Shown piece by piece: positions 1-64,000 of a stretch of DNA of 64,000 nucleotides. Each line of letters begins with the position of its first letter. Positions within the stretch are counted from its first letter, which is position 1. Under the pieces are notes generated by a model that saw only the letters and a list, made by a program, of their open reading frames with translations, did not search any database and was not told the origin of the DNA. The DNA is taken from the NCBI RefSeq assembly GCF_053078305.1, contig NZ_CP166879.1; one strand, written 5' to 3'. Made by a program: the position numbers and the translations under genes.

Positions 1-148
1 CTTCAGTATAAGCATTCATTTTTCATATGATTTGTGCGCTTGACCGCAAACTGGCATCACACTTGCGGGAAATTCGATAAATAGCACATATGATTAAAAC
101 TCAGACCCAAGTGGTCGGATCACCTGCATATCATAAGAAGGAAACACC

Positions 149-703
149 ATGACCCTACGCAAGATTCTGGCACTCACCTGCCTGCTGTTGCCGATGATGG
201 CTTCCGCACATCAGTTCGAAACCGGTCAGCGAGTGCCGCCGATTGGCATTACCGATCGTGGCGAGTTGGTGCTTGATAAAGATCAGTTTAGCTACAAAAC
301 CTGGAACAGCGCGCAGTTAGTGGGAAAAGTGCGAGTACTGCAACATATTGCTGGTCGCACCTCTGCAAAAGAGAAAAACGCGACGCTGATTGAAGCGATT
401 AAATCAGCGAAGTTACCGCACGATCGTTACCAGACCACCACCATTGTTAACACCGACGACGCGATTCCGGGTTCAGGGATGTTTGTGCGCAGCAGTCTGG
501 AGAGTAATAAAAAGCTTTATCCCTGGTCGCAGTTTATTGTCGATAGCAATGGCGTCGCGCGCGGTGCCTGGCAGCTGGATGAAGAAAGTTCCGCTGTAGT
601 GGTGCTGGATAAAGACGGTCGCGTGCAATGGGCCAAAGACGGGGCGCTCACACCGGAAGAGGTGCAGCAAGTGATGGATCTGCTGCAAAAGTTGCTCAAA
701 TAA
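149..703 (+). CDS. ytfJ: YtfJ family periplasmic protein (signal peptide present)
   Basis: 184-aa ORF with N-terminal signal-peptide-like segment (LALTCLLLPMMASA); sequence recognised as E. coli YtfJ; synteny with ytfI/cysQ/cpdB. Confidence 0.85.
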   Translation: MTLRKILALTCLLLPMMASAHQFETGQRVPPIGITDRGELVLDKDQFSYKTWNSAQLVGKVRVLQHIAGRTSAKEKNATLIEAIKSAKLPHDRYQTTTIVNTDDAIPGSGMFVRSSLESNKKLYPWSQFIVDSNGVARGAWQLDEESSAVVVLDKDGRVQWAKDGALTPEEVQQVMDLLQKLLK

Positions 704-729
704 TGGCAATAACATAAATTCTGGAAAAA

Positions 730-765
730 TAATTTTCCCCTATCGTTATCTATGGGATAGGGGAA
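730..765 (-). terminator. Hairpin terminator downstream of ytfI
   Basis: Inverted repeat CCCCTATC...GATAGGGG at 737-763, A/T-rich flank on minus strand. Confidence 0.45.
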
Positions 766-1704
766 TTAAGTCTCTGAGTTCTTACACCGAACTAATACTG
801 GTAACGCTAGTTGCTCTTTTTTAAACGCCTCAATGGTCGATTTATATTTCTCGCAAATCTTTTCTTTGGTAATATCACTATCTGCGGCCAGATTCGCACT
901 TACTATCGCATCCACTTGTTCGGCTAATTCGACTTGTTGGCAACCTGCATTAACCAGAAAATTATAAATAAGAGAGTAATCTTCATCCTCCAAAACAACA
1001 AAGGAACCATTACGAAAACGTTCATCCCCTCCATAGATTTTAAGCGCAAAGCCCAAAGATTCTATAACTATGGCAAAATCATCATCAATTATTTTTTCGT
1101 AAATATACCATCCATCGCATTCTTTAATTCCACCTCCTGGTATTTGGAGTTCAAATTTACCCCGTTTTAATTTACTTACTATATCCTCCAATAAGGCATA
1201 ACCTAAAGACACGTCACCAATCGCCTGGTGAATATAACCTTTAATCCTTTTCGGTATGTCAGACTGTTTTTTCTGCAGAATATCCCAGGCATACAATCGT
1301 CTGTTTTGTTCTAACGGAAATTCACGGTTTTTGAAATCCATGAATGAGTTATACTCATTTATTGTTATGGGGGTTTCTTCGTATTCAAATCCACTGCCTC
1401 GCAATGTCATTGTATATTCGGCACCGTTATCTTTAAGGCTGAAACTGATAAGAAACTTATCCATAGCGTTAACAGTTCCATTTTTTGATGAAAGCACTTG
1501 ATAACTATCTTTATCAATCTGAGTTGCGCAACGAAAGAACTCCCTCAAAGTTAACAGGCTATCATAATTCGAAATCCAATCTTTTTTCTTAAATGCATGC
1601 TGAATATTATTAAAAAAATTGTTTGAATGTGTTTTTGTATGCGATGATTTTACAAATAACTCCACCGCACCAATAAAATTATTGTGTCTGATCCTGGGTA
1701 ACAT
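766..1704 (-). CDS. ytfI: Uncharacterised protein YtfI (AT-rich gene)
   Basis: 312-aa ORF, strongly AT-rich relative to neighbours; position between ytfJ and cysQ matches K-12 ytfI. Confidence 0.6.
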   Translation of the reverse strand: MLPRIRHNNFIGAVELFVKSSHTKTHSNNFFNNIQHAFKKKDWISNYDSLLTLREFFRCATQIDKDSYQVLSSKNGTVNAMDKFLISFSLKDNGAEYTMTLRGSGFEYEETPITINEYNSFMDFKNREFPLEQNRRLYAWDILQKKQSDIPKRIKGYIHQAIGDVSLGYALLEDIVSKLKRGKFELQIPGGGIKECDGWYIYEKIIDDDFAIVIESLGFALKIYGGDERFRNGSFVVLEDEDYSLIYNFLVNAGCQQVELAEQVDAIVSANLAADSDITKEKICEKYKSTIEAFKKEQLALPVLVRCKNSET

Positions 1705-1915
1705 ATGGCTACCTTATTTTATTAGGTTATTTTATGTCGCCATTAAATATCTCATTATAGAAGTAAACTATCAAAAAACGCTCATTATTAAAATGTAACT
1801 TATTAGCAATTGAATTTTTGCACTTTAAATACAATCTCTTTTTATTTATAACTTATTAGGTTGGGATAAATCAGGATGGCAGAATCAGGAAATACACTGT
1901 TTCTGCCATCTGAAT

Positions 1916-2656
1916 TTAGTAAATAGACACTCTGAACCCCGGATTCAGGAACGACTCGCGCGGAGTGTAATCCAGCGGTTTACCCTGCCAGTCGTGAACG
2001 TGCGCTCCGGCAGCTGCAGCCACAGCATGTCCAGCGGCGGTGTCCCAAATATTCGTTGGTCCGAAGCGCGGGTACAGCTGCGCCTGTCCTTCCGCCACCA
2101 GGCAGAATTTCAGCGAAGAGCCGATGGACGTGGTCTGATGTTCGCCAAGCTGTTGCAGATACTCTTTCAGCTCCGCATCTGCATGGGAACGGCTGATAAC
2201 CACCAGCGGCGGGCGCGCATCGCGGACCTGAATCTGCTTGCGCACACCGCACTCTTCTTTCCAGGCCTTGCCTTCTGCCGCGCTGTACATTACGTTCATT
2301 ACCGGCGCATACACCACACCTAAAATCGGTTTGCCATGATCAATGAGCGCAATGTTAACGGTGAATTCGCCATTACGTTTAATAAACTCTTTAGTACCAT
2401 CCAGTGGGTCTACCAGCCAGTAACGCTGCCAGTGCTGACGGACTTCCCAACCGGGAGGATCTTCTTCAGAAAGGACCGGAATATCCGGTGTCAGCGTACG
2501 TAAACCGTCCATGATAACGGTGTGTGCGGCAATATCCGCTGCCGTTACCGGAGAATTGTCCGCTTTGCTGACGACGTCCATCGGTTTCGTCCCGTCGTAG
2601 ACCTGCATAATGGCATCGCCTGCATTCCGTGCAAGCTGGCATACTTGATCTAACAT
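1916..2656 (-). CDS. cysQ: 3'(2'),5'-bisphosphate nucleotidase CysQ
   Basis: 246-aa ORF, inositol-monophosphatase-family motifs ([17 protein letters not shown]); recognised as CysQ. Confidence 0.95.
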
Positions 2657-2845
2657 TTCTCCACCTCGTCTCTGTGAGCGGTGTTAACTTATTGTTTTAC
2701 TTATACCCTATCGTTAATGAATGCGCCAACTGTGATAGTGTCATCATTTTCAAAGCGTAAAATTGTGGCATTCTTCACTGTTCTATAAGTAAGGCGTTTA
2801 TTCTCCCTTTTCTTTCGTATTCCCGATGATAAAAGGATGTCCCTG

Positions 2846-4789
2846 ATGATTAAGTTTAGCGCAACGCTCCTGGCCACGCTGATTGCCGCCAGTGTGAATG
2901 CAGCGACGGTCGATCTGCGTATCATGGAAACCACTGATCTGCATAGCAACATGATGGATTTCGATTATTACAAAGACACCGCCACGGAAAAATTCGGACT
3001 GGTACGTACGGCAAGCCTGATTAACGATGCCCGCAATGAAGTGAAAAACAGCGTACTGGTTGATAACGGCGACTTGATTCAGGGGAGTCCGCTGGCAGAT
3101 TACATGTCGGCGAAAGGATTAAAAGCAGGCGATATTCACCCGGTCTATAAGGCATTAAATACGCTGGACTATACCGTCGGAACGCTTGGCAACCACGAGT
3201 TTAACTACGGTCTGGATTACCTGAAAAATGCGCTGGCAGGAGCGAAATTCCCTTATGTAAATGCCAACGTCATTGACGCCAGAACCAAACAGCCAATGTT
3301 TACACCGTATTTAATTAAAGACACCGAAGTGGTCGATAAAGACGGAAAAAAACAGACGCTGAAGATTGGCTATATTGGCGTCGTGCCGCCACAAATCATG
3401 GGCTGGGATAAAGCTAATTTATCCGGGAAAGTGACGGTGAATGATATTACCGAAACCGTGCGCAAATACGTGCCTGAAATGCGCGAGAAAGGTGCCGATG
3501 TCGTTGTCGTTCTGGCGCATTCCGGGCTATCTGCCGATCCGTATAAAGTGATGGCGGAAAACTCAGTTTATTACCTCAGTGAAATTCCGGGCGTTAACGC
3601 CATTATGTTTGGCCATGCTCACGCCGTTTTCCCGGGTAAAGATTTTGCTGATATCGAAGGGGCTGATATCGCCAAAGGCACGCTGAATGGTGTTCCGGCG
3701 GTAATGCCAGGCATGTGGGGCGATCATCTTGGTGTGGTCGACTTACAACTCAGTAATGACAGCGGTAAATGGCAGGTGACGCAAGCGAAAGCGGAAGCAC
3801 GACCGATTTACGACATCGCTAATAAAAAATCCCTCGCGGCGGAAGACAGCAAGCTGGTAGAAACACTCAAAGCCGATCACGATGCCACACGCCAGTTCGT
3901 CAGCAAGCCAATCGGTAAATCTGCCGACAATATGTATAGCTATCTGGCGCTGGTGCAGGACGATCCGACCGTGCAGGTGGTGAACAACGCGCAAAAAGCG
4001 TATGTCGAGCATTACATTCAGGGCGATCCCGATCTGGCAAAACTGCCGGTGCTTTCAGCTGCCGCACCGTTTAAAGTTGGTGGTCGCAAAAATGACCCGG
4101 CAAGCTATGTAGAGGTGGAAAAAGGTCAGCTGACTTTCCGTAATGCCGCCGATCTTTATCTCTATCCCAATACGCTGATTGTGGTGAAAGCCAGCGGTAA
4201 AGAGGTGAAAGAGTGGCTGGAGTGCTCCGCCGGACAGTTTAACCAGATTGATCCCAACAGCACGAAACCACAGTCACTCATCAACTGGGACGGTTTCCGC
4301 ACCTATAACTTTGATGTTATTGATGGTGTGAATTATCAGATTGATGTTACCCAGCCCGCCCGTTATGACGGCGAGTGCCAGATGATTAATGCCAATGCGG
4401 AAAGGATTAAGAACCTGACCTTTAATGGCAAGCCGATTGATCCGAACGCTATGTTCCTCGTTGCCACCAATAACTATCGCGCTTACGGCGGCAAATTTGC
4501 CGGTACGGGCGACAGCCATATCGCTTTTGCTTCACCGGATGAGAACCGCTCGGTGCTGGCAGCGTGGATTGCTGATGAGTCGAAACGTGCGGGGGAAATT
4601 CACCCGGCGGCAGATAACAACTGGCGTTTAGCACCGATAGCTGGCGATAAGAAACTGGATATCCGTTTCGAAACTTCCCCGTCAGATAAAGCCGCAGCGT
4701 TTATTAAAGAGAAAGGGCAGTATCCGATGAATAAAGTCGCGACCGATGATATCGGGTTTGCGATTTATCAGGTGGATTTGAGTAAGTAA
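2846..4789 (+). CDS. cpdB: 2',3'-cyclic-nucleotide 2'-phosphodiesterase / 3'-nucleotidase CpdB
   Basis: ORF 2837-4789; start placed at MIKFSATLL (signal peptide) giving 647 aa; metallophosphoesterase motifs (GNHEF, GHAH). Confidence 0.93.
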
Positions 4790-4804
4790 AACACTTCTTT
4801 TTCG

Positions 4805-4905
4805 GCCTATAAATCATCAATCGCATCCGGCATTTATTGGCGGATGCGATGCTGGCGCATCTTATCCGCCCTACAAGTCATACACCGTAGGCCGCGCATC
4901 CGGCA
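4805..4905. repeat. REP (repetitive extragenic palindromic) elements
   Basis: GCATCCGGCA / GCCGGATGCG-type palindromic units between cpdB and ytfH. Confidence 0.6.
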
Positions 4906-4906
4906 G

Positions 4907-5287
4907 TTATGCCGCACGTTCATCCCGCACCGCTAACACCTCGGGCAAATTCAACTCAATCCAGTCCGCCAGTGCAGCAACCTTTTCGCTCACCTGCTCG
5001 CCCAGCGGCGTGAGGCTATATTCCACATGCGGCGGCACCACCGGATACGCGATACGGTTAAGAAAACCATCCTGCTCTAGCGCCTGTAACGACTGCGCAA
5101 GCATCTTTTCACTCACCCCGCCCATTTTGCGCCGCAGGTCGCTAAAGCGATGAGTACCTTCGCGTAGCGCCACCAGAATCAACACCCCCCAACGGCTGGT
5201 GACGTGTTTCAACACCTCGCGCGACGGGCACTGTTCCGCAAAGAGATTACCCTCTTTCAGTTGTTGCGACAGGCTAACCTGACTCAT
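4907..5287 (-). CDS. ytfH: HxlR-family transcriptional regulator YtfH
   Basis: ORF track 4907-5398 is a 5' over-extension; start set at MSQVSLSQQ (126 aa); HxlR-type winged-helix sequence; divergent from qorB. Confidence 0.88.
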   Translation of the reverse strand: MSQVSLSQQLKEGNLFAEQCPSREVLKHVTSRWGVLILVALREGTHRFSDLRRKMGGVSEKMLAQSLQALEQDGFLNRIAYPVVPPHVEYSLTPLGEQVSEKVAALADWIELNLPEVLAVRDERAA

Positions 5288-5375
5288 TTCATACTTACCT
5301 TTTTGTACGTACTTACTAAAAGTAAGTTTAGGTGTTAGCGTATTTAAACTCAAGACAAAACGATGGAGACTTCCC

Positions 5376-6236
5376 ATGATCGCTATTACTGGTGCCACTG
5401 GCCAACTTGGTCACTATGTTATTGAATCCTTGATGAAAACGGTTCCTGCCAGCCAAATAGTGGCTATCGTTCGTAATCCGGCAAAAGCCCAGGCCCTGGC
5501 AGCACAAGGCATTACCTTGCGTCAGGCTGACTACGGCGATGAAGCCGCACTGACATCTGCACTTCAGGGAGTGGAAAAACTACTGCTGATCTCTTCCAGC
5601 GAAGTGGGTCAACGTGCCCCGCAGCATCGTAATGTTATTAATGCCGCAAAGGCGGCTGGCGTGAAATTTATCGCTTATACCAGCCTGCTTCACGCGGATA
5701 AATCTCCGCTCGGCCTCGCCGATGAGCACATCGAGACGGAGAAAATGCTGGCTGATTCTGGCATCGTTTACACCCTACTGCGCAACGGCTGGTACAGCGA
5801 AAACTACCTCGCCAGCGCCCCGGCAGCACTGGAACACGGCGTATTTATCGGTGCGGCGGGCGATGGCAAAATCGCCTCAGCAACGCGGGCAGATTATGCG
5901 GCAGCTGCGGCACGCGTGATTAGCGAAGCCGGTCACGAAGGCAAGGTTTACGAACTGGCGGGCGATAGTGCCTGGACGTTGACACAGTTAGCGGCAGAGC
6001 TAACCAAACAGAGCGGCAAACAGGTTACCTATCAAAATCTGAGCGAAGCCGATTTCGCCGCGGCACTGAAAAGCGTCGGACTGCCCGACGGACTGGCGGA
6101 TATGCTGGCGGATTCTGACGTTGGCGCATCGAAAGGCGGTCTGTTTGATGACAGCAAAACGCTTAGCAAACTGATTGGCCGCCCAACGACAACGTTAGCC
6201 GAAAGCGTAAGCCATCTTTTTAATGTTAATAAATAG
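5376..6236 (+). CDS. qorB: NAD(P)H:quinone oxidoreductase QorB (NmrA-like)
   Basis: 286-aa ORF, N-terminal Rossmann motif ITGATGQLG; recognised as QorB/YtfG. Confidence 0.93.
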   Translation: MIAITGATGQLGHYVIESLMKTVPASQIVAIVRNPAKAQALAAQGITLRQADYGDEAALTSALQGVEKLLLISSSEVGQRAPQHRNVINAAKAAGVKFIAYTSLLHADKSPLGLADEHIETEKMLADSGIVYTLLRNGWYSENYLASAPAALEHGVFIGAAGDGKIASATRADYAAAAARVISEAGHEGKVYELAGDSAWTLTQLAAELTKQSGKQVTYQNLSEADFAAALKSVGLPDGLADMLADSDVGASKGGLFDDSKTLSKLIGRPTTTLAESVSHLFNVNK

Positions 6237-6334
6237 TTAATTAAAGTGGCATCCTCCCGCATCCTCTCTGATAATGACGGGATGCCGGGAGCAATCATGT
6301 CTGCTTCCTGAACTTTCTTCTGACAGATCAATGG

Positions 6335-7309
6335 ATGCCAGTAATGATTAGCGGCGTGCTGTACGCCCTGTTAGCAGGGTTGATGTGGGGGCTTATCTTT
6401 GTCGGGCCGTTGATCGTGCCGGAATACCCGGCGATGTTGCAGTCGATGGGGCGTTATCTGGCGTTAGGGTTAATTGCGCTACCCATCGCCTGGCTGGGAC
6501 GCGTGCGTCTGCGTCAGTTGGCGCGTCGCGACTGGCTTACCGCCTTGATGCTCACTATGATGGGCAACCTCATCTATTACTTCTGCCTTGCCAGTGCCAT
6601 TCAACGTACTGGCGCGCCTGTTTCCACGATGATTATCGGCACCCTGCCGGTGGTCATTCCTGTCTTTGCCAATCTGCTTTATAGCCAGCGCGACGGCAAA
6701 CTCGCGTGGGGAAAACTCGCCCCGGCACTGATTTGTATTGGCATCGGCCTGGCGTGTGTGAATATTGCTGAGTTAAACCACGGACTCCCCGATTTTGACT
6801 GGGCACGTTATACCTCTGGCATCGTGCTGGCGTTAGTTTCCGTGGTCTGCTGGGCGTGGTATGCCCTGCGCAACGCCCGCTGGCTGCGGGAAAATCCCGA
6901 CAAACATCCGATGATGTGGGCAACGGCGCAGGCGCTGGTCACACTGCCGGTTTCTCTCATCGGCTATCTCGTCGCTTGTTACTGGCTGAATACGCAAACG
7001 CCGGACTTCTCCCTACCCTTTGGCCCCCGTCCGCTGGTGTTTATTAGTCTGATGATTGCGATAGCCGTGCTTTGCTCATGGGTCGGCGCACTCTGCTGGA
7101 ACGTCGCCAGCCAGCGATTACCGACCGTGATTCTCGGGCCGCTGATTGTTTTCGAAACGCTGGCAGGTTTGCTGTACACCTTTTTACTCCGCCAGCAAAT
7201 GCCGCCGCTAATGACGCTGAGCGGTATCGCGCTGTTAGTGATTGGCGTGGTCATCGCGGTCAGAGCAAAACCAGAAAAACCTTTAACTGAATCTGTCTCA
7301 GAAAGTTGA
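6335..7309 (+). CDS. ytfF: EamA/DMT-family inner membrane transporter YtfF
   Basis: 324-aa ORF, very hydrophobic multi-TM protein; synteny. Confidence 0.85.
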   Translation: MPVMISGVLYALLAGLMWGLIFVGPLIVPEYPAMLQSMGRYLALGLIALPIAWLGRVRLRQLARRDWLTALMLTMMGNLIYYFCLASAIQRTGAPVSTMIIGTLPVVIPVFANLLYSQRDGKLAWGKLAPALICIGIGLACVNIAELNHGLPDFDWARYTSGIVLALVSVVCWAWYALRNARWLRENPDKHPMMWATAQALVTLPVSLIGYLVACYWLNTQTPDFSLPFGPRPLVFISLMIAIAVLCSWVGALCWNVASQRLPTVILGPLIVFETLAGLLYTFLLRQQMPPLMTLSGIALLVIGVVIAVRAKPEKPLTESVSES

Positions 7310-7416
7310 CACGCTGGCAGTGAGTTAAATAAGCCTCTGCTACGTAAGGGTTATAGCTTTTGCCTTAAAGATGCATTTAGAATACATCTTATCTTATTAA
7401 GAATGAGGTATCAGCT

Positions 7417-8079
7417 ATGGCTTATCGCGACCAACCTTTAGGTGAACTGGCGCTCTCTATCCCTCGCGCTTCGGCTCTGTTTCGTAAATATGATATGGAT
7501 TACTGCTGCGGCGGTAAGCAAACGCTGGCGCGTGCGGCGGCACGTAAAGAACTGGATGTTGAGGTCATTGAAGCTGAGCTGGCAAAGCTTGCTGAACAAC
7601 CGATTGAGAAAGACTGGCGTAGCGCCCCGCTGGCAGAAATCATCGACCATATCATCGTGCGCTACCACGATCGTCACCGCGAGCAACTGCCGGAGCTGAT
7701 CCTGCAAGCGACTAAAGTCGAGCGCGTTCACGCCGACAAACCGAGCGTGCCAAAAGGGCTGACAAAATACCTGACTATGCTGCATGAAGAGCTTTCCAGC
7801 CACATGATGAAAGAAGAGCAGATCCTCTTCCCGATGATCAAACAAGGCATGGGCAGCCAGGCAATGGGGCCAATCAGCGTAATGGAAAGCGAGCACGATG
7901 AAGCGGGCGAACTGCTGGAAGTGATCAAACACACTACCAATAACGTCACACCGCCGCCGGAAGCCTGCACCACCTGGAAAGCGATGTATAACGGCATTAA
8001 TGAACTGATTGATGACCTGATGGATCACATCAGCCTGGAAAACAATGTACTGTTCCCACGCGCGCTGGCGGGTGAGTGA
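7417..8079 (+). CDS. ytfE: Iron-sulfur cluster repair di-iron protein YtfE (RIC)
   Basis: 220-aa ORF; ScdA_N motif DMDYCCGG and hemerythrin-like His/Glu residues; recognised as YtfE. Confidence 0.95.
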
Positions 8080-8086
8080 TCTAAAA

Positions 8087-8111
8087 GCTGGATGGCATTG
8101 CGCCATCCAGC
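8087..8111 (-). terminator. Hairpin terminator between ytfE and cycA
   Basis: GCTGGATGGC-ATTGC-GCCATCCAGC perfect inverted repeat, T-run on minus strand. Confidence 0.55.
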
Positions 8112-8123
8112 ATGATAATGCGG

Positions 8124-9536
8124 TTATTTCCGCAGTTCAGCAGCCCGCTTCTTACCAATAAACAACCAGCCCAGCCCCAGTGCGATAAACCACAGCGGGG
8201 TGACCAACAGCGCCTGGCGAGTGTCATCTTCCAGTGTCAGCAACACGACCACGAACACAAAGAACGCCATACATACCCAGCACATCAGCTTGCCGAGCGG
8301 CATCTTGTAGATCGACTTCTCATGCAGATGAGGACGCTGTTTGCGGTATACCAGGTACGAGCAAAGGATAATTGTCCAGACGAACATAAACAGAATCGCG
8401 GAAACGGTTGTAATCATCGTGAACGCGCCAATCACGCTAGGATTCACATACAACATCACCACGCCGCCGAGCAGACAGATACACGAGAAGGTCAACCCTT
8501 TCGCGGGTACTGCGCGCTTAGAAAGTTTAGCGAACGCTTTCGGTGCCACACCTTCCTGCGCCAGACCAAACAGCATACGGCTGGTAGAGAAGACGCCGCT
8601 GTTAGCGGAAGACGCCGCAGAGGTCAGCACCACAAAGTTGATCACGCTTGCGGCAGCAGGCAGACCCACCAACACGAACAGTTCAACAAACGGGCTCTTC
8701 TCCGGGACTACCGAACTCCACGGCGTCACGGACATAATCACAATCAGCGCGAAGACGTAGAACATAATGATACGGATCGGAATGGAGTTAATCGCGCGTG
8801 GCAGTGATTTCTCTGGATCTTTGGTTTCCGCAGCTGTTGTACCTACCAGCTCAATCCCCACGAAAGCGAAAACCGCTATCTGGAATCCGGCAAAGAAGCC
8901 ACTTAAACCTTTCGGGAACCAGCCGCCGTCATTCCACAAATGCGCGAATGACGCTTCCACACCAGTCGGTGACTGAAAGTGCATCGCCACCATGACCAGG
9001 CCGACGACAATCAGCGACACAATGGCGACGATTTTGATCATCGCAAACCAGAACTCCATCTCACCGAACATTTTCACGGTGGCGAGGTTAAGCGTCAGCA
9101 GCAGCACTATCACCGCCAGCGAGGCGACCCAGTCGGAGAGATCGGGGAACCAGAACTGAGCATAAGCCGTGATCGCCACCACGTCTGCCATACCGGTTAC
9201 AACCCAGCAGAACCAGTAAGTCCAGCCGGTGAAATATCCTGCCCACGGCCCGAGTAAATCGGAAGCGAAGTCACTAAAAGATTTGTATTCCAGATTCGAA
9301 AGCAGCAATTCCCCCATTGCCCGCATCACGAAAAAGAGCATAAAACCGATGATCATATAAACGAAAATGATCGACGGCCCGGCAAGGCTAATCGTTTTGC
9401 CGGACCCCATAAACAACCCCGTACCAATGGCACCGCCAATGGCAATAAGCTGAATATGTCGGTTTGTGAGATTGCGCCGTAGCGACTGTTCAGCCGGAGC
9501 CTGATCATCGGCAACGACTTTTACCTGATCTACCAT
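8124..9536 (-). CDS. cycA: D-serine/D-alanine/glycine APC-family transporter CycA
   Basis: 470-aa ORF, amino-acid permease family; recognised as CycA. Confidence 0.95.
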   Translation of the reverse strand: MVDQVKVVADDQAPAEQSLRRNLTNRHIQLIAIGGAIGTGLFMGSGKTISLAGPSIIFVYMIIGFMLFFVMRAMGELLLSNLEYKSFSDFASDLLGPWAGYFTGWTYWFCWVVTGMADVVAITAYAQFWFPDLSDWVASLAVIVLLLTLNLATVKMFGEMEFWFAMIKIVAIVSLIVVGLVMVAMHFQSPTGVEASFAHLWNDGGWFPKGLSGFFAGFQIAVFAFVGIELVGTTAAETKDPEKSLPRAINSIPIRIIMFYVFALIVIMSVTPWSSVVPEKSPFVELFVLVGLPAAASVINFVVLTSAASSANSGVFSTSRMLFGLAQEGVAPKAFAKLSKRAVPAKGLTFSCICLLGGVVMLYVNPSVIGAFTMITTVSAILFMFVWTIILCSYLVYRKQRPHLHEKSIYKMPLGKLMCWVCMAFFVFVVVLLTLEDDTRQALLVTPLWFIALGLGWLFIGKKRAAELRK

Positions 9537-9844
9537 GTTTTTTTCTTCCTGTACCTGTCTGTGTTGTTCAGGCTCTACGGCCTTTAGTCAGTCTATGATA
9601 CGACGAATCTGTATCGGGACTCATCGATATTAGGTAACAATACGCGGGATGAATACTAAGATTTAGATCTAATGTTAATTTTATGTTTAAAGTGAGTGTC
9701 ATATCACGGTGATAACGCGAAACAGCTCACAAAAATACACGCTTACGGGGTCTTTGCAACACAAAATAGCGCCGTTTGGCAAACTGAAGGGTTTATTGCT
9801 GAATGCCTGCTCCCCTCTGGTTCGAGGGGAACAGAATGCGCTGC

Positions 9845-10465
9845 TTAGAGGATTTCCAGCAGTTCGACTTCAAACACCAGGGTGCTGAACGGAGGGATGG
9901 ATGCGCCTGCGCCACGCTCGCCATATGCCAGTTCCTGCGGGATAGTCAGTTCCCATTTAGAACCTAGCGGCATCAGAGTCAGTGCTTCAATCCAGCCAGG
10001 GATCACGCCATTAACCGGGAATTCAGCGGGTTCACCACGAGCAACGGAGCTGTCAAACACGGTGCCGTCGATCAGTTTACCGGTGTAATGAACACGAACG
10101 CGGTCGGTACGTGCCGGAATTGCGCCTTCACCCTGGTTGATCACGCGGAATTGCAGGCCAGATTCGGTGCTATTCACACCTTCTTTTTTGGCGTTTTCTT
10201 CCAGGTATTTCACACCTTCAGCAGCCATCGCCTGGAAACGCTGACGACGAACGGCATCGGCGCGCTCGTGGATTTCACGCAGCGCGCGATGCACCACATC
10301 AACCGGAACAGCCGGATGTTTGCCTTCCAGCGCATCGGCAATACCTGCAACCAGTGCTTCTGGCAGCAGCCCTTCCAGGCCAGATTCACTCAGTTGTTGC
10401 CCTACCTGCAAACCAATGCCGTAGCTTGCTTGCGCTTCGATGGTGTCAAAAGTTGGGGTGGTCAT
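9845..10465 (-). CDS. fklB: FKBP-type peptidyl-prolyl cis-trans isomerase FklB
   Basis: ORF track 9845-10624 is over-extended; start set at MTTPTFDT (206 aa); FKBP domain. Confidence 0.93.
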
Positions 10466-10682
10466 CGTATTTCCTTTCTTAGGGTATAAAGTAGCGGGCA
10501 GCATATCAGCCACACTTCTTTGGGTAAAACTTTGTCGCGGGAATGATGACAAATCCCGGGGAAAAAGAAACAATAGCAATATCCCGTATGAATATAATAA
10601 AGGCGGGTTTACCACGGACATCATAGCGTTAGCTTATTCATAGGCTATGATTGAGGAACAAGACGCGGAGCAGGAGGAAACC

Positions 10683-11321
10683 ATGCCCGGGCGCTTTGAA
10701 CTAAAACCAACCCTGGAGAAAGTCTGGCACGCGCCGGACAATTTTCGCTTCATGGACCCGCTGCCGCCGATGCATCGTCGGGGGATCATTATTGCCGCCA
10801 TTGTATTGGTGGTCGGATTTCTGCTTCCATCTGATGATACGCCCAACGCGCCGGTGGTGACGCGTGAAGCGCAGTTAGATATTCAGTCGCAATCACAACC
10901 GCCGACAGAAGAACAGCTGCGGGCGCAATTAGTCACACCACAAAATGATCCTGATCAGGTGGCTCCGGTCGCTCCAGAACCTATACAGGAAGGCCAGCCA
11001 GAAGAGCAGCCGCAAACTTCCCAAACGCAACCATTCCAGCCAGATAGCGGAATTGATAATCAATGGCGCTCTTACCGTGTCGAACCCGGTAAAACGATGG
11101 CGCAGCTGTTCCGCGACCACGGACTGCCCGCTACCGATGTCTATGCAATGGCGCAGGTAGAAGGCGCGGGTAAACCGCTGAGTAATTTGCAAAATGGGCA
11201 GATGGTGAAAATCCGCCAGAACGCCAGCGGCGTGGTGACGGGCTTAACCATTGATACGGGGAATAATCAACAGGTCCTGTTTACCCGCCAGCCGGATGGC
11301 AGTTTTATTCGCGCGCGGTAG
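10683..11321 (+). CDS. ytfB: Cell-division protein YtfB (OapA/LysM-like)
   Basis: ORF 10647-11321; start set at MPGRFELKP (212 aa); Pro/Gln-rich linker and OapA-like C-terminus. Confidence 0.82.
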
Positions 11322-11455
11322 ATGAAGGGTCAACCAGAAGCCAGCTAAGGATTGTCTCTTTGATGACCTTACGTCTGGCTTCCAGTGCCTGGGGTGAAAT
11401 CATACTGATGTGTTGACATCCTCCACGCCCTGAAGGACGTGGATCCCTGCTACGT

Positions 11456-12664
11456 TCAGGCTGTCGCCTGAATCATTTCGGTGGGTTCCTGCTTCAACGG
11501 GCGGCCTGACTGCACCATCTCTCCACAGGCAAGAACGGCGTGCCCCGCCGCTAAAATGTTACGAGCGCCATTTACATCAGCGTTCGCTGTATATCCACAT
11601 GCCTGGCATCTGAATTTACTTTGTGACAGGCGATTTTCTTTCGCTGTATGACCACAGCACGCGCAACGCTGGCTTGTGTACGCTGGCGGAACAGCAAGCA
11701 CCTGACCGCCACGCCAGAGCTGCTTGTACTCAAGCTGGCGGCGCATTTCATACCAGCCCTGATCCAGTATCGAACGGTTTAAACCTGATTTTGCCCGGAC
11801 ATTGCGCCCCGGCTGGCTGACCGTACCCGCTGCTGACTTTGACATGTTGCTGACCTTCAAATCCTCAATGACTATCATTGCGTGGTTTTTGCTGACGGTC
11901 GTTGTGACTTTGTGAAGGTAGTCCCTGCGGATATTTGCGATACAGGAATGCAGTCGCTGTATTTTGCGTTTCTGCTTCTGCCAGTTGTTGCTGAATTTGA
12001 CCTTGCGGCTTAACTGTCGCTGAAGTCTCGCCAGCGTCTTCTGGTTTTTCTGAAAACTGTTTACAGGCCCAAAAACTGTGCCATCTGACAGCGTGGCGAG
12101 TTTAGCCACGCCAGCATCCAGTCCGACCATTAATGCTGAAGGATGAACCGGAGTTGATACTTCATTTTCAGTCTGAATACTGATGTACCACTTACCGCAG
12201 GACTGGCTGACAGTGACATTTTTCACAACACCCGTGACCTGACGGCTATTCCGGTAGCGCATCCAGCCAAGTTTCGGCAGAAAAATACGGCTGTTTTCCT
12301 GATCGAGCTTAACGCCCTGCGGGTAGCGGAATGCATCATTCTGTCCCCGCTTTTTGAATCGGGGAAAAGCAGCCCGCTTCCGGAAGAAGTTTTTGTAAGC
12401 CCGCTCAAGGTCTTTCAGTGACTGTTGCAATGGCTGTGACGGGGCATCTTTAAGCCATTGCGTTTCAGTGGCATTTTTCCACTCAACCAGCCAGGAAGCC
12501 ATTTTCCCGTAAGGGATGTATTTATTACCGGCCTCATGATTCTCATTCTGACGTGCCAGAGCACGATTGAAAACGAAACGACATGCGCCTGCGAAGCGCC
12601 TCATTTCACGCTCCTGTTGACCACCGGGTCTTAACTGGAATTTAAATGCCTGTAGTCGTTTCAC
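11456..12664 (-). CDS. tnpB: IS200/IS605-family TnpB (OrfB, RuvC-like RNA-guided nuclease with C-terminal zinc finger)
   Basis: 402-aa ORF; C-terminal CxxC...CxxC (CACCGH...CQACGY) and RuvC-like motifs typical of TnpB. Confidence 0.9.
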
Positions 12665-12671
12665 AGGCCAA

Positions 12672-13103
12672 ATGATACTTTGGTCTGTGAAAAAAGAAAC
12701 CGATATCCGGCGTGGAAGGCATTGTGTTTTCCTGATGCATGTTCACCTGGTCTTTGTCACCAGATACCGACGCCAGATTTTTGACCATGACGCGACAGAA
12801 AAACTACGCACTTACTTTTCAAAGGTATGTGCTGATTTTGAAGCTGAACTGGTTGAAATGGATGGCGAACCAGATCACGTCCATTTGTTAATTAACTATC
12901 CTCCCAAACTGGCGATATCCAGTCTGGTAAACAGCCTCAAAGGCGTATCGGGTAGGTTACTGCGACGAGATCGACCAGATATTGCAGTCAGGTATTACTA
13001 CAAAGGCGTTTTGTGGAGTCCTGGCTATTTTGCCAGTAGCTGCGGAGGTGCGCCAATATCCGCCATCCGTCAATACATTGAACAACAGCAAACACCTGGT
13101 TAG
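12672..13103 (+). CDS. tnpA: IS200/IS605-family Y1 HUH transposase TnpA
   Basis: 143-aa ORF with HUH motif (HVHLLI) and catalytic Tyr region ([12 protein letters not shown]). Confidence 0.85.
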
Positions 13104-13304
13104 GTGGAAAACCGCGCCGTATATCCCCGCCCTGAAGGACGGGGTTTTACGGCGCACCGGATAAACCAGGCCAAGCGTATGCTGGTTGATCAAATAATAT
13201 CCCCTAAGCGCAGCAATATTAATATTCACCTGCAATGGGTCGATATCTGGCTTAAAAATATTGTATTTTTTCCCTTCATCCAATAAGGATTCCATTAACT
13301 GCAA
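13104..13304 (-). pseudogene. 5' fragment of an ORF (possibly ytfA-like) running into the IS200/IS605 end
   Basis: Minus-strand ORF 12957-13304 starts outside the IS and continues into tnpA-coding IS sequence; only the first ~60 codons are non-IS. Confidence 0.3.
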
Positions 13305-13725
13305 GTGCGCATGGTTATTTCTAAGAGACGCTGTGATTTTGCATAATGCACACCTTTACTTTGATTTTCACTATGCACAATTTTTAAAAACCAGGGGTTA
13401 GCAATATAATAATCCCATGTAAAATCAATAATTTTCTCAATGGCTTTTTGTGGCTGGTTAACCTGCTGATTAACGAATACACCGATACCGACAGCGTAGA
13501 ATAATTACATACCGCACAACAAGAATGTACGGTGTAAGGCGTGGAAGTCATTTTCTCCCCGGGTGCATCGTTATATCCATAATGAGCGATTTTTGATATT
13601 AATATCTTTCACCATCCGCTATTTTCACCACTTCAGAAAACAAACTTATTTTTATTAATATCAATTCTTTTTCTTTGAACATTCAGCTGCGATATTTGTA
13701 AAAATATTAAACAGGTAACATTACA

Positions 13726-14520
13726 ATGACATTACCAACCACTATTTATTCATTTCCTGCATATTTATCTCGTTTTTCGTCCACCGACAAACCAGTAAAA
13801 TTAAAATTTCATCAATACGCACGCGCTACATTACTTTCAAATCGTGGAAGAGATCATAATTGCGATGGCAGACGTACTGTTGAGATCCACAAACTAGATC
13901 TCTCAGACTGGCAAGCATTCAATAAGTTAGCGACGAGGTGTAATGCTTACGATGGAATAACAATGAAGGGTGATAATTCTTTTGGATGGAACCATGAAGC
14001 TACATTAGATAATATTCACGCCCAGAAATACAATAAAGCTTACACGGGTGCGAGGTTAACCGCAGAACTGAAATATTTATTGCAAGATGTCGAATCCTTC
14101 GAACCCAATAGTAAATACACAATACACGAAGTGGTTTTGGGACCTGGTTATGGTACTCCAGACTATACCGGCCAAACGATAGGATACGTTGTAACCCTTC
14201 CTGCCCAAATGCCTAATTGCTGGTCATCTGAACTACCAACAATCGATCTTTATATCGACCAACTTCGCACTGTTACAGGCGTTTCTAATGCCCTCGGATT
14301 CATCATTGCTGCATTGCTAAACGCGTATTCTGATTTACCCCATGATTTGAAAATTGGTCTGCGTTCCTTATCAAGTTCAGCCGCAATCTACTCGGGTTTG
14401 GGTTTCGAGCGAGTGCCGCAGGAGCGAGACATCAGTTGCGCTCGTATGTATCTAACGCCAGCAAACCATCCTGACTTATGGACACAAGAGAATGGTGAAT
14501 GGATCTACTTGCGAAACTAA
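13726..14520 (+). CDS. yjfZ: DUF2686-family protein YjfZ
   Basis: 264-aa ORF, AT-rich; position next to rplI matches K-12 yjfZ. Confidence 0.75.
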   Translation: MTLPTTIYSFPAYLSRFSSTDKPVKLKFHQYARATLLSNRGRDHNCDGRRTVEIHKLDLSDWQAFNKLATRCNAYDGITMKGDNSFGWNHEATLDNIHAQKYNKAYTGARLTAELKYLLQDVESFEPNSKYTIHEVVLGPGYGTPDYTGQTIGYVVTLPAQMPNCWSSELPTIDLYIDQLRTVTGVSNALGFIIAALLNAYSDLPHDLKIGLRSLSSSAAIYSGLGFERVPQERDISCARMYLTPANHPDLWTQENGEWIYLRN

Positions 14521-14542
14521 TACCTGACGAAAAATAGAAAGC

Positions 14543-14570
14543 AAAACGCCGACCAATGGTCGGCGTTTTT
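14543..14570. terminator. Bidirectional rho-independent terminator (yjfZ / rplI convergent)
   Basis: ACGCCGACC-AAT-GGTCGGCGT hairpin followed by TTTTT; A-run upstream serves the opposite strand. Confidence 0.75.
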
Positions 14571-14590
14571 ACGTCTCGTTGAATAACGAA

Positions 14591-15052
<462 letters not shown>

Positions 15053-15081
15053 TCAAAGTCGTATTAATGGACCGTGACCGA

Positions 15082-15628
<547 letters not shown>

Positions 15629-15634
15629 CAGAAA

Positions 15635-16048
<414 letters not shown>

Positions 16049-16356
16049 TTATTCAGCCTCCTGTCTGGGTCAGCCGAATCCCGGGGAGGCAAGGAACGTG
16101 TTAAAGGTCGGCTGAAAAATGACGCGTTATAGTACTGACATACCCCGCTAAACTCAAGGCCAGCCGACAAATAAATCTCATCTTTCACCAAAGTGGACTA
16201 ACACGCTGATTTGAAGTTCATCACACTTCATCATGGTGTTTTTTTGAACAACTGCATCAGAAATGGTCACCATCAACTTCTTTATCATTGATTAAAATTA
16301 AATCAGAAGTTCATCACAGAGGAGAGCACACAAAGTCAGCCGTCGAGGAGGTATCT

Positions 16357-16632
16357 ATGTTCAGTCGTGTTTTAGCCCTTCTGGCTGTGCTTTTGCTAAG
16401 TGCAAATACATGGGCAGCCATTGAAATTAATAACCACCAGGCCAGAAATATGGACGATGTGCAAAGCTTAGGCGTGATTTATATCAATCATAATTTCGCC
16501 ACTGAAAGCGAAGCACGTCAGGCATTAAATGAAGAAACAGATGCGCAAGGCGCAACGTACTACCACGTAATTCTGATGCGGGAACCGGGGAGTAACGGCA
16601 ATATGCACGCCAGCGCGGATATTTATCGCTAG
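16357..16632 (+). CDS. yjfY: DUF1471 (YdgH/BhsA/McbA-like) periplasmic protein YjfY
   Basis: ORF 16288-16632; start set at MFSRVLALL with signal peptide (91 aa). Confidence 0.8.
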   Translation: MFSRVLALLAVLLLSANTWAAIEINNHQARNMDDVQSLGVIYINHNFATESEARQALNEETDAQGATYYHVILMREPGSNGNMHASADIYR

Positions 16633-16670
16633 CACCAGGTATAACCAACGAAACATTGCCATAGTTTGCT

Positions 16671-16698
16671 TTGCCCCCTTCGCAGGGGGCTTTTTTTG
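16671..16698 (+). terminator. Rho-independent terminator after yjfY
   Basis: GCCCCCT-TCGC-AGGGGGC hairpin followed by TTTTTTT. Confidence 0.8.
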
Positions 16699-16760
16699 AA
16701 AAACGGCTGCGGAATTAGACCAGTTATCTCCCGAGGAAGGAAATTTCCGCAGCGCGTGTT

Positions 16761-17447
16761 CTACTTCTGCCCGTAATAAGCGTTAGGACCGTGTTTACGC
16801 ATGAAGTGTTTATTCATCAGGAAGCTGTCGATGTGATTCAGTTGTGGGTTAATGCCGCGCGCAATCCACGCCATTTTCGCCACTTCTTCCATCACCACCG
16901 CGTTATGCACCGCATCGTGGGCATCTTTCCCCCAGGCGAACGGTCCGTGCTGATACACCACAATTCCCGGCGTATGCAGCGGCTCGGCGTTGCCCAGCGT
17001 TTCGATAATCACTTTGCCGGTGTTCAGTTCATACTCGCCCTGCACCTCTTCTTCGCTTAACCCGCGCGTACACGGAATGTCGCCAAAGAAGTAGTCAGCG
17101 TGCGTGGTGCCTAACGCCGGGATCGCCAGCCCCGCCTGCGCCCATGCGGTGGCATGAGTGGAGTGGGTATGGACAATGCCGCCAAGCGACGGGTAACGAC
17201 GGTAGAGTTCGAGATGCGTCGCAGTGTCGGAAGATGGGCGATACTCCCCTTCCACCACCTTGCCGCTCATATCAACCACCACCATATCGGCCGCTTTCAT
17301 GGTTTCGTAGGCAACGCCGCTGGGCTTGATCACCACCAGCCCGCGTTCGCGGTCGATAGCGCTGACGTTGCCCCAGGTAAAGGTCACCAGCCCGTAGCGC
17401 GGCAGCTCCATGTTGGCTTCAAATACCTGCTGTTTTAGCTTTTGCAT
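16761..17447 (-). CDS. ulaF: L-ribulose-5-phosphate 4-epimerase UlaF
   Basis: ORF 16761-17495; start set at MQKLKQQVF (228 aa); class II aldolase/epimerase fold; start overlaps ulaE stop. Confidence 0.9.
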
Positions 17448-18259
17448 TATGCCGCCTCCACCATGCCCGCTTTCGCCATGCGCGCTTTCACCCAATCACG
17501 CGCTTTCGCCACTTCTGCCGCCGGGTCTTCCGCCGTTTCGCTCCACATCTCAATCAGGTACGGCCCGCAATAGCCACTCTGTTTGAGCGTTTCGAAACAA
17601 CGTTCGAAATCCACTACACCTTCGCCAAACGGCACGTTTTTGAAGACGCCAGGTTTGGTGTCTTTCACATGTACCGCGACGATATGCCCGATTCCGGCCT
17701 GCAACTCCATCTGCACATCGTTGTCCCACGCCGACAGGTTGCCGATATCCGGGTAGAGCTGGAACCACGGATTGTTGAGATAGTGCGCGTAGCCCAGCGC
17801 CTTGCTGATGGAGTTCATCAACGGATAATCCATGATCTCCATCGCCAGCGTCACCTGCGCGCGGCTCGCCATCTCAACGCTCTCTTTCAGGCCGTCACGG
17901 AAACGACGACGCGTTTCGTTATTGGCTTCCTGATAATAAACGTCATAGCCCGCCAGCTGGATCACGCGAATACCAACGTCCTGGGCGAACTGGATAGCTT
18001 TACGCATAATCTCCAGCCCCTGCGCCCGCACCGCGTCATCTTCGCTACCCAGTGGGAAACGACGATGAGCAGAAAGGCACATGGACGGCACGCGCACGCC
18101 GGTTTCAACAATCGCATTGACCAGCGCCAGACGCTGCTCGCGGCTCCAGTCGAGGCGCGACAGGCGCTCGTCCGTTTCATCTACCGACATCTCGACAAAA
18201 TCGAAGCCCAACGTTTTTGCCAGTTGCAGGCGTTCCAGCCAGCACTCCCCAGCGGGGAG
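17447..18259 (-). pseudogene. ulaE: L-ribulose-5-phosphate 3-epimerase UlaE, 5'-truncated (first ~14 codons and start missing)
   Basis: Frame matches UlaE from ...[24 protein letters not shown] onward; upstream the frame hits a stop and island sequence begins. Confidence 0.85.
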
Positions 18260-18436
18260 GATTTATTAAGCCCTGTTTATTTCCACTGATTTCAACAGAA
18301 CTCTCTCCACCCCCTTTAACTCACTTTAAAATAAGGTATTATCATAAATTCTTTTACTCTGGACGTAAACCATCCTCCATGATCATCAATATAATTTTGG
18401 GGGCTACTCTGGGGGCTACTTTTCGGAGTTAACATC

Positions 18437-19618
18437 ATGCCACTTACTGTTCGGCAAATTGAGTCGGCCAAACCTGCTGACAAGGATTACAAACTTTCTG
18501 ATGGTCAAGGACTTTACCTTCTTATCAAGAAATCTGGCGCTCGTTACTGGAATCTGAAGTATCGATTTGCGGGTAAAGAAAAGAAATTGGTGATTGGTGT
18601 CTATCCAGGTATATCACTGGCTCTGGCGCGTCAGAAACGGGATGAAGCACGTAAACTCCTCGCTGAAGGAAAAGATCCTTCATATGAAAAACAGGCAAGT
18701 AAACATGCACTAAGAGAAAGTATTGCATGCACATTTTGTACTCTTGCAGAAGAGTTGTTCACACATATGGCTTGTCGTTGGACTGCGGGTTATTTAGCGG
18801 ACCAGCGTGCAAGATTCGAGAATCATATTAATCCCATGCTAGGGAAACGTCCTGTGGCTGATATTCGCCCCTTGGAAATATTGAATGCACTGAGGGTTAT
18901 AGAAAAGAATGGCAAACTTGAAGCGTTACGTAAGACTCGTCAGCTCTGTTCTCAAATATTTGATTACGCCATTGCGACGGGGCGCGCCACTATTAACCCA
19001 GCATCGACTCTCAACAGTGTTGTTCTTCATCCAGAAAAACAGCAGAGACGGATGCTATCTGAAGAACAGTTAGGCGCTTTCATGTACCAAATGAAAGTTT
19101 CAGGCAATTTTATGTCTCTGGTAACGCAAATACTGGTTCTAACTGCTGTTAGAACGGGAGAATTACGCCTTGCTACTTGGGATGAAATTGATTTTACCAA
19201 TGCCTTATGGGTAATCCCAAAAGAGAGAATGAAAATGCGAAGGCCGCATGTTGTTCCACTTTCTCATCAGACTCAAATGTTATTGAAAGAGATAAAAATA
19301 ATCACAGCTCCCCGTAACTCCGAGCTGGTTATTCCTGGTGTATACAGAGATAATCAACCTCGTGGTCGCGGTTGCATCAACGAGTTTCTTCAACAAGTTG
19401 GCTGGCATACATTCACTACAGCTCATGGTTTTCGGCATACTTTCAGTACCATTCTCCATGACCATGATTTCAGCTCTGCCTGGATTGAACTCCAGCTTGC
19501 CCATGTTGATAAAAACATCATGCGCGGCACCTACAACCACGCACAGTATCTCGATGGTCGTCGTGAAATGATGCAATGGTACGCTGACTACATTGATTCA
19601 CTTTCTGAGCAGGCCTGA
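18437..19618 (+). CDS. int: P4-type (phage) tyrosine integrase
   Basis: 393-aa ORF; N-terminal DUF4102-like MPLTVRQIESAKP...KDYKLSDGQGLYL and C-terminal catalytic region (HGFRHT...Y). Confidence 0.9.
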   Translation: MPLTVRQIESAKPADKDYKLSDGQGLYLLIKKSGARYWNLKYRFAGKEKKLVIGVYPGISLALARQKRDEARKLLAEGKDPSYEKQASKHALRESIACTFCTLAEELFTHMACRWTAGYLADQRARFENHINPMLGKRPVADIRPLEILNALRVIEKNGKLEALRKTRQLCSQIFDYAIATGRATINPASTLNSVVLHPEKQQRRMLSEEQLGAFMYQMKVSGNFMSLVTQILVLTAVRTGELRLATWDEIDFTNALWVIPKERMKMRRPHVVPLSHQTQMLLKEIKIITAPRNSELVIPGVYRDNQPRGRGCINEFLQQVGWHTFTTAHGFRHTFSTILHDHDFSSAWIELQLAHVDKNIMRGTYNHAQYLDGRREMMQWYADYIDSLSEQA

Positions 19619-19653
19619 TGAATGAAAGTTCAGTGATGCAGAAATAATGAATA

Positions 19654-19688
19654 ACCATCCGGCTTTGGAGGCCGGATGGTTTTATTTA
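19654..19688 (+). terminator. Rho-independent terminator after int
   Basis: ACCATCCGGC-TTTGGAG-GCCGGATGGT hairpin followed by T-run. Confidence 0.75.
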
Positions 19689-19900
19689 TGTTTTCTTTTT
19701 TATTTGCTCACATCTTCTGAACTGCCCCTGCAGACAATAATCTGAACACCAGATATAGAGCCACTCATGAAATAAAGCATAATTATATTGAATAACCAAT
19801 TACATTTTTTGTTACATCCATTCCATATCTGTCGCTGGTTGATTGCCAGCGACGCGTCGTGATGCATGATAGGAGAATGAGATAATAAGAGAAGAAAAGT

Positions 19901-20530
19901 ATGATTCGGGTTGTGCTGGTGGATGACCATGTGGTGGTGCGCTCTGGTTTCGCACAGTTACTCTCTCTGGAAGACGATCTGGAGGTCATTGGTCAGTACA
20001 GTAGTGCCGCACAGGCATGGTCGGCATTAATCTGTGATGACGTCAATGTTGCCGTCATTGATATTGCTATGCCGGACGAAAACGGCCTCAGTTTGGTTAA
20101 GCGCCTGCGTGCACAAAAACCGCAATTCCGCGCCATTATTCTTAGCATTTATGACACGCCAACCTTTGTACAAAGCGCTCTGGATGCTGGTGCCAGTGGC
20201 TATTTGACCAAACGCTGTGGGCCGGAAGAGTTAGTGCAGGCGGTGCGCTCTGTCGGTATGGGAGGGCATTATCTCTGCGCCGATGCAATTCGGGCTTTAC
20301 GCGGCGGCGGGCAACCCGCCCAGGCACTGGAAATTCTCACCCCACGAGAACGTGAAGTGTTTGATTTATTAGTCAAAGGCGACAGTGTAAAAGAGATTGC
20401 CTTTAAGCTCGAACTCAGCCATAAAACGGTACATGTACATCGCGCCAACGTGCTGGGAAAACTGAACTGTCATAGCACCATTGAGCTGGTGCATTTTGCA
20501 CTCAACCACCATCTGCTGGCGGGGCATTAA
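19901..20530 (+). CDS. UhpA-like NarL/LuxR-family response regulator (paralog, not core uhpA)
   Basis: 209-aa ORF; receiver domain (VVLVDDH...D) plus LuxR HTH; ~50% similar to UhpA by eye. Confidence 0.85.
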   Translation: MIRVVLVDDHVVVRSGFAQLLSLEDDLEVIGQYSSAAQAWSALICDDVNVAVIDIAMPDENGLSLVKRLRAQKPQFRAIILSIYDTPTFVQSALDAGASGYLTKRCGPEELVQAVRSVGMGGHYLCADAIRALRGGGQPAQALEILTPREREVFDLLVKGDSVKEIAFKLELSHKTVHVHRANVLGKLNCHSTIELVHFALNHHLLAGH

Positions 20531-22071
20531 TGTCGCGTAACCTTCGTCATTGGGTGATTTCGCTGTTTATTGTGCTGGCCTGGGGAAGCGGCTGGCTGAT
20601 GTTGTGGACGCTCAGCTTTTATCTGACCAATAACGGTCAACAGGCAGTGTTATTTCTGCCGCACGGAGTTTACCTCGCTTTTCTTATTTTGCACTCTCGC
20701 CGTTACTGGCCTGCGTTGGTGCTCCCCCCTTTGCTGATGATGTTCTGGCTGCACAGCGAGCAACTGTTGAACGGCTATCTCATGCTGGCAACGCCGGTTA
20801 TTAGCCTGCTTCCTGCCATCATTGCACAAAACGTCTGGCACCGTTTTCCACTTTACTGGCAGCGTCTGACGTTGCTGTTAGCCTCAGTAACAGCAGCTTC
20901 ATTGCTGAATACAGCCATGCTAACCCCTTTTATGTCAGGCCCAATAATGCTGCCCGGTCTGACCTCATTTACCGGCGGCGTATTGTTGACGCCGTTTGTC
21001 TATCTTATCTTTGAGTTTCTGCGCCAGCAGCATCGCTATCAGCTTCTGAGACTCGATACGCATAATCCCCCCTTGCGAACCTCTTTAATCATCTGGTGTA
21101 GCCTATTTTTTATTATTGGTATCGGCACCCAGATGGTGTTGTCGCCTGAAATCGAACGCCTACTGCTGATCGTGGTATTTCTACCCAATGTAGTCATGGC
21201 CTGGAAATTTGGCTGGCAAGGGGGCGTACTCTCGGGGCTTTTGGGCAGCATGATGATCACTATTGCCCGCCAGATTGGTGTGGGCTTTAGTAACCTGGTG
21301 GAACTGGAGATTTTTCTCGCAACCCAGGCATTGCTGGGAATTGGCCTGGGCATTGCCATTAGTCGGCAGCAACATCTGGCGCTAAACCTGCATCATTACC
21401 GTCAGCGACTGGAGGCAGAACTGGCAGCACGGCGGGCATTGGCTGAAAAGCTGATCCATACCGAGGAAGACACGCGTAAAAGCCTGGCTCGCGAGCTGCA
21501 CGACGAAATCGGTCAGAACATTACCGCCATTCAGATCCAGTCGCAACTGGTGACGCGGGCACGCGATCCGGCGCAAGTTCATTCCGCAGCCAGCCAAATC
21601 AACGAACTCGCCCGCCGCATTCATCTCTCCACCCGCCAGTTGCTGCGCCAGTTGCGGCCCCCCGCGCTTGATGAACTGACATTCCGCGAAGCATTACTTC
21701 ATCTGATTAATGAATTTGCCTTTAGTGAACGCGGCATTCATTGCCAGTTTACCTATCAACTAACCACCACGCCAGAAAACGAAACGGTTCGCTTTACACT
21801 GTATCGGTTATTGCAGGAGTTACTCAATAACGTCTGTAAACACGCTGAAGCCAGCGAAGTGACGATTATTCTGCGCCAGCAGGGAGAGATATTGCACCTG
21901 GAGGTCAGCGACAACGGTATAGGAATCGCCAGCGGGAAAATGACCGGATTTGGCATTCAGGGGATGCGTGAACGCGTCAGTGCCCTGGGCGGCGACTTAA
22001 CGCTCGAAAAACATAACGGTACGCGGGTAATTGTTAACCTGCCCACATTTTTGCAACAAATCGCCGGATAA
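20530..22071 (+). CDS. UhpB-like membrane sensor histidine kinase
   Basis: 513-aa ORF; N-terminal multi-TM domain, H-box (LARELHDEIGQ) and HATPase region; start overlaps upstream stop (TAATG). Confidence 0.85.
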   Translation: MSRNLRHWVISLFIVLAWGSGWLMLWTLSFYLTNNGQQAVLFLPHGVYLAFLILHSRRYWPALVLPPLLMMFWLHSEQLLNGYLMLATPVISLLPAIIAQNVWHRFPLYWQRLTLLLASVTAASLLNTAMLTPFMSGPIMLPGLTSFTGGVLLTPFVYLIFEFLRQQHRYQLLRLDTHNPPLRTSLIIWCSLFFIIGIGTQMVLSPEIERLLLIVVFLPNVVMAWKFGWQGGVLSGLLGSMMITIARQIGVGFSNLVELEIFLATQALLGIGLGIAISRQQHLALNLHHYRQRLEAELAARRALAEKLIHTEEDTRKSLARELHDEIGQNITAIQIQSQLVTRARDPAQVHSAASQINELARRIHLSTRQLLRQLRPPALDELTFREALLHLINEFAFSERGIHCQFTYQLTTTPENETVRFTLYRLLQELLNNVCKHAEASEVTIILRQQGEILHLEVSDNGIGIASGKMTGFGIQGMRERVSALGGDLTLEKHNGTRVIVNLPTFLQQIAG

Positions 22072-22143
22072 CCAGGAAAAAGTCTTAGTCATCCCGGATT
22101 TTCTCTCATCCTCTTTCACTTTCATTTTCATATAGTCAGCAAC

Positions 22144-23460
22144 ATGGAGACGACCATGCACGCGCGTTCAGCGAGAGAGATTAATCAATGCTACCGGACA
22201 TTACGTCCACGATTGCTGATGTGCATGATTATTGGCTACGCCGCATTTTATCTGACGCGAAAAAGCGTGAATTACGTCCTTCCGGCGCTGCAAACCGACC
22301 TCGGACTGGATAAAGGCGACATTGGCCTGCTGGGTTCACTGTTTTATCTCAGCTACGGATTGTCGAAATTTACCGCCGGACTGTGGCATGACAGCCACGG
22401 ACAACGCGGTTTTATGGGTATCGGCTTGTTCGCCACTGGGCTATTGAACGTGGTGTTTGCCTTTGGCGAATCACTTACGCTTCTGCTTGTGGTCTGGACA
22501 CTGAACGGATTTTTTCAAGGCTGGGGGTGGCCACCGTGTGCCCGCTTACTGACCCATTGGTATTCCCGTAATGAACGTGGTTTCTGGTGGGGCTGCTGGA
22601 ATATGTCGATCAACATTGGCGGAGCGATTATTCCGCTGATTAGCGCCTTTGCCGCCCACTGGTGGGGCTGGCAGGCCGCGATGCTGACACCGGGGATAAT
22701 CAGCATGGCATTAGGGATCTGGTTAACGCTACAACTCAAAAGCACGCCCCAGGAAGAGGGATTACCGACAGTTGGTCACTGGCGTCACGATCCGCTGGAG
22801 TTACGTCAGGAACAACAAAGTCCGCCGATGGGGCTGTGGCAAATGTTGCGCACCACCATGCTGCAAAATCCGCTGATCTGGCTACTGGGTGTCTCTTATG
22901 TACTTGTTTATGTGATCCGGATTGCGCTAAACGACTGGGGCAATATCTGGCTGACGGAAAGCCACGGCGTCAACCTGCTCAGCGCCAACGCCACGGTAAT
23001 GCTGTTTGAAGTAGGCGGCTTACTCGGCGCGTTATTTGCCGGATGGGGTTCGGATTTGCTGTTTAGCGGGCAGCGAGCCCCCATGATTTTGCTGTTTACC
23101 CTTGGGTTGATGGTTTCGGTCGCTGCACTCTGGTTGGCACCGGTTCATCACTATGCCCTTCTGGCTGTGTGCTTTTTTACTGTGGGCTTTTTTGTCTTTG
23201 GCCCGCAAATGCTGATTGGACTTGCGGCAGTGGAATGTGGACACAAAGCTGCGGCGGGTTCAATCACCGGATTTCTCGGCCTGTTCGCCTATCTCGGTGC
23301 GGCGCTGGCAGGCTGGCCGTTGTCGCTGGTTATCGAACGCTACGGCTGGTCGGGAATGTTCAGTTTACTCTCGGTCGCCGCAGTACTTATGGGTTTACTG
23401 CTGATGCCGTTACTGATGGCGGGCATCACCACCACTCACGCTCGAAGGATAAAACAATGA
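22144..23460 (+). CDS. UhpC-like MFS sugar-phosphate sensor/transporter
   Basis: 438-aa ORF clearly homologous to UhpC/UhpT MFS proteins (FFQGWGWPPCARLLTHWYSRNERG). Confidence 0.85.
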   Translation: METTMHARSAREINQCYRTLRPRLLMCMIIGYAAFYLTRKSVNYVLPALQTDLGLDKGDIGLLGSLFYLSYGLSKFTAGLWHDSHGQRGFMGIGLFATGLLNVVFAFGESLTLLLVVWTLNGFFQGWGWPPCARLLTHWYSRNERGFWWGCWNMSINIGGAIIPLISAFAAHWWGWQAAMLTPGIISMALGIWLTLQLKSTPQEEGLPTVGHWRHDPLELRQEQQSPPMGLWQMLRTTMLQNPLIWLLGVSYVLVYVIRIALNDWGNIWLTESHGVNLLSANATVMLFEVGGLLGALFAGWGSDLLFSGQRAPMILLFTLGLMVSVAALWLAPVHHYALLAVCFFTVGFFVFGPQMLIGLAAVECGHKAAAGSITGFLGLFAYLGAALAGWPLSLVIERYGWSGMFSLLSVAAVLMGLLLMPLLMAGITTTHARRIKQ

Positions 23461-24488
23461 AAATGCCCCTTACCTCTACTCTGATTGCTTCTGCCGTTGC
23501 GCTGGCAACCTTAACGGGTGCCGCGCAGGCAAAAGGCCGGCTGGTGGTCTATTGCAGCGCCACTAATGAAATGTGTGAGACCGAAACCAAAGAGTTTGGC
23601 GAGAAATATGATGTGAAAACCTCGTTTATCCGCAACGGCTCCGGTAGCACCCTGGCAAAAGTCGATGCTGAAAAGAAAAACCCACAGGCTGACGTCTGGT
23701 ACGGCGGCACTTTAGACCCGCAGTCGCAGGCCGGCGAGATGGGCCTGTTACAGGCATATAAATCGCCTAACCTTGAACAGATCATGGAAAAATTCCGCGA
23801 TCCGGCAAAAGTGAAAGGAAACCTTTCCTCCGCCGTTTATGTGGGGATCCTCGGGTTTGGCGTCAACACAGAGCGTCTGAAAGAGAAAAACCTGCCTGTG
23901 CCGAAGTGCTGGAAAGATCTCACCAAACCTGAATATAAAGGCGAAATTCAGATTGCCGATCCACAAAGTTCCGGTACCGCCTACACCGCGCTGGCTACCT
24001 TTGCGCAGCTGTGGGGGGAAGATCAGGCCTTTGATTATCTAAAACAACTTAACGCCAACGTCTCCCAGTACACCAAATCAGGCATTGCCCCGGCACGTAA
24101 CGCCGCCCGCGGCGAAACGGCGATTGGTATTGGTTTCCTGCATGACTACTCGCTGGAAAAAGAACAGGGCGCACCACTGGAGTTGATTTCCCCGTGTGAA
24201 GGTACGGGCTACGAAATAGGCGGCGTCAGCATTCTGAAAGGTGCGCGCAACCTCGACAACGCCAAACTGTTCGTGGACTGGGTATTATCAAAAGAAGCTC
24301 AGGAACTGGCGTGGAAGAAAGGGAAATCTTATCAGATCCTGACCAATACCACCGCCGAAACGTCGCCAAATTCGCTGAAGCTCGACGACCTGAAATTAAT
24401 CAACTACGACATGGATAACTACGGTTCAACTGATGTTCGTAAGGCATTAATTAATAAATGGGTCAGCGAAGTGAAGATGGGTAAATAA
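23457..24488 (+). CDS. afuA: AfuA/FbpA-type periplasmic substrate-binding protein
   Basis: ORF 23169-24488 over-extended; start at MKMPLTSTL (signal peptide) overlapping uhpC-like stop (ATGA); 343 aa. Confidence 0.88.
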   Translation: MKMPLTSTLIASAVALATLTGAAQAKGRLVVYCSATNEMCETETKEFGEKYDVKTSFIRNGSGSTLAKVDAEKKNPQADVWYGGTLDPQSQAGEMGLLQAYKSPNLEQIMEKFRDPAKVKGNLSSAVYVGILGFGVNTERLKEKNLPVPKCWKDLTKPEYKGEIQIADPQSSGTAYTALATFAQLWGEDQAFDYLKQLNANVSQYTKSGIAPARNAARGETAIGIGFLHDYSLEKEQGAPLELISPCEGTGYEIGGVSILKGARNLDNAKLFVDWVLSKEAQELAWKKGKSYQILTNTTAETSPNSLKLDDLKLINYDMDNYGSTDVRKALINKWVSEVKMGK

Positions 24489-24556
24489 ACCCGTATTGTG
24501 TGCACTTGCCGGGTGCAGCACAGACGCCTGCCCCGGCCAACCATACCGGAACTGCT

Positions 24557-26635
24557 ATGTCACAGACACTTGCACTCCATCCCGCGAAAAAGCGGGATGC
24601 GATTTTCCTTTGGGTTTTGCTGGGCTGGCTGGCATTTATCCTGTTGCCGAGCTGGAGCCTCGATTATGGTCTGCTGGAGTCCACGAGTGATGAGATCCTC
24701 GAGGCGTACAGCTGGTCGCATTTTAATATCAGCTGGCTGTGGTATTTACTCCCGAGTTTGCTGCTGGTTCGCCCGTTTAATGAGGCCAAACGCGAGCAGC
24801 GTAGCCGTCATTATTTTGATGCCGGCTGGGCATTGCTTTGTATAGCGTTTATGGTCATCAGTGCCACCATCGTTGGCCGCGGTCTAGGCTACGCCGCCAT
24901 CGTGCTGTTTATCGAATTAAGCGCGATAATGACGCTGGCCTTAACCCGCCTCGAATGGCTGGGTGGCGACCGCTTTGTGATCGGCTCGCTGATTGCGATT
25001 GTGGCGCTGATTGGCATTTTTATCGTCTGGCCGAGCATCGCCATTTTTATCCCGATGTTCGCCAACGACGCGGGAGAGTTCGCCCCACTGGCGTTTATGA
25101 ATGTGCTCTCGCAGGCCCATATCATTCAGGTGATCGTCAACTCTATCGTCTTATCGATAGCGGTGGGTATTGGCTGCACTTTCTTCGGTCTGGTGCTGGC
25201 GATATATACCACGCGCATCGCTAAACGCAGCGCCGTAATCGGCCGCATCTTTTCCATTCTGCCAATTGTCACGCCACCGTTTGTGGTCGGCTTAGGCGTT
25301 ACGCTCATGATGGGGCGCTCCGGCTACATAACGGAATTTATGGTGGAGTGGTTTGGGCTGACCAACACCAACTGGCTGTATGGTTTTACCGGGATCTGGC
25401 TGGCACAGGTCCTGGCATTTACGCCAATGGCTTTTATGATCCTCGATGGGGCCATTAAAACCATTCATCCCTCGCTGGAAGAAGCCTCCTACACCCTGCG
25501 CGCCAGCCGCTGGCAAACCTTTAGCGGTGTGTTTGTGCCGTTGTTAAAGCCCGCGCTTGCCAATGCCTTTTTAATCGTCGTGGTGCAGTCACTGGCTGAC
25601 TTCAGTAACCCGCTGGTGCTTGGCGGCAACTTCGACGTACTGGCGACGCAAATTTACTTCTACATTACCGGCTCGCAGCTGGATTATCAGGCCGCCAGCA
25701 CCCTTGGCGCTTTCCTGCTGCTGTTCTCGCTACTGGTGTTCTGCGTCCAGTATATGTGGATTGGTAAACGCTCTTACGTCACGGTTTCCGGAAAGTCCTA
25801 CCGCGGCGATGTCCAGCCACTACCGGTCACCCTGGTGTGTAGCGTGGTCGCCATACTTGCGATATGGATTGCCTTTAACGCCCTGCTCTATGGCAGCATT
25901 TTCTACGGCAGCTTCACCGTGAACTGGGGCGTGGACTACACCCTAACGCTGGATAACTTTATCAAGTTATTTGGTCAGGGGATGAGCGACGGCGCGTGGC
26001 CTTCACTGTTAGATACCTTGCTCTACGCCGGGATTGCCGCACCCATTACCGCTATTTTTGGCCTGCTCATCGCCTGGGTGGTGGTGCGCCAACAATTCAA
26101 AGGCAAAAAGACCATCGAGTTCACCACCATGTTGTGCTTTGCCGTACCGGGTACAGTGGCGGGTGTCTCGTATATTCTTGCCTTTAATAGCGCCCCAGTC
26201 TATCTCACCGGAACGGCAGCAATTGTGATTATCTCGATGGTGATGCGTAACGTTCCGGTGGGTATTCGCGCCGGGATTGCAGGTCTGGGGCAGATCGACA
26301 AATCGCTGGATGAAGCCTCACTTAGCCTGCGTGCAGGTTCCCTGCGAACCATTACGCACATTTTACTGCCGTTATTACGCCCAGCTATTCTCTCGGCCCT
26401 GATTTACAGCTTTGTGCGGGCTATCACGACGGTCAGCGCCATCGTCTTTCTCGTCACGCCGGACACCCGCGTGGCAACCGCCTACATCCTTAACCGCGTA
26501 GAAGACGGCGAATATGGCGTAGCCATCGCCTACGGTTCGATTCTGATCGTGGTGATGCTGGCGATTATTTTCCTCTTTGACTGGCTGATCGGTGAAGCAC
26601 GTATTTCCCGTTCTAAAGCCAAAAACCAGGCGTAA
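24557..26635 (+). CDS. afuB: AfuB ABC transporter permease (two fused permease domains)
   Basis: ORF 24500-26635; start at MSQTLALHP gives 692 aa; duplicated ABC permease domains. Confidence 0.88.
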
Positions 26636-26646
26636 TGGAGCGCACT

Positions 26647-27693
26647 ATGAGTCAGAAAAATTTTGTGGAACTGCGCAACGTCACTAAACGATTCGGCAGT
26701 AATATGGTTATCGACAATATCAATCTCACCATCCCACAAGGGCAAATGGTGACGCTGCTCGGTCCTTCCGGATGCGGCAAAACCACCATTCTGCGTCTGG
26801 TTGCCGGGCTGGAAAAACCGAGCGAAGGGCAAATTTTTATAGATGGCGAAGATGTCACGCATCGTTCCATTCAGCAACGCGATATCTGCATGGTGTTTCA
26901 GTCATACGCTCTGTTCCCACATATGTCGCTGGGCGAAAACGTTGGCTATGGGCTGAAAATGCTTGGCGTGTCGCGTAATGAAGTGAAGCAGCGGGTGAAA
27001 GATGCGCTGGCAATGGTGGATCTGGAAGGATTCGAAGACCGCTATGTCGATCAGATTTCCGGCGGTCAGCAACAGCGTGTGGCTCTGGCCCGTGCGTTGA
27101 TCCTCAAGCCAAAGGTGCTGCTGTTTGATGAGCCGTTAAGTAACCTCGATGCCAACCTGCGCCGCAGTATGCGCGATAAGATCCGCGAGCTGCAAAAGCA
27201 GTTTAATATCACGTCGCTCTACGTGACTCACGATCAAAGTGAAGCTTTCGCGGTGTCCGACACTGTACTGGTGATGAATAAAGGTCACATCATGCAGATC
27301 GGTTCACCGCAGGAGCTCTATCGTCAGCCCGCCTCCCGCTTTATGGCAAGTTTTATGGGCGACGCCAACCTGTTCCCGGCGAACTTTAGCGAAGAGTATG
27401 TCGATATCTACGGTTATCGCCTGCCGCGCGCGGCGTATTTCCCGGTGCAAGGTAGAGGCACCGTCGGCGTTCGCCCGGAAGCCATCACCTTAAGCAATCA
27501 CGGCGAAGAGAGTCAGCGTTGTGTTATTCGCCATGTCGCTTACATGGGGCCGCAGTACGAAGTGACCGTAGAATGGCATGGTCAGGAGATTTTATTGCAA
27601 GTCAACGCCACTCGTTTACAGCCCGATACTGGTGAGCACTATTACCTCGAAATCCATCCTTACGGGATGTTTGTTTTAGCGGATTCGGCATAA
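26647..27693 (+). CDS. afuC: AfuC ABC transporter ATP-binding protein
   Basis: ORF 26635-27693; start at MSQKNFVEL (348 aa); Walker [10 protein letters not shown], signature LSGGQQQR, Walker B LLFDEP. Confidence 0.9.
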
Positions 27694-27725
27694 AAATAGC
27701 GCATAAAAGGTCCCCTCCAGCTCAG

Positions 27726-27744
27726 CTGTCTCTTATACACAAAT
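27726..27744. repeat. 19-bp sequence resembling an IS50/Tn5-type terminal inverted repeat (solo)
   Basis: CTGTCTCTTATACACAAAT matches the IS50 outside end / mosaic end at 17 of 19 positions; no partner end found in window. Confidence 0.35.
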
Positions 27745-28477
27745 AACCAGCCGGAGATTTGTGATGTCTGTCAGCCTGCTTTAGGGGGGACTCTTTCCAT
27801 CCGGTCACCCGCAGCCATTTTTTGAACTTTTCTTCACCCGTTGCTCTTCTCTTATATTTCATTTTCTTGTAAGCGCCCCATCAGCGACGTCTTGTGAAAA
27901 TTGTCCTGTCTGGCAACAATCGCGCCCATCTATATTGATGGGCTCGAACGATGAACTCTCAAACAACACTAGATATCACCGGCTTTCGCACTTATTTTCC
28001 AGACGCATTACGTCTCAGATTTGACGAGCAATTATCTGTCCGGGCAATCGCACAGCAGTTAAGACTCAGTTATTCCCCCATTCACAATCTCTTTCAACGA
28101 ATTAACGCCTCAGGTATTGTCTGACTATGACCCGAGTCCCTTTCATTCGCCCAACCGATACCATACTTTATGCCAACAGAAAGAATGAATGAACCGCGCC
28201 TAAAATCAGTGAAGACACATGGCACAAAGCGCGACATGTCTCACATTTAACCCCTGAGGGGGCAACAAGTATAAAACCGTTTTTTGATTAAGTGGTCGGA
28301 TATGAAAAAGGGAAGGTTTATGTGAAAAATACCTGTGTTTTCTTTGAAAACACACAACAGTATCAGGTTATTTATGTTTATACAGGGCGTTCCAAACTGA
28401 CCTGAATAATTACGCAAGTTGCAACAATAAAAACATTTTTGCCGTAGTGTGAGGTACTCCGGTAAATTGCTTTCCAG

Positions 28478-28675
28478 GTGCAGACAATGACTAACGAAGA
28501 ACTACAGGCAATCGCATTATCCATGCTTGAGCGCCAGCGCGAAAAAGTACACCAGCAACGAGAGTCTTTGCTTAACCCATCTCCATTCACCAGGCCAAAA
28601 CGATTGGAGCTTGAAGCATTCTTGGACAAATACCCACGGCGGCTTAAATCAGGCAAAACCAGACCACCAGGCTGA
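28478..28675 (+). CDS. Hypothetical small protein (weak call)
   Basis: 65-aa ORF in degraded AT-rich region; no recognisable motif. Confidence 0.2.
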   Translation: MQTMTNEELQAIALSMLERQREKVHQQRESLLNPSPFTRPKRLELEAFLDKYPRRLKSGKTRPPG

Positions 28676-29002
28676 TAGCTCACAGTTTGTTCTCCTATTC
28701 AATAAAGCGGATAAGAACCATCAGCGCGGTAGCGTAAGGCATTACTGCGCATTGCTTTACGAGTAATAACAATGGATTTATCACCAGAAGACGCAAAGTT
28801 TTTACGAGAACTGCAACACCGTATGCTCTGAGAAGCCATTATCGAACAGCAAACGGGCATGAGCGCCATAGACCCATTGCGATAAAAACGGGCCTCATCT
28901 CCTTTAGTTGACGACAATTCCAATGCGGATAAAACACGTCCACCACACTGATTACATTTTTCATTAGCACAGTGGTGTAATGCAGCATACGAGGAAAACC
29001 GG

Positions 29003-29197
29003 ATGAATGAGAACAGAATAAAAAGGCTGGAGCAACTGTTACAGGCACGCCAACGGGAGTTTGCCACTAAATGGGGACGTGCCGCGTTGCCACATGAACG
29101 CCTAACCTATTTTCCACTTGAAGACCTCATTAAAAATAATGGCAAAAAAATCAGGCCTGATAAGAAACACTTTTTAGAATGCAATGAAGACAAATAA
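29003..29197 (+). CDS. Hypothetical small protein (weak call)
   Basis: 64-aa ORF preceded by GAGGA ribosome-binding-like motif; no recognisable family. Confidence 0.3.
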   Translation: MNENRIKRLEQLLQARQREFATKWGRAALPHERLTYFPLEDLIKNNGKKIRPDKKHFLECNEDK

Positions 29198-29299
29198 CAA
29201 CAATCTGCATATTGCCACCAACCACAGATGTGGCATCGTTATCAGCGCGCTTGATTTTCTTTATATCCACTGACGAGCTTACCGGGGCACCTTTGTTTG

Positions 29300-29900
29300 C
29301 CGGTCATTCTGGTATCATGCAGATATTTACGGCGTACAAGCCCACTAGCATGACATTGTAATAAGGCCTGAGCCTAACGCTTTAATGTGTGTCATACACT
29401 CAGTGGCGTAATCGTTGACAATATGGTGCATGTAATCGTAAGTGTCCAGCGAAATCCATCTGGTCATAATCTGAAGCATCCGACAAAGTGGTGTCCACCA
29501 AATAAGTGATCTGCGCCCAATATCCTGAGCCGGAACTTTGACGAAGGCCAACGAAAAATGGGGGCGGATGTTACAGAGTTCTCGGTACAGGGGAAAAGTG
29601 GTACCTGTCGCCAGTTCTCCGATCTGTTTAACCGGGAAATTATCTCCTACAGCTTGTCAGAAAGGTCGGTGATGGAGCATCGTTAATACGATTCTGTACG
29701 ATGCATTCACAGTGCCCGGCCAGAGGATGCCCCGTCGCTGCATACGGATCAGGGTTGGCAATATCGAATCGCAGGCTATAGGCAAAGTTAAAAGCCCCAT
29801 GGAGTAACACAAAATATGCCGCACAAAGGAAACGGTCTGAATAACGCAGTGATGGAGAACTTCTTCGGCACACAGCTAAAGCGCATAGTGATCGAGCGCT
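29300..29900 (+). pseudogene. IS3-family transposase OrfB remnant (multiple frameshifts/stops)
   Basis: Frameshifted plus-strand translation gives PNILSRNF...ADVTEF, ...HTDQGWQY... and ...GNGLNNAVMENFFGT..., matching the IS3-family DDE-region consensus. Confidence 0.6.
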
Positions 29901-30744
29901 GATTCTGGCGAACAACTGAACTAACACATCAGAATCTGCATTATGTTAAATAAATATGAAAAGATGGTTTAAATACCCCGTTACTTTTGACTTACACTAT
30001 ACGGTATCGCTCGTTTAATATTCGCACCGGCCAGATTTTTATTTCTATTAGTTGTCACAATACTGAATGCGTACGACCACAGTATTCTGGCTCCTGTGTG
30101 GTCATGCTTTAATTCTGCGTTCCGGGCAGATAAGCAGTTGCTTGCAGGAATCCTTCTTGTGTTAATATCAGTTCCCCTTTTTACCAGTGCTGATTTCCAC
30201 ATTCCGTCCAACAGAGCTTATAGCCTTTCCCTGGATTATAGCATTGTCCGGCTGAAGTTCTTTTTGAATAATAATAGAAGCACTGCTGGCAGATCCAGTC
30301 CGTTTTTCATAACCAACTGTACTGATAACCATAATCTAATCAGTAGAAATTGAGTCGAAAATAAGCACTACTCCATACAGGATAATTAGAGGTCAGTTTG
30401 ATTATTCACAATTCATCATCAGCATTTTCTGTTTCTGACGAAATCAACATGAAAAGAACCATATATGATAATTATTATAATAACGGCTTTAATTGGAATA
30501 CATATATTACAACGTATTATATATAATTGGTATTCTGGGAACTATATTCTCAAAATACAGTAGAAACGAGGTATGTTTCTGGTGGAAAGGACAGTGGGAT
30601 TAAAAAGTAAGAATTGATAAAAAAAACGCCAGCAACACATAGTGCCGACGGAGGGAATACCCCATGGAGAAAATGTGATGCCTAGAGCATCATGAATATA
30701 TAATTAAAAATAGTTGGCGTTGTCAATACTTTCACAAAAATAAT

Positions 30745-30808
30745 TTTCGTAGTTTCGTAGTTTCGTAGTTTCGTAGTTTCGTAGTTTCGTAGTTTCGTAG
30801 TTTCGTAG
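30745..30808. repeat. Perfect tandem repeat (TTTCGTAG) x 8
   Basis: Eight head-to-tail copies of an 8-bp unit, directly visible in sequence. Confidence 0.95.
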
Positions 30809-32692
30809 TATAGAAAGATATTTTTATGCATGACCTACCTGAATTTGCTCCGGGTAGAGGTTATAAATAAAAATTGAATCACGACAAACACAATATTCAT
30901 AGTGTGGCGATGCCTACGCCAGCAAAAATAGCGCCAATAATGTTGGGAATATAATAGACACCAGACACACAGGCATCTCACTCCTTAACAAACAATAATC
31001 ATGATGTTTACTTTTACTTCACTAACTGTTTGCGCCTAAAGTGCGCACACTTAACCATTCAATAACAAATGGCAATATCCATAGCCATACGACTTTACCT
31101 TGTAATGTTCGGTATTTCTTTATAATTATTCTGGGAAATCTATCATTTATTTTTAAAATCAAATTATCTTGTTGTTTAAAAATAAGTTCACATACTTTAT
31201 CATCTTCTTCCACCATCAACATCTCTGCACACTTAAACATTTCAGAACATTCCTTTAGCACAGAAGAGTGATTATATGTCCAGTTCCCAGGCAATAATGC
31301 TTATGGATATTTAATTCATAATTTAGAGAATATTTTGTAATAATATTTGGCAGTATTCAGAAATACCTGAAAAATCATACTATACAGCCCCAGGGAATAG
31401 ATGAAGATTCTAAAAAAGCATTTCAACAATATATGCTTGTTAAAAATCCATATCGAAATGCCGTTGCAGCATTAATATATGCCTCATTCATAAAATGTAA
31501 AAGAGCAAGCTCGTACCAGTAGGGGGAAAATTCATTGATATGTCCTGTCAATACGTACAGAGCCCTGTCATGCTTGCCAGCACGTAACAATTCCGTCCCC
31601 AGTAACCAGCGTGTCCCCTGATTATTCTCAGGGTTATATGTTAGTATTTTATCAATGAGTATAACGGCATCCTGATGACGCTGTAAATGAACATTCGCCA
31701 GAATTGCAGCATAAAGAGCGCAAATGCATATGCCAGATAAGCGTGAATATCAATGATGTCAGGAGCATGTCAGGCAAGACGCCTGAGTTTGTTGACGTAA
31801 TTTGTTTCGTTTATTTCATCACTATCGTATGCGTCAAGAGTTTTTTCAAACTCATCCCGAAATGAGCCAAGCCTGGTTTCAGGAAATAAGAAATACCCCT
31901 GGTTATTGTTCACTTAAAAGTATAATTTGTAATTCAAATCCTGAGCCTGTAAAACGGGGAGTAACATATTCTACTCTGAAGAGAATAAAAGTCGTGATGC
32001 GATGTATCAAGCCCGGATTGTAATCCCAGATTAACATAGATCACAAAACAACTTATTCTTCACTAACGTCAAGATAAATATCGTTGTATGCCCTATCACG
32101 ACTACGAATACCAGCAAGATACAACTGACATACGGAAAGATACCACGTTTTTTACTCCCGAAAATAACGCTAAAAAGCTACTTCCCCATCGTTTGTCCTT
32201 AGTATTGTCAGCGCCAACAATGTGGGCTGGCATGATAAAGCTGTCTAGGAAATCGTTCACCTCCTCAGCGGACAATCCAAATGGTGATTGTCTCTGTTAA
32301 ACGTTTATTTTGAAGGTCGACTGAATAAGGTGATGACGCTGTAGAATTTTTCACGTGACACAGAATTTTGAACGCTTTCTCTTACAATATTTCAATGTTT
32401 CTATCAGTATTCGCCGGAAGAAGTCATCGACCAAATCATCCCAGTCGTCTCGCACCACTGACCATTCATGGTTGACATGTGGTGGAAATCCGCTTCTACA
32501 GAAACCATTTTTTATTCGCAAAACCGAACACGCCATACGGATAGCTGTTAACTGGCATGCCGAGGCAGTCGTTATTTATATTTAGTTTTGTCAATAATCT
32601 TTATTTTTTGTAAAAGGTAAATATAAATTATTCTCATTATTGTTTGTATTTGTGTATTGTCTTGCCGGTTAACATGATCGGAGATTAGTAAT

Positions 32693-34783
32693 ATGCGAAT
32701 AACCACTCTGGCTTCCGTAGTCATTCCCTGTCTCGGATTTTCAGCCAGCAGCATAGCTGCTGCAGAGGATGTGATGATTGTCTCGGCATCCGGCTATGAG
32801 AAAAAGCTGACTAACGCAGCCGCCAGTGTTTCTGTGATTAGCCAGGAGGAATTGCAGTCCAGCCAGTACCACGATCTGGCGGAGGCTCTGAGATCAGTAG
32901 AGGGTGTGGATGTTGAAAGTGGTACGGGTAAAACCGGTGGGCTGGAAATCAGCATCCGAGGAATGCCAGCCAGTTACACGCTGATACTGATTGATGGTGT
33001 TCGTCAGGGCGGAAGCAGTGACGTGACTCCCAACGGTTTTTCTGCCATGAATACCGGGTTCATGCCCCCTCTGGCCGCCATTGAGCGTATTGAGGTTATC
33101 AGGGGGCCGATGTCCACACTGTATGGCTCTGATGCGATGGGCGGTGTGGTGAATATCATTACCAGAAAGAATGCAGACAAATGGCTCTCTTCCGTCAATG
33201 CAGGGCTGAATCTGCAGGAAAGCAACAAATGGGGTAACAGCAGCCAGTTTAATTTCTGGAGCAGTGGTCCCCTTGTGGATGATTCTGTCAGCCTGCAGGT
33301 ACGCGGTAGCACACAACAGCGTCAGGGCTCATCGGTCACATCACTGAGCGATACAGCAGCCACGCGTATTCCTTATCCCACGGAGTCACAGAATTATAAT
33401 CTTGGTGCACGTCTTGACTGGAAGGTGTCGGAGCAGGATGTGCTCTGGTTTGATATGGATACCACCCGGCAGCGTTATGATAACCGGGATGGGCAACTGG
33501 GGAGTCTGACGGGGGGATATGACCGGACCCTGCGCTATGAGCGAAACAAAATTTCAGCTGGCTATGATCATACTTTCACCTTCGGAACATGGAAATCGTA
33601 TCTGAACTGGAACGAGACAGAAAATAAAGGTCGTGAGCTCGTACGCAGTGTACTGAAGCGCGACAAATGGGGGCTTGCCGGTCAGCCGCGGGAGCTTAAG
33701 GAATCGAACCTTATCCTGAATTCATTACTGCTTACCCCTCTGGGAGAATCTCATCTGGTTACGGTGGGGGGCGAGTTTCAGAGCTCGTCCATGAAAGACG
33801 GAGTTGTCCTTGCCAGCACAGGTGAAACTTTCCGGCAGAAAAGCTGGTCGGTATTTGCTGAGGATGAGTGGCATCTCACGGATGCACTTGCGCTGACTGC
33901 GGGCAGCCGCTATGAACATCATGAGCAATTCGGGGGACACTTCAGTCCGCGTGCATATCTGGTCTGGGATGTGGCAGATGCCTGGACGCTGAAAGGCGGT
34001 GTGACCACGGGATATAAGGCACCCAGAATGGGGCAGCTACATAAAGGGATTAGTGGTGTGTCCGGGCAGGGAAAAACAAATCTACTTGGTAACCCCGACC
34101 TGAAGCCGGAAGAGAGCGTCAGTTATGAGGCTGGGGTGTATTACGATAACCCCGCCGGTCTGAATGCCAATGTCACAGGTTTTATGACTGACTTCTCCAA
34201 CAAGATTGTCTCTTATTCCATAAATGATAACACCAATAGCTATGTAAACAGCGGAAAGGCCCGGTTGCACGGTGTGGAATTTGCCGGCACATTGCCGCTG
34301 TGGTCAGAGGATGTCACGCTGTCACTGAATTACACCTGGACCCGAAGTGAACAACGTGATGGTGATAACAAAGGTGCGCCGCTGAGTTATACCCCTGAAC
34401 ACATGGTGAATGCGAAACTGAACTGGCAGATCACCGAAGAGGTGGCATCATGGCTGGGTGCCCGTTATCGCGGGAAAACACCACGTTTCACCCAGAATTA
34501 TTCGTCACTGAGCGCTGTACAGAAGAAAGTGTATGATGAGAAAGGAGAATACCTGAAAGCCTGGACGGTGGTGGATGCAGGTCTGTCGTGGAAGATGACG
34601 GATGCCCTGACGCTGAATGCTGCGGTGAATAACCTGCTCAACAAGGATTACAGTGACGTGAGCCTGTTCAGTGCCGGTAAGAGTACGCTGTATGCCGGTG
34701 ATTACTTCCAGACGGGATCATCAACAACGGGATATGTGATACCTGAGCGAAATTACTGGATGTCGCTGAACTATCAGTTCTGA
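32693..34783 (+). CDS. iha: TonB-dependent outer-membrane receptor, Iha-like (IrgA homologue adhesin / siderophore receptor)
   Basis: 696-aa ORF; signal peptide, TonB box (DVMIVSAS), plug domain and C-terminal aromatic beta-barrel terminus (NYQF); length and sequence recalled as Iha. Confidence 0.7.
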   Translation: MRITTLASVVIPCLGFSASSIAAAEDVMIVSASGYEKKLTNAAASVSVISQEELQSSQYHDLAEALRSVEGVDVESGTGKTGGLEISIRGMPASYTLILIDGVRQGGSSDVTPNGFSAMNTGFMPPLAAIERIEVIRGPMSTLYGSDAMGGVVNIITRKNADKWLSSVNAGLNLQESNKWGNSSQFNFWSSGPLVDDSVSLQVRGSTQQRQGSSVTSLSDTAATRIPYPTESQNYNLGARLDWKVSEQDVLWFDMDTTRQRYDNRDGQLGSLTGGYDRTLRYERNKISAGYDHTFTFGTWKSYLNWNETENKGRELVRSVLKRDKWGLAGQPRELKESNLILNSLLLTPLGESHLVTVGGEFQSSSMKDGVVLASTGETFRQKSWSVFAEDEWHLTDALALTAGSRYEHHEQFGGHFSPRAYLVWDVADAWTLKGGVTTGYKAPRMGQLHKGISGVSGQGKTNLLGNPDLKPEESVSYEAGVYYDNPAGLNANVTGFMTDFSNKIVSYSINDNTNSYVNSGKARLHGVEFAGTLPLWSEDVTLSLNYTWTRSEQRDGDNKGAPLSYTPEHMVNAKLNWQITEEVASWLGARYRGKTPRFTQNYSSLSAVQKKVYDEKGEYLKAWTVVDAGLSWKMTDALTLNAAVNNLLNKDYSDVSLFSAGKSTLYAGDYFQTGSSTTGYVIPERNYWMSLNYQF

Positions 34784-35429
34784 TAATAACAAAACGCTAT
34801 CACTGACGGTAGAATACGTTGCCACTGCAACTCCTGGCGGAACAGTGGCAACGTATTAGGTTAAGTGCATTTCCGATCCGCTAATGAGATTTCGTTACCA
34901 ACAACTAATATCGTCACAGGAAATGCACGGATTATTTTTAACTTATCATTTACATACTTGTCCAGAGTGTAAGCGCACCGTGAAGGACGAGGGGTAAAAA
35001 TTAGTTTACAGAGAGAGTGACGTTCCAGGGCAACAACTCTTTCATGCGGTTGGCAGGCCAGGTGTTGATTACACTGATCACGTGGCGTAGCCACGTTTCC
35101 GGCTCGATTCCGTTAAGTTTTGCAGCTACCGATCAGGCTGTACATCACTGCCGCACTATCGCTCGTCATCTCAAAGTCCGGTCTCGTCAGCAGGAAGGTA
35201 TCATTCTCTCCCGCCATTTTTCCGGAAGCCCGGTCAGATAAGTCCCTTTGTCTATCGCTGACTCCTGGCTCATAACCCGGTTAGCAGAATGCAGGGTCAC
35301 CACCTCGCCACGACCGAATCCGGATAAGTCAATTGCACCTTCTCAATCGCCATTTTGTCACAATTAAGTTTGATAAAGCAGGTCACTGAGGTGTACTGGC
35401 AATAGCGGACACTACCATTTGTTCTTTTT

Positions 35430-36248
35430 TTAAGCAGCCATCTGATGATATTTTTCCCTGAAGGCTGCCGGGGAGATATTCCCCAGACGAGAGTGACGAC
35501 GCTGACGATTGTAGAAAATCTCAATGTATTCCCGTATTACTGAGATGGCCTCATCCCGGCTCTTAAAACGATAGTGGCTCAGGCTCTCATTTTTCAGCGT
35601 TCCCCAGAAGCTTTCCATCGGAGCGTAGTCGTAACAGTTACCTTTACGCGACATTGATGTTTTCAGACCAAACTGCTCCTGTATGACCCGGTAATCGTAT
35701 GCGCAGTACTGTGAACCTCGATCGGAGTGGTGGATTAGCCCGGCAGGTGGGCGCTGGCTCCTGAGCGCCATAAACAGGGCTTTACCTGTCAGCTCTTTTG
35801 TCATGCGCTCTCCCATGGCGTAGCCGACAATTTCGCACGTATAAACATCTTTGATGCCAGCGAGGTACAACCATCCCTCCTGTGTGGCAACATACGTCAG
35901 GTCCGCCACCCAGACCTGATTTGGTGCTGTAGGAGCGAACGTCTGGTTCAGCAGATTTGGCGCAACTGGCAGATTGTGGTTCGAGTTCGTAGTCGCTCTG
36001 AACTTGCGTTTATGCTTACAGCGTAGCCTTAGCTCCTTACGAAGACGTGCCAGTCGGTCACGACCAACGATGATGCCATTCTCTGCCAGCTCCGTCTGGA
36101 GCCGCCGGGTTCCATATGTTTCGCGAGTGCGGATATGTGCCACCTTAATCTCCAGTTTTAGCCGCTCATCACTTTGTTTTCTGTCTGAGGGTTCATGCTG
36201 TACCCGGTTGTAATAACCGCTCCTGGATACACCAAATACCTGACACAT
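35430..36248 (-). CDS. IS600 OrfB (DDE integrase-core transposase; expressed as OrfAB by frameshift)
   Basis: 272-aa ORF with HSDRGSQY and SMSRKGNCYDYAPMESFWGTLKNE motifs. Confidence 0.88.
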   Translation of the reverse strand: MCQVFGVSRSGYYNRVQHEPSDRKQSDERLKLEIKVAHIRTRETYGTRRLQTELAENGIIVGRDRLARLRKELRLRCKHKRKFRATTNSNHNLPVAPNLLNQTFAPTAPNQVWVADLTYVATQEGWLYLAGIKDVYTCEIVGYAMGERMTKELTGKALFMALRSQRPPAGLIHHSDRGSQYCAYDYRVIQEQFGLKTSMSRKGNCYDYAPMESFWGTLKNESLSHYRFKSRDEAISVIREYIEIFYNRQRRHSRLGNISPAAFREKYHQMAA

Positions 36249-36283
36249 CGCTTCAATGGGAAATTGTTGTCGCCATTGTTCGA

Positions 36284-36586
36284 TTAACGCGTATTTTTCA
36301 GCGACTCCTGTGCAAAATACGCTGTTGCTTTTTTTAATATATCTCGCTCAAGGCGAGCTTCATTTAACGCCTTACGCAGTTGCAGAATTTCAGATTCCAG
36401 TTCAGCCACCGTGCGGGAACCAGGAGTACCGAGCCCTTTTCTGGCGGCGGTAACCCATTGTCCTAAAGTGCCTTCAGGAAGAGATAATCGGGAAGCGCCT
36501 TCACTGATCGAAAGTTGATTTTCAAGAACCGTTCTGACAGCTTCGGCTTTGAACTCTTTAGAGTAACGTTGGGTTTTTCTGCTCAT
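36284..36586 (-). CDS. IS600 OrfA (HTH transposase subunit)
   Basis: 100-aa ORF, HTH plus leucine-zipper-like region typical of IS3 OrfA. Confidence 0.85.
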   Translation of the reverse strand: MSRKTQRYSKEFKAEAVRTVLENQLSISEGASRLSLPEGTLGQWVTAARKGLGTPGSRTVAELESEILQLRKALNEARLERDILKKATAYFAQESLKNTR

Positions 36587-37071
36587 TATTAGCTCCTTCT
36601 GATGCCATTCTATTTCAGGAAGGAGTGTCCGTTAAACTCAGGCTACCTCACATCAGATGCCAACGCAACATTCCCTGCCATAAGCGCAGCCAGAACGCCT
36701 GTTACAACTAAACTATTCCTGGTGATATTGCTCATTCTCTTTCTCCATTTGTCGAGGATTTGGGCGTTGATTTTCGACGAGCTCCAGTTGCAACTCCAGT
36801 CTTAAGGTTATATCGGGATAGCACACAAGTGTTACACGCATAAACAAAAAATACCCAAAAAGTATTATTTCATAACATTTATTCATGGAAGATAACAATG
36901 AAACGATTCAGCTATATTTTTTAAACTAAAAAATACTTTATAAGAACATCCCAATTTTGGAGGCGATACTCATTCTCCCCCTGATAAATAAACACTCTCG
37001 TCCGACAGGGCGTGGAAACTATCAATAACCACAGTAATGATGCTGACTTTGTTTTCGTTTAAGGAAATGAC

Positions 37072-38628
37072 ATGCACGATTACCTGCTTTTTTTACTGGG
37101 ACTTACCCCCCTTCTGGCGATGATCATTTTGATTCTGAAAGTCAAAATGCCCATACACTATTCTGTGCTTAGCACTCTCCTGCTCACGCTAATCCTTGGA
37201 GGGGTTTTCTGGCAGACGCCAGTTATGGATATGGGATCTGCTGTGGTATACGGCGCAATCAAAGGTTTGTGGCCGATTGTGATTGTCATCCTTGCTGCCA
37301 TTTACAGCTATAACCTGATGAATGCGACAAAAAGCATGGATATTCTGAGAAATGTTCTAGCCAGCGTGAGCGATGATAAACGTATCCAGGTTCTTCTTAT
37401 CTCATGGTGTTTTGGCGGATTTCTTGAGGCGGCCGCCGGATACGGTACAGCGGTAGCAATCCCCATAGGTATACTCATTGCACTGGGCTTTAACCCACTA
37501 AAAGCAGCGATTGCATCACTGGTTGCTAATACAGTCCCTACAGCGTTTGGGGCAGTCGGTATACCTGTCTCCGTGCTTGCTGAACAAGTTAATTTACCTG
37601 TAACCACACTCAGCGGGACGATTATTCTTCAGCTGGCACTGTTCAACATTCTGCTCCCCTTCGTTATCGTCACGATTATCGGTGGAGGTATGAAAGCTAT
37701 ACGAGGCGTAGGGTTAATTACCCTGATGTGCGGTATTAGCACATTGATACCTCAGTATCTGGTGGCTGTTAATCTTGGCGCAGAGCTCCCGGCTTTCGCA
37801 GGAAGTCTTGTCAGTCTGATCGTTATAGTCTTTATGGCAAAAAACCGTAAAGAAAAAACAGAACCTGAATTTCTTATTGAGAGTTCAGCAGATAGCGCCA
37901 GCGCACTTTCATACTCTCGTGGGGCGTTGTTACGTGCGTGCTCAATCTACATTCTGATCTTTCTGTTCATTCTGCTTTGCTCTCCACTGTTCCCGACGAT
38001 AAAAAGTGCAGTGTCTCAGATTGCCTCGTCACTCACCTTCTCTCTGAGTAACGGCAGCAATCTGTCGATGAAAATTGAATGGATCGCAACCCCCGGTGTT
38101 CTGATTATCATTGCCAGTGTTATTGGCGGCTTGATACAGAAAGCATCCCTGTCATGCCTGTTAAACGTATTTGTCAGCACGGTAAAACAACTTAAAAACT
38201 CCATTATTGCCATTTCTGCGATTGTTGCCATGGCAACGGTAATGGATGTCTGTGGGTTGATTGGCACTCTGGCACAGAGCCTTGTGGATCTGACTGGTGG
38301 GGCCTACCTCTTCATTGCTCCGGTTATCGGCGCTCTTGGTACATTTGTTACTGGTAGTGACACAAACTCCAACATTCTGTTTGGTAAATTGCAGACTACT
38401 GCGGCTGAAAAATTGCATGTGGACCCGCTCTGGCTGGCTGCCGCAAATACATCTGGCGCAACAGGCGGCAAAATGATTTCTCCTCAGAGTATTGCTATCG
38501 CTGTTTCAGCCACCCGTATGGATGGTCAGGGCAGCGTAATCATGTCAGGAACACTGAAGTACTGCTTTGCTTATATTGTTATTCTTGGACTGAAAGTAGG
38601 CCTTGTCTACCACCTGTTCATGGCCTGA
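37072..38628 (+). CDS. lctP: L-lactate permease family (LctP) transporter
   Basis: 518-aa polytopic membrane protein with LctP-family features. Confidence 0.8.
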   Translation: MHDYLLFLLGLTPLLAMIILILKVKMPIHYSVLSTLLLTLILGGVFWQTPVMDMGSAVVYGAIKGLWPIVIVILAAIYSYNLMNATKSMDILRNVLASVSDDKRIQVLLISWCFGGFLEAAAGYGTAVAIPIGILIALGFNPLKAAIASLVANTVPTAFGAVGIPVSVLAEQVNLPVTTLSGTIILQLALFNILLPFVIVTIIGGGMKAIRGVGLITLMCGISTLIPQYLVAVNLGAELPAFAGSLVSLIVIVFMAKNRKEKTEPEFLIESSADSASALSYSRGALLRACSIYILIFLFILLCSPLFPTIKSAVSQIASSLTFSLSNGSNLSMKIEWIATPGVLIIIASVIGGLIQKASLSCLLNVFVSTVKQLKNSIIAISAIVAMATVMDVCGLIGTLAQSLVDLTGGAYLFIAPVIGALGTFVTGSDTNSNILFGKLQTTAAEKLHVDPLWLAAANTSGATGGKMISPQSIAIAVSATRMDGQGSVIMSGTLKYCFAYIVILGLKVGLVYHLFMA

Positions 38629-38677
38629 GAAAAAACAACAAAAGGACGTGGAATATTAATCAACAGGAGAAATTTCT

Positions 38678-39397
38678 GTGAATGTTAACTTTTTCGTCAC
38701 CTGCATTGGTGATGCGTTTAAATCCCGGATGGCACAAAAGAGTGTGCTGTTACTGGAGCAATTGGGTTGCAATGTCCATTTCCCCGAAAAGCAGGGATGT
38801 TGTGGTCAGCCAGCGATAAATGGCGGTTATGTTCGTGATGCCATCCCGGGCATGAAAAATCTCATATCTTCGCTGGAAGAGAATGACTGGCCGGTAGTAT
38901 CTCCTGCCGGGTCATGCACTTACACGATAAAAAATTACGCTCGCTATCTCAGTGAAGAACCTGAGTGGGCGGCACGAGCTGAAAAAGTGGCTGAACGCCT
39001 GCATGATTTGACATCATTTATAGTAAATCATCTTGGCATCACAGATGTTGGGGCAAAACTCAATGGTCGCGCTGTGTACCATCCCTCCTGCAGCCTTTCC
39101 CGTAAGCTGGGTGTAACCAGAGAGCCGCTTTTGCTACTTGAGAATGTACAGGGGCTTGAGCTACTGCCGTTTCACGCTCAGGAAACGTGCTGCGGGTTTG
39201 GCGGCACATTCTCTGTAAAAATGGCGGAGATCTCTGGTGAAATGGTGAAAGAGAAAGTCGGGCATATTATGGATGTTAAACCTGATTTTCTTATCGGGGC
39301 TGACGCCAGTTGCCTGCTAAACATCGGCGGTCGGCTTAACCGTGAAGGGCATCCTGTAAAAGTGATGCATATTGCTGAAGTCCTGATGCACAGATGA
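38678..39397 (+). CDS. lutA: Lactate utilisation protein A (LutA/YkgE-like, cysteine-rich CCG-domain Fe-S oxidoreductase)
   Basis: 239-aa ORF, GTG start with AGGAGA RBS; two CCG-type cysteine motifs (CCGQPA, CCGFGG). Confidence 0.82.
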   Translation: MNVNFFVTCIGDAFKSRMAQKSVLLLEQLGCNVHFPEKQGCCGQPAINGGYVRDAIPGMKNLISSLEENDWPVVSPAGSCTYTIKNYARYLSEEPEWAARAEKVAERLHDLTSFIVNHLGITDVGAKLNGRAVYHPSCSLSRKLGVTREPLLLLENVQGLELLPFHAQETCCGFGGTFSVKMAEISGEMVKEKVGHIMDVKPDFLIGADASCLLNIGGRLNREGHPVKVMHIAEVLMHR

Positions 39398-39407
39398 GGT
39401 AAACAGA

Positions 39408-40823
39408 ATGTCTTTGAAAACAAGTGATATCAGGTTTAAAGAGCGTATCCGTATTCAGATTCAGGACCCGATCATGCGAAAAGCTGTGGCTAACGCACAG
39501 GAGCGCATAGGGACTAATCGACAGAAAATGGTTGATGAACTGGGACACTGGGAGGAATGGCGTTCACGAGCTGAACAGATTCGTCGGCATGTTCTGGAAA
39601 ATCTTGATGCTTATTTGTATCAATTGTCCGAAAAGGTTACTGCGAATGGCGGGCATGTATATTTTGCCCGTACCAGAGAGGATGCAACCAGTTACATACT
39701 GAAGGTGGCGAAAGAAAAAAACGCCAGGAAGGTTGTTAAATCCAAATCAATGGTGACTGAGGAAATTGGCATGAATGCCGTTCTTCAGAAAGCCGGGATA
39801 CCCGTGATTGAAACGGACCTTGGGGAATATATTCTTCAGCTAGCACATGAGCCACCATCGCATGTGGTTGTGCCGGCAATACATAAAGATCGCCATCAAA
39901 TCCGCAGAGTTTTACATGAACATCTGGGGTATGACGGGCCTGAAACTCCAGAAGCAATGACATTGTTCATCCGTGAGAAAATCAGACAAGATTTTCTGAG
40001 TGCTGAAGTTGGCGTAACGGGGTGTAACTTTGCCGTTGCAGAAACAGGGTCAGTCTGCCTTGTTACAAACGAAGGCAACGCACGGATGTGCACCACATTA
40101 CCTAAAACACATATTGCTGTTATGGGTATGGAGCGTATTGCTCCGACATTCCAGGAGGTGGATGTTCTGATTACCATGCTTGCAAGGAGTGCTGTCGGGG
40201 CGAGACTGACAGGTTATAACACCTGGCTTACAGGCCCCAGAGAAGAAGGACATGTTGATGGTCCGGAAGAGTTCCATCTCGTTATTGTTGACAATGGGCG
40301 TTCAGAGATTCTCGGCTCAGAATTCAGCGATGTATTGCGATGTATCCGCTGCGGTGCCTGCATTAATACCTGCCCGGCTTATCGTCAGATTGGTGGGCAT
40401 GGTTATGGTTCAATCTACCCGGGGCCAATCGGCGCGGTTATTTCCCCATTGCTTGGTGGATATGAAGACTTTAAGGATTTACCCTATGCCTGCTCATTGT
40501 GCACTGCCTGCAATGGGGTATGTCCTGTAAAAATACCTCTGGCAACGCTAATACAAAAACATCGCCAGGTTATGGCAGAGTCTGAAATCACACCATTAAC
40601 GGAACGCCGTATAACCAGAGCATTCAATTACATAAACAGCCATCCGGCGTTGTGGAAGGTAGGTATGGTTGCTGGGGCCAAAACAGCCCGTCTGTTCATC
40701 AGGAAAGGAAAAACGCCGATTAGTGTTGGGGCGATAAAAGAATGGACTGAAGCCAGAGACCTGCCATCACCTGATGGAGAAAGCTTCCGTAGTTGGTTCA
40801 AGCGACATAAGAAGGAGGGGTAA
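39408..40823 (+). CDS. lutB: Lactate utilisation protein B (LutB/YkgF-like, 4Fe-4S ferredoxin + LUD domain)
   Basis: 471-aa ORF with two CxxCxxCxxxCP ferredoxin motifs (CIRCGACINTCP, CSLCTACNGVCP). Confidence 0.85.
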   Translation: MSLKTSDIRFKERIRIQIQDPIMRKAVANAQERIGTNRQKMVDELGHWEEWRSRAEQIRRHVLENLDAYLYQLSEKVTANGGHVYFARTREDATSYILKVAKEKNARKVVKSKSMVTEEIGMNAVLQKAGIPVIETDLGEYILQLAHEPPSHVVVPAIHKDRHQIRRVLHEHLGYDGPETPEAMTLFIREKIRQDFLSAEVGVTGCNFAVAETGSVCLVTNEGNARMCTTLPKTHIAVMGMERIAPTFQEVDVLITMLARSAVGARLTGYNTWLTGPREEGHVDGPEEFHLVIVDNGRSEILGSEFSDVLRCIRCGACINTCPAYRQIGGHGYGSIYPGPIGAVISPLLGGYEDFKDLPYACSLCTACNGVCPVKIPLATLIQKHRQVMAESEITPLTERRITRAFNYINSHPALWKVGMVAGAKTARLFIRKGKTPISVGAIKEWTEARDLPSPDGESFRSWFKRHKKEG

Positions 40824-40826
40824 TTT

Positions 40827-41525
40827 ATGGAAAACAGAGAGGAATTTCTCGTTGCGATCGCCAGAAAGCTTGGCAGACCAGTAAGACATATTCCCGAAGC
40901 AATGCCGGAGCCTGTAAATACGCTGGCTACGACACGTTTAACAGAGTTGACATCAGACCAACGCTGTGAGGCGTTTATTAAATTTGCCTCGGAAGTGATG
41001 CTTGCCGAGTGTGTTCTGGTGTCGCCTGAGAACGCACCATCAACAGCCTTAGACATCTGTTGGAAGTTCGGTTCCGGGCCAGTCATTATCAGCAACGATC
41101 AACGACTGGTCGATACAGGGATTACGCCATTGCTACAAAAAGAAATGGACGCTGCTCTGTGGGATCCGGAGAAGGGCGATGAAAATATCCATCTTGCTGA
41201 AAAGGCAAAAACTGGTGTCGTTTTCGCTGAGTATGGGCTGACAGAATCAGGAGGCATTGTCTTATTCTCCGCACCAGAACGTGGGCGCTCAGTAAGCCTT
41301 TTGCCTGAAGCATCATTATTTGTTTTACGTAAAAGCACCATTCTCCCCAGAGTGGCGCAGCTTGCGCAAAAACTTCATGATATGGCTCAGGAAGGACAAC
41401 GGATGCCGTCCTGTATAAATCTGATTGGAGGCCCAAGTTCTACTGCAGATATAGAACTGATCAAAGTTGTTGGCGTACATGGTCCTGTACATGCAACCTA
41501 TTTGATCATTGATGATTGCGATTAA
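40827..41525 (+). CDS. lutC: Lactate utilisation protein C (LutC/YkgG-like, LUD domain)
   Basis: 232-aa ORF immediately after lutB; operon context. Confidence 0.78.
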   Translation: MENREEFLVAIARKLGRPVRHIPEAMPEPVNTLATTRLTELTSDQRCEAFIKFASEVMLAECVLVSPENAPSTALDICWKFGSGPVIISNDQRLVDTGITPLLQKEMDAALWDPEKGDENIHLAEKAKTGVVFAEYGLTESGGIVLFSAPERGRSVSLLPEASLFVLRKSTILPRVAQLAQKLHDMAQEGQRMPSCINLIGGPSSTADIELIKVVGVHGPVHATYLIIDDCD

Positions 41526-41618
41526 CGATTGCTAATAAAAAAATGGCCTTAAGGTGATATTTCGTCTTGTGAAAAGGCAACAATAGACTAAAGGTTAGGC
41601 ATAATTGTGTTTCTTTAT

Positions 41619-41648
41619 GCCTCCGCAGCAATTTGTGGAGGCTTTTTT
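41619..41648 (+). terminator. Rho-independent terminator after lutC
   Basis: GCCTCCGCA...TGTGGAGGC hairpin followed by TTTTTT. Confidence 0.7.
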
Positions 41649-41728
41649 GCTTACTCCAAACAGTTTGGCTTCTTGAAAAAGTCATATCCCAAACCTATTG
41701 ACGCTTATAAAAAAGTAAAGAATGGTGA

Positions 41729-41957
41729 GTAAGCGTAAACTGACCACCGTATGTAGCCATGATGCCAGTATTGGTAACGTAGGTGCACCCCTATCTATTT
41801 TTGTAGAACCGGAGGAAACAGACCAGATAGTTTAAATGAGCTGGTTATACGTAACATAATTGTAAGCGTAAACTGACCGCCGTATGTAGCCATCAGACGA
41901 AAATTGGTAACTTAGACGCCCATCTGATATAGACGGACATCTAAGTATGGAATTACA
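41729..41957. repeat. Two tandem solo copies of an IS66-family terminal inverted-repeat segment
   Basis: GTAAGCGTAAACTGACC(A/G)CCGTATGTAGCCAT at 41729 and 41863, near-identical to the end of the IS66 element at 53769-53798. Confidence 0.65.
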
Positions 41958-41985
41958 TGAACCGCCCCGGAAATCCTGGAGACAT

Positions 41986-42211
41986 CTGGCCACCCTGATT
42001 CCTTCCCGTAACAACTGACGCCAGACTTTACGCACATCGTATACGCACGGTATCTTTTTCTTCAGCCAGTCATCACGCTGCGCACGGGCATTGCGTTTAT
42101 CAGGATGATGTCGCTGTTGCTGACAGTGGTAATACGTTGACGGGGCAATATGCAGTTCACTGCATACCGGTCCGATCCCGTACTGCTCACGCGACTTATC
42201 CAGCAGTGGCA
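41986..42211 (-). pseudogene. IS629 OrfB, truncated after ~75 codons
   Basis: MPLLDK...HIAPSTYYHCQQQRHHPDKR matches IS629 OrfB N-terminus then runs into the terminal IR. Confidence 0.7.
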
Positions 42212-42538
42212 TTATTTTTTCCAGGGGCGGTCGAACTCCGCCTTCGCAAAATAAGTGGAAGCCTGGCGAAGGATATCGTTACTGCGGCTCAGTTCACGAT
42301 TTTCACGTTCCAGCTCTTTCAGACGCTGACGTTCAGTGGTGGTGAAACCACCATCACCGCCCCCAATATCCTGCTCATGCTGGAGTACCCAGACGTGCAG
42401 AGTCTCCGGTGTACAGCCAATCTTAGGGGCAATAGAACAAATTGCTGTCCATTGTGAGTCATATTCGCCCTGACTTTCCAGAACCATACGAACTGCCCGT
42501 TGACGGACTTCGGGGGAAAAACGTGTATTTTTAGTCAT
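42212..42538 (-). CDS. IS629 OrfA
   Basis: 108-aa ORF MTKNTRFSPEVRQRAVRMV... recognised as IS629/IS1203 OrfA. Confidence 0.85.
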   Translation of the reverse strand: MTKNTRFSPEVRQRAVRMVLESQGEYDSQWTAICSIAPKIGCTPETLHVWVLQHEQDIGGGDGGFTTTERQRLKELERENRELSRSNDILRQASTYFAKAEFDRPWKK

Positions 42539-42752
42539 CCTGTTTACCTCTTTCTCAGGGAGTTTAGTCTCCAGGATTTCCGGGGCGGTTTAACGTTTAT
42601 AACAACTCCGACCATTCAAAATGGCCGGCGGGGTATAAATCCCTATCAATTTAACATTATCTCATTTGACATGAATAACGCCGTTTATCTATTTGTTGCC
42701 CTTTAGCTAGTTCATAGCAACCTAGAAAAATTTATTCGTTGCAATATAAATG

Positions 42753-44300
42753 CTACTTGCGTAGCGATAAAATTGCCCGTGCGGTTTCAGCACGGTTATA
42801 GATCTGCATTTTTTTTATTGCAGCATCCACATCTTCACCGCTTTTCTTATTCAGTTTAATCAGAAACTCAACAGGTAATAGCGAAGCTAAATTTTCAAAT
42901 TTTGATTCAGACCAAGTAATGGTTGCAACAGCCCCTTCAGTTCTCTTAATCATTAGTTTTTTAAGTAATTCTAAACGCTCTGGCTCAACAGTTATATAAC
43001 CAATCGGCAGGGTTAATGCACTATCAGAATTAGGTTGACCGTGGTATTGCACCAAAGCAATCACATCAGGAATTAAGAGGATCTCCAAACGATCAAATTT
43101 AGCCTCTGAAGTAAGGCCAATACCGGTAGGAAAACGACCTAAGTGCCGCTTACGCTCTTGACGTTTTTCACCTTCATCTGCACTTGAGTGTAAAAGCGAA
43201 ATGCGAGCAATCTTATCATCGGCATAATTGCCAAGTATATCGCCTAGAGCGCGAGTAAAACGCGAAAGTTGACTACCATTAGCTCCCCACAGTGGTACTT
43301 TACTGCTATACCACAGCGCTTTTGGAGCTGTTTTACCTATATAATCACGTAATGCATTATGCAACATACTAATGAACAGCTTAGAATTGTGCGGCAAATA
43401 AACAGCCCCTAACATGCCGGTAGTCAATGAAGTACCGTAGCCAGTTTTACGTTGTTCACGAGCCTCTATCCAGCCGGAATAGTTGAACTTATAACCATTA
43501 GCAAATTGTAACAACACTTTATCATTTGCTAGTTTACAGAAATCTTCACAGTCGATACCGAATTCATCTAGTTTATGTTCTCCCAAAAAATCTGCGATAT
43601 GAGCTTCCAGCTCGTTTGAAAGCGGCAGCCGGGTGTTACCTAAATATTCATAGGAACGAGTAAATTTCTGCGGCTCAATGCTCCCAGCAGAAACACCGTA
43701 GCTAACCTCTATCTCTATTGGGAGCTGCACCATCTCATGCGAACTACAGCCCATTATCTTATATAATTTAGTCCGTTGACGCTCATACTCGCTGTTGCGG
43801 CTGAGCAAAAGATGGTGCCGAAACTGGGAACTAAAAGCCTCTGTTACCGCAGCAGCATCTCCCCCGATCTGATGCCGCGGCAATAGCTCTGGCAGTCCAG
43901 AAGTAAAACGACGATTTGGTTGCGGTTTACATATCGAAAGAGTTAGTAGATCGAATGCAACTTCCTCCGTACATTCTTGATATTTAACTAAACTTGGCTT
44001 CCCACCATTATTAGCTGCATGCTTACGTAGGAATGAGCTAGCCTCAATATGCCCATCAGGATTAATGTTGATCAGTCTGTTAGCCAGCAACCCATCAAGC
44101 AATACCTCTCGCTCACGATCAGTTAGACCAAAGTAATTCTGTAACTCGCTGGGATAGAGTTGATCAAAAATCAGCAGCAAGCGACATGCAAACTGTTCAA
44201 TTCCAGGCATCAGTTTTTCAGTGGTCAAAGCGCAGTTGATCTTGTAACTACGCGCAGGTAGTAAAACGGTAATCAGATTACCCAGACGTGGTTCTGACAT
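42753..44300 (-). CDS. Hypothetical 515-aa protein, translationally coupled partner of the NERD-kinase-helicase gene
   Basis: Long ORF with start ATG overlapping upstream TAA (TAATG); no recognisable motif by eye. Confidence 0.8.
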   Translation of the reverse strand: MSEPRLGNLITVLLPARSYKINCALTTEKLMPGIEQFACRLLLIFDQLYPSELQNYFGLTDREREVLLDGLLANRLININPDGHIEASSFLRKHAANNGGKPSLVKYQECTEEVAFDLLTLSICKPQPNRRFTSGLPELLPRHQIGGDAAAVTEAFSSQFRHHLLLSRNSEYERQRTKLYKIMGCSSHEMVQLPIEIEVSYGVSAGSIEPQKFTRSYEYLGNTRLPLSNELEAHIADFLGEHKLDEFGIDCEDFCKLANDKVLLQFANGYKFNYSGWIEAREQRKTGYGTSLTTGMLGAVYLPHNSKLFISMLHNALRDYIGKTAPKALWYSSKVPLWGANGSQLSRFTRALGDILGNYADDKIARISLLHSSADEGEKRQERKRHLGRFPTGIGLTSEAKFDRLEILLIPDVIALVQYHGQPNSDSALTLPIGYITVEPERLELLKKLMIKRTEGAVATITWSESKFENLASLLPVEFLIKLNKKSGEDVDAAIKKMQIYNRAETARAILSLRK

Positions 44301-47300
44301 TAGTTGTTATCTCCAAGCAGACTTTGACCACACAGGATTTGGTAGTTGGGTTCATCTACTGCAACCTGTTTACTAATAAATTCATGAACGTTTCCAAGTG
44401 CTGAATCATTATTGGTCTTTGACCACATACGCCTTGCTCCCAGAATCAATAACCTTTCTTGAGCTCGCGAAATAGCAACGTTTATTCGCGGCGCGTCGCG
44501 CAGGAAACCTTGTAGTTTGTTGGGATTATCGCGAACCAGACTGAGGATAATTATCTTGTTTTCCTGGCCCTGATATGAATCAACGGTATCGATCTTGATC
44601 AAACCACGTAACGATGCAGCCCATTCAGCCCGACTGATAGCATTGTCAATTTCCTCTTTTTGCTGACGATACATTGTGATTATACCAATAGGATATGGCT
44701 GTTCTGTGGTAATAGTTTGCTCAAGCTGTGCAATGCAGCCATCACTCGACAATGACTGCAAAGCCTCTAGCAGTAGCCGGACTTCTCGTTGATTATAGTA
44801 ACGACCATTACCCTTATGTTCTTCTGCACCTGCTTCATTAGGGCTCGAACTATCGATCCAAGTAACAGTTTTGTTCCAAGGGATTGGTAACTTGGAATAC
44901 CAATCTGGCGAGACTTTCCTCGATGAATGCAGTTTACCGATATCTTGAGCGTAAAAGCACTCCGATACTAACTCGCCAATTGGTTCTACCATTCGATATT
45001 GAGTATCGAGTGTTACGCCGCCTGTTGCTTTAAAAGCACGTTCAAAATCAGACTCATAAAAGATCCCTTTCCCGAGTTCTAATTTCTTAGAGGCTAACTT
45101 AAGATGCTGTTGATGATAGAATGGTGGCAATTGTTTATGATCCCCTACCAACAGCACCCGCTTGCCTGATTGCAGCGCTACCATCAATTCAGCAGCTTGT
45201 GCTCGGCCAGCCTCATCAACTATTACCCAATCAAAGCTGGACTCAGCTAGTTCTAGTCGACGATTCCCAACACCAACAAGAGTTCCACAAACCAATCGCT
45301 TACTTTTGAACATAAATCGATCAAATCCAGCCTCGCCGCCGCGTAATACATCCATCCACTCTTGGCTCATTTCCAATAGCTGCATAAAACGTTCAAGGTT
45401 CTCTGGATTGTTATAATTGTATTGTATGGCAACTTGCTCAGCCAACTGTCTTATCAAGGTTTCATCATAGACAAGAGTTTTCAGCAAGCTGTCATCGAAT
45501 ATTGAGTTAATAATTTCTTGTGTTCGCAGTTTAAGCTGATTGCTTTGTTCTAATAATTCAGCCAGTCGCTCTTGATGACTAATACTACTACTCTTTATTT
45601 GTTCTACTTTATCCAGCTCACGGCTATATTGGCCATATGTCACCATCAAGGGATTCAGCGTACGATGTAACTGACATAACTGTTGGACTAATAATGGGGC
45701 CATCCCTAGGCGCTTTCCTAGGGAGCTAACTCGCAGATCATATTCACGGTGAAATTTATGCTGAATCTGTCGCTGAAGAGCTTTAGTTGCAACACTTAGC
45801 ATACCCTCATCAATCATAAGTTCATTACCAATACGTACTGTATCCAGTTCCATTCCTTTCGTATGGCAGAGCTCTCGAGCCTTGATGGCTACATTATCAA
45901 CAGAGGCATGGGATTGCCCGACCAAAAGAATGTTATTCACACCGCAATGTTGATACAGATAGTGAATAAATTTTGAAATAAATGTTGTTTTACCTGTTCC
46001 AGGTGGTCCCTGCAGAACTCCAACTGGTCCAAACTCGACCAACTGTTGAAATGCCATTAGCTGCTGTTCATTAAAACGTTGTCCAGGCTGATCATAAAGT
46101 GCGCGTAATGTCTCCGCGGATGGCCGCGGTTGCATTTGCTGCATGCAGGGTTTCTGGTGGTAATCAAAATACTGTGGCAGATGCTGGATCTCTGCTTTGT
46201 TTTCAATTACCCGTTGAAGGGCTCTTTGACGCAACTCTCTTGATGATTTGTCACGGATCGATTCCAATTGTAGCTGGCTGCCGCTACTAATTCGCTTACG
46301 AGCAGCATCAAAATCAAAGCGAATAGCCAATAGACTCGGCGTAGTCTCACTTAGCTGCAATTCCCCTAATTGCACTGATTCACGCTTATCTTTAATATAA
46401 ACAATGATCTTATCATCAAGTTCAAAGCTGAGGTCAGCACCGGATTCCGTAGTATATGGGTAGAGTAAGCAACCACTCGGTGATTCCTGAAAGTCAGTAG
46501 AGTCGATGTTGACTATATCTCGTAGGTCTACTTCTGTATCAGATAATGCCTGCCATAACTCAATTGGGCTTGACTCACTACTATCGAAGTCATCTTCATC
46601 CATCTCTTGATTAGGATTAGCTCGCTCAATGATGGCATCAATTACTGGCTCGAGGTTAAACAGTAGTTCAATAAAAGTATTACGCTGATTAAGTGAGCCA
46701 CGTTGTAATGAAAGTTGAGTATTAATTTTAGCCTGGGAATATTTACCAGCCTTTATACTTTCTTCGATCGATAATCCTTTTTCATACACTATTCTATTAA
46801 TAGTGCGATTATCAGGATCTAAGTCTATCAATAGCCGCTCTCCTAGGCCAGTGATGTAACAACGCAATTCATGCGCAAAGCGTGGGTTAGATGACCAGTT
46901 ACATTGAAAATAATAGATCCCATCATTTTGTTCTAGAAGCTTCACTTCTTGCGGCCAATCATCTGTGCCCCAGCAAACAGGAATTACCTTATCCTGTGAC
47001 TCAGACGCCACAACTTGATTAATCTCAGCTTGTTCCGGTGCTCGAATTGACTGCAGCAAAGGATCGAGCGCGATAGGTATACCGTCAACGGTTTGTTTTG
47101 CGCGTTCTAGCTCAGCCTGCACCAGTACTGGCATATCTTCACTAAATAGCTCCTCCACCATACGATATACTGCAAAGCAATCTCGCCCAAAAGCATCAGT
47201 ACTTTCGGGATTCTCTGGCTGGTAGCGATTATCTGCAGTTAATTCATCACTGAATTCAAGCAATCCAATCAGAGTAATTACTGTCTGCTCCCCGACTTGT

Positions 47301-49258
47301 ACCAGCAGTTTCTCTGGGCAAAGATCTCCATGAGGTAACTGCTTTTCATGAAAAGCATGAATGGTGTTGATCAACTTTTCCGCAATTGTAAAACGTTGGG
47401 ATTGTACTAACACGTTCTCAGCAATAAACTGTGACCACGGTAGGCCATCCACATACTCGCTCACTACATACAAGCCGCCTTGTCCTAATAGTCCATAGGA
47501 CTGCACCTTAGGAGTTGGCAGATTTATATGCGTAAGCTTATCGATCCGTTGCTTAAAAGCGTGGATACGGCGGTTAACACCAGGTTGTTGAGGGGTCAAA
47601 ATAACACCATCCCACAATTTTACCTGCAGAGCTTTCCCACCTTGTTCACAGTGATAACTGATGCTGCCAGTCGTAGCAATAGCAGCAAGAGCAGAGTAAA
47701 CCATAGACAACTGTTCAGGAAGTGGAGGAAACTCAATTAACACACCAACGCTGTTCATCCCTTCGCGAAAGAATTTGTTTTGCTTTAATTCTTGATAAAT
47801 CTGGTTAGCTTCATCAAATTCTTGGCTATGTTCCTTAGTAGCTGCATTAAACTCATTGAGCATTATGTCCGCACGTGGAAAGCGTTTACTTGGCTCAAGG
47901 TTAAGAGCTTGCTCAAACCAGCTATTTAGAATACCGCTAAAAGGATCAGTTAATGGAGCTCTCCATTCAGGCATCTGTCCAGGAGTCAGTAATGATTCAC
48001 CTGCAAAACAAATACGATAAGCAATTACAGCCAACATGAATACATCTAGGCGATAGGGCTCAACTGCTTCTTCAAAAGCATCTTCGGGCAAAATATATGG
48101 AGCACTTTGCAATGTCGGACGCAATGACTCTAGGCTATTATGTCCCTCCAGTGAGGCTGCGCCAAAGCCAGTAACGACAATGCTCTTCTGATCCCCTGCG
48201 TACCATAGATTGTGCGGGTCAATATCACAATGACTGATACCCAAGCTATGTAATTCCGAGAATGGAGCTAATAATGCACGAACGCGATCAATACGCTCAG
48301 ATTTACTCCATCCGTCAGCTTCGCTATCTAGAATCTCATCTAATCGGCTAAAACTACGGCGTAACTCATACAGCTCACGGGCATCATCAGTTATATCCTC
48401 CTCGGATAGTTCCCTTACAGCACGCAACATATAATCCTGCATAGTTGCGCTGCCATGACGAACTAGGCGACCGACTCGAGTCTCACGCAGAGCTATCTCA
48501 GCCCACAATGTTTGCATTGCGTTTGCTACACCCAAGGCATCAAAGTTCCACTGCCGTAGCAGACCTCTGTGTTGACTATTGTCTTTGTGGGTAGCCCTGA
48601 ATTCGTTGTAGACCATGTGAGGGTGACTAAAGAATGGCTTATCGTTCGCAAGATAACCGCTTTCTTTTAGTGGCAAAGGCCTGACTTTTGGTCCTTCAAA
48701 GAAGGACTTAATTATAGGTAATGCCTCATCAGAATTTGGTCGAGGCTTTCCCCCTTCAAAAAGATGAAAAAAGTTAGTGTGTTGCACCAGCTTTTCGTAA
48801 TTTTTTGGGTTACCTATAGTCAAGAATTCATCACGGGTATGAACATAGCGCCTCTCACTTAATGGCAAGTTTTCAGGACCAGCTGTGCCACACAGCACTA
48901 CATGAGCCTCAACATGCAAAAAGTAACCCAGCTTACGAGATAACTCTTCCTGCAACAAATCTTTTAGTCGCAGTGCATGCTCACGCTTGATCTGATAGGG
49001 ACTTTTGCCTCGTGACTTACCATTTTGCAGCCACTTCCCCCCTTCAAATGTGATGTTACCATTCCACTCTTTAAGCTCGACTAATAGCAGACGGTCAGCA
49101 GTAATAATTAGCATATCGATTTCCATCGACCCTTGGCTATCAGTAACAACTAAGCCAGCATAGCCAAACCAACTATCTGGTAACTGCTTAACCATCATAT
49201 CAACTGTTTTGGTTTCGCTGCGGTGCAGGCCAGCACCACCTACTATCTGATACTTCAC
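44300..49258 (-). CDS. 1652-aa multidomain protein: N-terminal NERD-like nuclease domain, two protein-kinase-like domains, C-terminal SF1 (Upf1/DNA2-like) helicase
   Basis: NERD-like D...ELK region (aa ~45-65); kinase catalytic-loop-like HCDIDPHN (aa 343-350) and HGDLCPEK (aa 643-650); Walker A GPPGTGKTT (aa ~1084), Walker B VIVDEAG, SF1 motif TVDSYQGQE. Confidence 0.85.
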   Translation of the reverse strand: MKYQIVGGAGLHRSETKTVDMMVKQLPDSWFGYAGLVVTDSQGSMEIDMLIITADRLLLVELKEWNGNITFEGGKWLQNGKSRGKSPYQIKREHALRLKDLLQEELSRKLGYFLHVEAHVVLCGTAGPENLPLSERRYVHTRDEFLTIGNPKNYEKLVQHTNFFHLFEGGKPRPNSDEALPIIKSFFEGPKVRPLPLKESGYLANDKPFFSHPHMVYNEFRATHKDNSQHRGLLRQWNFDALGVANAMQTLWAEIALRETRVGRLVRHGSATMQDYMLRAVRELSEEDITDDARELYELRRSFSRLDEILDSEADGWSKSERIDRVRALLAPFSELHSLGISHCDIDPHNLWYAGDQKSIVVTGFGAASLEGHNSLESLRPTLQSAPYILPEDAFEEAVEPYRLDVFMLAVIAYRICFAGESLLTPGQMPEWRAPLTDPFSGILNSWFEQALNLEPSKRFPRADIMLNEFNAATKEHSQEFDEANQIYQELKQNKFFREGMNSVGVLIEFPPLPEQLSMVYSALAAIATTGSISYHCEQGGKALQVKLWDGVILTPQQPGVNRRIHAFKQRIDKLTHINLPTPKVQSYGLLGQGGLYVVSEYVDGLPWSQFIAENVLVQSQRFTIAEKLINTIHAFHEKQLPHGDLCPEKLLVQVGEQTVITLIGLLEFSDELTADNRYQPENPESTDAFGRDCFAVYRMVEELFSEDMPVLVQAELERAKQTVDGIPIALDPLLQSIRAPEQAEINQVVASESQDKVIPVCWGTDDWPQEVKLLEQNDGIYYFQCNWSSNPRFAHELRCYITGLGERLLIDLDPDNRTINRIVYEKGLSIEESIKAGKYSQAKINTQLSLQRGSLNQRNTFIELLFNLEPVIDAIIERANPNQEMDEDDFDSSESSPIELWQALSDTEVDLRDIVNIDSTDFQESPSGCLLYPYTTESGADLSFELDDKIIVYIKDKRESVQLGELQLSETTPSLLAIRFDFDAARKRISSGSQLQLESIRDKSSRELRQRALQRVIENKAEIQHLPQYFDYHQKPCMQQMQPRPSAETLRALYDQPGQRFNEQQLMAFQQLVEFGPVGVLQGPPGTGKTTFISKFIHYLYQHCGVNNILLVGQSHASVDNVAIKARELCHTKGMELDTVRIGNELMIDEGMLSVATKALQRQIQHKFHREYDLRVSSLGKRLGMAPLLVQQLCQLHRTLNPLMVTYGQYSRELDKVEQIKSSSISHQERLAELLEQSNQLKLRTQEIINSIFDDSLLKTLVYDETLIRQLAEQVAIQYNYNNPENLERFMQLLEMSQEWMDVLRGGEAGFDRFMFKSKRLVCGTLVGVGNRRLELAESSFDWVIVDEAGRAQAAELMVALQSGKRVLLVGDHKQLPPFYHQQHLKLASKKLELGKGIFYESDFERAFKATGGVTLDTQYRMVEPIGELVSECFYAQDIGKLHSSRKVSPDWYSKLPIPWNKTVTWIDSSSPNEAGAEEHKGNGRYYNQREVRLLLEALQSLSSDGCIAQLEQTITTEQPYPIGIITMYRQQKEEIDNAISRAEWAASLRGLIKIDTVDSYQGQENKIIILSLVRDNPNKLQGFLRDAPRINVAISRAQERLLILGARRMWSKTNNDSALGNVHEFISKQVAVDEPNYQILCGQSLLGDNN

Positions 49259-49468
49259 GTTTTCTCCTGCACCACTAAATTTTTGTTGGTGGTAGTCCAG
49301 TAAAAATGGATGTAGTTATCTAAGACAGCGCATAGATTGTGCCTGCCTAACCCTAAAAAGTGTAATTATGAAAAGTAACGCTAGAAATTCTATACCGTTC
49401 GCAAAGAGAACACTTTTCAAAGATATATCATCATCTTGAACATGTCACTATAATGGTGAATCCATAAG

Positions 49469-49630
49469 ATGCGAACACCACATCTTGTGCCACTCAGCAA
49501 ACAGGCTGTAGCCATACTGATAAAACTTCAGACATGGGCAGTTGAAAATGGTCTGGTCTTTACGGGAGCACATGACCCGCGTAAACCAATCAGCGAAAAC
49601 ACCGTAAATAAGGCCCTTAGGTGCCCTTGA
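49469..49630 (+). pseudogene. Phage-type integrase fragment (internal ~53 codons only)
   Basis: MRTPHLVPLSKQAVAILIKLQ...GLVFTGAHDPRKPISENTVNKALR resembles the central region of P4-type integrases (compare intact int at 18437). Confidence 0.5.
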
Positions 49631-49725
49631 ACCACTATATCCAGACAGCCGTTGAGCTTAAGTTAACGTTACCGAGTGACGTTGATATTCCCTCGGTGAG
49701 AGATAACCAAGGCACCATGAGGATG

Positions 49726-50353
49726 CTATTCGTTATAGTGTTCGAACGCCTCCGCAAGGTTTTTTACTGCCGTTAACACGTCCGGTTTAGGTATGATACT
49801 GATGTAATCGCTCTTCATCGTTTTCACGAACCGTTCTCTCATTCCATTACTCTGAGGGCTACTGACTGCCGTCGTGCAGAGCTCCAGATTCAACTCTCTG
49901 GCGAACTGCCGTGTTTCATGAGTTGTATAAGCCGAACCGTTATCGGTCAGCCACTGGATGGGCCATCCCGGTCTATCGCCAAAGCGTTTTTCTATCGCTC
50001 CTGACATGACATCCTGCACCGTTGCTTTGCCATAACCTCCCGTGCTTGCGGCCCAGTCTATGGATTCAAGATCGCAACAGTCCAGTGCGAACGTGACACG
50101 CAGTTTTTCGTCATCATCACAACCGAACTCAAAGCCATCGGCACACCAGCGCGGGTCGCTTTCCTTCACCGATATTCGGGCCTTTATGTTCCCTCTGCGG
50201 TCGTGAAGGTTTGTCATGTAATAACAACAGGTTATTCTCGCTCATTATTCGATAAACGCGATTTGCATTCACGAACTGCAGTCCTTCGTTAAGACTGCCG
50301 TCTGAGAATAGCCCAGACACGACGATAGCCATCGAATCGCTGAACAGCGTCAT
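49726..50353 (-). pseudogene. IS2-like (IS3 family) transposase OrfB remnant, frameshifted
   Basis: ORFs 49726-50217 and 50129-50353 together resemble IS2 InsD (NANRVYRIM..., [34 protein letters not shown]) in two frames. Confidence 0.6.
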
Positions 50354-50459
50354 TCGGCAGGCGATAAAGAAGGTGTCGTTACGGGGAAGTCATCTTCACA
50401 GAGATTTTCAGTCAGTTAGCATTACCGACATTCATTCACCAACTTACCGGAGATAATCA

Positions 50460-50789
50460 ATGTCAAAACCCCGATGGACCATTGAACAGAAAAGGCAGCA
50501 CGTTGCTGCCTGGCGCGCCAGTGGTCTTACACGTCAGCAATACTGTGAACTCAACGATATTCCCTTCACATCACTTCGCGAATGGCCGCAGGATGTCGCA
50601 AAAGCTGAACGCCGGGCAAATGAACCGACCGTTCTTCCCGTTCATATTGCGCCACCACTGCATGCTGATGTACCACAGCCCGTCACGAATGAGCCAGTCA
50701 CGCTCTTCCTTCCCGGCGGAGTACGGATGTGCTGTCAGCCGTCACAACTTACCGATGTCTTCAGGGCGCTCAAATATGCTCAGTCCTGA
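50460..50789 (+). CDS. IS66-family TnpA (orf1) of outer element
   Basis: 109-aa ORF followed by overlapping tnpB and tnpC in the canonical IS66 order. Confidence 0.7.
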   Translation: MSKPRWTIEQKRQHVAAWRASGLTRQQYCELNDIPFTSLREWPQDVAKAERRANEPTVLPVHIAPPLHADVPQPVTNEPVTLFLPGGVRMCCQPSQLTDVFRALKYAQS

Positions 50790-51168
50790 TAATGTCTTCA
50801 TCGCGATTAAACCTGTTGACATGCGCCGGGGCATCGACACACTGACGCAGTATATACAGGATGAACTCCGGTCGACATGGCATGAGGGAGCCGCCTTCGT
50901 CTTTGTTAACAAAGTCCGTTCGCGTATCAAAGTTCTCCGGTGGGATAAACACGGGGTGTGGTTGTGTACCCGCCGTCTGCACAAAGGCAGCTTCCGCTGG
51001 CCACGTGCAAATGATGCTGCCTGGCACCTCACTCCCGACGAGTTTAACTGGCTGATTGCCGGTGTTGACTGGCAGCAGGTTAAGGGACATGACCTGACGA
51101 AATGGGGCTGGCAGAATGAACCTGAACTGCGCCCTGAAAACACGCAAAATACACTGCTAACTCAGTGA
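50776..51168 (+). CDS. IS66-family TnpB (orf2) of outer element
   Basis: ORF 50482-51168; start set at MLSPDNVFIAIKPVDMRRG, paralogous to the TnpB at 52940-53290. Confidence 0.7.
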   Translation: MLSPDNVFIAIKPVDMRRGIDTLTQYIQDELRSTWHEGAAFVFVNKVRSRIKVLRWDKHGVWLCTRRLHKGSFRWPRANDAAWHLTPDEFNWLIAGVDWQQVKGHDLTKWGWQNEPELRPENTQNTLLTQ

Positions 51169-51174
51169 AAAATA

Positions 51175-51265
51175 ATGAATATCCGTATCCGGAGTGGTAT
51201 ACTCCCCTGTATGGATATCTCCGCTCTCAACACCACGAATGACATCGAAAAACTGCGTGCTATGG
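51175..51265 (+). pseudogene. IS66-family tnpC of outer element, 5' part (interrupted by nested IS66 insertion)
   Basis: ATG at 51175; reading frame continues exactly across the insertion into 53807-55320 when one copy of the 8-bp duplication is removed. Confidence 0.7.
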
Positions 51266-51295
51266 GTAAGCGTCAACGGAGCACCGTATTGACGC

Positions 51296-52909
51296 TTATT
51301 TATTGGTGAGTACTACGTTCCATGGCAGGAGTTCATCAACTCGGTTGGAAGGCCATTCTGGCAGTACGCTCAGGATATGGCGCAGATACGCTTCCGGATC
51401 GATACCGTTCAGACGGCAGGTGCCGATCAGCCCGTACAACAGTGCTCCACGCTCGCCGCCGTGATCGCTGCCAAAGAACATAAAGTTTTTCTTTCCGAGA
51501 CAGACTGCACGAAGCGCTCTTTCCGCAGCATTATTATCCGCCTCCGCCAGACCGTCATCACTGTAATAACAGAGGGCATCCCACTGATTCAGTACATAGC
51601 TGAACGCTTCGCCCAGTCTGGATTTTTTCGACAGCGTACCATTCTTCTCCACCATCCATTCATGCAGTGACGTCAGTAACACTTTGCTTCGCTGCTGCCT
51701 GACGGCAAGACGCTCTGACTCCGGTAATCCCCGTATTTCATCCTCGATGGCGTACAGTTCACTGATTCGCTTCAGGGCTTCTTCTGCCGTCGCACTTTTG
51801 CTGCTGATGTATACATCGTGGATTTTTCGCCGGGCATGGGCCCAGCACGCAACTTCTGTCAGTGCACCACCTTCACGTTCTGCACTGAACAGCCGATCGT
51901 AACCGCTGAACGCATCCGCCTGCAGGATACCCCGGAAGGGACGAAGGTGTTGTACCGGATGTTTTCCCTGCCTGTCTGGTGAGTAGGCGAACCAGACCGC
52001 CGGTGGCTCTGATGAGCCCGCATTCCGGTCATCCCGGACATACGTCCAGATGCGTCCTGTTTTTGCCTTTTTTCTGCCCGCTGCCAGCACTTTTACTGGT
52101 GTGTCGTCAGTGTGAACCTTGCGGGTGTTCATCACGTAACGGTACAGGGTATCATTCAGCAGAGTCATTAACTGACAACATGCGTCAACCCAGTTGGAGA
52201 GTAATGCCCGGCTCAGTTCGATGCCCTGGCGGGCAAAGATTTCACTCTGACGATACAGTGGCAGGTGTTCGCAGTATTTTCCCGTTAACACGCGGGCAAG
52301 TAATCCGGAGCCCGCGATGCCGCGCTCTATCGGGCGGGACGGCGCTGGCGCTTCAACTATACAGTCACATTTTGTACAGGCTTTTTTTACCCGAACAGTG
52401 CGGATCACTTTCAGGGCGCTACTCACCAGTTCCAGCTGCTCAGCACTGACTTCCCCCAGATAATCCAGCTCACTGCCACACTCCGGGCAACAACTTTCTT
52501 CAGGCTCCAGACGGTGTATTTCACGGGGAAGATGTGCCGGTAACGGACGACGATGACGTGACTGTCGCAACTGGCGGGGAACCTGCGGGTCATCCTCACG
52601 CCCACTGTAACGATCGCTTTCCTGTTCGCGTTGTTTCAGTTGGGCCTCAGCCTGTTCAACCTCACGCTGCAGTTTTTCAGAACGGGTACCGAACAACATC
52701 CGGCGCAGTTTTTCTATCTGGGCCCTCAGATGTTCTATTTCCCGCTCCTCCTCTTCGATCTTTTCCTCGGCACGTGCCAGTGCAGAGCGCAGGAAGGCCT
52801 CCGTCTCTTCAACCAGACTCAGTTGCTGATCTTTCTGACGGAGGGCTTCAGCCTGCTCAGAGAGCAGCCTTTCCAGCTCAGTGATACGAATGAGGTATTT
52901 CCGACTCAT
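51296..52909 (-). CDS. IS66-family transposase TnpC
   Basis: 537-aa ORF with N-terminal coiled-coil, CPECG zinc-finger-like motif and DDE region. Confidence 0.9.
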   Translation of the reverse strand: MSRKYLIRITELERLLSEQAEALRQKDQQLSLVEETEAFLRSALARAEEKIEEEEREIEHLRAQIEKLRRMLFGTRSEKLQREVEQAEAQLKQREQESDRYSGREDDPQVPRQLRQSRHRRPLPAHLPREIHRLEPEESCCPECGSELDYLGEVSAEQLELVSSALKVIRTVRVKKACTKCDCIVEAPAPSRPIERGIAGSGLLARVLTGKYCEHLPLYRQSEIFARQGIELSRALLSNWVDACCQLMTLLNDTLYRYVMNTRKVHTDDTPVKVLAAGRKKAKTGRIWTYVRDDRNAGSSEPPAVWFAYSPDRQGKHPVQHLRPFRGILQADAFSGYDRLFSAEREGGALTEVACWAHARRKIHDVYISSKSATAEEALKRISELYAIEDEIRGLPESERLAVRQQRSKVLLTSLHEWMVEKNGTLSKKSRLGEAFSYVLNQWDALCYYSDDGLAEADNNAAERALRAVCLGKKNFMFFGSDHGGERGALLYGLIGTCRLNGIDPEAYLRHILSVLPEWPSNRVDELLPWNVVLTNK

Positions 52910-52939
52910 GACCGTTTTTATAATCCGGCCATGACATTT

Positions 52940-53290
52940 TTACAACATTGTCAGTGCATTAAGGCGGGATGTTTTGGGCTGACGCCAGTCCAGTTTATCG
53001 AGGAGCATTGCCAGCTGCGAGCGGGTAATGGATACCTTACCGTCACGCACCGCAGGCCAGATAAACTGGCCTTCCTCCAGACGTTTGGTGAACAGGCACA
53101 GACCATCAGCATCAGCCCACAGAATTTTAATCGTGTCACCCCGTCGGCCGCGAAAGATAAACAGGTGACCGGAGAAGGGGTTCTCATCCAGCACATGTTG
53201 TACCTGTTCTCCCAGACCGTTGAAGGATTTACGCATATCAGTAACGCCGGCAACCAGCCAGATTCGAGTGCCTGATGGGAGCGAGATCAT
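52940..53290 (-). CDS. IS66-family TnpB (orf2)
   Basis: 116-aa ORF MISLPSGTRIWLVAGVTDMRKSFNGL..., typical IS66 orf2. Confidence 0.88.
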   Translation of the reverse strand: MISLPSGTRIWLVAGVTDMRKSFNGLGEQVQHVLDENPFSGHLFIFRGRRGDTIKILWADADGLCLFTKRLEEGQFIWPAVRDGKVSITRSQLAMLLDKLDWRQPKTSRLNALTML

Positions 53291-53712
53291 CGTCCCCTCC
53301 CGGTCAGTTCACGGATCAACACCGTGAGCAGCTCTGGTGAAGGATTTTCCAGCGTCATGTTACCGTGGCGGAACTCAACTTTACAGGAACTGGCACTGAC
53401 TGTGCTTTGTGAAGGAGTGGATAAAAGCGGAGTAAGAGCCGCCACAGGCTCTTTCTGCTCATCAGGCGTTATCTCAACAGGTAATAATTCAACGCCAGCG
53501 CCAGAAGAGGTTGTTACCGGAAGACGCCGCGATATACGCCCTTCGTTCTGCCAGAGCCTGAGCCATTTGAACAGGAGGTTATCATTGATATCGTGTTCCC
53601 GGGCAATACGGGCAACAGAGGCTCCTGGTTGTGAAGCCAGTTTAACCATTTGAAGTTTAAACTCATTTGAAAATGATCTGCGGGGTTCTGAGGATAATAT
53701 TTTCTGTTCCAT
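53287..53712 (-). CDS. IS66-family TnpA (orf1)
   Basis: 141-aa ORF overlapping tnpB start by 4 nt. Confidence 0.85.
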   Translation of the reverse strand: MEQKILSSEPRRSFSNEFKLQMVKLASQPGASVARIAREHDINDNLLFKWLRLWQNEGRISRRLPVTTSSGAGVELLPVEITPDEQKEPVAALTPLLSTPSQSTVSASSCKVEFRHGNMTLENPSPELLTVLIRELTGRGR

Positions 53713-53798
53713 AACAGGTGTCCACTAGTTGAAAAGGTGGGCACCTACGTTACCAATACTGGCTTAATGGCTACATACGGCGGTCAGTTTACGCTTAC

Positions 53799-55320
53799 TG
53801 CTATGGCACTTACCATGGTACAAAAAGTCATGTCGGAGAATGCCGAAAAAGAGCGGGAATTACTGGAGAAAAGCCGGCGCATCCAGCTTCTGGAAGAAAT
53901 GCTGAAACTGGTTCGTCAACAGCGCTTCGGTAAAAAATGTGAAACGCTGGCTGGTATGCAACGCTCCCTGTTCGAAGAGGATGTTGATGTCGATATCGCC
54001 GCGCTTACCGCACATCTGGATAAACTGCTCCCGCAATCCCCTGAAGAAGACGAAAAAGCGTCCCGTTCACGCCCGATACGCAAACCCTTACCGGCTCATC
54101 TTCCACGGGTGGAAAAAATTATCCAGCCGGACACTGACCATTGCCCTGAATGTGACGAGCCGCTGCACTATATCCGTGATGCGGTGAGTGAAAAGCTGGA
54201 GTATATTCCCGTTCACTTCGTGGTGAACCGTTATGTCCGTCCGCAATACAGTTGTCCCTGTTGCCAGAAGGTGTTCAGCGGTGAAATGCCGGCACATATC
54301 CTCCCGAAAAGTGCCGTTGAGCCATCAGTCATCGCACAGGTGATCATCAATAAATACGGTGACCACCTGCCTCTGTATCGCCAGCAGCACATTTTCTCCC
54401 GAATGGGGGTGGAGCTCCCCGTCAGTACAATGGCGGATAGGGTCGGTGTTGCTGGCGCTGCACTGGCCCCGCTGGCAAAATTGTTACGCCACGAGCTTCT
54501 GACACGGGATGTTATTCATGCCGATGAAACGTCCCTGAGGCTCCCTGATACCCGGAAAGGCGGTAAATCCTGCTCCGGCTGGCTGTGGGCTTACGTCAGC
54601 GGAGAAAGAAGCAGTCCGCCGGTCGTCTGTTTTGACTCGCAGACCGGACGGGCCCTCAGATATCCTGAGGCCTGGCTGCAGGGCTGGTGTGGCGGTACGC
54701 TGGTGAGTGACGGATACAGCGTGTACAAATCTCTGGCGGATAATGACCCCGGTATTACATCTGCCTGTTGCTGGAGCCACGCAAGGCGCGGTTTCGCAAA
54801 TCTGTATAAGGCCAGCAGGGAGCCCCGTGCAGCCATGGCGCTGAGAAAAATCGCGGGTCTTTATCGCATTGAGAAGTTCATCCGTGAACGTCCTGTGGAA
54901 AAAATACGGCAATGGCGACAACGGTATTCCCGGCCGATAGTGAATGACCTGTTTGCCTGGCCTGAAGAGCAGGAGCCGTGCTGTCCGCCCGACGGACCAC
55001 TAAACAAAGCGATTAATTATATCCTGAACCGGCGCGATGAACTGAGCTGCTTCCTGAGTGACGGAGCCGTGCCCCTGGACAACAATATCTGCGAGCGTGC
55101 TATCCGCCCGGTCGTTATGGGACGAAAGGCCTGGTTGTTCGCCGGTTCACTGATGGCCGGAAACCGCGCGGCACAGATAATGAGCCTTCTGGAAACGGCA
55201 AAACGTAATGGTCTGGAGCCACATGCCTGGCTGACAGACGTCCTGGCGCGTCTGCCGGAATGGCCAGAGGAGCGACTGGCAGAGTTGCTGCCTCTTGAGG
55301 GATTTACCTTCTCCGGGTGA
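53799..55320 (+). pseudogene. IS66-family tnpC of outer element, 3' part
   Basis: ORF 53737-55320 in frame with 51175-51265 across the nested insertion; CPECDEP zinc-finger-like motif and DDE region. Confidence 0.75.
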
Positions 55321-55921
55321 GTGATACCTGCCGTCAGGTGTTCGTGCACCGGGCCATAACCTGCAGTCGGGAGTTGAACTCCTGACGACAGGAAATGAGC
55401 CAGACCAGCAACCACACGGGCTGACAGCGAATAAGAACCTGAATCAGCCCGGAGTCATTCCCGGGTCAGTACATCATCACCTGCCATTAATCCCCGAGTC
55501 AGTACTTCGCGGCCTGACGCGATCACCCTACTCAGTACTTCAGAGCCCGCCTCCGGTACCTGCCTGGCGATCGCCCCTGTGCAACAAAATAAATCAACCG
55601 TTATCAGACCACGATCGTTCGTATGCGCCGCCGATGACGCGCGCCTGAAAAACGCGTCAATATGAGTTCCCCGGAAGCTTACGGAAAAGTTGAAGATCAT
55701 GCTGTTTATTTTCATCTGTATTGTCACCAGTCAGCATATGCCCCGGTCCCCGATTAGGTTGCGTGTTTTCATGGAAGGAGAGCGCCCAATAACCTCTATT
55801 GAGATTGGAGTTACTCACCGATCACTTCCACAGTAATACGCACATTACCATCATTCCTGATGGCATTGACCAGGAACATAACTACCAATAAAAATTCCCC
55901 AAAGTTGAAGTTACCGTAAGC

Positions 55922-56197
55922 CTATTTTTTATCTTCTTTTCTTTCTTGTAACTTTGCTTTTATCCAAATACCAATCCCTGCTAACATACCAGCCCCTCCC
56001 CCCACCTTTAAAGAATAAATAATATCTGCCCTCCAATCAAAAAATAAAACTTGAGTTTTAGAAAAAACTATCAGTCTACCAAGAATAGTACCTAACATTG
56101 CCATAAAAAAGATGCAAGCTATGCAGCGCATTATTAGTATGATAAGAATGTAAAAGTTGACACTCTTATTTATTTTTAATGGATTTATCAGCTTCAT
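55922..56197 (-). CDS. cdiI: Putative CdiI immunity protein (small polytopic membrane protein)
   Basis: 91-aa hydrophobic ORF immediately downstream of and overlapping the cdiA 3' end; start may be an internal Met. Confidence 0.6.
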   Translation of the reverse strand: MKLINPLKINKSVNFYILIILIMRCIACIFFMAMLGTILGRLIVFSKTQVLFFDWRADIIYSLKVGGGAGMLAGIGIWIKAKLQERKEDKK

Positions 56198-59100
56198 CTA
56201 GTGTTCCTTTTGTTACATTCCCGATAGCTTCACCAGTAATTGTTCCCCCAATATTACCAATAATATCAGATGTTCCCTCTTTGACAGTAGAGCCCATTGA
56301 CCCCGAGATGACTTTCCCTATACCGCCACCAAATACTGAACCTAATCCTGTCCCAATAACTGAATTTGTCGGATCCTCGCCTTTAATACTACTACCAATT
56401 GCCGCGCCGCTCATGTTGATAGGAGTTGAGACGATGATGCCTTTACCGGTTGTAGCTGCAGCTGTCACCCCAGCCATTATCGCATCCACATAACTGAAAG
56501 GACCTTTTCCAGCAAGCTGAGCAGCTGAGTTTACGCTGATACCAATTGCTGCATTAGTCGCCATACCTTTCACTGTTAACCCCAGTACGCTTCCTCCAAA
56601 CAACAAAGGAGCATCACCAATACTTGCATTAGATTTATGATACCCCCAGGTATTCATAATGCTTTGAGCCTTTGCCATTGCTTCAGTATCAGGGTTACGT
56701 TTTATATAGTCCTGTCCTGACAGTAACCCGGTAACAAGCTCCTGTGCCACCGCTGTACCGTACTCCTTTTCCATTTCTGAAGCATATACACGCAAGTAAG
56801 CTGCCAGTTCAGCACGTTCTGCGCTGTTTAATTGTGAAGGATCTTTATTAAATTTGGATACCAGAGCATCACTACGTTTATCTGCATTTTCCAGCTTAAT
56901 CAGCTCATTAGCAGTGGCTAATGTCTTATCGCCGTTCCTGATTTTCTCAATGGCTTTATCCAGTTTGTCAGAAGATGTCGCTCCCAGAAAGTTATTCTCA
57001 ACAGTCGTCTTACCTGACTGTGCGCCGGCTACCGCTGAAGCCCCCGAGTTGCCCACCAGACCACCGGCCAGGCCGGCAGCAACCGTTGCCAGTGTCGAGA
57101 CCGTCTGCTTCTCTGTCTCGCTCAGTTCACTCACCGGCTTACCGTACATCTGTGTGGCTATCATTCCCACCACCTCGCCGGTGGCAGCCCCTGCGGCACC
57201 GGCAAGGGCATTATTTCCCTGTGCCACCGCCAGCGCGGCATTCACAACCGCATGGGCGGCCACACGCCCCGCACCGTCCGGGGTGTTATTTTTGATTATT
57301 TCTGCAATGTACGGCGCAGCACCACCTGCCAGGGCTGCACTCAGATTACCACCGGCCAGTCCCTGTACCGCTGCCGTTGCAGCCTGTATCGCCTGCTGGT
57401 ATTTGCCTCCCGTTCCAAAACCGGAGGCTGCCATACCGTTATTGTAGGCCCGCTGTGCCACATCCTGTTCCGTGAACGGTTTTCCTGCTGCCTCAAGCTC
57501 CGCACGGGCCTGATTCAGTGCTGCCGGGTCCCGCTTCGCTTTCTCACCGGCTATCTGTCCTTCCGTTCTGGCAATATCTGCCACCTGGTTACCAATCTCA
57601 CCAATGAGTTGCGCCTGCTGCAGTCGCTGCTGCTCTTTTTCCCTGTCAAAGATGGGGGACAGCGTCTGATTTGCATGTGCTGCGTCACGGTTCAGGTCTG
57701 CCACATCCTGTTTCTGGCTCTGCGTATCCCGGATGGTGATATTCCCGGCAGACACTGCCGACTGCGTGGTACTGTCCGCATGGCCTTCATGATTTGCACC
57801 GACCAGCAGATTGTTTGCCATGTTCCCCAGGAAATTTCCAGCAACACTGCCACCGGTACTGAGCCCTGTACTCTGATGTTCCGTTTTAAAGTCGGCCCGG
57901 TTTTCAATGTCACTGAAGCCCAGTGTGCCGGTATCCAGCCTGTTTTTATCTGCCGTTGCCGTGGACGCAATCACCGCACCGTTCAGTTGCGTATGCTGTC
58001 CGGTGGTGACATCAAACCCGCCCCTGCCGGCAAAAATCCCCGTCTGCTCCTGTACACTGTCGTAGTTACTGTGCATTTTATCCCGGCTGAGGTTCACACT
58101 CGCCGAACCGCTCATGGACCCGAAAATGAAGCTGCCTCCGGCGCTGGCATTCTGCTGCTTACTGTCATAACGGTCACTGTCCTGCTCACTGGTCAGTGTC
58201 AGATGACGACCGGCATCCACTTTCACCGTTTCACCGCCAGCCTGCGCGCCGGTAAGCGTGGTGTCCCGCCCGCTGATAATGGTCAGCCGGTTTCCCGCAT
58301 CCACCGTGGTTTCTGTATGGGTGGTACCGTTGCCTTTTTCACTGCCCTTACCCTGGTTTGCGCTGGCTGAAACACTGATACCCCAGCCTCCGGAGCCCAC
58401 ACCAACACCGACACCCACGCTGCCACCACTGGATGTGTTCTTTCCTTCCAGCTTTGACGTGTTTTCTGCTGATACCAGATTCACGTCACGGTTTGCCTGC
58501 AGCAGAACGTTGTTCCCGGCCTTTATCTGACTGCCCTGTATCGTCAGGTCACCATCCACGCCCTTCACGCCGGAGCCGGTGGCCTGAATACTGAGGTTAT
58601 TACCTGCGGTCAGTGTACTGCCCTTCGCCACCGTCTGCTCTGACTGCTGTTCTGATTTCGAAGACTGGCTGCCGTAAGAGAGGCTGATGCCCACCGTGTT
58701 ATTATTTCCGGCATCGGCTCCCTGCGCGTCTGCCAGTCGTCCGGCCTGCACGGCCTGAGCCCCCGAGAGCGCGGCCTTCACCCCCTGCAGGGCTTCAAGC
58801 CGGCTGTTTCCGGCAGATTTCGCCGCCTGTACGGTCTCCACCGTCGTATTCAGGGCGCTGCCCGCTGTGCCGGACAGGGCAAGCGTCAGACCGGAGGTTT
58901 TCTGCTCCACCGTATGTGTCTGTACATGCTGGTCTGTGGCGGCGGTAATGCTGACCTCCTTACCGCTGAGTGCCATGTCCCTGCCGGCAATCAGGTCAGA
59001 GCCGTTGACGGTCAACCGGTTACCTGCCTGAAGGGAAACATCACCGTGAACACTCCCCACCGTGCTGCCTTTCTGTGTGGTGTCTGTTGCGGTGTCCGTG

Positions 59101-62100
59101 ACTTTCAGACTCTGGCTGCCCATGCTGAATCCCACACCTCCGGAGCTCATCAGCCCAGATTTTTTCTCCTGTTTCAGGTGTGTTTCACGGTTGCTTTCTG
59201 TCAGCGTGCCGATACTCAGGTCATTTCCGGCAGCCAGGGAGACACGGTTATCCCCGGCCACACTGCTGCCCGTGACGTTCAGATTATGTCCGGCACTGAT
59301 ACTGACCGTATCCCCGTTCAGTTCACTGCCCGTCATGGTCCGGCGGTCAGTGACATCATGCGTGGTTGTGGTGGTTTTCGATAACATCCCGCTGCTGCCG
59401 GTCACTTTATGGTATTCATCCAGCGAGCGGGTATTCTGTGCACCGGTCAGCGTCACGTCATGACCTGCCATCAGGGCCAGGCCTTTCTGAGCTGACAGCG
59501 ATGCCGCCTGTGACGTCATATCCCGTCCGGCGGTCAGCGTGACATCACCGTTACCGGCAAGCGTGCTGCCCGTACTCTGTGTGACGCCCTGCGACAGACG
59601 ATTATTTTTATCCCAGATAATATTGTCCTGCGCGGAAGTGGTCACAGTGGAAAGCGTCATATCCCTGCCCGCACTGAGTTGCGTCAGGCTGTCCTTACCC
59701 TGATTCACCACCGTTGCAGCCGTCAGATTCATATCCCGTCCGGCCTGCAGCACCAGTCTTCCCTGGTCGTTCTGCACATACACGCCGGCCACACTGTCGA
59801 TACTGGTACGTTCAAAATGGTTCTGTCCGGCGTCGCGCTGTGCCGTACGGGTGGTGGTGGTCAGACTGATATCCCGTCCGGCCATCGCCAGCAGGCTGTC
59901 CGTGGCCTGCAGCAGCCCGCCGGTACTGTTAATATCCGTCCGGGCCGTCAGGCTGACATTTGCTCCCTGAATGGAGCCGGCCTGGTTGTGAATGTTTTCT
60001 GCACTGAGCTGCACGGTCTGCTTCCCGGCCAGTTTACCGCTGTTAAACAGGTCACCATCCAGCTTCATCACCATGTCCCTGCCGGCAATCAGCGCACCGG
60101 CGCTGTTCACATCACCGGGTTTTACACGGGCATACACCTGAGGTACCTGAACCGTCTGCGTGCTGCCGTCCGGCAGTGTCACCGTGGTGTTAACCAGCCA
60201 GACAATATCACCGGTCAGTAACGCCATCTGCTCAGCAGTCAGCGCCACACCTGGTGTCAGGTTGTATTGCTTACCAAATGCAATACCCGCATCCATTAAC
60301 GCCTTAAACTGCTCTTCATCATTACTGTATCCGTCCAGGTACCGTTGCCCGGTCAGAGCGACAACCTGCTCACGAATCAGACGCTGTTCGTAAAAACCAT
60401 CCCCCAGGCGTTTGAGCATGTTATCCCCGTTCTGAGAAAACGCCTTCTGCATGTAATCACTGCCCAGCCACGTCTTCTGGTTCGTAAAACGCGGGTCCGT
60501 TTCAACCAGATATGGCACATTCACTGCCGGGTTTGTTTTAAACAGGCTGCTGTCCGGCAGACGGGTATCCGGCCCGGCAACATGGATACTGCCCTGAGGT
60601 GCGCTGACTTCAAACTGCTGCCCCGGCAACAGAATGACCGGTTCACCGGCAGACACCACCGGGCGAAGCGGTATCCGGTCAGTAGCGGCTACTGCCGCAT
60701 CCACATTTCCGGCCTGTCCTGTCTGTACATCCGTTCCCTGTGGCTTCAGAGGAGAAAGCGTGACCTGGCTGCCCTGAATCTGTCCGTGGCTGGTGAGCTC
60801 TCCCGGCTTCAGCGTAATGCTCTGAATTACAGTGGGCGGAGTGTACTGAGAGGTTTTCTCCCCCTGCTTATCCTTTCCTTTTTTCCTGATACGGTAATAA
60901 TACGTGGATGTTCCTGAGTCCGTAACATGCCGCTCGCCACTGACACTGACATTTTCCACGCTTCCTGACGGAATGGTCAGCAGGCCGCCTGCAACAACCT
61001 GACTCTTATCATTAAGCAGTTTGTCTGCCACAATCGTCATGCCGGCACCGGACAGAATTTTTCCCGGGTCGGAGTCTTTTACCCGGGTTTCTTCCACGGT
61101 ACGGGTGTAATCATACTGCGTGAATTTATCTCTGGCGCCTTCCGGTGTATGCAGTTTTTTCAGTGAGTTACTGGAATCGTTATCCACATAAACGCCCGGT
61201 TCACCGGCGCTCCAGCGTTTATCTGAGCCGCTGAGCTGATACTCAGTCACCTTTTCCGTGGAAACCACCACGCGCTCCGTGGTGAAATGGTCATTGACGT
61301 TATTGATTTGTCCGGCACTCAGTACCAGATATCCGGCGGCTTCAATAGTGGCACTGTGATTATTCAGTACACCGGCTTTCCCCGTGGCGGCACCATTCGC
61401 ATCCAGCATGCCACCAGTATGCATATCACCTGCACTGTAAATCAGGCTGTGCGTCCGGTTATTCAGGGTCTGTACCCCTAAGTCCACACGCTCACGCCCG
61501 GCCAGCGTCGCCGCCACGCCATTTTCTTCCAGATTATTAAATGTGGCAGCGCTGACACCAACAGCATCGCCGTAGATTCGCCCGGTACCGGAATTCGTCA
61601 GGGTGTTCGCCTGAAGATGCGTATATTTCCCGTCAATCAGCCCACGGTTCAGCAGTGTGTCCGTCACGTTAAGCCAGGTCTGCCCGGCACTGATTTCACC
61701 TTTCTCTGTGTTTTCAAGGCGGATGCTGTTCAGGTCAAGCCGGCTGCCTGCCAGCAGGCTGCCGGTATTAGAGACATCGCCATTAACGGAAAGCGTAAGG
61801 TTTCCGTTCGCAATAGTCTGACCACTGTTGCTGAACGTTGTGTTACTTTTCAGCGTCATATCGCCCAGCGAAAGCAGTTTCCCGTCACCACCGAGCTGAC
61901 CGGCATCCACAGATACTGACTGCCCGGCCTTAACCACGCCGTCACGGTTCGAAAACGCCAGCTGACGGCCACTGACAGACAATGTCGCGCCGGAAGAGAG
62001 GACGCCGTCATTATTACTGAGCGTCCTGTCTGCCATAACCGTAAGCGCCCTGTCTGCCAGAATACTGCCCTCCTGGTTATCAAGGTCCTGCGTCGTGATG

Positions 62101-64000
62101 TGTATTGTCTGCGCTTCCAGCCCCTGACCGGTATTCTGCGTGTGGCGATTGATAAACTGCAGGGCGTTCAGCGTAATGGCGGAACCACTGCGAATCAGAC
62201 CAGAGACGTTGTCCACAACGCCCCGTACACTGTTGAGCAACATGTCGCCCACAGACTGTATTTGTCCGTGGCTGTTCTGCAGACCTCCCGTATGCAGACG
62301 GAGTTCACCTTCACTGACCAGCCGGCCCCCCTCACGGTTATCCAGCGAGGTGGTGCTCAGGTCAGCTGTCGTTTTCGCCCCCACGGTCCCGCCCCGGTTA
62401 TCCATTGCTCCGGTACTGACAGTCAGTTCCTGCAGGCTGTTCAGCGTACCGCGTCTGTTATCCAGCGTCTGGCCTGCGGTATTAATGCTGATACCCCTCC
62501 CCTGAATAAGACCGGACTGATTGTTCAGCGCCTGGCTGTTCCAGCCGAGCAGACCGTTTGCCACCATCTGACCGGATGTATTGTTAACCACGCCTGCAGT
62601 CAGGGACAGAGCATCTCCCGACAAAAGCACACCGGCAGTGCTGTCCAGTGTGCCGGCATTCAGCGTCATCGGACCCTGACTGATAACCCCGCCCCGGTCA
62701 CCACTATTACGGTTACTCAGTGTGTCAGCACGGAGATTCAGCGATGCACCGCTCTGTATCAGGCCGCCGGCATCGTTGATGATATCCGTCGAGGAAAGTG
62801 TCAGTGACTGCTGTGCCACCAGTCTGCCGCCCTGATTATCAAACCGTGTGACATCCAGCCTGCTGTTACCGTTGCTGACCACCGTCCCCTGCTGATTTTC
62901 CAGCACACTCAGGTGCGTATTCAGGTCCCCGCCGGCGGCAAGCGCCCCTTCCTGATTACTGACATCACCACCACTCAGCAACATATCCGTCCCGGCCTTC
63001 AGTGCGCCTTTCTGGTTCATCAGCGTACCTGACGATATCTGTAATGACGTCTGACTCCCCAGCACGCCCTGACGGTTATCGAGCGTTCCGGCGTTCAGGG
63101 TCATATCCTTCTGACCCGCCATAAATCCCTGCTGGTTATTCAGCATACCGGCCCGCACTGTCAGGGTACCGGCGCTGCTGATACCACCCCGTGTTTTCGT
63201 GTTCCGGTTACTGAGTACCCCGTCCTGTACATCCAGCGTCATGTCACTGCCGGACTGAATCAGACCATCATCAGAGACCAGTTCGCTGCCTGACACAGAC
63301 AGCGTTTTCTGTGAAAGCAGTCTGCCGGACGTATTATCCAGCGCACCATCCAGCGTCACAGACAGCCCGTCAGCCACCACCGTACCCTGGTGGTTATTCA
63401 GATTCCCTGCCGAAATATCCAGCCTGCCGGCGGACTCCATTCGTCCCTCAGTATTGCTGACAGCCTGCTGTGTTTTTATCCTGCCCGTTCCGGCAGCAGC
63501 TGAAATCAGTCCGTTGTCGTTATTCAGCGCCTGTGTATTAATCAGGATGTCACGGCTGGCAAGCAGACGTCCCTGCTGGTTATCCACGGCGCCGGTTGTC
63601 CTCACCTGCAGACTGCCTGACTGCGCCGCCTGCACTTTCCCCCTGCGATTATCAAGGCTCAGTGCATCCAGACGCACCGCGCCATTTGCCGCAAACAGCC
63701 CTTCCCGGTTATCCACGCTTCCCGGCAGACTCAGCGAAAAATCCCCTGTTCCCGTCTGAGTCAGACTGCCTTTACGATTTGACAGGCTTTGTGCCGATAT
63801 CTGCAGTGTGTCGGCATTTATCGTGCCACCATTATTGCTGAAGTGCCCGACAGTCCGGGCGGAAAGCGTACCGGCACTCAGTTGCGCATTCTGTGTGGAC
63901 AGATTTCCACTGGTTGCATCCAGCTCAGTATGTTGTCCCTGTATCCGGCTGTTGCTTAAATCCAGCCCCTGCCCCTTCAGTTGCATGTCCCCACCGGACA
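56166..64000 (-). CDS. cdiA: CdiA contact-dependent inhibition exoprotein (two-partner secretion), 5'-partial; N-terminus lies beyond window end
   Basis: 2606+ aa ORF with filamentous-haemagglutinin-type repeats, VENN motif about 274 residues from the C-terminus, Gly-rich C-terminal toxin domain. Confidence 0.88.
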   Translation of the reverse strand, partial: SGGDMQLKGQGLDLSNSRIQGQHTELDATSGNLSTQNAQLSAGTLSARTVGHFSNNGGTINADTLQISAQSLSNRKGSLTQTGTGDFSLSLPGSVDNREGLFAANGAVRLDALSLDNRRGKVQAAQSGSLQVRTTGAVDNQQGRLLASRDILINTQALNNDNGLISAAAGTGRIKTQQAVSNTEGRMESAGRLDISAGNLNNHQGTVVADGLSVTLDGALDNTSGRLLSQKTLSVSGSELVSDDGLIQSGSDMTLDVQDGVLSNRNTKTRGGISSAGTLTVRAGMLNNQQGFMAGQKDMTLNAGTLDNRQGVLGSQTSLQISSGTLMNQKGALKAGTDMLLSGGDVSNQEGALAAGGDLNTHLSVLENQQGTVVSNGNSRLDVTRFDNQGGRLVAQQSLTLSSTDIINDAGGLIQSGASLNLRADTLSNRNSGDRGGVISQGPMTLNAGTLDSTAGVLLSGDALSLTAGVVNNTSGQMVANGLLGWNSQALNNQSGLIQGRGISINTAGQTLDNRRGTLNSLQELTVSTGAMDNRGGTVGAKTTADLSTTSLDNREGGRLVSEGELRLHTGGLQNSHGQIQSVGDMLLNSVRGVVDNVSGLIRSGSAITLNALQFINRHTQNTGQGLEAQTIHITTQDLDNQEGSILADRALTVMADRTLSNNDGVLSSGATLSVSGRQLAFSNRDGVVKAGQSVSVDAGQLGGDGKLLSLGDMTLKSNTTFSNSGQTIANGNLTLSVNGDVSNTGSLLAGSRLDLNSIRLENTEKGEISAGQTWLNVTDTLLNRGLIDGKYTHLQANTLTNSGTGRIYGDAVGVSAATFNNLEENGVAATLAGRERVDLGVQTLNNRTHSLIYSAGDMHTGGMLDANGAATGKAGVLNNHSATIEAAGYLVLSAGQINNVNDHFTTERVVVSTEKVTEYQLSGSDKRWSAGEPGVYVDNDSSNSLKKLHTPEGARDKFTQYDYTRTVEETRVKDSDPGKILSGAGMTIVADKLLNDKSQVVAGGLLTIPSGSVENVSVSGERHVTDSGTSTYYYRIRKKGKDKQGEKTSQYTPPTVIQSITLKPGELTSHGQIQGSQVTLSPLKPQGTDVQTGQAGNVDAAVAATDRIPLRPVVSAGEPVILLPGQQFEVSAPQGSIHVAGPDTRLPDSSLFKTNPAVNVPYLVETDPRFTNQKTWLGSDYMQKAFSQNGDNMLKRLGDGFYEQRLIREQVVALTGQRYLDGYSNDEEQFKALMDAGIAFGKQYNLTPGVALTAEQMALLTGDIVWLVNTTVTLPDGSTQTVQVPQVYARVKPGDVNSAGALIAGRDMVMKLDGDLFNSGKLAGKQTVQLSAENIHNQAGSIQGANVSLTARTDINSTGGLLQATDSLLAMAGRDISLTTTTRTAQRDAGQNHFERTSIDSVAGVYVQNDQGRLVLQAGRDMNLTAATVVNQGKDSLTQLSAGRDMTLSTVTTSAQDNIIWDKNNRLSQGVTQSTGSTLAGNGDVTLTAGRDMTSQAASLSAQKGLALMAGHDVTLTGAQNTRSLDEYHKVTGSSGMLSKTTTTTHDVTDRRTMTGSELNGDTVSISAGHNLNVTGSSVAGDNRVSLAAGNDLSIGTLTESNRETHLKQEKKSGLMSSGGVGFSMGSQSLKVTDTATDTTQKGSTVGSVHGDVSLQAGNRLTVNGSDLIAGRDMALSGKEVSITAATDQHVQTHTVEQKTSGLTLALSGTAGSALNTTVETVQAAKSAGNSRLEALQGVKAALSGAQAVQAGRLADAQGADAGNNNTVGISLSYGSQSSKSEQQSEQTVAKGSTLTAGNNLSIQATGSGVKGVDGDLTIQGSQIKAGNNVLLQANRDVNLVSAENTSKLEGKNTSSGGSVGVGVGVGSGGWGISVSASANQGKGSEKGNGTTHTETTVDAGNRLTIISGRDTTLTGAQAGGETVKVDAGRHLTLTSEQDSDRYDSKQQNASAGGSFIFGSMSGSASVNLSRDKMHSNYDSVQEQTGIFAGRGGFDVTTGQHTQLNGAVIASTATADKNRLDTGTLGFSDIENRADFKTEHQSTGLSTGGSVAGNFLGNMANNLLVGANHEGHADSTTQSAVSAGNITIRDTQSQKQDVADLNRDAAHANQTLSPIFDREKEQQRLQQAQLIGEIGNQVADIARTEGQIAGEKAKRDPAALNQARAELEAAGKPFTEQDVAQRAYNNGMAASGFGTGGKYQQAIQAATAAVQGLAGGNLSAALAGGAAPYIAEIIKNNTPDGAGRVAAHAVVNAALAVAQGNNALAGAAGAATGEVVGMIATQMYGKPVSELSETEKQTVSTLATVAAGLAGGLVGNSGASAVAGAQSGKTTVENNFLGATSSDKLDKAIEKIRNGDKTLATANELIKLENADKRSDALVSKFNKDPSQLNSAERAELAAYLRVYASEMEKEYGTAVAQELVTGLLSGQDYIKRNPDTEAMAKAQSIMNTWGYHKSNASIGDAPLLFGGSVLGLTVKGMATNAAIGISVNSAAQLAGKGPFSYVDAIMAGVTAAATTGKGIIVSTPINMSGAAIGSSIKGEDPTNSVIGTGLGSVFGGGIGKVISGSMGSTVKEGTSDIIGNIGGTITGEAIGNVTKGTLDEADKSIKNK

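Follow-up and report, generated by a model that had tools for sequence, protein, structure and literature searches.

Iha, whose name derives from its homology to IrgA (PMC6920203), is described as a catecholate siderophore receptor that transports ferric enterobactin (Leveille 2006, as cited in PMC3064760, PMC8179508 and PMC6920203), and this transport is TonB-dependent (PMC6920203). The closest described genes are ECs_1360 of the O157:H7 strain Sakai, which corresponds to iha on OI-43/OI-48 of EDL933 (the tellurite-resistance/adherence island), and c3610 of the UPEC strain CFT073, which lies on PAI-CFT073-pheV. The gene itself, its dual role, its control by Fur, the mobility of its IS-flanked cassette and the ula integration site have all been published. 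STEC, UPEC and APEC are routinely typed for iha as a virulence-associated marker, and Iha has been studied as a vaccine antigen (iron-receptor antigens for immunisation are the subject of PMC2736566), so that the presence of the gene is relevant to the description of a strain.

The locus considered here lies within a 64-kb stretch of DNA, referred to below in its entirety as the window. Positions 32693-34783 are an intact gene for Iha, the IrgA-homologue adhesin, and its predicted product is a ~76-kDa outer-membrane TonB-dependent transporter. We put at about 95% the probability that the whole explanation holds, namely that this gene is iha, that it is controlled by Fur, that its product takes up catecholates by a TonB-driven route and promotes adherence, and that it travels in an IS-flanked cassette within an island in the ula operon. 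All functional statements on Iha are based on what has been published for alleles that are nearly identical to this one. The features of the locus are collected in Table 1.

Table 1. Features of the iha locus and of its island, in window coordinates
Feature	Position	Strand	Basis and remarks
Left island/chromosome junction in the 5' end of ulaE, with att-like repeat TCCCCAGCGGGGAG	18246..18259	.	Homology break
P4-type tyrosine integrase, left end of the iha island	18437..19618	+	NCBIfam NF007246 integrase domain, E 2e-75; RefSeq annotation
Larger block common to the Sakai SpLE1 iha region	28250..35360	.	blastn, 97.5-98.6% identity
Minimal iha cassette common to the CFT073 pathogenicity island	32204..35384	.	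blastn, 99.6% identity
Fur-box-like array, overlapping sites	32617..32646	+	Consensus matches in A+T-rich promoter region
Shine-Dalgarno sequence GGAG	32680..32683	+	9 nt ahead of the iha ATG
iha coding sequence	32693..34783	+	696 aa plus stop; NF010012 full length; RefSeq iha annotation
Predicted signal peptide, about aa 1-24, MRITTLASVVIPCLGFSASSIAAA	32693..32764	+	By inspection: basic residue, hydrophobic core, A-x-A-type end
Putative TonB box, aa 26-32, DVMIVSA	32768..32788	+	Column-for-column alignment with ETMVVTA at the N-terminus of mature CirA (PDB 2hdf)
Plug (cork) domain, aa 40-152	32810..33148	+	Pfam PF07715, E 5.5e-28
TonB-dependent beta-barrel, aa 220-696, C-terminal ...LNYQF	33350..34780	+	Pfam PF00593 over aa 220-648, E 7.9e-68
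Stem-loop with 15-bp stem and no U-tract, 30 nt past the iha stop	34813..34857	+	Folding, -30.1 kcal/mol
Transposase-gene remnant immediately 3' of iha	35001..35151	-	RefSeq annotation at the equivalent place in related genomes
IS600 (IS3 family) copy flanking the cassette	35430..36586	-	ORFs; GPEC1176 annotation as IS3-like element IS600 family transposase, programmed frameshift

Identity and architecture of the receptor

The coding sequence is the sole long reading frame at its place and runs uninterrupted from an ATG to a TGA. Together with the Shine-Dalgarno sequence and the plug and barrel domains, this uninterrupted frame marks a real gene and rules out a chance ORF. Three comparisons identify its product. 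First, the NCBIfam equivalog NF010012 aligns over residues 1-696 of 696 with 1614.4 bits against a cut-off of 924, and it is the sole NCBIfam receptor equivalog that the protein passes. Second, the translation equals WP_024176004.1 of strain GPEC1176, the 'bifunctional siderophore receptor/adhesin Iha', with no residue differing. Third, it is identical at 694/696 residues to Iha of Sakai and at 693/696 residues to Iha of CFT073, an amino acid identity of at least 99.6% to both. The substitutions, read from the window protein to the reference, are V245A and F659Y for Sakai and V245A, D469N and F659Y for CFT073, which sets V245 and F659 of the window allele against A245 and Y659 in both reference alleles. 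At the DNA level the reference alleles lie 6-7 nt away, with 7 differences in 2091 nt from Sakai iha. The claim of an earlier note on this DNA, made from the letters alone, that the 696-residue TonB-dependent receptor is Iha is borne out by these comparisons; the similarity search against the EHEC and UPEC proteins returned near-identical sequences and not another receptor family at low identity.

RefSeq genomes with 99.7-100% DNA identity to the window carry an iha annotation at the coordinates of this reading frame. When window positions 32300-35200 were compared by megablast with 5426 complete E. coli genomes, a match to the iha locus was present in 1755, its best place being at least 99% identical in 1381 records, and all of the best matches listed carry the annotation 'iha: bifunctional siderophore receptor/adhesin Iha'. 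Nothing was found against the Iha identification.

The next-best matches after Iha are the IrgA, CirA, IreA, FepA and CfrA families. The closest solved structure is CirA (E 2.4e-78), and PirA, FepA and PfeA are also among the best sequence matches with a solved structure. That the gene is an orthologue from one of these five families, Iha-like in length alone, is nevertheless improbable in the extreme. All rival NCBIfam models fall far under their curated cut-offs and were rejected: CfrA (507 bits against 1200), PRK13483 (490 against 927), PRK13513 (472 against 942), IreA (400 against 1197), CirA (327 against 745), Fiu (77 against 686) and two FepA-family subfamily models (273 against 493 and 241 against 583). 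The near-complete residue identity with the Sakai and CFT073 proteins refutes this reading directly. CirA (PDB 2hdf) and Vibrio cholerae IrgA have the fold of TonB-dependent catecholate receptors in common with Iha, and CirA aligns well with the window protein over TonB box and plug, but both are only distant paralogues or homologues, and neither is the same member of the family.

The predicted Iha protein combines a plug and barrel, a TonB box, a Sec signal peptide and a terminal aromatic residue, the features of a TonB-dependent outer-membrane transporter. The last of these is, by inspection, a C-terminal Phe (...NYQF), an aromatic end for outer-membrane insertion. The placement of the TonB box depends on the ETMVVTA segment of CirA, which we take to be the TonB box of that protein. 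An architecture for export, membrane insertion and TonB-dependent import is evident in the predicted sequence, and Iha would be expected, by analogy with its near-identical relatives, to be active in both uptake and adherence.

Probable control by Fur and proposed function

The iha promoter, its transcription start and a Fur footprint were reportedly mapped by Rashid in 2006. In the window, the 80 bp ahead of the iha ribosome-binding site are 83% A+T and contain a Fur-box-like array of overlapping sites. Matches to the 19-mer Fur consensus GATAATGATAATCATTATC reach 13/19 at 32623, 12/19 at 32617 and 11/19 at both 32620 and 32626, the 7-1-7 Fur motif is matched at 10/14 positions at 32622, and the segment 32580-32660 is enriched for GATAAT-like hexamers, ranking among the top 1.4% of all segments of the window. 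A match of 13/19 is not significant by itself, because 30 sites in the window score as high or higher. Given this weak consensus match, the case for Fur control was built instead on the identity of the promoter with that of CFT073 and on a published ChIP-seq summit.

The 190 bp 5' of the ATG are identical between the window and CFT073, with no difference from 32503 to the start codon. In CFT073, iha is a member of the direct Fur regulon (PMC7157518), and the Fur ChIP-seq summit is placed at 3450905 (PMC7157518, Table S5A). This summit lies 39 bp upstream of the CFT073 iha start codon (3450866) and maps to window position 32654, where it adjoins the Fur-box-like array. In the supplementary expression table for CFT073 fur mutants, iha is listed with 181 in one and 362 in another of the three columns (PMC7157518). 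Since the promoter is identical to one that is bound by Fur, we infer with some force that Fur represses iha in the window as well. The search for an upstream Fur box that the earlier note had proposed has a positive, though indirect, outcome, which combines the array with a CFT073-identical promoter carrying a Fur summit.

The ends of the transcript are less sharply marked. A simple sigma-70 scan called no + strand promoter upstream of iha, a terminator scan found no canonical terminator downstream of it, and an Rfam scan of 31500-36700 returned no leader and no sRNA family match. The stem-loop that follows the stop codon folds with a z score of -4.2, and 0 of 200 shuffled sequences fold as well; it went uncalled by the terminator scan because it is without a T-run. 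This structure is possibly a terminator or an mRNA-stabilising hairpin.

In the mechanism that we propose, Fur-Fe2+ would occupy the iha promoter of iron-replete cells and repress its transcription, and a shortage of iron, such as cells meet in the gut or the urinary tract, would lead to strong derepression. Iha would then be exported via Sec and inserted into the outer membrane by BAM. TonB, acting through the TonB box, would energise the import of ferric catecholates (enterobactin and its breakdown products) across the plugged barrel, and the surface loops of Iha would additionally promote adherence to epithelial cells. One published result bears on the weight of the import step. When iha was deleted in a CFT073 mutant that already lacked fepA and iroN, susceptibility to enterobactin-beta-lactam conjugates stayed the same (PMC8179508); Iha therefore contributes no more than a minor part to the uptake of such conjugates.

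It is conceivable that Iha is a catecholate siderophore transporter only, and that its adhesin activity arises indirectly, from iron-supply fitness or from overexpression, and not from receptor-ligand adhesion. The architecture described above is that of a canonical transporter without an extra adhesin domain, iha mutants also grow more slowly in the iron-limited conditions of the adherence assays (PMC3064760), and a host receptor for Iha is not named in PMC6920203, PMC3064760 or PMC8179508. We nevertheless regard this reading as unlikely, although less so than the other rival readings considered here. Iha was discovered because a laboratory strain that does not adhere by itself gained adherence from it (Tarr et al. 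2000, cited in PMC6920203), and deletion and complementation of iha in O157:H7 changed epithelial adherence per cell in short assays (PMC3064760). The preferred reading remains that of a receptor that would serve both in siderophore uptake and in adherence.

The iha cassette and its island

The gene travels as a ~3.2-kb IS-flanked cassette. IS elements or their remnants bound this cassette in both the window and CFT073, and at the place that corresponds to the remnant 3' of iha, the annotations of GPEC1176, CFT073 and CE0007a each give a 'transposase domain-containing protein' that is frameshifted and incomplete. The larger block that is shared with SpLE1 also takes in the A+T-rich, ORF-poor stretch upstream of iha, whose GC content (28250-32692) is 0.398 vs 0.518 for iha itself.

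Such surroundings could suggest that iha is a silent or decaying passenger of a degraded island, with little or no expression and without functional relevance in this strain. IS elements and transposase remnants lie around the gene, ~4.4 kb of ORF-poor DNA with a GC content of 0.40 precedes it, the sigma-70 scan gave no consensus promoter, and the host genomes closest to the window are those of livestock isolates. We consider this very improbable, however. The reading frame is intact and only a handful of nucleotides from the reference alleles, its promoter-proximal 190 bp are those of CFT073, in which iha is bound by Fur and strongly derepressed, and flanking by IS elements is also the normal setting of the functional gene in CFT073 and Sakai.

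The cassette in turn forms part of a large insertion. Homology to the core genome, found in 5424 of the 5426 genomes, ends at query position 960, which corresponds to window position 18259 inside ulaE, and the integrase abuts the truncated ulaE. The junction with the adjoining P4-type integrase occurs in only 63 of the 5426 genomes. A tRNA attachment site was considered and rejected: the window contains no tRNA gene, and the island sits inside ulaE instead. The right end of the island lies beyond the window, and its repeat and ulaD were read from GPEC1176, which is collinear with the window only for 14538-53583 and differs in the right-hand, cdiA-bearing part. In that genome the truncated ulaE and ulaD enclose an island of ~61 kb. 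Both ends of the island carry a 14-nt imperfect direct repeat, TCCCCRGCGGGGAG, and doubled TGGGGGCTA motifs follow immediately inward of each; the imperfect copy of the att-like repeat at the right end, next to ulaD, reads TCCCCGGCGGGGAG. The ulaE-ulaD interval is a listed pathogenicity-island integration site in UPEC (PMC7686366). The DNA from 18.3 kb to beyond 64 kb is a horizontally acquired mosaic island with a P4-type integrase in the ula operon (ulaE-ulaD), and it can be labelled as horizontally acquired in an annotation, in which the receptor gene can with confidence be labelled iha.

The integrase is followed by UhpA-, UhpB- and UhpC-like regulators and then by afuABC (23457-27693). 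Downstream of iha, the cargo comprises IS600, a lactate permease with lutABC, an MkoA/MkoB pair, IS66-family elements and a CdiA-type gene. MkoA and MkoB make up a Mokosh type I defence pair. The large CdiA-type gene combines a PT-VENN pre-toxin domain with haemagglutinin repeats; its reading frame runs on, without closing, to the end of the window, and its N-terminus lies outside. The afuC-to-iha linkage is present in 116 of the 5426 genomes, and the best overall matches to the context are bovine and chicken isolates. The earlier note had taken the integrase, afuABC and cdiA, together with the receptor, as marks of a pathogenicity or fitness island. The integrase and the ulaE junction uphold the island as real, but the reading of its cargo requires revision on two points. 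Because uhpABC-like genes precede it, afuABC is probably a sugar-phosphate importer and not an iron system, as its gene neighbourhood and published work on AfuABC suggest, and the gene given as cdiA is a CdiA-type gene that the window covers only in part.

Comparison with described iha loci

For iha itself, the identification is correct and the gene ordinary, and it brings no new biology. What is not obviously described is the cargo mosaic of the island and the V245/F659 allele, the allele itself being already in RefSeq. The exact mosaic of the window, a ula island bearing iha, uhpABC-like genes with afuABC, lactate permease with lutABC, Mokosh type I and CdiA, may be formally undescribed. It could serve livestock-associated E. 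coli as a 'fitness island' for colonising the gut, with iha inherited alongside genes for carbon-source uptake and not alongside classical toxins. It is much less likely that the V245/F659 allele differs from the reference alleles in its ligand or adhesion properties. Taken jointly, these suggestions of an undescribed mosaic, a livestock gut 'fitness island' or a functionally distinct allele are speculative, and we give them roughly one part of belief to three of doubt.

The window gene resembles each of the described loci in a different measure. O157:H7 Iha has the same length of 696 aa, and Sakai shares ~7 kb of flanking DNA (28250-35360). However, the Sakai island lies at serW/serX whereas that of the window lies at ulaE-ulaD, their gene cargo differs, and the ter and ure clusters of Sakai are absent from the window island. 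CFT073 shares the 3.2-kb cassette, including the upstream 190 bp and the downstream transposase remnant. In CFT073, however, iha has sat, iutA and pap genes for neighbours, and in the window it has afuABC, the lactate-utilisation genes and Mokosh.

Members of the same family in LEE-negative STEC, iha-LAA/LPA and iha-pO113, are each borne by a plasmid or a mobile island, next to other genes for adhesins and autotransporters (PMC6920203). The ula island of GPEC1176 likewise carries agn43, as does module IV of LAA (PMC6920203). In sequence, iha-LAA and iha-pO113 are described as more distant from the allele of EDL933 (PMC6920203). The window gene itself is of the EDL933/CFT073 type and would by that description stand apart from the LAA and pO113 subtypes.

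Insertion site in the ula operon

The island that carries iha splits the ulaABCDEF ascorbate operon, and its insertion point lies inside the 5' end of ulaE rather than in a tRNA gene (window 18246-18420; 30034-30128 in L005, the sequence of the related E. coli genome GPEC1176 that holds the right island end beside ulaD). Each of the two island ends at these positions contains a copy of a 14-nt imperfect direct repeat, TCCCCAGCGGGGAG and TCCCCGGCGGGGAG, and directly inside each end are doubled TGGGGGCTA motifs that could serve as integrase arm sites. The junction is present in only 63 of the 5426 complete E. coli genomes searched. The ula site is already listed among the integration sites of pathogenicity islands (PMC7686366). 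Outside the island, on its left side, the core genome has a TetR/AcrR regulator gene disrupted by IS609. This element encodes a 402-aa TnpB/InsQ ORF, for which the annotation of strain CE0007a gives a pseudogene containing an internal stop.

Features of the island and its left flank (window coordinates)
Feature	Position	Strand	Remarks
IS609	11456-13100		IS200/IS605 family; core genome, left of island
uhpA-, uhpB-, uhpC-like genes, then afuABC	19901-27693		gene order
A+T-rich segment upstream of iha	28250-32690		~4.4 kb, GC 0.40
Hypothetical protein WP_000922606.1	32572-32754	-	60 aa; RefSeq annotation; antisense to iha start and promoter
Hairpin just 3' of iha stop	34813-34857		15-bp stem, -30 kcal/mol, z = -4.2
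L-lactate permease, lutABC	37072-41525		lactate-oxidation iron-sulfur proteins (lutABC); IS600 on one side, IS remnants on the other
MkoA match	within 42753-49258	-	1652 aa; PADLOC PDLC03921, 1305 bits
MkoB match	within 42753-49258, adjoining MkoA gene	-	515 aa; 207 bits
CdiA-type gene	56166-64000	-	filamentous-haemagglutinin repeats

Metabolic, defence and CdiA-type genes

The uhpA-, uhpB- and uhpC-like genes together with afuABC fit a putative regulated sugar-phosphate uptake locus. The RefSeq name of afuABC, 'ferric ABC transporter', suggests a role in iron transport, which the uhp-like genes upstream disfavor. The same island carries a Mokosh type I anti-phage defence pair; the MkoA-type protein combines NERD, kinase and SF1-helicase domains. 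The listed CdiA-type ORF contains a PT-VENN pre-toxin domain at residues 2285–2335. Its reading frame has not closed by the window end, which places cdiB and the N-terminal secretion domain beyond the window.

DNA flanking iha

Upstream of iha, the A+T-rich segment holds nothing but short ORFs and a transposase remnant. The antisense annotation, WP_000922606.1, lies in A+T-rich DNA and probably does not represent a real gene. The hairpin downstream of iha is very stable and lacks a U-tract. The upstream segment matches SpLE1, the iha-bearing element of the O157:H7 strain Sakai, at 97.5–98.6%. The hairpin falls inside a block common to the window and the uropathogenic reference CFT073.

Follow-up and report, generated by a model that had tools for sequence, protein, structure and literature searches.

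IS600 belongs to the IS3 family of insertion sequences. It was first described in Shigella sonnei and is common in Shigella, EIEC and STEC. Its target comprises 3 nt (PMC9397093), and a bioRxiv report (10.1101/2023.06.07.543989) describes the transposition of IS3-family elements as copy-out-paste-in by way of a circular intermediate. An insertion sequence (IS) situated at the junction of a deletion or rearrangement is a textbook signature, and the kind of event that it betrays is already known. In the course of Shigella genome reduction, recombination between homologous IS has left hybrid copies devoid of duplications at the junctions of deletions and rearrangements (PMC7373316). IS600 is also a demonstrated substrate of the IS-excision enhancer (IEE) (PMC9397093), and IEE-dependent excision of IS3-family elements with adjacent deletions has been described in EHEC (PMC9943667, PMC9397093).

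Here we analyse an IS600 copy that lies between iha and the lctP-lutABC genes in a stretch of 64,000 nucleotides of contig NZ_CP166879.1, referred to below as the window. The original prediction for this locus was that the copy lacks a matching 3-bp target duplication, owing either to a point change after insertion or to an IS-mediated recombination or deletion involving one flank, and that the latter could explain the abrupt juxtaposition of iha and lctP-lutABC. Like the Shigella hybrid-IS junctions (PMC7373316), the locus combines an intact IS and precise ends with unmatched flanks that correspond to two collinear sites in relatives without the IS. It is unlike them in that the deletion is small (3.56 kb), with only pseudogenes and small ORFs lost, and in that 5,426 complete E. 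coli genomes yielded no two-copy precursor.

Results

A complete IS600 with canonical ends

The element was read directly in the sequence and measures exactly 1264 bp between its inverted repeats, as had been predicted. With a slash marking each joint, the left junction reads ...AAGCAGGTCAC/TGAGGTGTACTGGCAATAGCGGACAC... and the right one ...GTCCGTTAAACTCAGGCTACCTCA/CATCAGATGCC..., so that the element starts with TGAGGTGTACTGG… and ends with …GGCTACCTCA. Its termini, TGAGG…CCTCA, have the 5′-TG…CA-3′ form and, together with the length of 1264 bp, identify it as an IS3-family element and as IS600. The terminal inverted repeats are imperfect, agreeing at 19 of 27 positions, and each terminal 26-mer occurs a single time in the 64-kb window where shuffled sequences lead one to expect 0.

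The gene content is likewise that of the IS3 family, with an orfA encoding a helix-turn-helix (HTH) protein, an orfB encoding a DDE (rve) integrase and an A-rich slippery site (Table 1); the frameshift itself is predicted. Besides rve, orfB has Pfam matches to HTH_21 and rve_2/3. Identity to seven annotated IS600 copies ranges from 99.37 to 99.53 %, thousands of megablast matches to the element carry the IS600 annotation, and the identical stretch of GPEC1176 is labelled in RefSeq as 'IS3-like element IS600 family transposase, programmed frameshift'. The window copy is thus like known IS600 in length, TGAGG…CCTCA ends, 19/27 repeats, orfA and orfB, A7G run and identity (99.4-99.5 %). It is unlike a typical copy in being without a target-site duplication and in having flanks from different sites, the second of these properties accounting for the first.

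Table 1. Features of the IS600 locus and its immediate neighbours, in positions of the window
Feature	Position	Strand	Basis or remark
iha (siderophore receptor/adhesin), left neighbour	32693..34783	+	
Transposase pseudogene fragment downstream of iha	35001..35151	-	RefSeq annotation of GPEC1176, moved by offset
Left flanking triplet CAC	35384..35386		Native bases of the left empty site …GGTCAC/CTCTGCAC…
Complete IS600 (IS3 family), 1264 bp	35387..36650	-	Sequence; transposase genes on minus strand
Terminal inverted repeat, orfB-distal end	35387..35413		TGAGGTGTACTGGCAATAGCGGACACT; 19/27 match to other end
orfB, 272 aa, DDE integrase core (rve)	35430..36248	-	ORF list; Pfam PF00665, E=3e-26
orfA, 100 aa, HTH_Tnp_1	36284..36586	-	ORF list; Pfam PF01527, E=1.5e-20
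A7G slippery run in orfA/orfB overlap, presumed -1 programmed frameshift site	36328..36335	-	ATATTAAAAAAAGCAACAGC on minus strand
Terminal inverted repeat, orfA-proximal end	36624..36650		Reverse complement TGAGGTAGCCTGAGTTTAACGGACACT
Right flanking triplet CAT	36651..36653		Native bases of the right empty site …GTAGGCA/CATCAGATG… (YDC107, 13E0767)
Peptide-ABC-transporter substrate-binding-protein pseudogene, first 85 nt, severed by IS600	36651..36735	-	ATG at 36735
lctP, right neighbour	37072..38628	+	
lutA/B/C-like genes, right neighbours	38678-39397, 39408-40823, 40827-41525	+	lctP-lut span 37072..41525

The target-site duplication is missing

As a positive control, seven arbitrary IS600 copies were taken, six of them chromosomal (from six genomes) and one from a plasmid, and their ends were located by the same terminal sequences as those of the window copy. 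All seven are 1264 bp long, share the TGAGG...CCTCA ends and are framed by a perfect 3-bp duplication (CCC, CTC, CAT, CAC, GTA, TAC and CAC). The ends of the window copy are therefore rightly defined and the duplication is truly missing: CAC (35384-35386) faces CAT (36651-36653), just as the original prediction had stated. For the same reason, re-defining the termini so as to gain a direct repeat, which would have overturned that statement, fails.

The lack of a duplication at this copy is a real departure from the norm. It is a property of the insertion event and not of the element, and it leaves the assignment to IS600 unaffected. The two bases that the triplets share (CA) are not meaningful; by our own arithmetic, 10 of 64 random pairs match by chance at two or more of three bases.

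The flanks are two separate sites in islands without IS600

In relatives that lack IS600, the two flanks form distinct sites within one island, their order and orientation unchanged, the left reading …GGTCAC/CTCTG… and the right …GGCA/CATCAG…. In YDC107, …GGTCAC is followed by CTCTGCACTG…, and 3,563 bp of uninterrupted sequence separate the left site from …GTAGGCA/CATCAGATG…. The layout is the same in APEC E18005, where the sites are 3,559 bp apart, the LctP protein is identical (WP_000544018.1) and the right flank is 99.7 % identical to the window. Altogether, a coverage of at least 80 % of the uninterrupted iha-lctP stretch is reached in 82 complete genomes that lack IS600, and the window-type lctP is present in at least 26 of them.

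The left flank (34784-35386) is kept, at a coverage of at least 80 %, in 1305 complete E. coli genomes. Short matches under annotated IS66-family tnpC genes suggest that the transposase pseudogene fragment within it is of IS66-type origin. The right flank consists of the 85 nt of transporter pseudogene followed by the lctP upstream region, and its uninterrupted site is found in many genomes; in those free of IS600 the transporter pseudogene is already just a 153-nt stub.

Both joints of the window copy fall exactly at the IS termini. Since each lies at the last IS base, each was made by transposase-catalysed insertion and not by random breakage. We therefore conclude with high confidence that this IS600 marks a deletion or recombination junction and not a simple insertion, its ends abutting two different target sites. 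The original prediction was right to suspect an IS-mediated recombination or deletion involving one flank. Its other suggestion, a simple insertion followed by a point mutation in the duplication (CAC to CAT or the reverse), could appeal to the agreement of two of the three triplet bases, but such agreement is expected by chance in about 14 % of random triplet pairs. In relatives without IS600 about 3.56 kb separate the flanks, and CAC and CAT are both native, which for practical purposes excludes a point mutation.

Between the iha stop and the lctP start there are about 4.5 kb in APEC E18005 against 2.3 kb in the window, 1.26 kb of which is IS600. The spacer that is absent from the window holds five small ORFs, in which a Pfam search found no families, together with an IS110-family pseudogene, a transposase fragment and the distal part of the transporter pseudogene. 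Because iha and lctP are neighbours in the absence of IS600, the event shortened the gap and did not create the juxtaposition. The explanation that had been offered for the abrupt meeting of iha and lctP-lutABC thus holds for the shortening by about 3.56 kb, but not for the adjacency, which the 82 IS600-free genomes already display. As iha, lctP-lutABC and 421 bp of native DNA upstream of lctP are intact, the gene layout leads us to expect no phenotypic effect of the spacer loss.

A join between different islands at the IS was also considered, the right flanks of the window and YDC107 being 93 % identical, and was rejected: there is no switch of identity at the junction, the two differ once in the first 200 nt beside the IS, and divergence begins inside lctP.

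The same junctions recur in other genomes

The left junction, from the iha side into IS600, recurs in seven independent complete genomes, whose origins include the USA, New Zealand and Switzerland, and the right junction, IS600/CATCAGATG-lctP, in at least nine. Three of the seven also retain the intact right junction; the IS600 between the two junctions is intact in GPEC1176 and interrupted by an IS30 in CE0007a and CE0026a. In the remaining four (PF9285, VTB96816v, PK-F-10122 and O111:H8 7-58 72A) the left junction is kept and the right side was altered later: it carries an IS30 stub accompanied by a deletion, and 7-58 72A also has an ISEcp1-blaCMY-2 unit. IS elements are classic sites of mis-assembly, but with junctions recurring in this number of independently sequenced complete genomes and a single IS600 in the 64-kb window, a repeat collapse or mis-join at this copy has a negligible chance of being the explanation.

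In the STEC strain O111:H8 7-58 72A, ISEcp1-blaCMY-2 (positions 6442-9578 of the fetched locus) takes the place of the lct/lut genes behind the truncated IS600 that lies downstream of iha; a chromosomal AmpC gene thus occupies the same island position.

IS600 linked to lctP was found with four further left flanks. These are a truncated tssC (adjoining triplet GTG; SCU-106, STEC17-190 and OkiPb01677), an ORF after a 3′-5′ exonuclease gene (GTT; RM10410), a DUF465/dolP-side region (ATC; N51) and an IS1 stub near agn43 (GCC; STEC434 and SA53-3, where the IS600 right end has since been deleted). A duplication is present in none of the four. In four of the five left-flank contexts, homology to the window continues rightward for 5.5 to at least 8.5 kb, to the end of the fetched locus, so that a variable left side is joined to a conserved backbone on the right.

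Could IS600 and lctP-lutABC be mobile together, as a composite or one-ended transposon whose insertion site is the left junction? The occurrence of the IS600-lctP joint with five left flanks speaks for such a unit, as does the presence of the lut module on plasmids as well (75 places) with variable right-hand neighbours. Yet a second IS600 copy or end, which would make a composite transposon, is absent from the 64-kb window with up to 3 mismatches allowed. There is no common right boundary, the homology passing beyond the lut genes in four of five contexts, and islands free of IS600 carry the iha-side and lctP-side sites in collinear order, which random insertion would not give. We regard joint mobility as very improbable.

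Two further candidates were pursued among the other left flanks. A tssC::IS600 insertion with a GTG duplication was sought as a precursor of the sister context and was not found; the sole full-coverage match, OkiPb01677, proved to be an unrelated IS600 in tssB of a second T6SS cluster. Nested deletions were rejected, the other four left flanks being absent both from the window and from the 3.56-kb spacer; the sole match in this comparison was the haemagglutinin-repeat gene of RM10410, which aligns with window positions 56353-58197 in reverse orientation.

Homologous recombination through IS600 at the lctP locus

An IS30 lies at the identical position and in the identical orientation inside IS600 in CE0007a, which has the iha flank, and in N51, which has the DUF465 flank. 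PF9285 and 7-58 72A (iha flank) share with STEC434 and SA53-3 (IS1 flank) a near-identical IS30 stub, accompanied by the loss of 461 bp (36328-36788) that include the right end of IS600 and 138 bp of flanking DNA. In these derivatives an IS30 end of about 25 bp is joined to window position 36789, and the two stub alleles differ by 2 bp. The disabled, IS30-tagged form of IS600 is thus found with three left flanks. An IS600 that lacks one end and part of orfA cannot transpose alone, so the left flanks were swapped by homologous recombination in the left 941 bp. Judged from these sequence comparisons, homologous recombination through IS600 demonstrably acts at the lctP locus. IS30 has a hot-spot insertion specificity, and its common position inside IS600 could in principle reflect recurrent insertion. 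The IS30 site, window 36324-36327 in six of the loci compared, is beside the IS600 frameshift site.

The body of the element has a different history from its flank. Between the window and the tssC-linked IS600 there are 10 differences in 1264 positions of the body versus 4 in 8501 of the adjoining right flank (Fisher p = 8e-7), and the window body is no closer to other lctP-linked copies than to unrelated IS600 copies. This divergence fits a replacement of the IS body by recombination, although gene conversion could explain it without a second local copy. IS600 bodies at the lctP locus are SNP patchworks, even among genomes that have both flanks in common; mapping of a crossover by IS600 SNPs was tried and, with bodies of this kind, did not tell the models apart.

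Two copies or one step

Given that the copy marks a deletion or recombination junction, we lean slightly towards a hybrid IS600 produced by homologous recombination between two IS600 copies. Two copies of the same orientation would once have existed, in one island or in two island variants, one inserted after ...GGTCAC downstream of iha and the other before CATCAGATG upstream of lctP. Homologous recombination between the two would then have yielded one hybrid IS600 and removed the spacer. The shared IS30, the shared stub and the divergence of the IS body favour such a two-copy origin, not decisively. The precursors that it predicts, CAT-IS600-CAT (junction letters TCAGTAGGCACAT with TGAGGTGTACTGG) and CAC-IS600-CAC (junction letters GGCTACCTCA with CACCTCTGCACTG), were each sought together with the spacer among 5,426 complete E. 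coli genomes, where both gave 0 records at a coverage of at least 80 %. A simple duplicated insertion at either site was thus found in none of these genomes.

The main rival, which we consider possible but rather doubtful, is a one-step, transposase-mediated adjacent deletion. A single IS600 would have inserted at one of the two sites, after which one of its ends, or an active tandem-dimer junction, attacked the other site 3.56 kb away in the same molecule, so that the DNA between them was deleted and the IS was kept. Both junctions are exact IS ends, as this would require, and the IS600 copy is intact in orfA, orfB and slippery site. A single rare event would also explain that no intermediate occurs in 5,426 genomes, and GPEC1176, with at most two matches to the query, would have a low IS600 copy number. 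IS-adjacent deletions are referred to in PMC9943667, which cites Kusumoto 2011, as documented for IS3-family elements in E. coli. On the other hand, copy-out-paste-in does not of itself delete adjacent DNA, the IS body has diverged far more than the flank from other lctP-linked copies, and the swapping of flanks on a disabled IS600 indicates that homologous recombination operates at the lctP locus. Two-copy recombination and the one-step intramolecular event yield an identical product, and sequence alone does not separate them.

Beyond the origin of this one copy, we tentatively suggest that the lctP-side IS600 is a recurrent recombination hub, its portable homology shuffling virulence modules between E. 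coli islands, and that an 86-bp deletion in a sister lineage, described below, is an IEE-type excision scar; we would not put the chance of this broader picture as high as even. An IS600/CAT-lctP-lutABC-Mokosh backbone may have been coupled to at least five left modules, namely iha, a type VI secretion cluster, an adhesin/exonuclease module, the agn43 region and a dolP/YadA-like region.

A deletion at the left junction site in a sister lineage

APEC E18005 and 18 others (19 of about 1375 genomes with the region) carry a derived 86-bp deletion between two GGTCAC repeats, which corresponds to window positions 35301-35386 against 5427-5441 of the fetched APEC E18005 locus. Within the 6-bp microhomology, the right edge of this deletion is the very nucleotide at which the left flank is joined to IS600 in the window. 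This agreement may be fortuitous, or the deletion may be the scar that a former IS600 left when an IEE-like process excised it through microhomology.

In stopping exactly at the left junction site of the window, this microhomology deletion of a sister lineage resembles the products of the IEE system. In the IEE model, however, the IS is lost, whereas the window IS600 is retained with both ends exact; the IEE pathway is therefore no direct fit to the window junction. No iee gene was found among the large ORFs examined in the window.

Implications for annotation

Annotators should treat this IS600 as the mark of a rearrangement in which about 3.6 kb of degenerate spacer was lost, and not as a fresh insertion or as the reason why iha adjoins the lactate-utilisation genes. 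The locus cleanly illustrates how the absence of a target duplication can reveal an IS-mediated deletion, and also how a single IS copy connects different modules of islands in E. coli, pathogenic as well as commensal. Apart from correct annotation, its importance is small.

The surrounding island

GPEC1176, the best match at the IS600 locus, is collinear with the window only from about 14.5 to 53.6 kb; window positions 1-14538 and 53583-64000 differ from it, the source strain thus having a different island periphery. By transfer of the GPEC1176 annotation, the island starts beside ulaE/ulaF (about 17463-19634) with a tyrosine recombinase gene at about 18453-19634. In OkiPb01677, lutC is closely followed by a ula PTS gene, which encodes subunit IIC of the ascorbate transporter. 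With ula genes at both island sides, the lutC side being that of OkiPb01677, the island seems likely to have inserted in or next to the ula operon and not at a tRNA gene.

Just after lutC, on the minus strand, lies an IS3-family pseudogene (41982-42538) that carries an AL1L pseudoknot annotation, and homology to some carriers of the lut module stops near it, at about 41861. A two-gene Mokosh-type anti-phage defence system follows at 42753-49258 on the minus strand: its larger protein (1652 aa) combines NERD, kinase-like and SF1 helicase domains and has a full-length PADLOC match to MkoA (1305 bits), and its 515-aa protein matches MkoB (E = 1e-61). Two IS66-family transposase genes are located at 51296-52909 (minus strand) and 53737-55320 (plus strand). 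Finally, a minus-strand ORF of 2606 aa (56166-63986) with haemagglutinin repeats and a PT-VENN pre-toxin domain resembles a CdiA-like contact-dependent toxin or adhesin, and is 94 % identical over 1.8 kb to the gene left of IS600 in RM10410.

Follow-up and report, generated by a model that had tools for sequence, protein, structure and literature searches.

An lctP-lutABC cassette on an Escherichia coli genomic island as a predicted second, Cra-dependent route of L-lactate use

The window, that is, the whole 64-kb stretch of E. coli DNA analyzed here, contains an intact lctP-lutA-lutB-lutC operon on a ~61-kb, integrase-bearing genomic island. The cassette is an extra copy of an ordinary, already annotated operon type. 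Our preferred reading, to which we assign a probability of about 0.8, is that this acquired four-gene cassette is functional and would provide a second route of L-lactate uptake and respiratory oxidation, independent of lldPRD and ykgEFG and dependent on Cra. LctP is predicted to bring lactate into the cell, and LutA, LutB and LutC are predicted to form a complex of the LutABC/LldEFG/YkgEFG type, which would oxidize L-lactate to pyruvate and pass the electrons to the respiratory chain. Transcription would run from a −10 element at 36939-36944, with a Cra-type operator in place of the −35 element, to the terminator hairpin at 41619-41642. Under the control of the host Cra, the cassette would be expressed when sugar is scarce and the cell relies on gluconeogenesis, and shut off while the cell grows on sugar.

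An earlier note on this DNA had described a lactate permease gene followed by lutABC with short gaps and a terminator. The ORF coordinates (Table 1), together with profile scores above the curated cut-offs, confirm the gene identities, and the gaps measure 49, 10 and 3 nt. All four ORFs are intact and co-oriented, and each start is preceded by a Shine-Dalgarno-like sequence. LctP matches PF02652 in a profile search (432 bits, E 4e-129) and TIGR00795 (407.5 bits; cut-off 341), and it falls under the equivalog cut-offs of LldP (269.6 vs 918) and GlcA (241.5 vs 1121). In LutA, PF02754 is matched in two stretches corresponding to two CCG domains, the nine cysteines are each retained in 48 of 48 homologues, and the closest relatives with a solved structure are HdrB subunits. 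LutB scores 723.6 bits against the equivalog TIGR00273 (cut-off 444.8) and shows a LUD domain, a 4Fe-4S dicluster and LutB_C in the profile search; its CxxCxxCxxxC motifs at residues 312-322 and 362-372 are likewise kept in 48/48 homologues. LutC matches the LUD domain PF02589 (98.5 bits) and has distant similarity to PDB 2g40. Structure searches returned no solved LutABC complex. The terminator hairpin begins 93 nt past the lutC stop, within a segment common to the strain 550, MOD1 and pheV alleles, and the RNA folds at −16.9 kcal/mol (z = −3.78), which none of 200 shuffles equaled. The four genes are probably a single transcription unit.

Table 1 Features of the lctP-lutABC cassette and its borders in the window
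Feature	Coordinates	Strand	Description
IS600	35387-36650	−	intact, 1264 bp; orfA 36284-36586, orfB 35430-36248
peptide-ABC substrate-binding-protein gene, 5' stub	36651-36735	−	28 codons, signal-peptide-like N-terminus, divergent, cut by IS600
Cra/FruR-type operator, predicted, AATGAAACGATTCAGC	36897-36912	+	all core positions of the consensus matched
−10 hexamer TATAAG, predicted	36939-36944	+	26 nt past the box; box centre ~ −46.5
lctP	37072-38628	+	LctP-family lactate permease, 518 aa
lutA (ykgE/lldE type)	38678-39397	+	239 aa, GTG start; two CCG domains, Fe-S cluster binding
lutB (ykgF/lldF type)	39408-40823	+	471 aa; LUD domain, two [4Fe-4S] motifs, LutB_C
lutC (ykgG/lldG type)	40827-41525	+	LUD-domain subunit, 232 aa
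intrinsic terminator	41619-41648	+	10-bp stem with 6 G-C pairs, 4-nt loop, T-run (pattern scan)
IS629/IS1203-group relic	41982-42596 (approx.)	−	degenerate, truncated, frameshifted

The earlier note had proposed that the operon adds to the core lactate genes, and had named a relocation of the only ykgEFG copy as the finding that would overturn this. Compared with K-12 YkgE, YkgF and YkgG, the island LutA, LutB and LutC are 77, 83 and 65% identical at the protein level with synonymous sites saturated, and LctP is 34% identical to LldP. In the trees, the core YkgEFG groups with Citrobacter, apart from the island copies, whose own clade has a bootstrap value of 100%. In about 5,100 genome records the top match to the window lutB is a core ykgF-like locus with ~72.5% nucleotide identity. 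Co-occurrence with the core ykgEFG and lldPRD was read in the closest relatives, the strain of the window being known from these 64 kb. The closest genome, GPEC1176, whose flanks differ from those of the window, carries a second, diverged lutABC locus besides the identical operon, and among the matches listed so do 50 of the 52 chromosomes with the identical operon. These five lines of evidence agree, and they support the cassette being an extra, diverged, horizontally acquired set and not a relocated ykgEFG. The alternative of a sole ykgEFG set that a rearrangement has carried into the island could draw on the lutA-lutB-lutC order and protein lengths, which equal those of ykgEFG, and on the window's own genome being open to inspection only within 64 kb. 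However, the divergence, the separate clade and the second, roughly 72%-identical locus present in GPEC1176 and in almost every chromosome that carries the identical operon contradict it, and the attached lctP has no counterpart at the K-12 ykg locus; we regard this reading as effectively refuted.

The full cassette is present in ~204 of 5,426 complete E. coli genomes (about 4%, compared with about 95% for the core set) and on 61 plasmids, with 63 of the 66 matching plasmid records conjugative, and it occurs in at least four different contexts. Its lineage is distinct and circulates within E. coli on genomic islands as well as on conjugative virulence plasmids, in many cases beside iha. Its alleles are about 0.25-0.5 apart in dS at a dN/dS of 0.03-0.12 (0.03-0.09 for lctP against other alleles), and the cassette is under purifying selection; lutC against the strain 550 allele gives a dN/dS of 0.62 from very few substitutions. 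In the iha-sat islands of about 650 ExPEC genomes only a 520-bp lctP fragment is left, indicating that the cassette is dispensable in some lineages. Many Enterobacterales have collinear lctP-lutABC as their native arrangement on the chromosome, and in many members of the order this unit is the only lut locus. The closest relative outside the cassette clade is the copy of Serratia sp. PAMC26656 (84-91% protein identity), which groups apart from the native Serratia marcescens copy. The phylogeny suggested earlier as a means of naming the donor lineage recovered the cassette as its own clade and yielded no donor; the mobile E. coli clade was not represented in any genus sampled.

The fresh aspect of the cassette is its predicted Cra-dependent promoter. 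The operator upstream of lctP was compared with the Cra consensus gcTGAAtCGaTTCAgc (PMC5888115; PMC7897506) and is the sole match with ≤2 mismatches in the window. Within the window alone, this one match against 0.34 expected has no statistical significance, and the case for a Cra box therefore rests on conservation across genera. The box is found upstream of lctP in 17 of 18 representative Enterobacterales loci (0.07 expected from shuffles), and a TATAAN/TAGAAT hexamer lies 25-27 nt past it in 14 of the 18 (0.008 expected). Among the island alleles the box is near-invariant, with one central and two 3'-flank substitutions in surroundings full of indels, and the block AAAAATACTTTATA is unchanged in all five. 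The predicted transcription start at ~36951 would leave a 5' UTR of about 120 nt. No −35 element is recognizable at the predicted lctP promoter; the Citrobacter, Tenebrionibacter and Proteus loci show no clear −10 at the expected spacing from the box, and the upstream scan of Serratia sp. PAMC26656 found no box within 260 nt. The region upstream of K-12 ykgE has no Cra-type box. We found no conserved regulator gene next to lctP in native loci, and because no regulator gene travels with the cassette, we infer reliance on the host protein. The conserved architecture suggests that the cassette would be regulated by the host global regulator Cra.

It is possible, though we consider it rather unlikely, that the palindrome is the site of another LacI-family regulator, or a repressor site below a promoter at 36841-36868, and not a Cra activator site. 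LacI-family operators have a TGAA-CG-TTCA type core in common and resemble one another, and the left half-site has diverged in Budviciaceae and Proteus. The proposed −10 was not among the hits of a generic promoter scan, and the top match of the scan, at 36841-36868, is located 5' of the box; with that promoter, the box would be a repressor site. Neither ykgE nor lldP is mentioned in the main text of the Cra ChIP-exo paper (PMC5888115), and K-12 is without the cassette. However, the extended match with flanking C and G (cTGAA...TTCAg) fits the Cra consensus specifically, and the fixed 26-nt spacing from box to −10 in 14/18 loci, with the box centred near −46.5, points to a site coupled to the promoter. 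In addition, the 36841-36868 match is unconserved in the strain 550, MOD1 and plasmid alleles, and activation under gluconeogenic conditions is physiologically sensible for lactate use. We therefore favor Cra activation.

As for function, the substrate, stereospecificity and electron acceptor of the cassette would follow those of homologues that are 65-83% identical or more distant. The main substrate might instead be another 2-hydroxy acid (D-lactate, glycolate or another hydroxycarboxylate), which would make the cassette a route for a new substrate and not a redundant one for L-lactate. This would fit the low identity of LctP to LldP and its scores under both transporter cut-offs, as well as the likeness of LutA to the C-terminal halves of GlcF and GlpC, and purifying selection on a redundant copy is easier to explain if substrate or conditions differ. 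Nevertheless, we consider it improbable, since LutB lies far over the L-lactate-oxidation equivalog cut-off, the Bacillus LutABC and Shewanella LldEFG are L-lactate systems, and lctP-lutABC serves as the sole lut locus of many Enterobacterales. The closest characterized homologue, YkgEFG, is L-lactate-specific in competition assays, and deletion of these core genes lowers fitness specifically on L-lactate when nitrate is respired (PMC9701030). The same core mutant had no fitness defect in mouse colitis models (PMC9701030), and a benefit from a second copy is consequently not a given. This lack of an in vivo phenotype is also compatible with the cassette being passive cargo that hitch-hikes with iha and the island genes, unexpressed or non-functional and heading to decay, as are the lctP fragment beside iha and sat in the ExPEC genomes, the IS elements that bracket the cassette, one of which truncates the upstream neighbor, and the high lutC ratio against strain 550. 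We judge this very improbable, because none of the four ORFs is broken and no cofactor cysteine is missing, dN/dS is low across a large synonymous divergence, the promoter/operator blocks and the terminator are kept in all alleles, and complete copies are maintained in 204 genomes and on 61 plasmids in varied contexts. A functional L-lactate cassette thus remains our preferred reading.

Core YkgEFG agrees with the cassette in its three subunits and their order, the lengths are nearly equal, and all Fe-S and CCG cysteines occur in both. It is located at the rclR-ykgH site, whereas the window operon is on a mobile island and includes a permease gene and a Cra-type box, both absent from K-12 ykgEFG. 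The E. coli LldP and GlcA belong to the LctP family (PF02652, TIGR00795) like the island permease, but their genes are linked to lldRD or glc genes instead of lutABC. Closer in layout are the native operons of Edwardsiella, Pectobacterium, Serratia, Samsonia, Mixta, Kosakonia, Dickeya, Proteus and Budviciaceae, which have the same collinear four genes preceded by the same arrangement of box and −10, with LctP 66-79% and LutB 77-85% identical to those of the window. These operons are chromosomal with no IS or integrase noted nearby in an unsystematic look, whereas the window copy is IS-bracketed island or plasmid cargo. Bacillus subtilis LutABC and Shewanella oneidensis LldEFG are the founding members of the family (as cited in PMC9701030) and are required for L-lactate utilization; as in the window, one of their three proteins carries CCG domains, one combines a LUD domain with a ferredoxin part and one has a LUD domain, and in sequence they are much more distant. 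They have dedicated regulators, LutR in Bacillus and LlpR in Shewanella, in contrast to the predicted use of the global Cra by the window cassette.

An accessory lutABC with a permease is already on record in E. coli, where lutABC and lutP were reported beside hsdMSR at tRNA-Phe in UPEC ST127 (PMC9769692), and these genes are of the same cassette lineage as those of the window. The pheV-island allele, as in GPEC657, is 92.7% identical in DNA to window positions 36649-41861, the ABC binding-protein stub included, and differs from the window allele by a dS of 0.27-0.53. The ST127-type island is integrated at pheV and the window island at the ula operon, and the neighbors of the cassette are a type I restriction-modification system in the former and iha, IS600 and Mokosh in the latter.

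The island location given in the earlier note is borne out by a tyrosine integrase gene (18437-19618) that adjoins ulaE and by a GC content of 0.45-0.47 over the operon compared with about 0.51-0.53 in the flanking chromosome. Of the two bracketing elements it named, the upstream IS600 is present and intact, with IS3-family matches in Pfam and NCBIfam and with its ends and imperfect inverted repeats located; RefSeq labels DNA identical to this copy 'IS3-like element IS600 family transposase'. The iha module and the lactate cassette meet at IS600. Its left flank matches the iha-downstream sequence of ExPEC islands and its right flank the pheV-type cassette, indicating that it is not a simple insertion. 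The ABC binding-protein stub is a leftover of the earlier context of the cassette, and the same gene lies beside lutABC in ST127 (PMC9769692). The downstream element does contain IS629/IS1203-group sequence, but it is a degenerate relic and not an intact IS629: orfA (42212-42538) is intact, while orfB is broken by stops in translation. The relic has HTH_Tnp_1 and IS3-family profile matches and an ALIL frameshift pseudoknot at 42141-42257 (Rfam, 107 bits), and its identity to annotated IS3-family/IS1203 copies is no more than about 90-94% at ~75% query coverage. The two elements differ from each other and do not make up a composite transposon; IS600 and the relic are junction scars. An IS66 tnpA scrap at 41851-41960 abuts the relic.

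Profile searches recovered all four genes that the earlier note had read from the sequence alone, an L-lactate permease gene followed by lutA, lutB and lutC, at the same coordinates and on the plus strand (PF02652, PF02754, TIGR00273 and PF02589, respectively). The permease matches the LctP family model (TC 2.A.14) over its full length (TIGR00795, 407.5 bits, above the cut-off of 341.15). It is not an orthologue of LldP (269.6 bits, cut-off 918) or GlcA (241.5 bits, cut-off 1121), and its identity to the core LldP is only 34%. LutB passes the LutB/LldF equivalog TIGR00273 with 723.6 bits (cut-off 444.8), and the NCBIfam search gave no match for LutC. All nine cysteines of LutA are kept in the 48 of 48 homologues examined, as are the two CxxCxxCxxxC motifs of LutB, and the three lut genes, co-oriented and contiguous, have the domain features of LutABC/LldEFG/YkgEFG subunits. 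A search for solved structures found none for LutB or for LutABC; the nearest solved relatives are distant, namely HdrB subunits for LutA and PDB 2g40 for LutC. The genes are separated by 49, 10 and 3 nt, each start is preceded by a Shine-Dalgarno-like ribosome-binding site, and the hairpin after lutC folds at -16.9 kcal/mol (z = -3.8), in agreement with the short gaps and the terminator that had been described. The Rfam scan of 35000-43000 placed no RNA element inside the operon, its sole match being an IS-borne ALIL pseudoknot.

Features of the lactate operon and its surroundings, in window numbering
Feature	Coordinates	Strand	Description
Tyrosine integrase	18437-19618		First gene of the island
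Two-component system with UhpC-like sensor, and ABC transporter	19901-27693
iha	32693-34783
IS600	35387-36650		Intact; upstream of the lactate operon
Predicted Cra-type box	36897-36912		Palindrome
Predicted -10 element	36939-36944
lctP	37072-38628	+	518-aa LctP-family permease; PF02652, 432 bits, E 4e-129, residues 7-510
lutA	38678-39397	+	239 aa; two CCG domains (PF02754 in two stretches, 107.7 bits); LutA/YkgE type
lutB	39408-40823	+	471 aa; LUD (PF02589), 4Fe-4S dicluster (PF13183), LutB_C (PF11870)
lutC	40827-41525	+	232 aa; LUD domain (PF02589, 98.5 bits); LutC/YkgG type
Terminator	41619-41648	+	10-bp G+C-rich hairpin and T-run, 93 nt past lutC
Mokosh type I anti-phage defence pair	42753-49258	-	Directly downstream of the lactate operon
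MkoB	42753-44300	-	515 aa, 207 bits
MkoA	44300-49258	-	1652 aa, 1305 bits
IS66-family elements			On the island, after the Mokosh pair
Filamentous-haemagglutinin-type ORF	56166-63986	-	2,606 aa

The alternative that the earlier note had itself raised, that these genes are the genome's only ykgEFG copy moved by rearrangement, is not borne out by comparison with the core set. The island LutA, LutB and LutC are 77, 83 and 65% identical to K-12 YkgE, YkgF and YkgG, lutB and ykgF share ~72.5% of their DNA sequence, and the synonymous sites (dS) are saturated between island and core. The two sets also differ in site (ula versus rclR-ykgH) and in clade, so the cassette is not the orthologue of core ykgEFG. 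In neighbour-joining trees, the core YkgEFG proteins group with those of Citrobacter (100% bootstrap), as expected from vertical descent, while all copies from islands and plasmids fall into a clade of their own (100%). In ~5,100 genome records the best match is of the core ykgF type, and 204 of 5,426 genomes contain the complete island-type operon. Among the 60 best matches, 52 chromosomes are listed; 50 of these, and GPEC1176, a chicken isolate with a near-identical island, also have a second, diverged lutABC locus. Together, the sequence comparisons and this co-occurrence, seen in the nearest relatives of the window's strain, favour an extra copy over relocated core genes.

By homology, LctP would import lactate and LutABC would oxidise L-lactate to pyruvate and pass the electrons to the respiratory chain; a role of the cassette in growth on L-lactate is predicted on the same ground. 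The nearest tested homologue, and the best functional anchor for the cassette, is YkgEFG. Deleting ykgEFG puts E. coli at a competitive disadvantage in vitro that is specific to L-lactate and depends on nitrate, and in mouse models of colitis, in which LldD dominates, the deletion has no fitness cost (PMC9701030). An accessory 'lutABC plus lutP' has been described as lineage-specific in uropathogenic E. coli ST127, beside hsdMSR at tRNA-Phe, with a lactate role proposed speculatively and without experiments (PMC9769692); this region corresponds to the pheV allele of the same cassette lineage. The gene families and the existence of an accessory copy in E. coli are already known, and identical DNA is correctly annotated in RefSeq. 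Our literature searches found no paper on iha-linked or plasmid-borne copies, on the deep divergence of the mobile clade or on the decay of the cassette in ExPEC, and nothing relevant linking iha or pO113 with a lactate permease. Searches for FruR together with lctP and for a Cra-type lctP-lutABC promoter likewise gave no relevant paper, and regulon databases such as RegPrecise may already list such a promoter. The cassette is ordinary in kind, and the testable points that it adds are a predicted Cra-dependent promoter and a possible role in niche fitness.

The predicted promoter lies between IS600 and lctP. The palindrome AATGAAACGATTCAGC agrees with the published Cra/FruR consensus gcTGAAtCGaTTCAgc at every core position (PMC5888115, PMC7897506), and as a sequence match to GCTGAAnCGnTTCAGC in a promoter region it qualifies as a candidate operator of the Cra regulon. 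A single such box in the 64-kb window is by itself not significant (1 match versus 0.34 expected). Across 18 representative loci, which include three island alleles and cover several families of Enterobacterales, a box with three mismatches or fewer was found upstream of lctP in 17, compared with 0.07 for shuffled sequences. In 14 of the 18, a TATAAN or TAGAAT hexamer follows the box by 25-27 nt, almost always by 26 (0.008 for shuffles). The box and -10 blocks are invariant or nearly so in five island alleles, and indels of 70-100 nt lie between these blocks and the start codon. In the window, the box is preceded by a T-rich tract and centred at about -46.5, where it takes the place of a recognisable -35 element. 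This geometry is that of a putative activator-dependent promoter, and Cra activates ppsA from a similar position.

Based on the activator-type geometry, we propose that Cra switches the operon on. It would do so under gluconeogenic conditions, and fructose phosphates derived from sugars would release Cra and turn the operon off. The Cra dependence of the operon, including the site and the sign of regulation, is thus a prediction, and other regulators have to be weighed against it. Matches to FNR, CRP and PdhR/LldR-type boxes in the upstream regions are scattered, carry 2-3 mismatches and show no positional conservation. A dedicated local regulator is likewise disfavoured: no regulator gene accompanies the cassette, and since the native operons of ten genera have unrelated neighbours both upstream and downstream, none is conserved beside lctP there either. 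Another LacI-family protein could bind the same box, and the available Cra ChIP-exo study was done in K-12, which does not carry the cassette (PMC5888115). Control by the Cra of the host would explain how the cassette could work after transfer without its own regulator. The region upstream of ykgE in K-12, between rclR and ykgE, contains no such box. We also observed that the core E. coli ykgEFG locus has no adjacent lctP, and that its Citrobacter relatives, in which lctP is divergent from lutABC, have a box at -96; the E. coli core locus seems to have lost its permease and control region.

The collinear lctP-lutA-lutB-lutC order is an ordinary chromosomal layout in Edwardsiella, Pectobacterium, Samsonia, Serratia, Mixta, Kosakonia, Dickeya, Intestinirhabdus, Proteus, Budviciaceae and even Sutterella. 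The earlier note had looked to a LutB phylogeny for the donor lineage. Our trees resolve the mobile copies as a clade of their own with a sister in Serratia sp. PAMC26656, and they do not yield a donor. Among GTDB species representatives outside Escherichia, none exceeds 79% identity for LctP or 85% for LutB, and a search of 5.8 billion proteins added only Serratia sp. PAMC26656. The chromosomal copy of this strain is 86, 87, 91 and 84% identical in LctP, LutA, LutB and LutC (~80% in DNA); in the tree it is the sister of the E. coli mobile clade (100%), apart from the native Serratia marcescens copy. In the region noted there (6614-8454 of the extracted stretch), a PAPS-reductase/DUF3440 gene and a ParB_N-like gene lie immediately upstream of the cassette, and such a pair recalls the cargo of islands or defence loci. 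The 260 nt upstream of this copy gave no Cra-type box. The local GC content is 0.42-0.49, which is low for Serratia, and this copy may itself have been acquired horizontally.

Within E. coli, several alleles of the cassette with 90-100% DNA identity occupy unrelated contexts. These are the iha-IS600 island of the window, a pheV island in which the cassette sits right after the integrase and beside a type I restriction-modification system (GPEC657), a site beside stcE-etp (strain 550), and a large plasmid with ehxA and espP. The whole cassette is carried by 61 plasmids. The 66 plasmid records with a match come from Escherichia (64) and Salmonella (2), and 63 of them are conjugative. The alleles differ by a dS of 0.25-0.5, far above typical within-species core divergence, with a dN/dS of 0.03-0.12, which indicates that they are old or independently acquired and kept under purifying selection. 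Relative to strain 550, the window has a dS of 0.25 in lctP, 0.14 in lutA, 0.12 in lutB and 0.012 in lutC. Moreover, the window LctP pairs with the pheV allele in trees while its LutABC pairs with strain 550 and MOD1. This gradient and the discordant trees point to recombination between cassette alleles, making the window copy a mosaic. The longest flank shared with the window is that of the pheV allele (36649-41861), which includes the 28-codon stub of a binding-protein gene. In ~650 genomes, typified by the ExPEC iha-sat island, only a 520-bp internal lctP pseudogene is left, ~3 kb from iha. In E. coli S14, for example, the fragment (7011-7520 of the extracted stretch) is 91% identical to window 37350-37871 and has IS remnants on either side. 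The presence of this remnant beside iha argues that the iha-lctP linkage is old or ancestral and that the operon was lost in that lineage.

Taken together, these observations could describe a regulator-free 'plug-in' module, driven by Cra, that has repeatedly been recruited beside colonisation and virulence genes, brings a colonisation gain on L-lactate and has been lost in ExPEC. We regard this joint reading as tentative and give it a probability of roughly one in four. Cra is present across Enterobacterales, and the cassette would be functional as soon as it enters any such host; the sites of recruitment would be iha islands, ehxA/espP plasmids and the stcE-etp locus. If it is true, STEC and avian or bovine E. 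coli should have a measurable colonisation advantage on L-lactate derived from the host or the microbiota. In the inflamed gut, L-lactate accumulates and its respiration via LldD raises E. coli fitness (PMC9701030), and hence a second, self-contained uptake-oxidation unit that is spread by virulence islands and by conjugative STEC plasmids could be a niche-adaptation factor. The fixed spacing between box and -10 across Enterobacterales offers a testable account of how the cassette could function after regulator-free transfer, and the Cra-type promoter, if confirmed, would bring lactate utilisation into the Cra regulon of many genera. The cassette might also be useful for recognising particular STEC, avian and bovine lineages.

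That the operon lies on a horizontally acquired island, as the earlier note had proposed, is supported by the integrase and by GPEC1176, in which the ~61-kb island (NZ_CM142791.1 2921759-2983178) is located within the ascorbate (ula) operon between ulaE and ulaD. The window is E. coli DNA, and its positions 16984-53583 are 99.87% identical to this island. The chromosomal flank to its left is only ~98.6% identical and organised differently, and the right end departs as well, which indicates that the window comes from a related strain with the same island. A tRNA integration site was ruled out, as the 64-kb window contains no tRNA gene and the island is inside the ula operon. Of the two flanking elements that had been named, IS600 is present and intact; the supposed IS629 is a truncated and frameshifted relic of the IS629/IS1203 group, ~90-94% identical to annotated copies, with its ALIL frameshift pseudoknot kept and an IS66 scrap beside it. 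IS600 cuts a divergent peptide-ABC binding-protein gene at 36650/36651 and leaves the 28-codon stub; comparison of a 53-codon binding-protein pseudogene stub with the native loci gave no significant match. We considered and rejected a composite transposon: the two elements are different, and the sequences flanking IS600 come from different modules, so that the IS elements are recombination scars rather than transposon arms.

The island splits ulaABCD from ulaEF, with the left junction at window ~18212-18436 and the integrase adjoining ulaE, an arrangement expected to cut ulaEF off from the ula promoter. UlaE is called by PGAP at 271 aa and is possibly shortened at its 5' end. The left flank of GPEC1176 contains a ~9.4-kb cluster of TetR, CoA-transferase and TRAP-transporter genes (~5115-14553 of the extracted flank), where the window has a shorter segment at ~11410-14537, and window 1-6594 has no counterpart in the GPEC1176 stretch compared (2903481-2920200, against window 1-16700). 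The island carries a second metabolic cargo, consisting of a LuxR-type response regulator, a MASE1 histidine kinase, a UhpC-like MFS sensor/transporter and an ABC transporter (binding protein, fused permease and ATPase), a set that resembles the AfuABC module for sugar-phosphate uptake. The Mokosh pair, for which RefSeq gives no more than 'AAA domain-containing protein' and 'hypothetical protein', is found in other strains unaccompanied by the lactate operon. Beyond 53583 the window is not collinear with GPEC1176, which has Hha, YagK/YfjJ-family genes and Ag43 there. The 2,606-aa ORF, which has a PT-VENN pre-toxin domain as well as filamentous-haemagglutinin repeats, appears to encode a CdiA-type contact-dependent inhibition toxin and probably continues past the window end.

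Follow-up and report, generated by a model that had tools for sequence, protein, structure and literature searches.

We analysed a window of 64,000 nucleotides (contig NZ_CP166879.1, RefSeq assembly GCF_053078305.1) in which the lactate-permease/lutABC genes are followed by a stack of insertion sequence (IS) remnants and then by the two genes of a defence module. The lut operon closes with a hairpin whose sequence is identical across all lut-island genomes aligned; the IS debris begins just behind it. The features are:

41619-41651 (+): terminator-like hairpin with T-run, 3' of lutC, end of the lut operon
41729-41792 (+): solo left end of an IS682-like IS66-family element (IRL and subterminal sequence), 64 bp, ending before tnpA
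41796-41850 (-): ISCro1-like IRL and 5' leader, about 55 bp, cut approximately at the tnpA start codon
41851-41861 (no strand): spacer GTAACATAATT, 11 bp
41862-41957 (+): ISEc23-like IRL, leader and first 11 nt of tnpA (ATGGAATTACA), 96 bp
41958-42592 (orfA on the - strand): probable hybrid deletion derivative of the IS629/IS1203 group (IS3 family), 635 bp
42608-42628 (-): terminator-like hairpin, 3' of mkoB
42753-44300 (-): mkoB, 515 aa, PADLOC MkoB model PDLC03923, E 1e-61
44300-49258 (-): mkoA, 1652 aa, PADLOC MkoA model PDLC03921, 1305 bits over residues 2-1642
51267-53798 (-): intact IS682-like IS66-family element, 2532 bp, with tnpA, tnpB, tnpC and GTAAGCG... ends

What had been listed as a candidate defence module is, judged from its gene content, a Mokosh type I system, i.e., one of a known kind. 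The gene for MkoA, a large helicase protein with the Pfam domains NERD, Pkinase, AAA_11 and AAA_12 (SF1 helicase), lies side by side with that for MkoB. mkoA is a single intact open reading frame in the window and is annotated as two CDSs in strain 2013C-3181. The hairpin at 42608-42628 is located in a 160-bp flank which always travels with the tip of the neighbouring IS.

Strain 2013C-3181 (locus L001) matches the window up to 50166 only and then carries an ISCro1 insertion (target-site duplication, TSD, CTTTCCTT), in place of which the window has other IS66-family sequence; the window thus derives from a sibling of that strain. A second IS66-family element, with tnpA and tnpB starting at 50460, has its transposase gene interrupted by the intact IS682-like element (within 50460-55320), and strain SC516 has this target uninterrupted. 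The inserted element has the inverted repeat (IR) GTAAGCGTAAACTGACC... and an 8-bp TSD, CCATAGCA; the same element type is named IS682 by PGAP in strain CE0007a.

IS66-family ends beside lutC

According to the original prediction, two tandem solo IS66 ends of about 65 bp each lie 134 bp apart. Two direct copies do exist (41729-41782 and 41862-41915, 85% alike across 54 nt), and the first fragment measures 64 bp. The second, however, extends to 96 bp, the start-to-start spacing is 133 bp, and the fragments are three in number and come from three different elements. The ISCro1-like fragment, inverted between the other two, had been overlooked.

The IS682-like fragment is 92% identical over 65 nt to the IRL of the intact element in the window (53798-53735; E 2e-21). 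The ISCro1-like fragment shares 48 of 52 positions with the left end of ISCro1 (L001 23114-23167; L004 4001-4053). The ISEc23-like fragment, which is cut by the left IR of the 635-bp element, matches L012, with a transposase annotated as ISEc23 family, and L005 4918-5013 at 95 of 96 positions. IS682, ISCro1 and ISEc23 are used here as PGAP gives these names. The features of IS66 ends were taken from intact copies in the window and in fetched loci; a literature search on IS66 terminal features gave nothing useful. The fragments start with the GTAAGCG/GTAAC terminal repeat and are homologous to the tnpA-proximal ends of intact copies bounded by 8-bp duplications, such as the ISCro1 of 2013C-3181 mentioned above. 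Unlike these intact copies, just 55-96 bp of each element are left (64, 55 and 96 bp, respectively), and the solo ends were found to have no tnpA, tnpB or tnpC, no second end and no duplication. Each of three different IS66-family members has thus left behind one tnpA-proximal end. We considered whether 41729-41850 is a 122-bp IS66-derived miniature inverted-repeat element (MITE). This was rejected: its ends belong to different IS66 members, an 8-bp duplication is missing (AATGGTGA vs. GTAACATA), and genomes carry a median of one copy.

Anatomy of the 635-bp element

RefSeq annotates this element as 'transposase; frameshifted; incomplete' together with an ALIL pseudoknot, between lutC and a hypothetical protein which adjoins a large AAA-domain protein. 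Its parts are:

41958-41982 (+): left terminal IR, 25 bp, canonical TG tip (the equivalent of CA)
41983-42222, approximately (-): orfB remnant, about 77-80 codons, the frame running out through the left IR
42010-42034 (no strand): proposed crossover interval; to its left the type of strains CE0007a/CE0026a, to its right the type of strain SC516
42141-42257 (-): ALIL frameshift-stimulating pseudoknot RF01497 (Rfam), intact, full model covered
42212-42538 (-): orfA, 108 aa, reading frame intact, HTH_Tnp_1 E 1e-9 (Pfam)
42567-42592 (-): IRL (orfA-side IR), outer tip ...GGTTTA

The IR arms at 41960-41983 and 42567-42590 are complementary at all of their 24 nt (100%). The left IR abuts the interior of orfB at 41982/41983, with no intervening bases, and its 25 bp together with the C at 41983 make up 26 nt identical to the IRL of IS1203 copies. 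The right tip, on the module side, is TA; the tip of the IS3 family is CA. TA is common to every Mokosh-flanking copy examined, i.e., those of SC516, strain 222, strain 165 and JNEC-KY172.

The coding part follows the layout of the IS3 family, orfA leading into a signal for -1 frameshifting which consists of an A6 slippery run (about 42215-42222) and, beside it, the ALIL pseudoknot (107 bits at a gathering score of 50). PGAP marks the same pseudoknot in genomes identical to the window. OrfA is identical to the OrfA of IS1203 at 97 of 108 residues. Codon differences between the two comprise 11 nonsynonymous and 9 synonymous ones, a ratio which suggests relaxed constraint; in this comparison no sign of constraint on orfA was seen. 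A complete IS of this group has about 1310 bp and an orfB with a DDE domain. Here, about 77 orfB codons remain, and a Pfam search of the remnant returned no rve/DDE catalytic domain and a weak HTH_21 match only. Because of its length of 635 bp and the missing catalytic domain the element is a derivative and not a complete member of IS629/IS1203.

The extent of the loss was determined by alignment with a pair of IS1203-type copies of 1310 bp and with the pO157 Sakai copy (AB011549.2), which its depositors named IS629. Retained are IS coordinates 1-631 on the IRL side and 1286-1310, the 25-bp IR; missing are positions of about 632-1285 (about 654 bp of orfB) and an extra 21 bp at 559-579. These coordinates are from a five-sequence alignment, since a three-sequence MAFFT alignment with the pO157 IS629 misplaced the 25-bp IR. 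With its 1310-bp relatives the element shares the 25-bp IR core (TGAACCGCCCCGG...CCTGGAGA), orfA with HTH_Tnp_1, the A6 run with ALIL, the gene order and, over the parts retained, about 90-93% nucleotide identity. It differs from them in its length, in the loss of orfB (DDE) and of the 21 bp, in one TA tip, in the missing target duplication and in being a mosaic of two sub-lineages. Identity is about 90% to the pO157 Sakai IS629 and about 93% to the IS1203-type copies, excluding the 21-bp indel (569/611 positions). By ISfinder convention isoforms share about 95% nucleotide identity or more. Judged from these values, the element belongs to the IS629 group but is too diverged to be classed as an IS629 isoform.

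The original prediction of an IS629-like deletion derivative of about 635 bp with both IRs is thus borne out by the alignments and domain searches. The element does not correspond to a known full-length IS, and it derives by deletion from a 1310-bp element of the IS629/IS1203 type. The predicted intact orfA and approximately 75 codons of orfB agree well with the 108 aa and about 77 codons found. Comparison with full-length IS629, which had been proposed as a check, did define the deletion (about 632-1285 plus 559-579); the element is probably not one deleted copy but a recombinant of two IS lineages. We also inspected the deletion junction for microhomology. This was unconvincing: GTG stands beside both parental breakpoints and is missing from the product.

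Relatives of the two arms

To trace the element we used a 116-bp query across the IR|orfB junction (IR|ATCTGGCC), counting as a match one place that covers at least 80% of the query. The junction is present in nine of 5,426 complete E. coli genomes, one copy each and always at the lutC locus, and in none of 72,556 plasmids. The original prediction had advised a search for identical miniature copies elsewhere in the genome; nothing beyond these nine lutC-locus copies emerged from the same genomes and plasmids. Six of the nine contain the whole region 41700-42650 (951 bp), at 100% identity in the chromosomes of 2013C-3181, STEC17-190, SCU-106, N51 and GPEC1176 and at 99.9% in RM10410. The others are JNEC-KY172, CE0007a and CE0026a. 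JNEC-KY172 has a window-type element whose A6 slippery site (window 42215-42222) is the exact target of an inserted ISEc23-like element (L011 9299-11830; TSD TTTTTTCC). In CE0007a the element is split by IS682 (TSD GCAATATG); this IS682 is 99.2% identical to the intact IS682-like element of the window. IS66-family elements have hit the 635-bp target twice, independently, and the element behaves as a passive target for such insertions.

The left arm, i.e., the lut island and its boundary, is shared widely. The junction of the IS682-like with the ISCro1-like fragment occurs in 210 genomes (median of one copy each), and 41729-41861 is common to about 210 genomes, many with other cargo downstream. 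It follows that this stretch is not specific to the module and has long been fixed as the edge of the lut island. Strain 13E0767 is identical to the window from lutC to 41861; identity ends exactly where the ISEc23 IR begins, and past 41861/41862 the strain carries a type I restriction-modification (R-M) system. Among the genomes with this junction it is the one that was aligned; about 100 more gave the same kind of match, and the spacer 41851-41861 is the last sequence that they and the window have in common, with the breakpoint at 41861/41862. The site just 3' of lutC behaves like a variable defence locus which holds Mokosh in the window and type I R-M in 13E0767 and apparently in about 100 others. 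The cargo of CE0007a at this site comprises a wzzB fragment, a DEAD/DEAH helicase, a methyltransferase and an S8 peptidase.

Between 33783 and about 42036, CE0007a matches the window at 99.5-99.8% identity; beyond this it has different cargo. CE0007a and CE0026a share with the window the left flank, the ISEc23 fragment and the IR|ATCTGGCC junction, and are identical to it over 41958-42034 and in the DNA to the left. To the right of this the elements differ: CE0007a and CE0026a have an IS1203-type right part with 41 SNPs, no 21-bp deletion and a CA tip, a split by IS682, and other cargo thereafter.

The right arm leads to SC516. This strain is 99.9% identical to the window over 41983-51265 and 53799-54386, and its left neighbourhood is unrelated to that of the window. 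Its Mokosh segment is flanked by a degenerate 1287-bp IS copy of the IS629 group, which is also found in 1223, Ecol_517 and others; the configuration with both flanks occurs in at least 33 genomes. The copy is 100% identical to window 42035-42592 and to the flank and module beyond, and has the same 21-bp deletion and TA tip. Unlike the window's element it has kept the whole orfB region, frameshifted by two extra 1-bp deletions, has its own IRR and another left neighbourhood, and differs at 41994, 42000 and 42009.

Further Mokosh-flanking copies show other fates. That of strain 222 (L002 3054-6610) has a group II intron with an ltrA reverse transcriptase/maturase in the orfB region. In strain 165 (L010 1499-2784) the IS body is reversed relative to the Mokosh flank, at which the 25-bp IR with the TA tip still stands. 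The TA tip of strain 165 is accordingly next to the orfB side, that of the window and of SC516 next to the orfA side, and the IS interior may have been inverted between its identical IRs.

Type VI secretion genes or fragments of them are present on both arms. In the window, at 34552-36587 to the left of lactate-permease/lutABC, a complete IS600 (35430-36586) cuts short a type VI secretion sheath gene, tssB being intact and tssC truncated. In SC516, fragments of tssG and tssF lie on the far side of the Mokosh segment. This hints at a derivation of both arms from one broken-up type VI secretion island.

Origin and mobility

When the three kinds of element are aligned, the window changes allegiance once. 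At the informative sites 41982, 41994, 42000 and 42009 it follows CE0007a. From there on it sides with SC516, and nowhere with CE0007a: this holds for the 21-bp indel that follows 42034, for every one of the 41 SNPs (42047-42591) and for the TA tip. Three SNPs relative to the SC516-type copy, 41994, 42000 and 42009, are common to the window, CE0007a and CE0026a; the left-hand lineage is recognized by these three and by the common junction only. Against SC516 the window has three mismatches in the first 27 bp and none in the next 580 bp. By our own arithmetic, the chance that three differences all fall into the first 27 of 610 bp is about 1e-4, and that of zero differences from CE0007a in a stretch of 52 bp, given 7% divergence, about 0.02. 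Three configurations, a single switch point and a single-copy distribution at a single locus are the plain observations.

We interpret the region as an inert stack of IS remnants in which the 635-bp element is the joint of a homologous recombination between two relics of the IS629/IS1203 group, and give this reading a probability of roughly 75%. Recombination between two relics would account both for the absence of a TSD and for the clustering of the SC516 mismatches in the first 27 bp. If the two ends stem from different insertions, flanks of ACA and ACG without duplication are what one would expect.

From the comparisons we infer the following order of events, and a RecA mechanism for the last of them. 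Insertions and deletions of IS66-family elements 3' of lutC would have produced the IS682-like and the inverted ISCro1-like ends (41729-41850) and thereby the fixed boundary of the lut island. An ISEc23-like element would then have entered at 41861/41862, and an IS1203-type copy would have ended up in codon 4 of its tnpA and would have lost about 654 bp of orfB, giving the miniature IS. This state, with a canonical CA tip and other cargo to the right, would be the one kept in CE0007a and CE0026a. Finally, RecA-type recombination in 42010-42034 between the miniature IS and the degenerate, Mokosh-flanking 1287-bp relative would have set Mokosh and everything rightward of it beside lutC. On grounds of parsimony, and since the SC516 type is found far more widely, the window type would be the derived state; in principle, CE0007a might instead represent the recombinant. 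No genome with both presumed parents came to light. The original prediction of a scar of successive insertion and deletion events at the edge of the defence module holds in its multi-event character. Its oldest part, 41729-41861, however, is not specific to the module (about 210 genomes), and the element itself appears to be a recombinant of two lineages.

The origin of the left IR is ambiguous: its 26 nt equal the IRL of IS1203 exactly, and the step in which one copy suffers an internal deletion may therefore really have been a deletion between two copies. One may ask whether the left repeat of 25-26 nt is the solo IRL of a second IS1203 copy, in opposite orientation in the ISEc23 tnpA, with the miniature element made by a deletion that started just within this IRL and reached the orfB of an adjacent copy. 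The 26 nt TGAACCGCCCCGGAAATCCTGGAGAC are indeed those of the IRLs in L002, L004 and L010, and the IRRs of IS629/IS1203 read GGGTTTCC or GGTTTTCC...GAGAG, with 3-4 mismatches. Yet the Mokosh-flanking copies of SC516 and of strains 222 and 165 have an IRR of the same 25 nt, the C at position 26 is equally derivable from the orfB side of the junction, and a two-copy intermediate was not found. We regard this origin of the left end as possible but doubtful. It bears on the formation of the miniature IS alone and does not conflict with the subsequent recombination.

The original prediction went further in assuming that an element with both ends could still be mobilized in trans, which amounts to one IS629 copy with its own ends, shortened by a single internal deletion and, MITE-like, open to a resident IS629 transposase. 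Its two fully complementary IRs, the intact orfA and frameshift pseudoknot, and the presence in the host genomes of other IS629/IS1203-like matches (2-12 places per record, 90-95% identity) are in line with this. Self-movement is another matter: the element encodes OrfA and a truncated OrfAB which lacks the catalytic domain, and consequently it is unable to move on its own. Nor does anything indicate movement by another copy. The lineage switch at 42010-42034 calls for two parents, the left IR may be an IRL, and no target duplication of 3-4 bp was detected at the element ends (...TTACA| on the left, |ACGTT... on the right). Only nine of 5,426 genomes carry the junction, each as a single copy and at this one locus, and no plasmid among 72,556 does, where a MITE would be expected in multiple dispersed copies. 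IS3-family transposases, as studied in IS911, act preferentially in cis, which also counts against mobilization. As the left 26 nt equal IS1203 IRLs and the IRRs differ from these at 3-4 positions, the element may even carry two left-type ends. The TA tip does not fit the consensus of the family, and we had considered it as proof of immobility. This was abandoned in view of IS2, whose natural IRL has a TA-3' terminus and still serves as a recipient end (PMC3299598), an example which speaks for mobilization; the tip is retained solely as a deviation from consensus. With MITEs and experimentally built mini-transposons of the IS3 family the element shares that it is short, bounded by (transposase-binding) IRs and devoid of a working transposase. 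MITEs, however, are by definition numerous and scattered, each copy flanked by a target duplication, whereas this element is single-copy, has no such duplication, and has ends of different histories. Taken together, we consider a mobilizable one-copy derivative improbable; retention of both ends must not be equated with mobility.

One could also imagine that orfA was kept because OrfA is of use, for instance in repressing IS629-type transposition in trans or in regulating the adjacent Mokosh operon. Its frame, the IRL upstream of it and the frameshift signal are all intact, in contrast to the destroyed orfB, and Mokosh lies on the same strand and is read in the direction of the element. But a terminator-like hairpin stands between mkoB and the element, the IS body of strain 165 is reversed relative to Mokosh, the slippery site of JNEC-KY172 holds an IS66-family element and the locus persists, and the codon differences from the OrfA of IS1203 (11 nonsynonymous, 9 synonymous) suggest relaxed constraint. 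We give this idea hardly any credence.

Three cargos are encountered at the hot spot 3' of lutC: Mokosh type I, type I R-M and the helicase/methyltransferase system. This raises the speculation that the IS629-group relic acts as a portable 'adaptor' of homology by which defence cassettes are swapped into this site, a generalization we think rather unlikely. That the element of the window is a crossover joint is likely; that such recombination is a recurrent, general route at the hot spot is weakly suggested. If the adaptor idea were true, the window would show a single swap of this kind, its crossover located to within 25 bp.

The stretch is ordinary, dead IS debris of known families in an E. 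coli chromosome and not novel in kind, and the current understanding of IS3 and IS66 biology is unchanged. Annotation gains three IS66-family solo ends, not two, and the assignment of the adjoining module to Mokosh type I. The probable hybrid element marks the join of the Mokosh type I segment to the lactate-utilization island. It would be a worked example of how a defence system changes its chromosomal neighbourhood by recombination between dead IS copies, a route which is neither transposition nor the work of a site-specific integrase.

What the first reader, a model, noticed from the sequence alone, without database searches (positions are those of the whole stretch)
42753..49258. Candidate undescribed defence module: giant NERD / tandem-kinase-like / SF1-helicase protein coupled to an orphan 515-aa protein
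A 1652-aa ORF combines a NERD-like nuclease domain, two protein-kinase-like domains, a ~300-aa region of unknown function and a C-terminal SF1 helicase. Its stop overlaps the start of a 515-aa ORF with no recognisable family (TAATG), so the two are translationally coupled. The module is AT-rich and sits between an IS629 remnant and integrase/IS2 debris, the usual setting of anti-phage defence islands. NERD + tandem kinase recalls PglW of the Pgl/BREX type 2 system, but no pglX/pglZ/brx genes are present, so it looks like a stand-alone system.
Basis: partly seen in the sequence, partly recalled or inferred. Interest (0 to 1): 0.92.

Follow-up and report, generated by a model that had tools for sequence, protein, structure and literature searches.

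The report
Known Mokosh type I anti-phage system
The giant nuclease-kinase-helicase gene and its 515-aa partner are real and intact, but they are a divergent copy of Mokosh type I, an anti-phage defence system named and tested in 2022, so this is not a new system.

Summary
The sequence observation holds. Two intact minus-strand ORFs (1652 aa, 44300-49258; 515 aa, 42753-44300) overlap in TAATG. They lie in lower-GC DNA between IS3-family, integrase, IS2 and IS66 debris.

PADLOC calls the large protein MkoA (E=0, 1305 bits, full length) and the small one MkoB (E=1e-61), which is Mokosh type I (Millman et al. 2022). One of the two verified type I systems, from E. coli SEC470, has the same anatomy: MkoA of 1652 aa and MkoB of 478 aa annotated "HTH" only. 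It aligns end to end with this pair at 27% and 23% identity.

What I add:
- The MkoA NERD triad (D48/E61/K63) and all helicase motifs are 99-100% conserved.
- Kinase-like domain 1 lacks the DFG aspartate in all 100 family members.
- Kinase-like domain 2 has lost its two metal-binding residues in this subclade.

The most likely mechanism is inferred, not shown. The Upf1-like helicase senses phage RNA or replication intermediates, the NERD nuclease is the effector, and MkoB is a non-catalytic nucleic-acid-binding partner. Interest is low.

The parts
44300..49258 (-). mkoA: 1652-aa protein with NERD, pseudokinase-like, kinase-like, unassigned and Upf1-like SF1 helicase regions
   Evidence: ORF. 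PADLOC MkoA model PDLC03921, E=0, 1305 bits, aa 2-1642. 27% identical and colinear with the verified SEC470 MkoA, E=8e-165.
48893..49219 (-). NERD (PD-(D/E)xK) nuclease domain, aa 14-122; putative catalytic residues D48, E61, K63
   Evidence: Pfam NERD E=7.8e-14. D48/E61/K63 are present in 99 of 100 full-length family members; the last row has a gap.
47849..48646 (-). Kinase-like domain 1, aa ~205-470, pseudokinase-like
   Evidence: Pfam Pkinase aa 317-418, E=1.3e-4. H343, D345, R235, E259 and D405 are invariant, but the DFG position is S/T-G-F with no Asp in 0 of 100 sequences. This copy reads HCD instead of HRD.
47159..47671 (-). Kinase-like domain 2, aa ~530-700, Bud32/RIO/Hanks-like
   Evidence: PADLOC PD-T4-6 kinase models E~1e-12 and NCBIfam Bud32. 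K547 is 96% conserved and HGD 100%. The metal-binding Asn is K here (N in 83 of 100, K in 16). The DFG-equivalent Asp is E here (D in 81, E in 19).
46139..47158 (-). Conserved region of unassigned fold, aa ~701-1040
   Evidence: No Pfam hit. It is conserved across the family, e.g. W902 and E909 are invariant in 37 sequences.
44432..46075 (-). Upf1-like SF1B helicase core, aa 1062-1609
   Evidence: Pfam AAA_11 E=1.9e-46 and AAA_12 E=4.4e-45. Best solved relatives are NAM7/Upf1 (3e-28), Sen1, DNA2, IGHMBP2 and ZNFX1. Walker A K1090, Walker B D1348/E1349, Q1376, R1422 and R1598 are each 100 of 100.
44298..44302 (-). TAATG stop/start overlap of mkoA and mkoB
   Evidence: Sequence read directly. 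The SEC470-type locus has a 4-nt overlap and the Pseudomonas locus an 8-nt overlap.
42753..44300 (-). mkoB: 515-aa partner protein
   Evidence: PADLOC MkoB model PDLC03923, E=1.1e-61. 23% identical to the SEC470 MkoB, E=3e-21. The family has 477 representatives at 50% identity among 1.84 billion proteins.
44010..44204 (-). MkoB winged helix-turn-helix, aa ~33-97
42891..43448 (-). MkoB C-terminal PLD-fold domain with an eroded HKD motif, aa ~285-470
41983..51265 (.). 9.3-kb block (IS3 remnant, mkoB-mkoA, integrase fragment, IS2 fragment, IS66 accessory genes) shared at 99.9% identity with E. coli strain 222; DNA outside it differs
   Evidence: blastn of the window against L001. Annotation of L001.

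Best explanation
This is a type I Mokosh anti-phage defence operon (mkoA-mkoB). It belongs to the long-MkoA branch, whose tested representative is the E. coli SEC470 system.

Shown or directly supported:
- Identity with the family.
- The domain map.
- The conserved, overlapping gene pair.
- Horizontal-transfer context.

Inferred mechanism:
1. The Upf1/Sen1/DNA2-like SF1B helicase of MkoA loads on a phage-specific nucleic acid. Millman et al. proposed phage RNA or RNA/DNA replication intermediates. ATP-driven translocation is the sensing step.
2. This licenses the N-terminal NERD PD-(D/E)xK nuclease of the same polypeptide to cut nucleic acid, which stops phage replication.
3. The tandem kinase-like pair acts as a regulatory switch, as in the NERD / pseudokinase / kinase module of PglW. 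Domain 1 is a pseudokinase. Domain 2 has altered metal-binding residues in this subclade.
4. MkoB, made in step with MkoA through the overlapping stop/start, is a winged-helix plus degenerate PLD-fold protein. It binds nucleic acid or regulates MkoA and is probably not itself the catalytic nuclease.

My probability that the locus is Mokosh type I is about 0.95. My probability that NERD rather than MkoB is the effector nuclease is about 0.45.
For: - PADLOC: MkoA E=0 over the full length; MkoB E=1e-61.
- The SEC470-type pair hits the same two models, PDLC03921 and PDLC03923. The ETEC H10407 pair hits the other two, PDLC03920 and PDLC03922.
- Millman et al. 2022 (bioRxiv 10.1101/2022.05.11.491447) define type I Mokosh as a kinase-helicase gene plus a second gene. 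They report that helicase ATP-site mutations abolish defence.
- Their Tables S2/S8 list SEC470 MkoA (1652 aa, 'Kinase-Helicase') and MkoB (478 aa, 'HTH') as verified.
- Colinear alignments to that pair.
- The pair is conserved next to an integrase or RM genes in Pseudomonas and Acinetobacter.
- The locus is 99-100% identical in 69 of 5426 complete E. coli genomes.
- NERD triad and helicase motifs are 99-100% conserved in 100 homologues.
- Closest solved helicases are Upf1/NAM7, Sen1 and DNA2.
- MkoB is a wHTH plus a PLD fold without HKD. The PLD-type MkoB keeps two intact HKD motifs, and its MkoA partner has no NERD.
- The NERD / inactive kinase / active kinase module is described for PglW and DndF (PMC12839542). 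PglW kinase K677 is required for Pgl (PMC4365076).
Against: - No experiment exists on this orthologue. It is only 27% / 23% identical to the tested SEC470 pair.
- The published definition of Mokosh names a PLD nuclease, and no HKD site is present here.
- H420 and E406 of MkoB are highly conserved and could still form a non-canonical active site.
- In this subclade kinase domain 2 has K for the metal-binding Asn and E for the DFG Asp, so the regulatory-kinase step may not apply.
- Nothing here shows what the helicase binds.
Confidence: 0.85

Rival explanations
1. A previously undescribed, stand-alone defence system.
For: RefSeq names the proteins only 'AAA domain-containing protein' and 'hypothetical protein'. 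MkoB has no Pfam, NCBIfam or PHROGs hit.
Against: Full-length PADLOC matches to MkoA and MkoB. A homologous pair of the same architecture was tested and named in 2022.
Confidence: 0.02
2. Still Mokosh type I, but MkoB is the effector. Its PLD-fold domain would cut nucleic acid through a non-canonical site (H420, E406), and the NERD domain would be auxiliary or a backup suicide nuclease, as proposed for PglW.
For: Mokosh was defined with a PLD nuclease whose active site is required in the PLD-type systems. H420 is 82% and E406 99% conserved in 128 MkoB-short proteins. The PLD fold is present. A 2026 analysis calls the PglW NERD a 'backup' nuclease.
Against: The Lys, Asp and Asn of HxK(x)4D...GSxN are not conserved. 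Structural neighbours include non-catalytic PLD folds such as TrmB and FAM83. Millman's own table labels the SEC470 MkoB 'HTH' only.
Confidence: 0.2
3. Still Mokosh type I, but the output is phosphorylation. The kinase module would phosphorylate host or phage proteins to abort infection (Stk2 / PD-T4-6-like), and the nuclease would be secondary.
For: Kinase-domain hits to PD-T4-6 and Stk2 models. K547 and HGD of domain 2 are conserved. The PglW kinase Lys is essential for Pgl.
Against: Domain 1 lacks the DFG Asp family-wide. In this subclade domain 2 has lost the metal-binding Asn and the DFG Asp. By contrast the NERD and helicase sites are invariant.
Confidence: 0.12
4. An orphan remnant of a BREX type 2 / Pgl or MADS system: a PglW or MAD6 homologue left behind after loss of its partners.
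For: The N-terminal ~480 aa match MAD6 (E=1.9e-38) and PglW (E=1.4e-22). The island is riddled with IS debris.
Against: Scores are far below the curated cut-offs: 132 vs 460 bits, and 79 vs 990 bits. The matches cover only the N-terminal module. The C-terminal half is a Upf1-like helicase, not the wHTH/iSTAND half of PglW. The same two-gene unit recurs without BREX genes in other genera.
Confidence: 0.02
5. A decaying, non-functional copy in an IS graveyard.
For: Flanked by truncated IS3, IS2, IS66 and integrase genes. A few E. coli genomes carry disrupted or partial copies (H21 and H25). Kinase domain 2 carries substitutions.
Against: Both ORFs are intact over 6.5 kb. Nuclease and helicase catalytic residues are intact. 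The locus is 99-100% identical in 69 genomes. The kinase substitutions are shared across a subclade down to 63% identity (Vibrio, Photobacterium, Shewanella, Pantoea), so they are maintained and not random decay.
Confidence: 0.05

Closest known systems
Mokosh type I, SEC470-type (long MkoA, 1652 aa, plus 'HTH' MkoB, 478 aa; Millman et al. 2022, system SG199)
   Same: Same gene order with overlapping genes. Same MkoA length and domain order (NERD, kinase-like x2, middle region, Upf1-like helicase). Same PADLOC models (PDLC03921 and PDLC03923). MkoB likewise lacks an HKD motif.
   Different: Only 27% (MkoA) and 23% (MkoB) identity. This subclade has HCD for HRD in kinase domain 1. In kinase domain 2 it has K for the metal-binding Asn and E for the DFG Asp, whereas SEC470 keeps N and D. 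Genomic site also differs: an IS-bounded block here, an integrase island next to a type I RM system there.
Mokosh type I, ETEC H10407-type (MkoA 1215 aa plus HTH-PLD MkoB 602 aa)
   Same: Upf1-like helicase core (BLASTP E=8e-21). Two-gene operon. The MkoB N-terminal wHTH region is weakly homologous.
   Different: That MkoA has no NERD. That MkoB has two intact HKD motifs. It is matched by different PADLOC models. The MkoB families are not significantly similar by hhalign.
PglW of BREX type 2 / Pgl; also MAD6 of MADS and a subset of DndF
   Same: The N-terminal NERD / pseudokinase / kinase module is homologous and matches the published 'grammar' of that module.
   Different: The C-terminal half is a helicase here. 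In PglW it is wHTH x3 plus an inactive STAND ATPase. No pglX, pglZ, brxC, brxD or brxHI genes are present. Scores are far below the family cut-offs.
Eukaryotic Upf1-like helicases (Upf1/NAM7, Sen1, DNA2, IGHMBP2, MOV10L1, ZNFX1) and the MOV10L1-Zucchini/PLD6 pair of the piRNA pathway
   Same: Same SF1B helicase family. A helicase paired with a PLD-fold protein whose closest solved folds include Zucchini. The parallel was drawn by Cury et al..
   Different: Here the PLD-fold partner lacks the HKD site, and the helicase carries its own NERD nuclease and kinase-like domains.
Nhi (nuclease-helicase immunity) proteins
   Same: From my own knowledge and a review table: a single polypeptide that joins a NERD-type nuclease to an SF1 helicase for anti-phage defence.
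   Different: Nhi has no kinase-like domains and no MkoB partner. Nhi is not in the 25 PADLOC families shown of the 40 that matched; the other 15 were not seen, and no direct comparison was run.

Membership tests
Mokosh type I (Millman et al. 2022) | A gene encoding a COG1112 / Upf1-like SF1 helicase | tested here: met
   AAA_11 E=1.9e-46 and AAA_12 E=4.4e-45. Upf1/NAM7 E=3e-28. All helicase motifs are invariant.
Mokosh type I (Millman et al. 2022) | A Ser/Thr-kinase-like domain in the same polypeptide as the helicase | tested here: met
   Pfam Pkinase aa 317-418, E=1.3e-4. PD-T4-6 and Bud32 models hit aa 563-675. Caveat: the catalytic residues are partly non-canonical.
Mokosh type I (Millman et al. 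2022) | An adjacent second gene, mkoB, with an N-terminal HTH | tested here: met
Mokosh type I (Millman et al. 2022) | MkoB carries a PLD nuclease domain with an HKD active site | tested here: inconclusive
Mokosh type I (Millman et al. 2022) | Match to the family's detection HMMs for both genes | tested here: met
   PDLC03921: 1305 bits, profile positions 2-1598 of 1607. PDLC03923: 207 bits, positions 11-439 of 454.
Mokosh type I (Millman et al. 2022) | Anti-phage phenotype that depends on the helicase ATP site | not testable with these tools
   Reported for tested Mokosh systems. This orthologue has not been tested.
BREX type 2 / Pgl (PglW) | Full-length PglW (NCBIfam NF033442, cut-off 990 bits) | tested here: not met
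   79.4 bits, covering only aa 14-417.
BREX type 2 / Pgl (PglW) | Neighbouring pglX, pglZ, brxC/pglY, brxD and brxHI genes | tested here: not met
   Neighbours are lactate-utilisation genes and IS or integrase fragments.
MADS (MAD6 kinase) | NCBIfam NF047741 equivalog, cut-off 460 bits | tested here: not met
   132.4 bits, N-terminal module only.
PLD superfamily (MkoB C-terminal domain) | PLD alpha/beta sandwich fold | tested here: met
PLD superfamily (MkoB C-terminal domain) | Catalytic HxK(x)4D(x)6G[ST]xN motif | tested here: not met
   Only His (82%) and Gly (100%) persist. Lys occurs in 13 of 128 sequences. There is no conserved Asp or Asn.

The most novel reading that the evidence does not exclude
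In the long-MkoA branch of type I Mokosh, the name-giving PLD nuclease has become a non-catalytic PLD-fold pseudo-enzyme in MkoB, and the nuclease role has moved to the NERD domain fused to MkoA. In the subclade found in this E. coli, the 'active' kinase has also lost both metal-binding residues. This locus would then be a working Mokosh with neither a PLD active site nor a canonical kinase. That would show which parts of the system are dispensable, with the helicase plus any nuclease as the core.
Probability: 0.35. Interest if true: 0.4.

Novelty: new member of a known kind. Interest (0 to 1): 0.17.

Why it matters
As a discovery it matters little. Standard defence-finder tools already label this locus, and an architecturally identical homologue was shown to protect E. 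coli in 2022.

It has some value as a comparison point. Mokosh has no published mechanism: a 2026 review calls it incompletely characterized, and I found no solved Mokosh structure.

The comparison gives cheap, sharp mutational tests of which domain is the effector:
- NERD is present where the MkoB HKD site is absent, and absent where it is present.
- One natural subclade has altered kinase metal-binding residues.

Tried and rejected
- Pfam, NCBIfam and PHROGs on MkoB gave no hits.
- A PDB sequence-profile search with the MkoB family gave nothing at E<=1.
- Foldseek against AFDB50 found only 'uncharacterized' full-length homologues.
- hhalign of the MkoB-short family against a single ETEC MkoB sequence and against a 32-sequence PLD-type MkoB family was not significant. 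Common ancestry of the two C-terminal domains is therefore supported by fold only.
- Promoter and terminator scans were not above shuffled expectation: 11 promoter-like sites against 16.6 expected, and 8 terminator-like sites against 5.0.
- No tRNA gene was found in the window that could mark an integration site.
- Literature searches for a Mokosh mechanism or structure paper found none in the held library.
- Considered and rejected: an orphan PglW/MAD6 remnant, a decayed pseudogene pair, and a novel system (see the rival explanations).
- The middle region of MkoA (aa ~701-1040) was not modelled because the prediction quota went to MkoB.

Full report
**1. Observation**

The two ORFs exist as described, on the minus strand. 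One spans 44300..49258 (1652 aa, GTG start). The other spans 42753..44300 (515 aa, ATG start). The junction reads AACAACTAATGTCAGAA, so the stop of the first gene and the start of the second share one base. An AGGAG lies 5 nt upstream of the GTG. RefSeq annotates the same start in identical loci, and the family alignment begins at that Met.

The domains of the large protein are as follows:
- NERD at aa 14-122, E=7.8e-14.
- Pkinase at aa 317-418, E=1.3e-4.
- A second kinase-like region at about aa 560-675. Pfam sees it only weakly (E=0.07). PADLOC kinase models see it clearly (E~1e-12), as do NCBIfam Bud32 models.
- No Pfam hit at aa ~700-1040.
- AAA_11 at aa 1062-1382 and AAA_12 at aa 1402-1609, E~1e-45.

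GC is 0.41-0.45 over the module and 0.49-0.57 to its right. The flanks hold an IS1203/IS629-like remnant at 41982-42590, an integrase fragment, an IS2 fragment and IS66 genes. The sequence-level observation is therefore confirmed.

**2. Identity**

PADLOC models settle what the pair is. The large protein matches MkoA model PDLC03921 over its whole length (E=0, 1305 bits). The small protein matches MkoB model PDLC03923 (E=1.1e-61, aa 8-456).

Mokosh was described by Millman et al. 2022 (bioRxiv 10.1101/2022.05.11.491447). In type I, a kinase-helicase gene is paired with a second gene. Three Mokosh systems protected E. coli, and helicase ATP-site mutations abolished defence.

Their supplementary tables list two verified type I systems:
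- ETEC H10407: MkoA 1215 aa 'Kinase-Helicase' plus MkoB 602 aa 'HTH-PLD'.
- E. coli SEC470: MkoA 1652 aa 'Kinase-Helicase' plus MkoB 478 aa, labelled 'HTH' only.

I recovered a locus identical to the start of the cloned SEC470 fragment (L002). Its MkoA aligns colinearly with ours from about aa 30 into the helicase core, as far as the printed alignment runs (27% identity, E=8e-165). Its MkoB aligns over about 450 aa (23% identity, E=3e-21).

The SEC470-type pair hits the same two PADLOC models as ours. The ETEC pair hits the other two. That condition is met.

**3. Distribution**

- The 6.5-kb module is 99-100% identical in 69 of 5426 complete E. coli genomes, always chromosomal. It is annotated only as 'AAA domain-containing protein' and 'hypothetical protein'.
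- It sits in a 9.3-kb block (window 41983-51265) shared at 99.9% identity with strain 222. Outside that block the two genomes differ.
- Long MkoA proteins keep a constant length of about 1650 aa. They occur widely in Gammaproteobacteria and beyond (113 hits).
- MkoB-short has 477 representatives at 50% identity among 1.84 billion proteins.
- The pair is conserved in Pseudomonas, next to an integrase, and in Acinetobacter, next to an MmeI-type RM gene.

**4. Anatomy of MkoA**

Counts come from 100 full-length sequences; the alignments are.

| Region | Finding |
|---|---|
| NERD | D48, E61 and K63 present in 99 of 100 (one gap). This fits a live PD-(D/E)xK nuclease. |
| Kinase-like domain 1 | Structural landmarks kept: H343, D345, R235, E259, PED 391-393, D405. 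The DFG position is S/T-G-F with no Asp in any sequence, so it looks like a pseudokinase. This copy reads HCD for HRD. |
| Kinase-like domain 2 | Bud32/Hanks-like. K547 is 96% conserved and HGD 100%. The metal-binding Asn is N in 83 and K in 16, including ours. The DFG-equivalent Asp is D in 81 and E in 19, including ours. |
| Helicase | Walker A and B, Q, and the arginine residues are invariant. |

The kinase domain 2 substitutions are shared by a subclade reaching down to 63% identity (Vibrio, Photobacterium, Shewanella, Pantoea). They are therefore maintained rather than random decay.

The closest solved helicase relatives are Upf1/NAM7 (3e-28), Sen1, DNA2, IGHMBP2 and ZNFX1.

The order NERD / inactive kinase / active kinase is the same tripartite module described for PglW and some DndF proteins (PMC12839542). 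The N-terminal ~480 aa do match PglW and MAD6 models, well below their cut-offs. It is not membership of BREX type 2, because no BREX genes are nearby.

**5. Anatomy of MkoB**

The protein has no hit in Pfam, NCBIfam, PHROGs or PDB sequence searches.

- TrmB, 8.8
- Zucchini/PLD6, 8.6
- NucT, 8.5
- Streptomyces PLD, 8.3
- FAM83A, 8.2
- Nuc, 8.2
- BfiI, 7.1
- also SauUSI, PLD4, Tdp1, PPK and MITD1

The HKD motif, however, is eroded. In 128 family members His420 is kept in 82%. Lys occurs at the HxK position in only 13. No Asp or Asn is conserved. E406 (99%), P432 (98%) and G434 (100%) stand out. The SEC470 MkoB shows the same erosion.

By contrast, PLD-type MkoB proteins keep two perfect HKD motifs, and their MkoA partner (ETEC) has no NERD domain. 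Profile-profile comparison of the two MkoB families is not significant (E=0.13). Only the N-terminal parts line up, which agrees with the weak PADLOC cross-hits.

**6. Mechanism**

The identity and the anatomy are shown. The mechanism is inferred. No mechanism paper or solved structure for Mokosh was found.

The reading I think most likely:
1. The Upf1-like helicase recognises and translocates on a phage-derived nucleic acid. Millman et al. proposed RNA or RNA/DNA intermediates.
2. This activates the NERD nuclease in cis.
3. The pseudokinase/kinase pair gates this step.
4. MkoB, translated in step with MkoA through the overlapping stop/start, is a nucleic-acid-binding or regulatory partner with a non-catalytic PLD fold.

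Alternatives within the same family are that MkoB still cuts through a non-canonical His/Glu site, or that phosphorylation is the output. The mutants listed under next steps would separate these.

**7. Verdict**

This is a real, intact, horizontally acquired defence operon, and it belongs to a known, named and tested kind. The modest additions here are the PLD-fold-without-HKD assignment for the 'HTH-only' MkoB, the complementary distribution of NERD and HKD between the two type I branches, and the altered kinase domain 2 in this subclade. Interest is low.

Noticed in passing
window 56166-63986 (-): A 2606-aa ORF with filamentous-haemagglutinin-type beta-helical repeats (TIGR01731, E=1.9e-53). 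It looks like a CdiA / two-partner-secretion exoprotein. Its start lies 14 bases from the right end of the window.
   Followed up: partly
window 47159-47671 (-), MkoA aa 643-668; also P0045, P0049, P0055, P0058, P0060: A subclade of long MkoA (E. coli, Salmonella, Shewanella, Pantoea, Vibrio, Photobacterium; 63-99% identity) has HGDLCPxK and LLE[FY] in place of HGDLHPxN and LxD[FY]G. Both metal-binding residues of the 'active' kinase are therefore replaced (N to K, D to E), while the catalytic-loop Asp is kept.
   Followed up: partly
window 41983-51265 vs L001 15231-24513: The Mokosh pair travels in a 9.3-kb block bounded by IS debris that is 99.9% identical in E. coli strain 222. To its left the window has a lactate permease and lutABC-like genes (37072-41525). 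Strain 222 has IS elements and a group II intron there instead.
   Followed up: partly
window 11456-12664 (-): An intact TnpB (IS200/IS605-family RNA-guided endonuclease; NF040570, E=3.6e-115), in the same early part of the window as the core genes cpdB (2837-4789) and cycA (8124-9536).
   Followed up: no
window 18437-27693 (+): An integrase-domain protein (NF007246) is followed by UhpA/UhpB/UhpC-like genes and an aminoethylphosphonate/ferric-type ABC transporter. This is probably the left part of a large genomic island. ARAGORN found no tRNA gene anywhere in the window.
   Followed up: partly
L002 (E. coli TUM1886, SEC470-type Mokosh) and L007 (ETEC H10407): The other two E. coli Mokosh type I variants sit in different islands. 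The SEC470-type lies beside a TOTE-primase fragment, an M48 peptidase and a type I restriction R subunit. The ETEC-type lies directly after ssrA (tmRNA) and an integrase.
   Followed up: no
E. coli genomes NZ_CP027312.1 (H21) and NZ_CP103521.1 (H25): A few of the 71 E. coli genomes with this locus appear to carry damaged copies. In H21 three CDS lie under the match, which suggests mkoA is split in two; the match there is one base longer than the query. In H25 only 49% of the module is present.
   Followed up: no
window 40827-41525 (+): A 232-aa ORF at the end of the lactate-utilisation cluster has no NCBIfam hit at E<=1e-5. By position it could be a LutC-like subunit.
   Followed up: no
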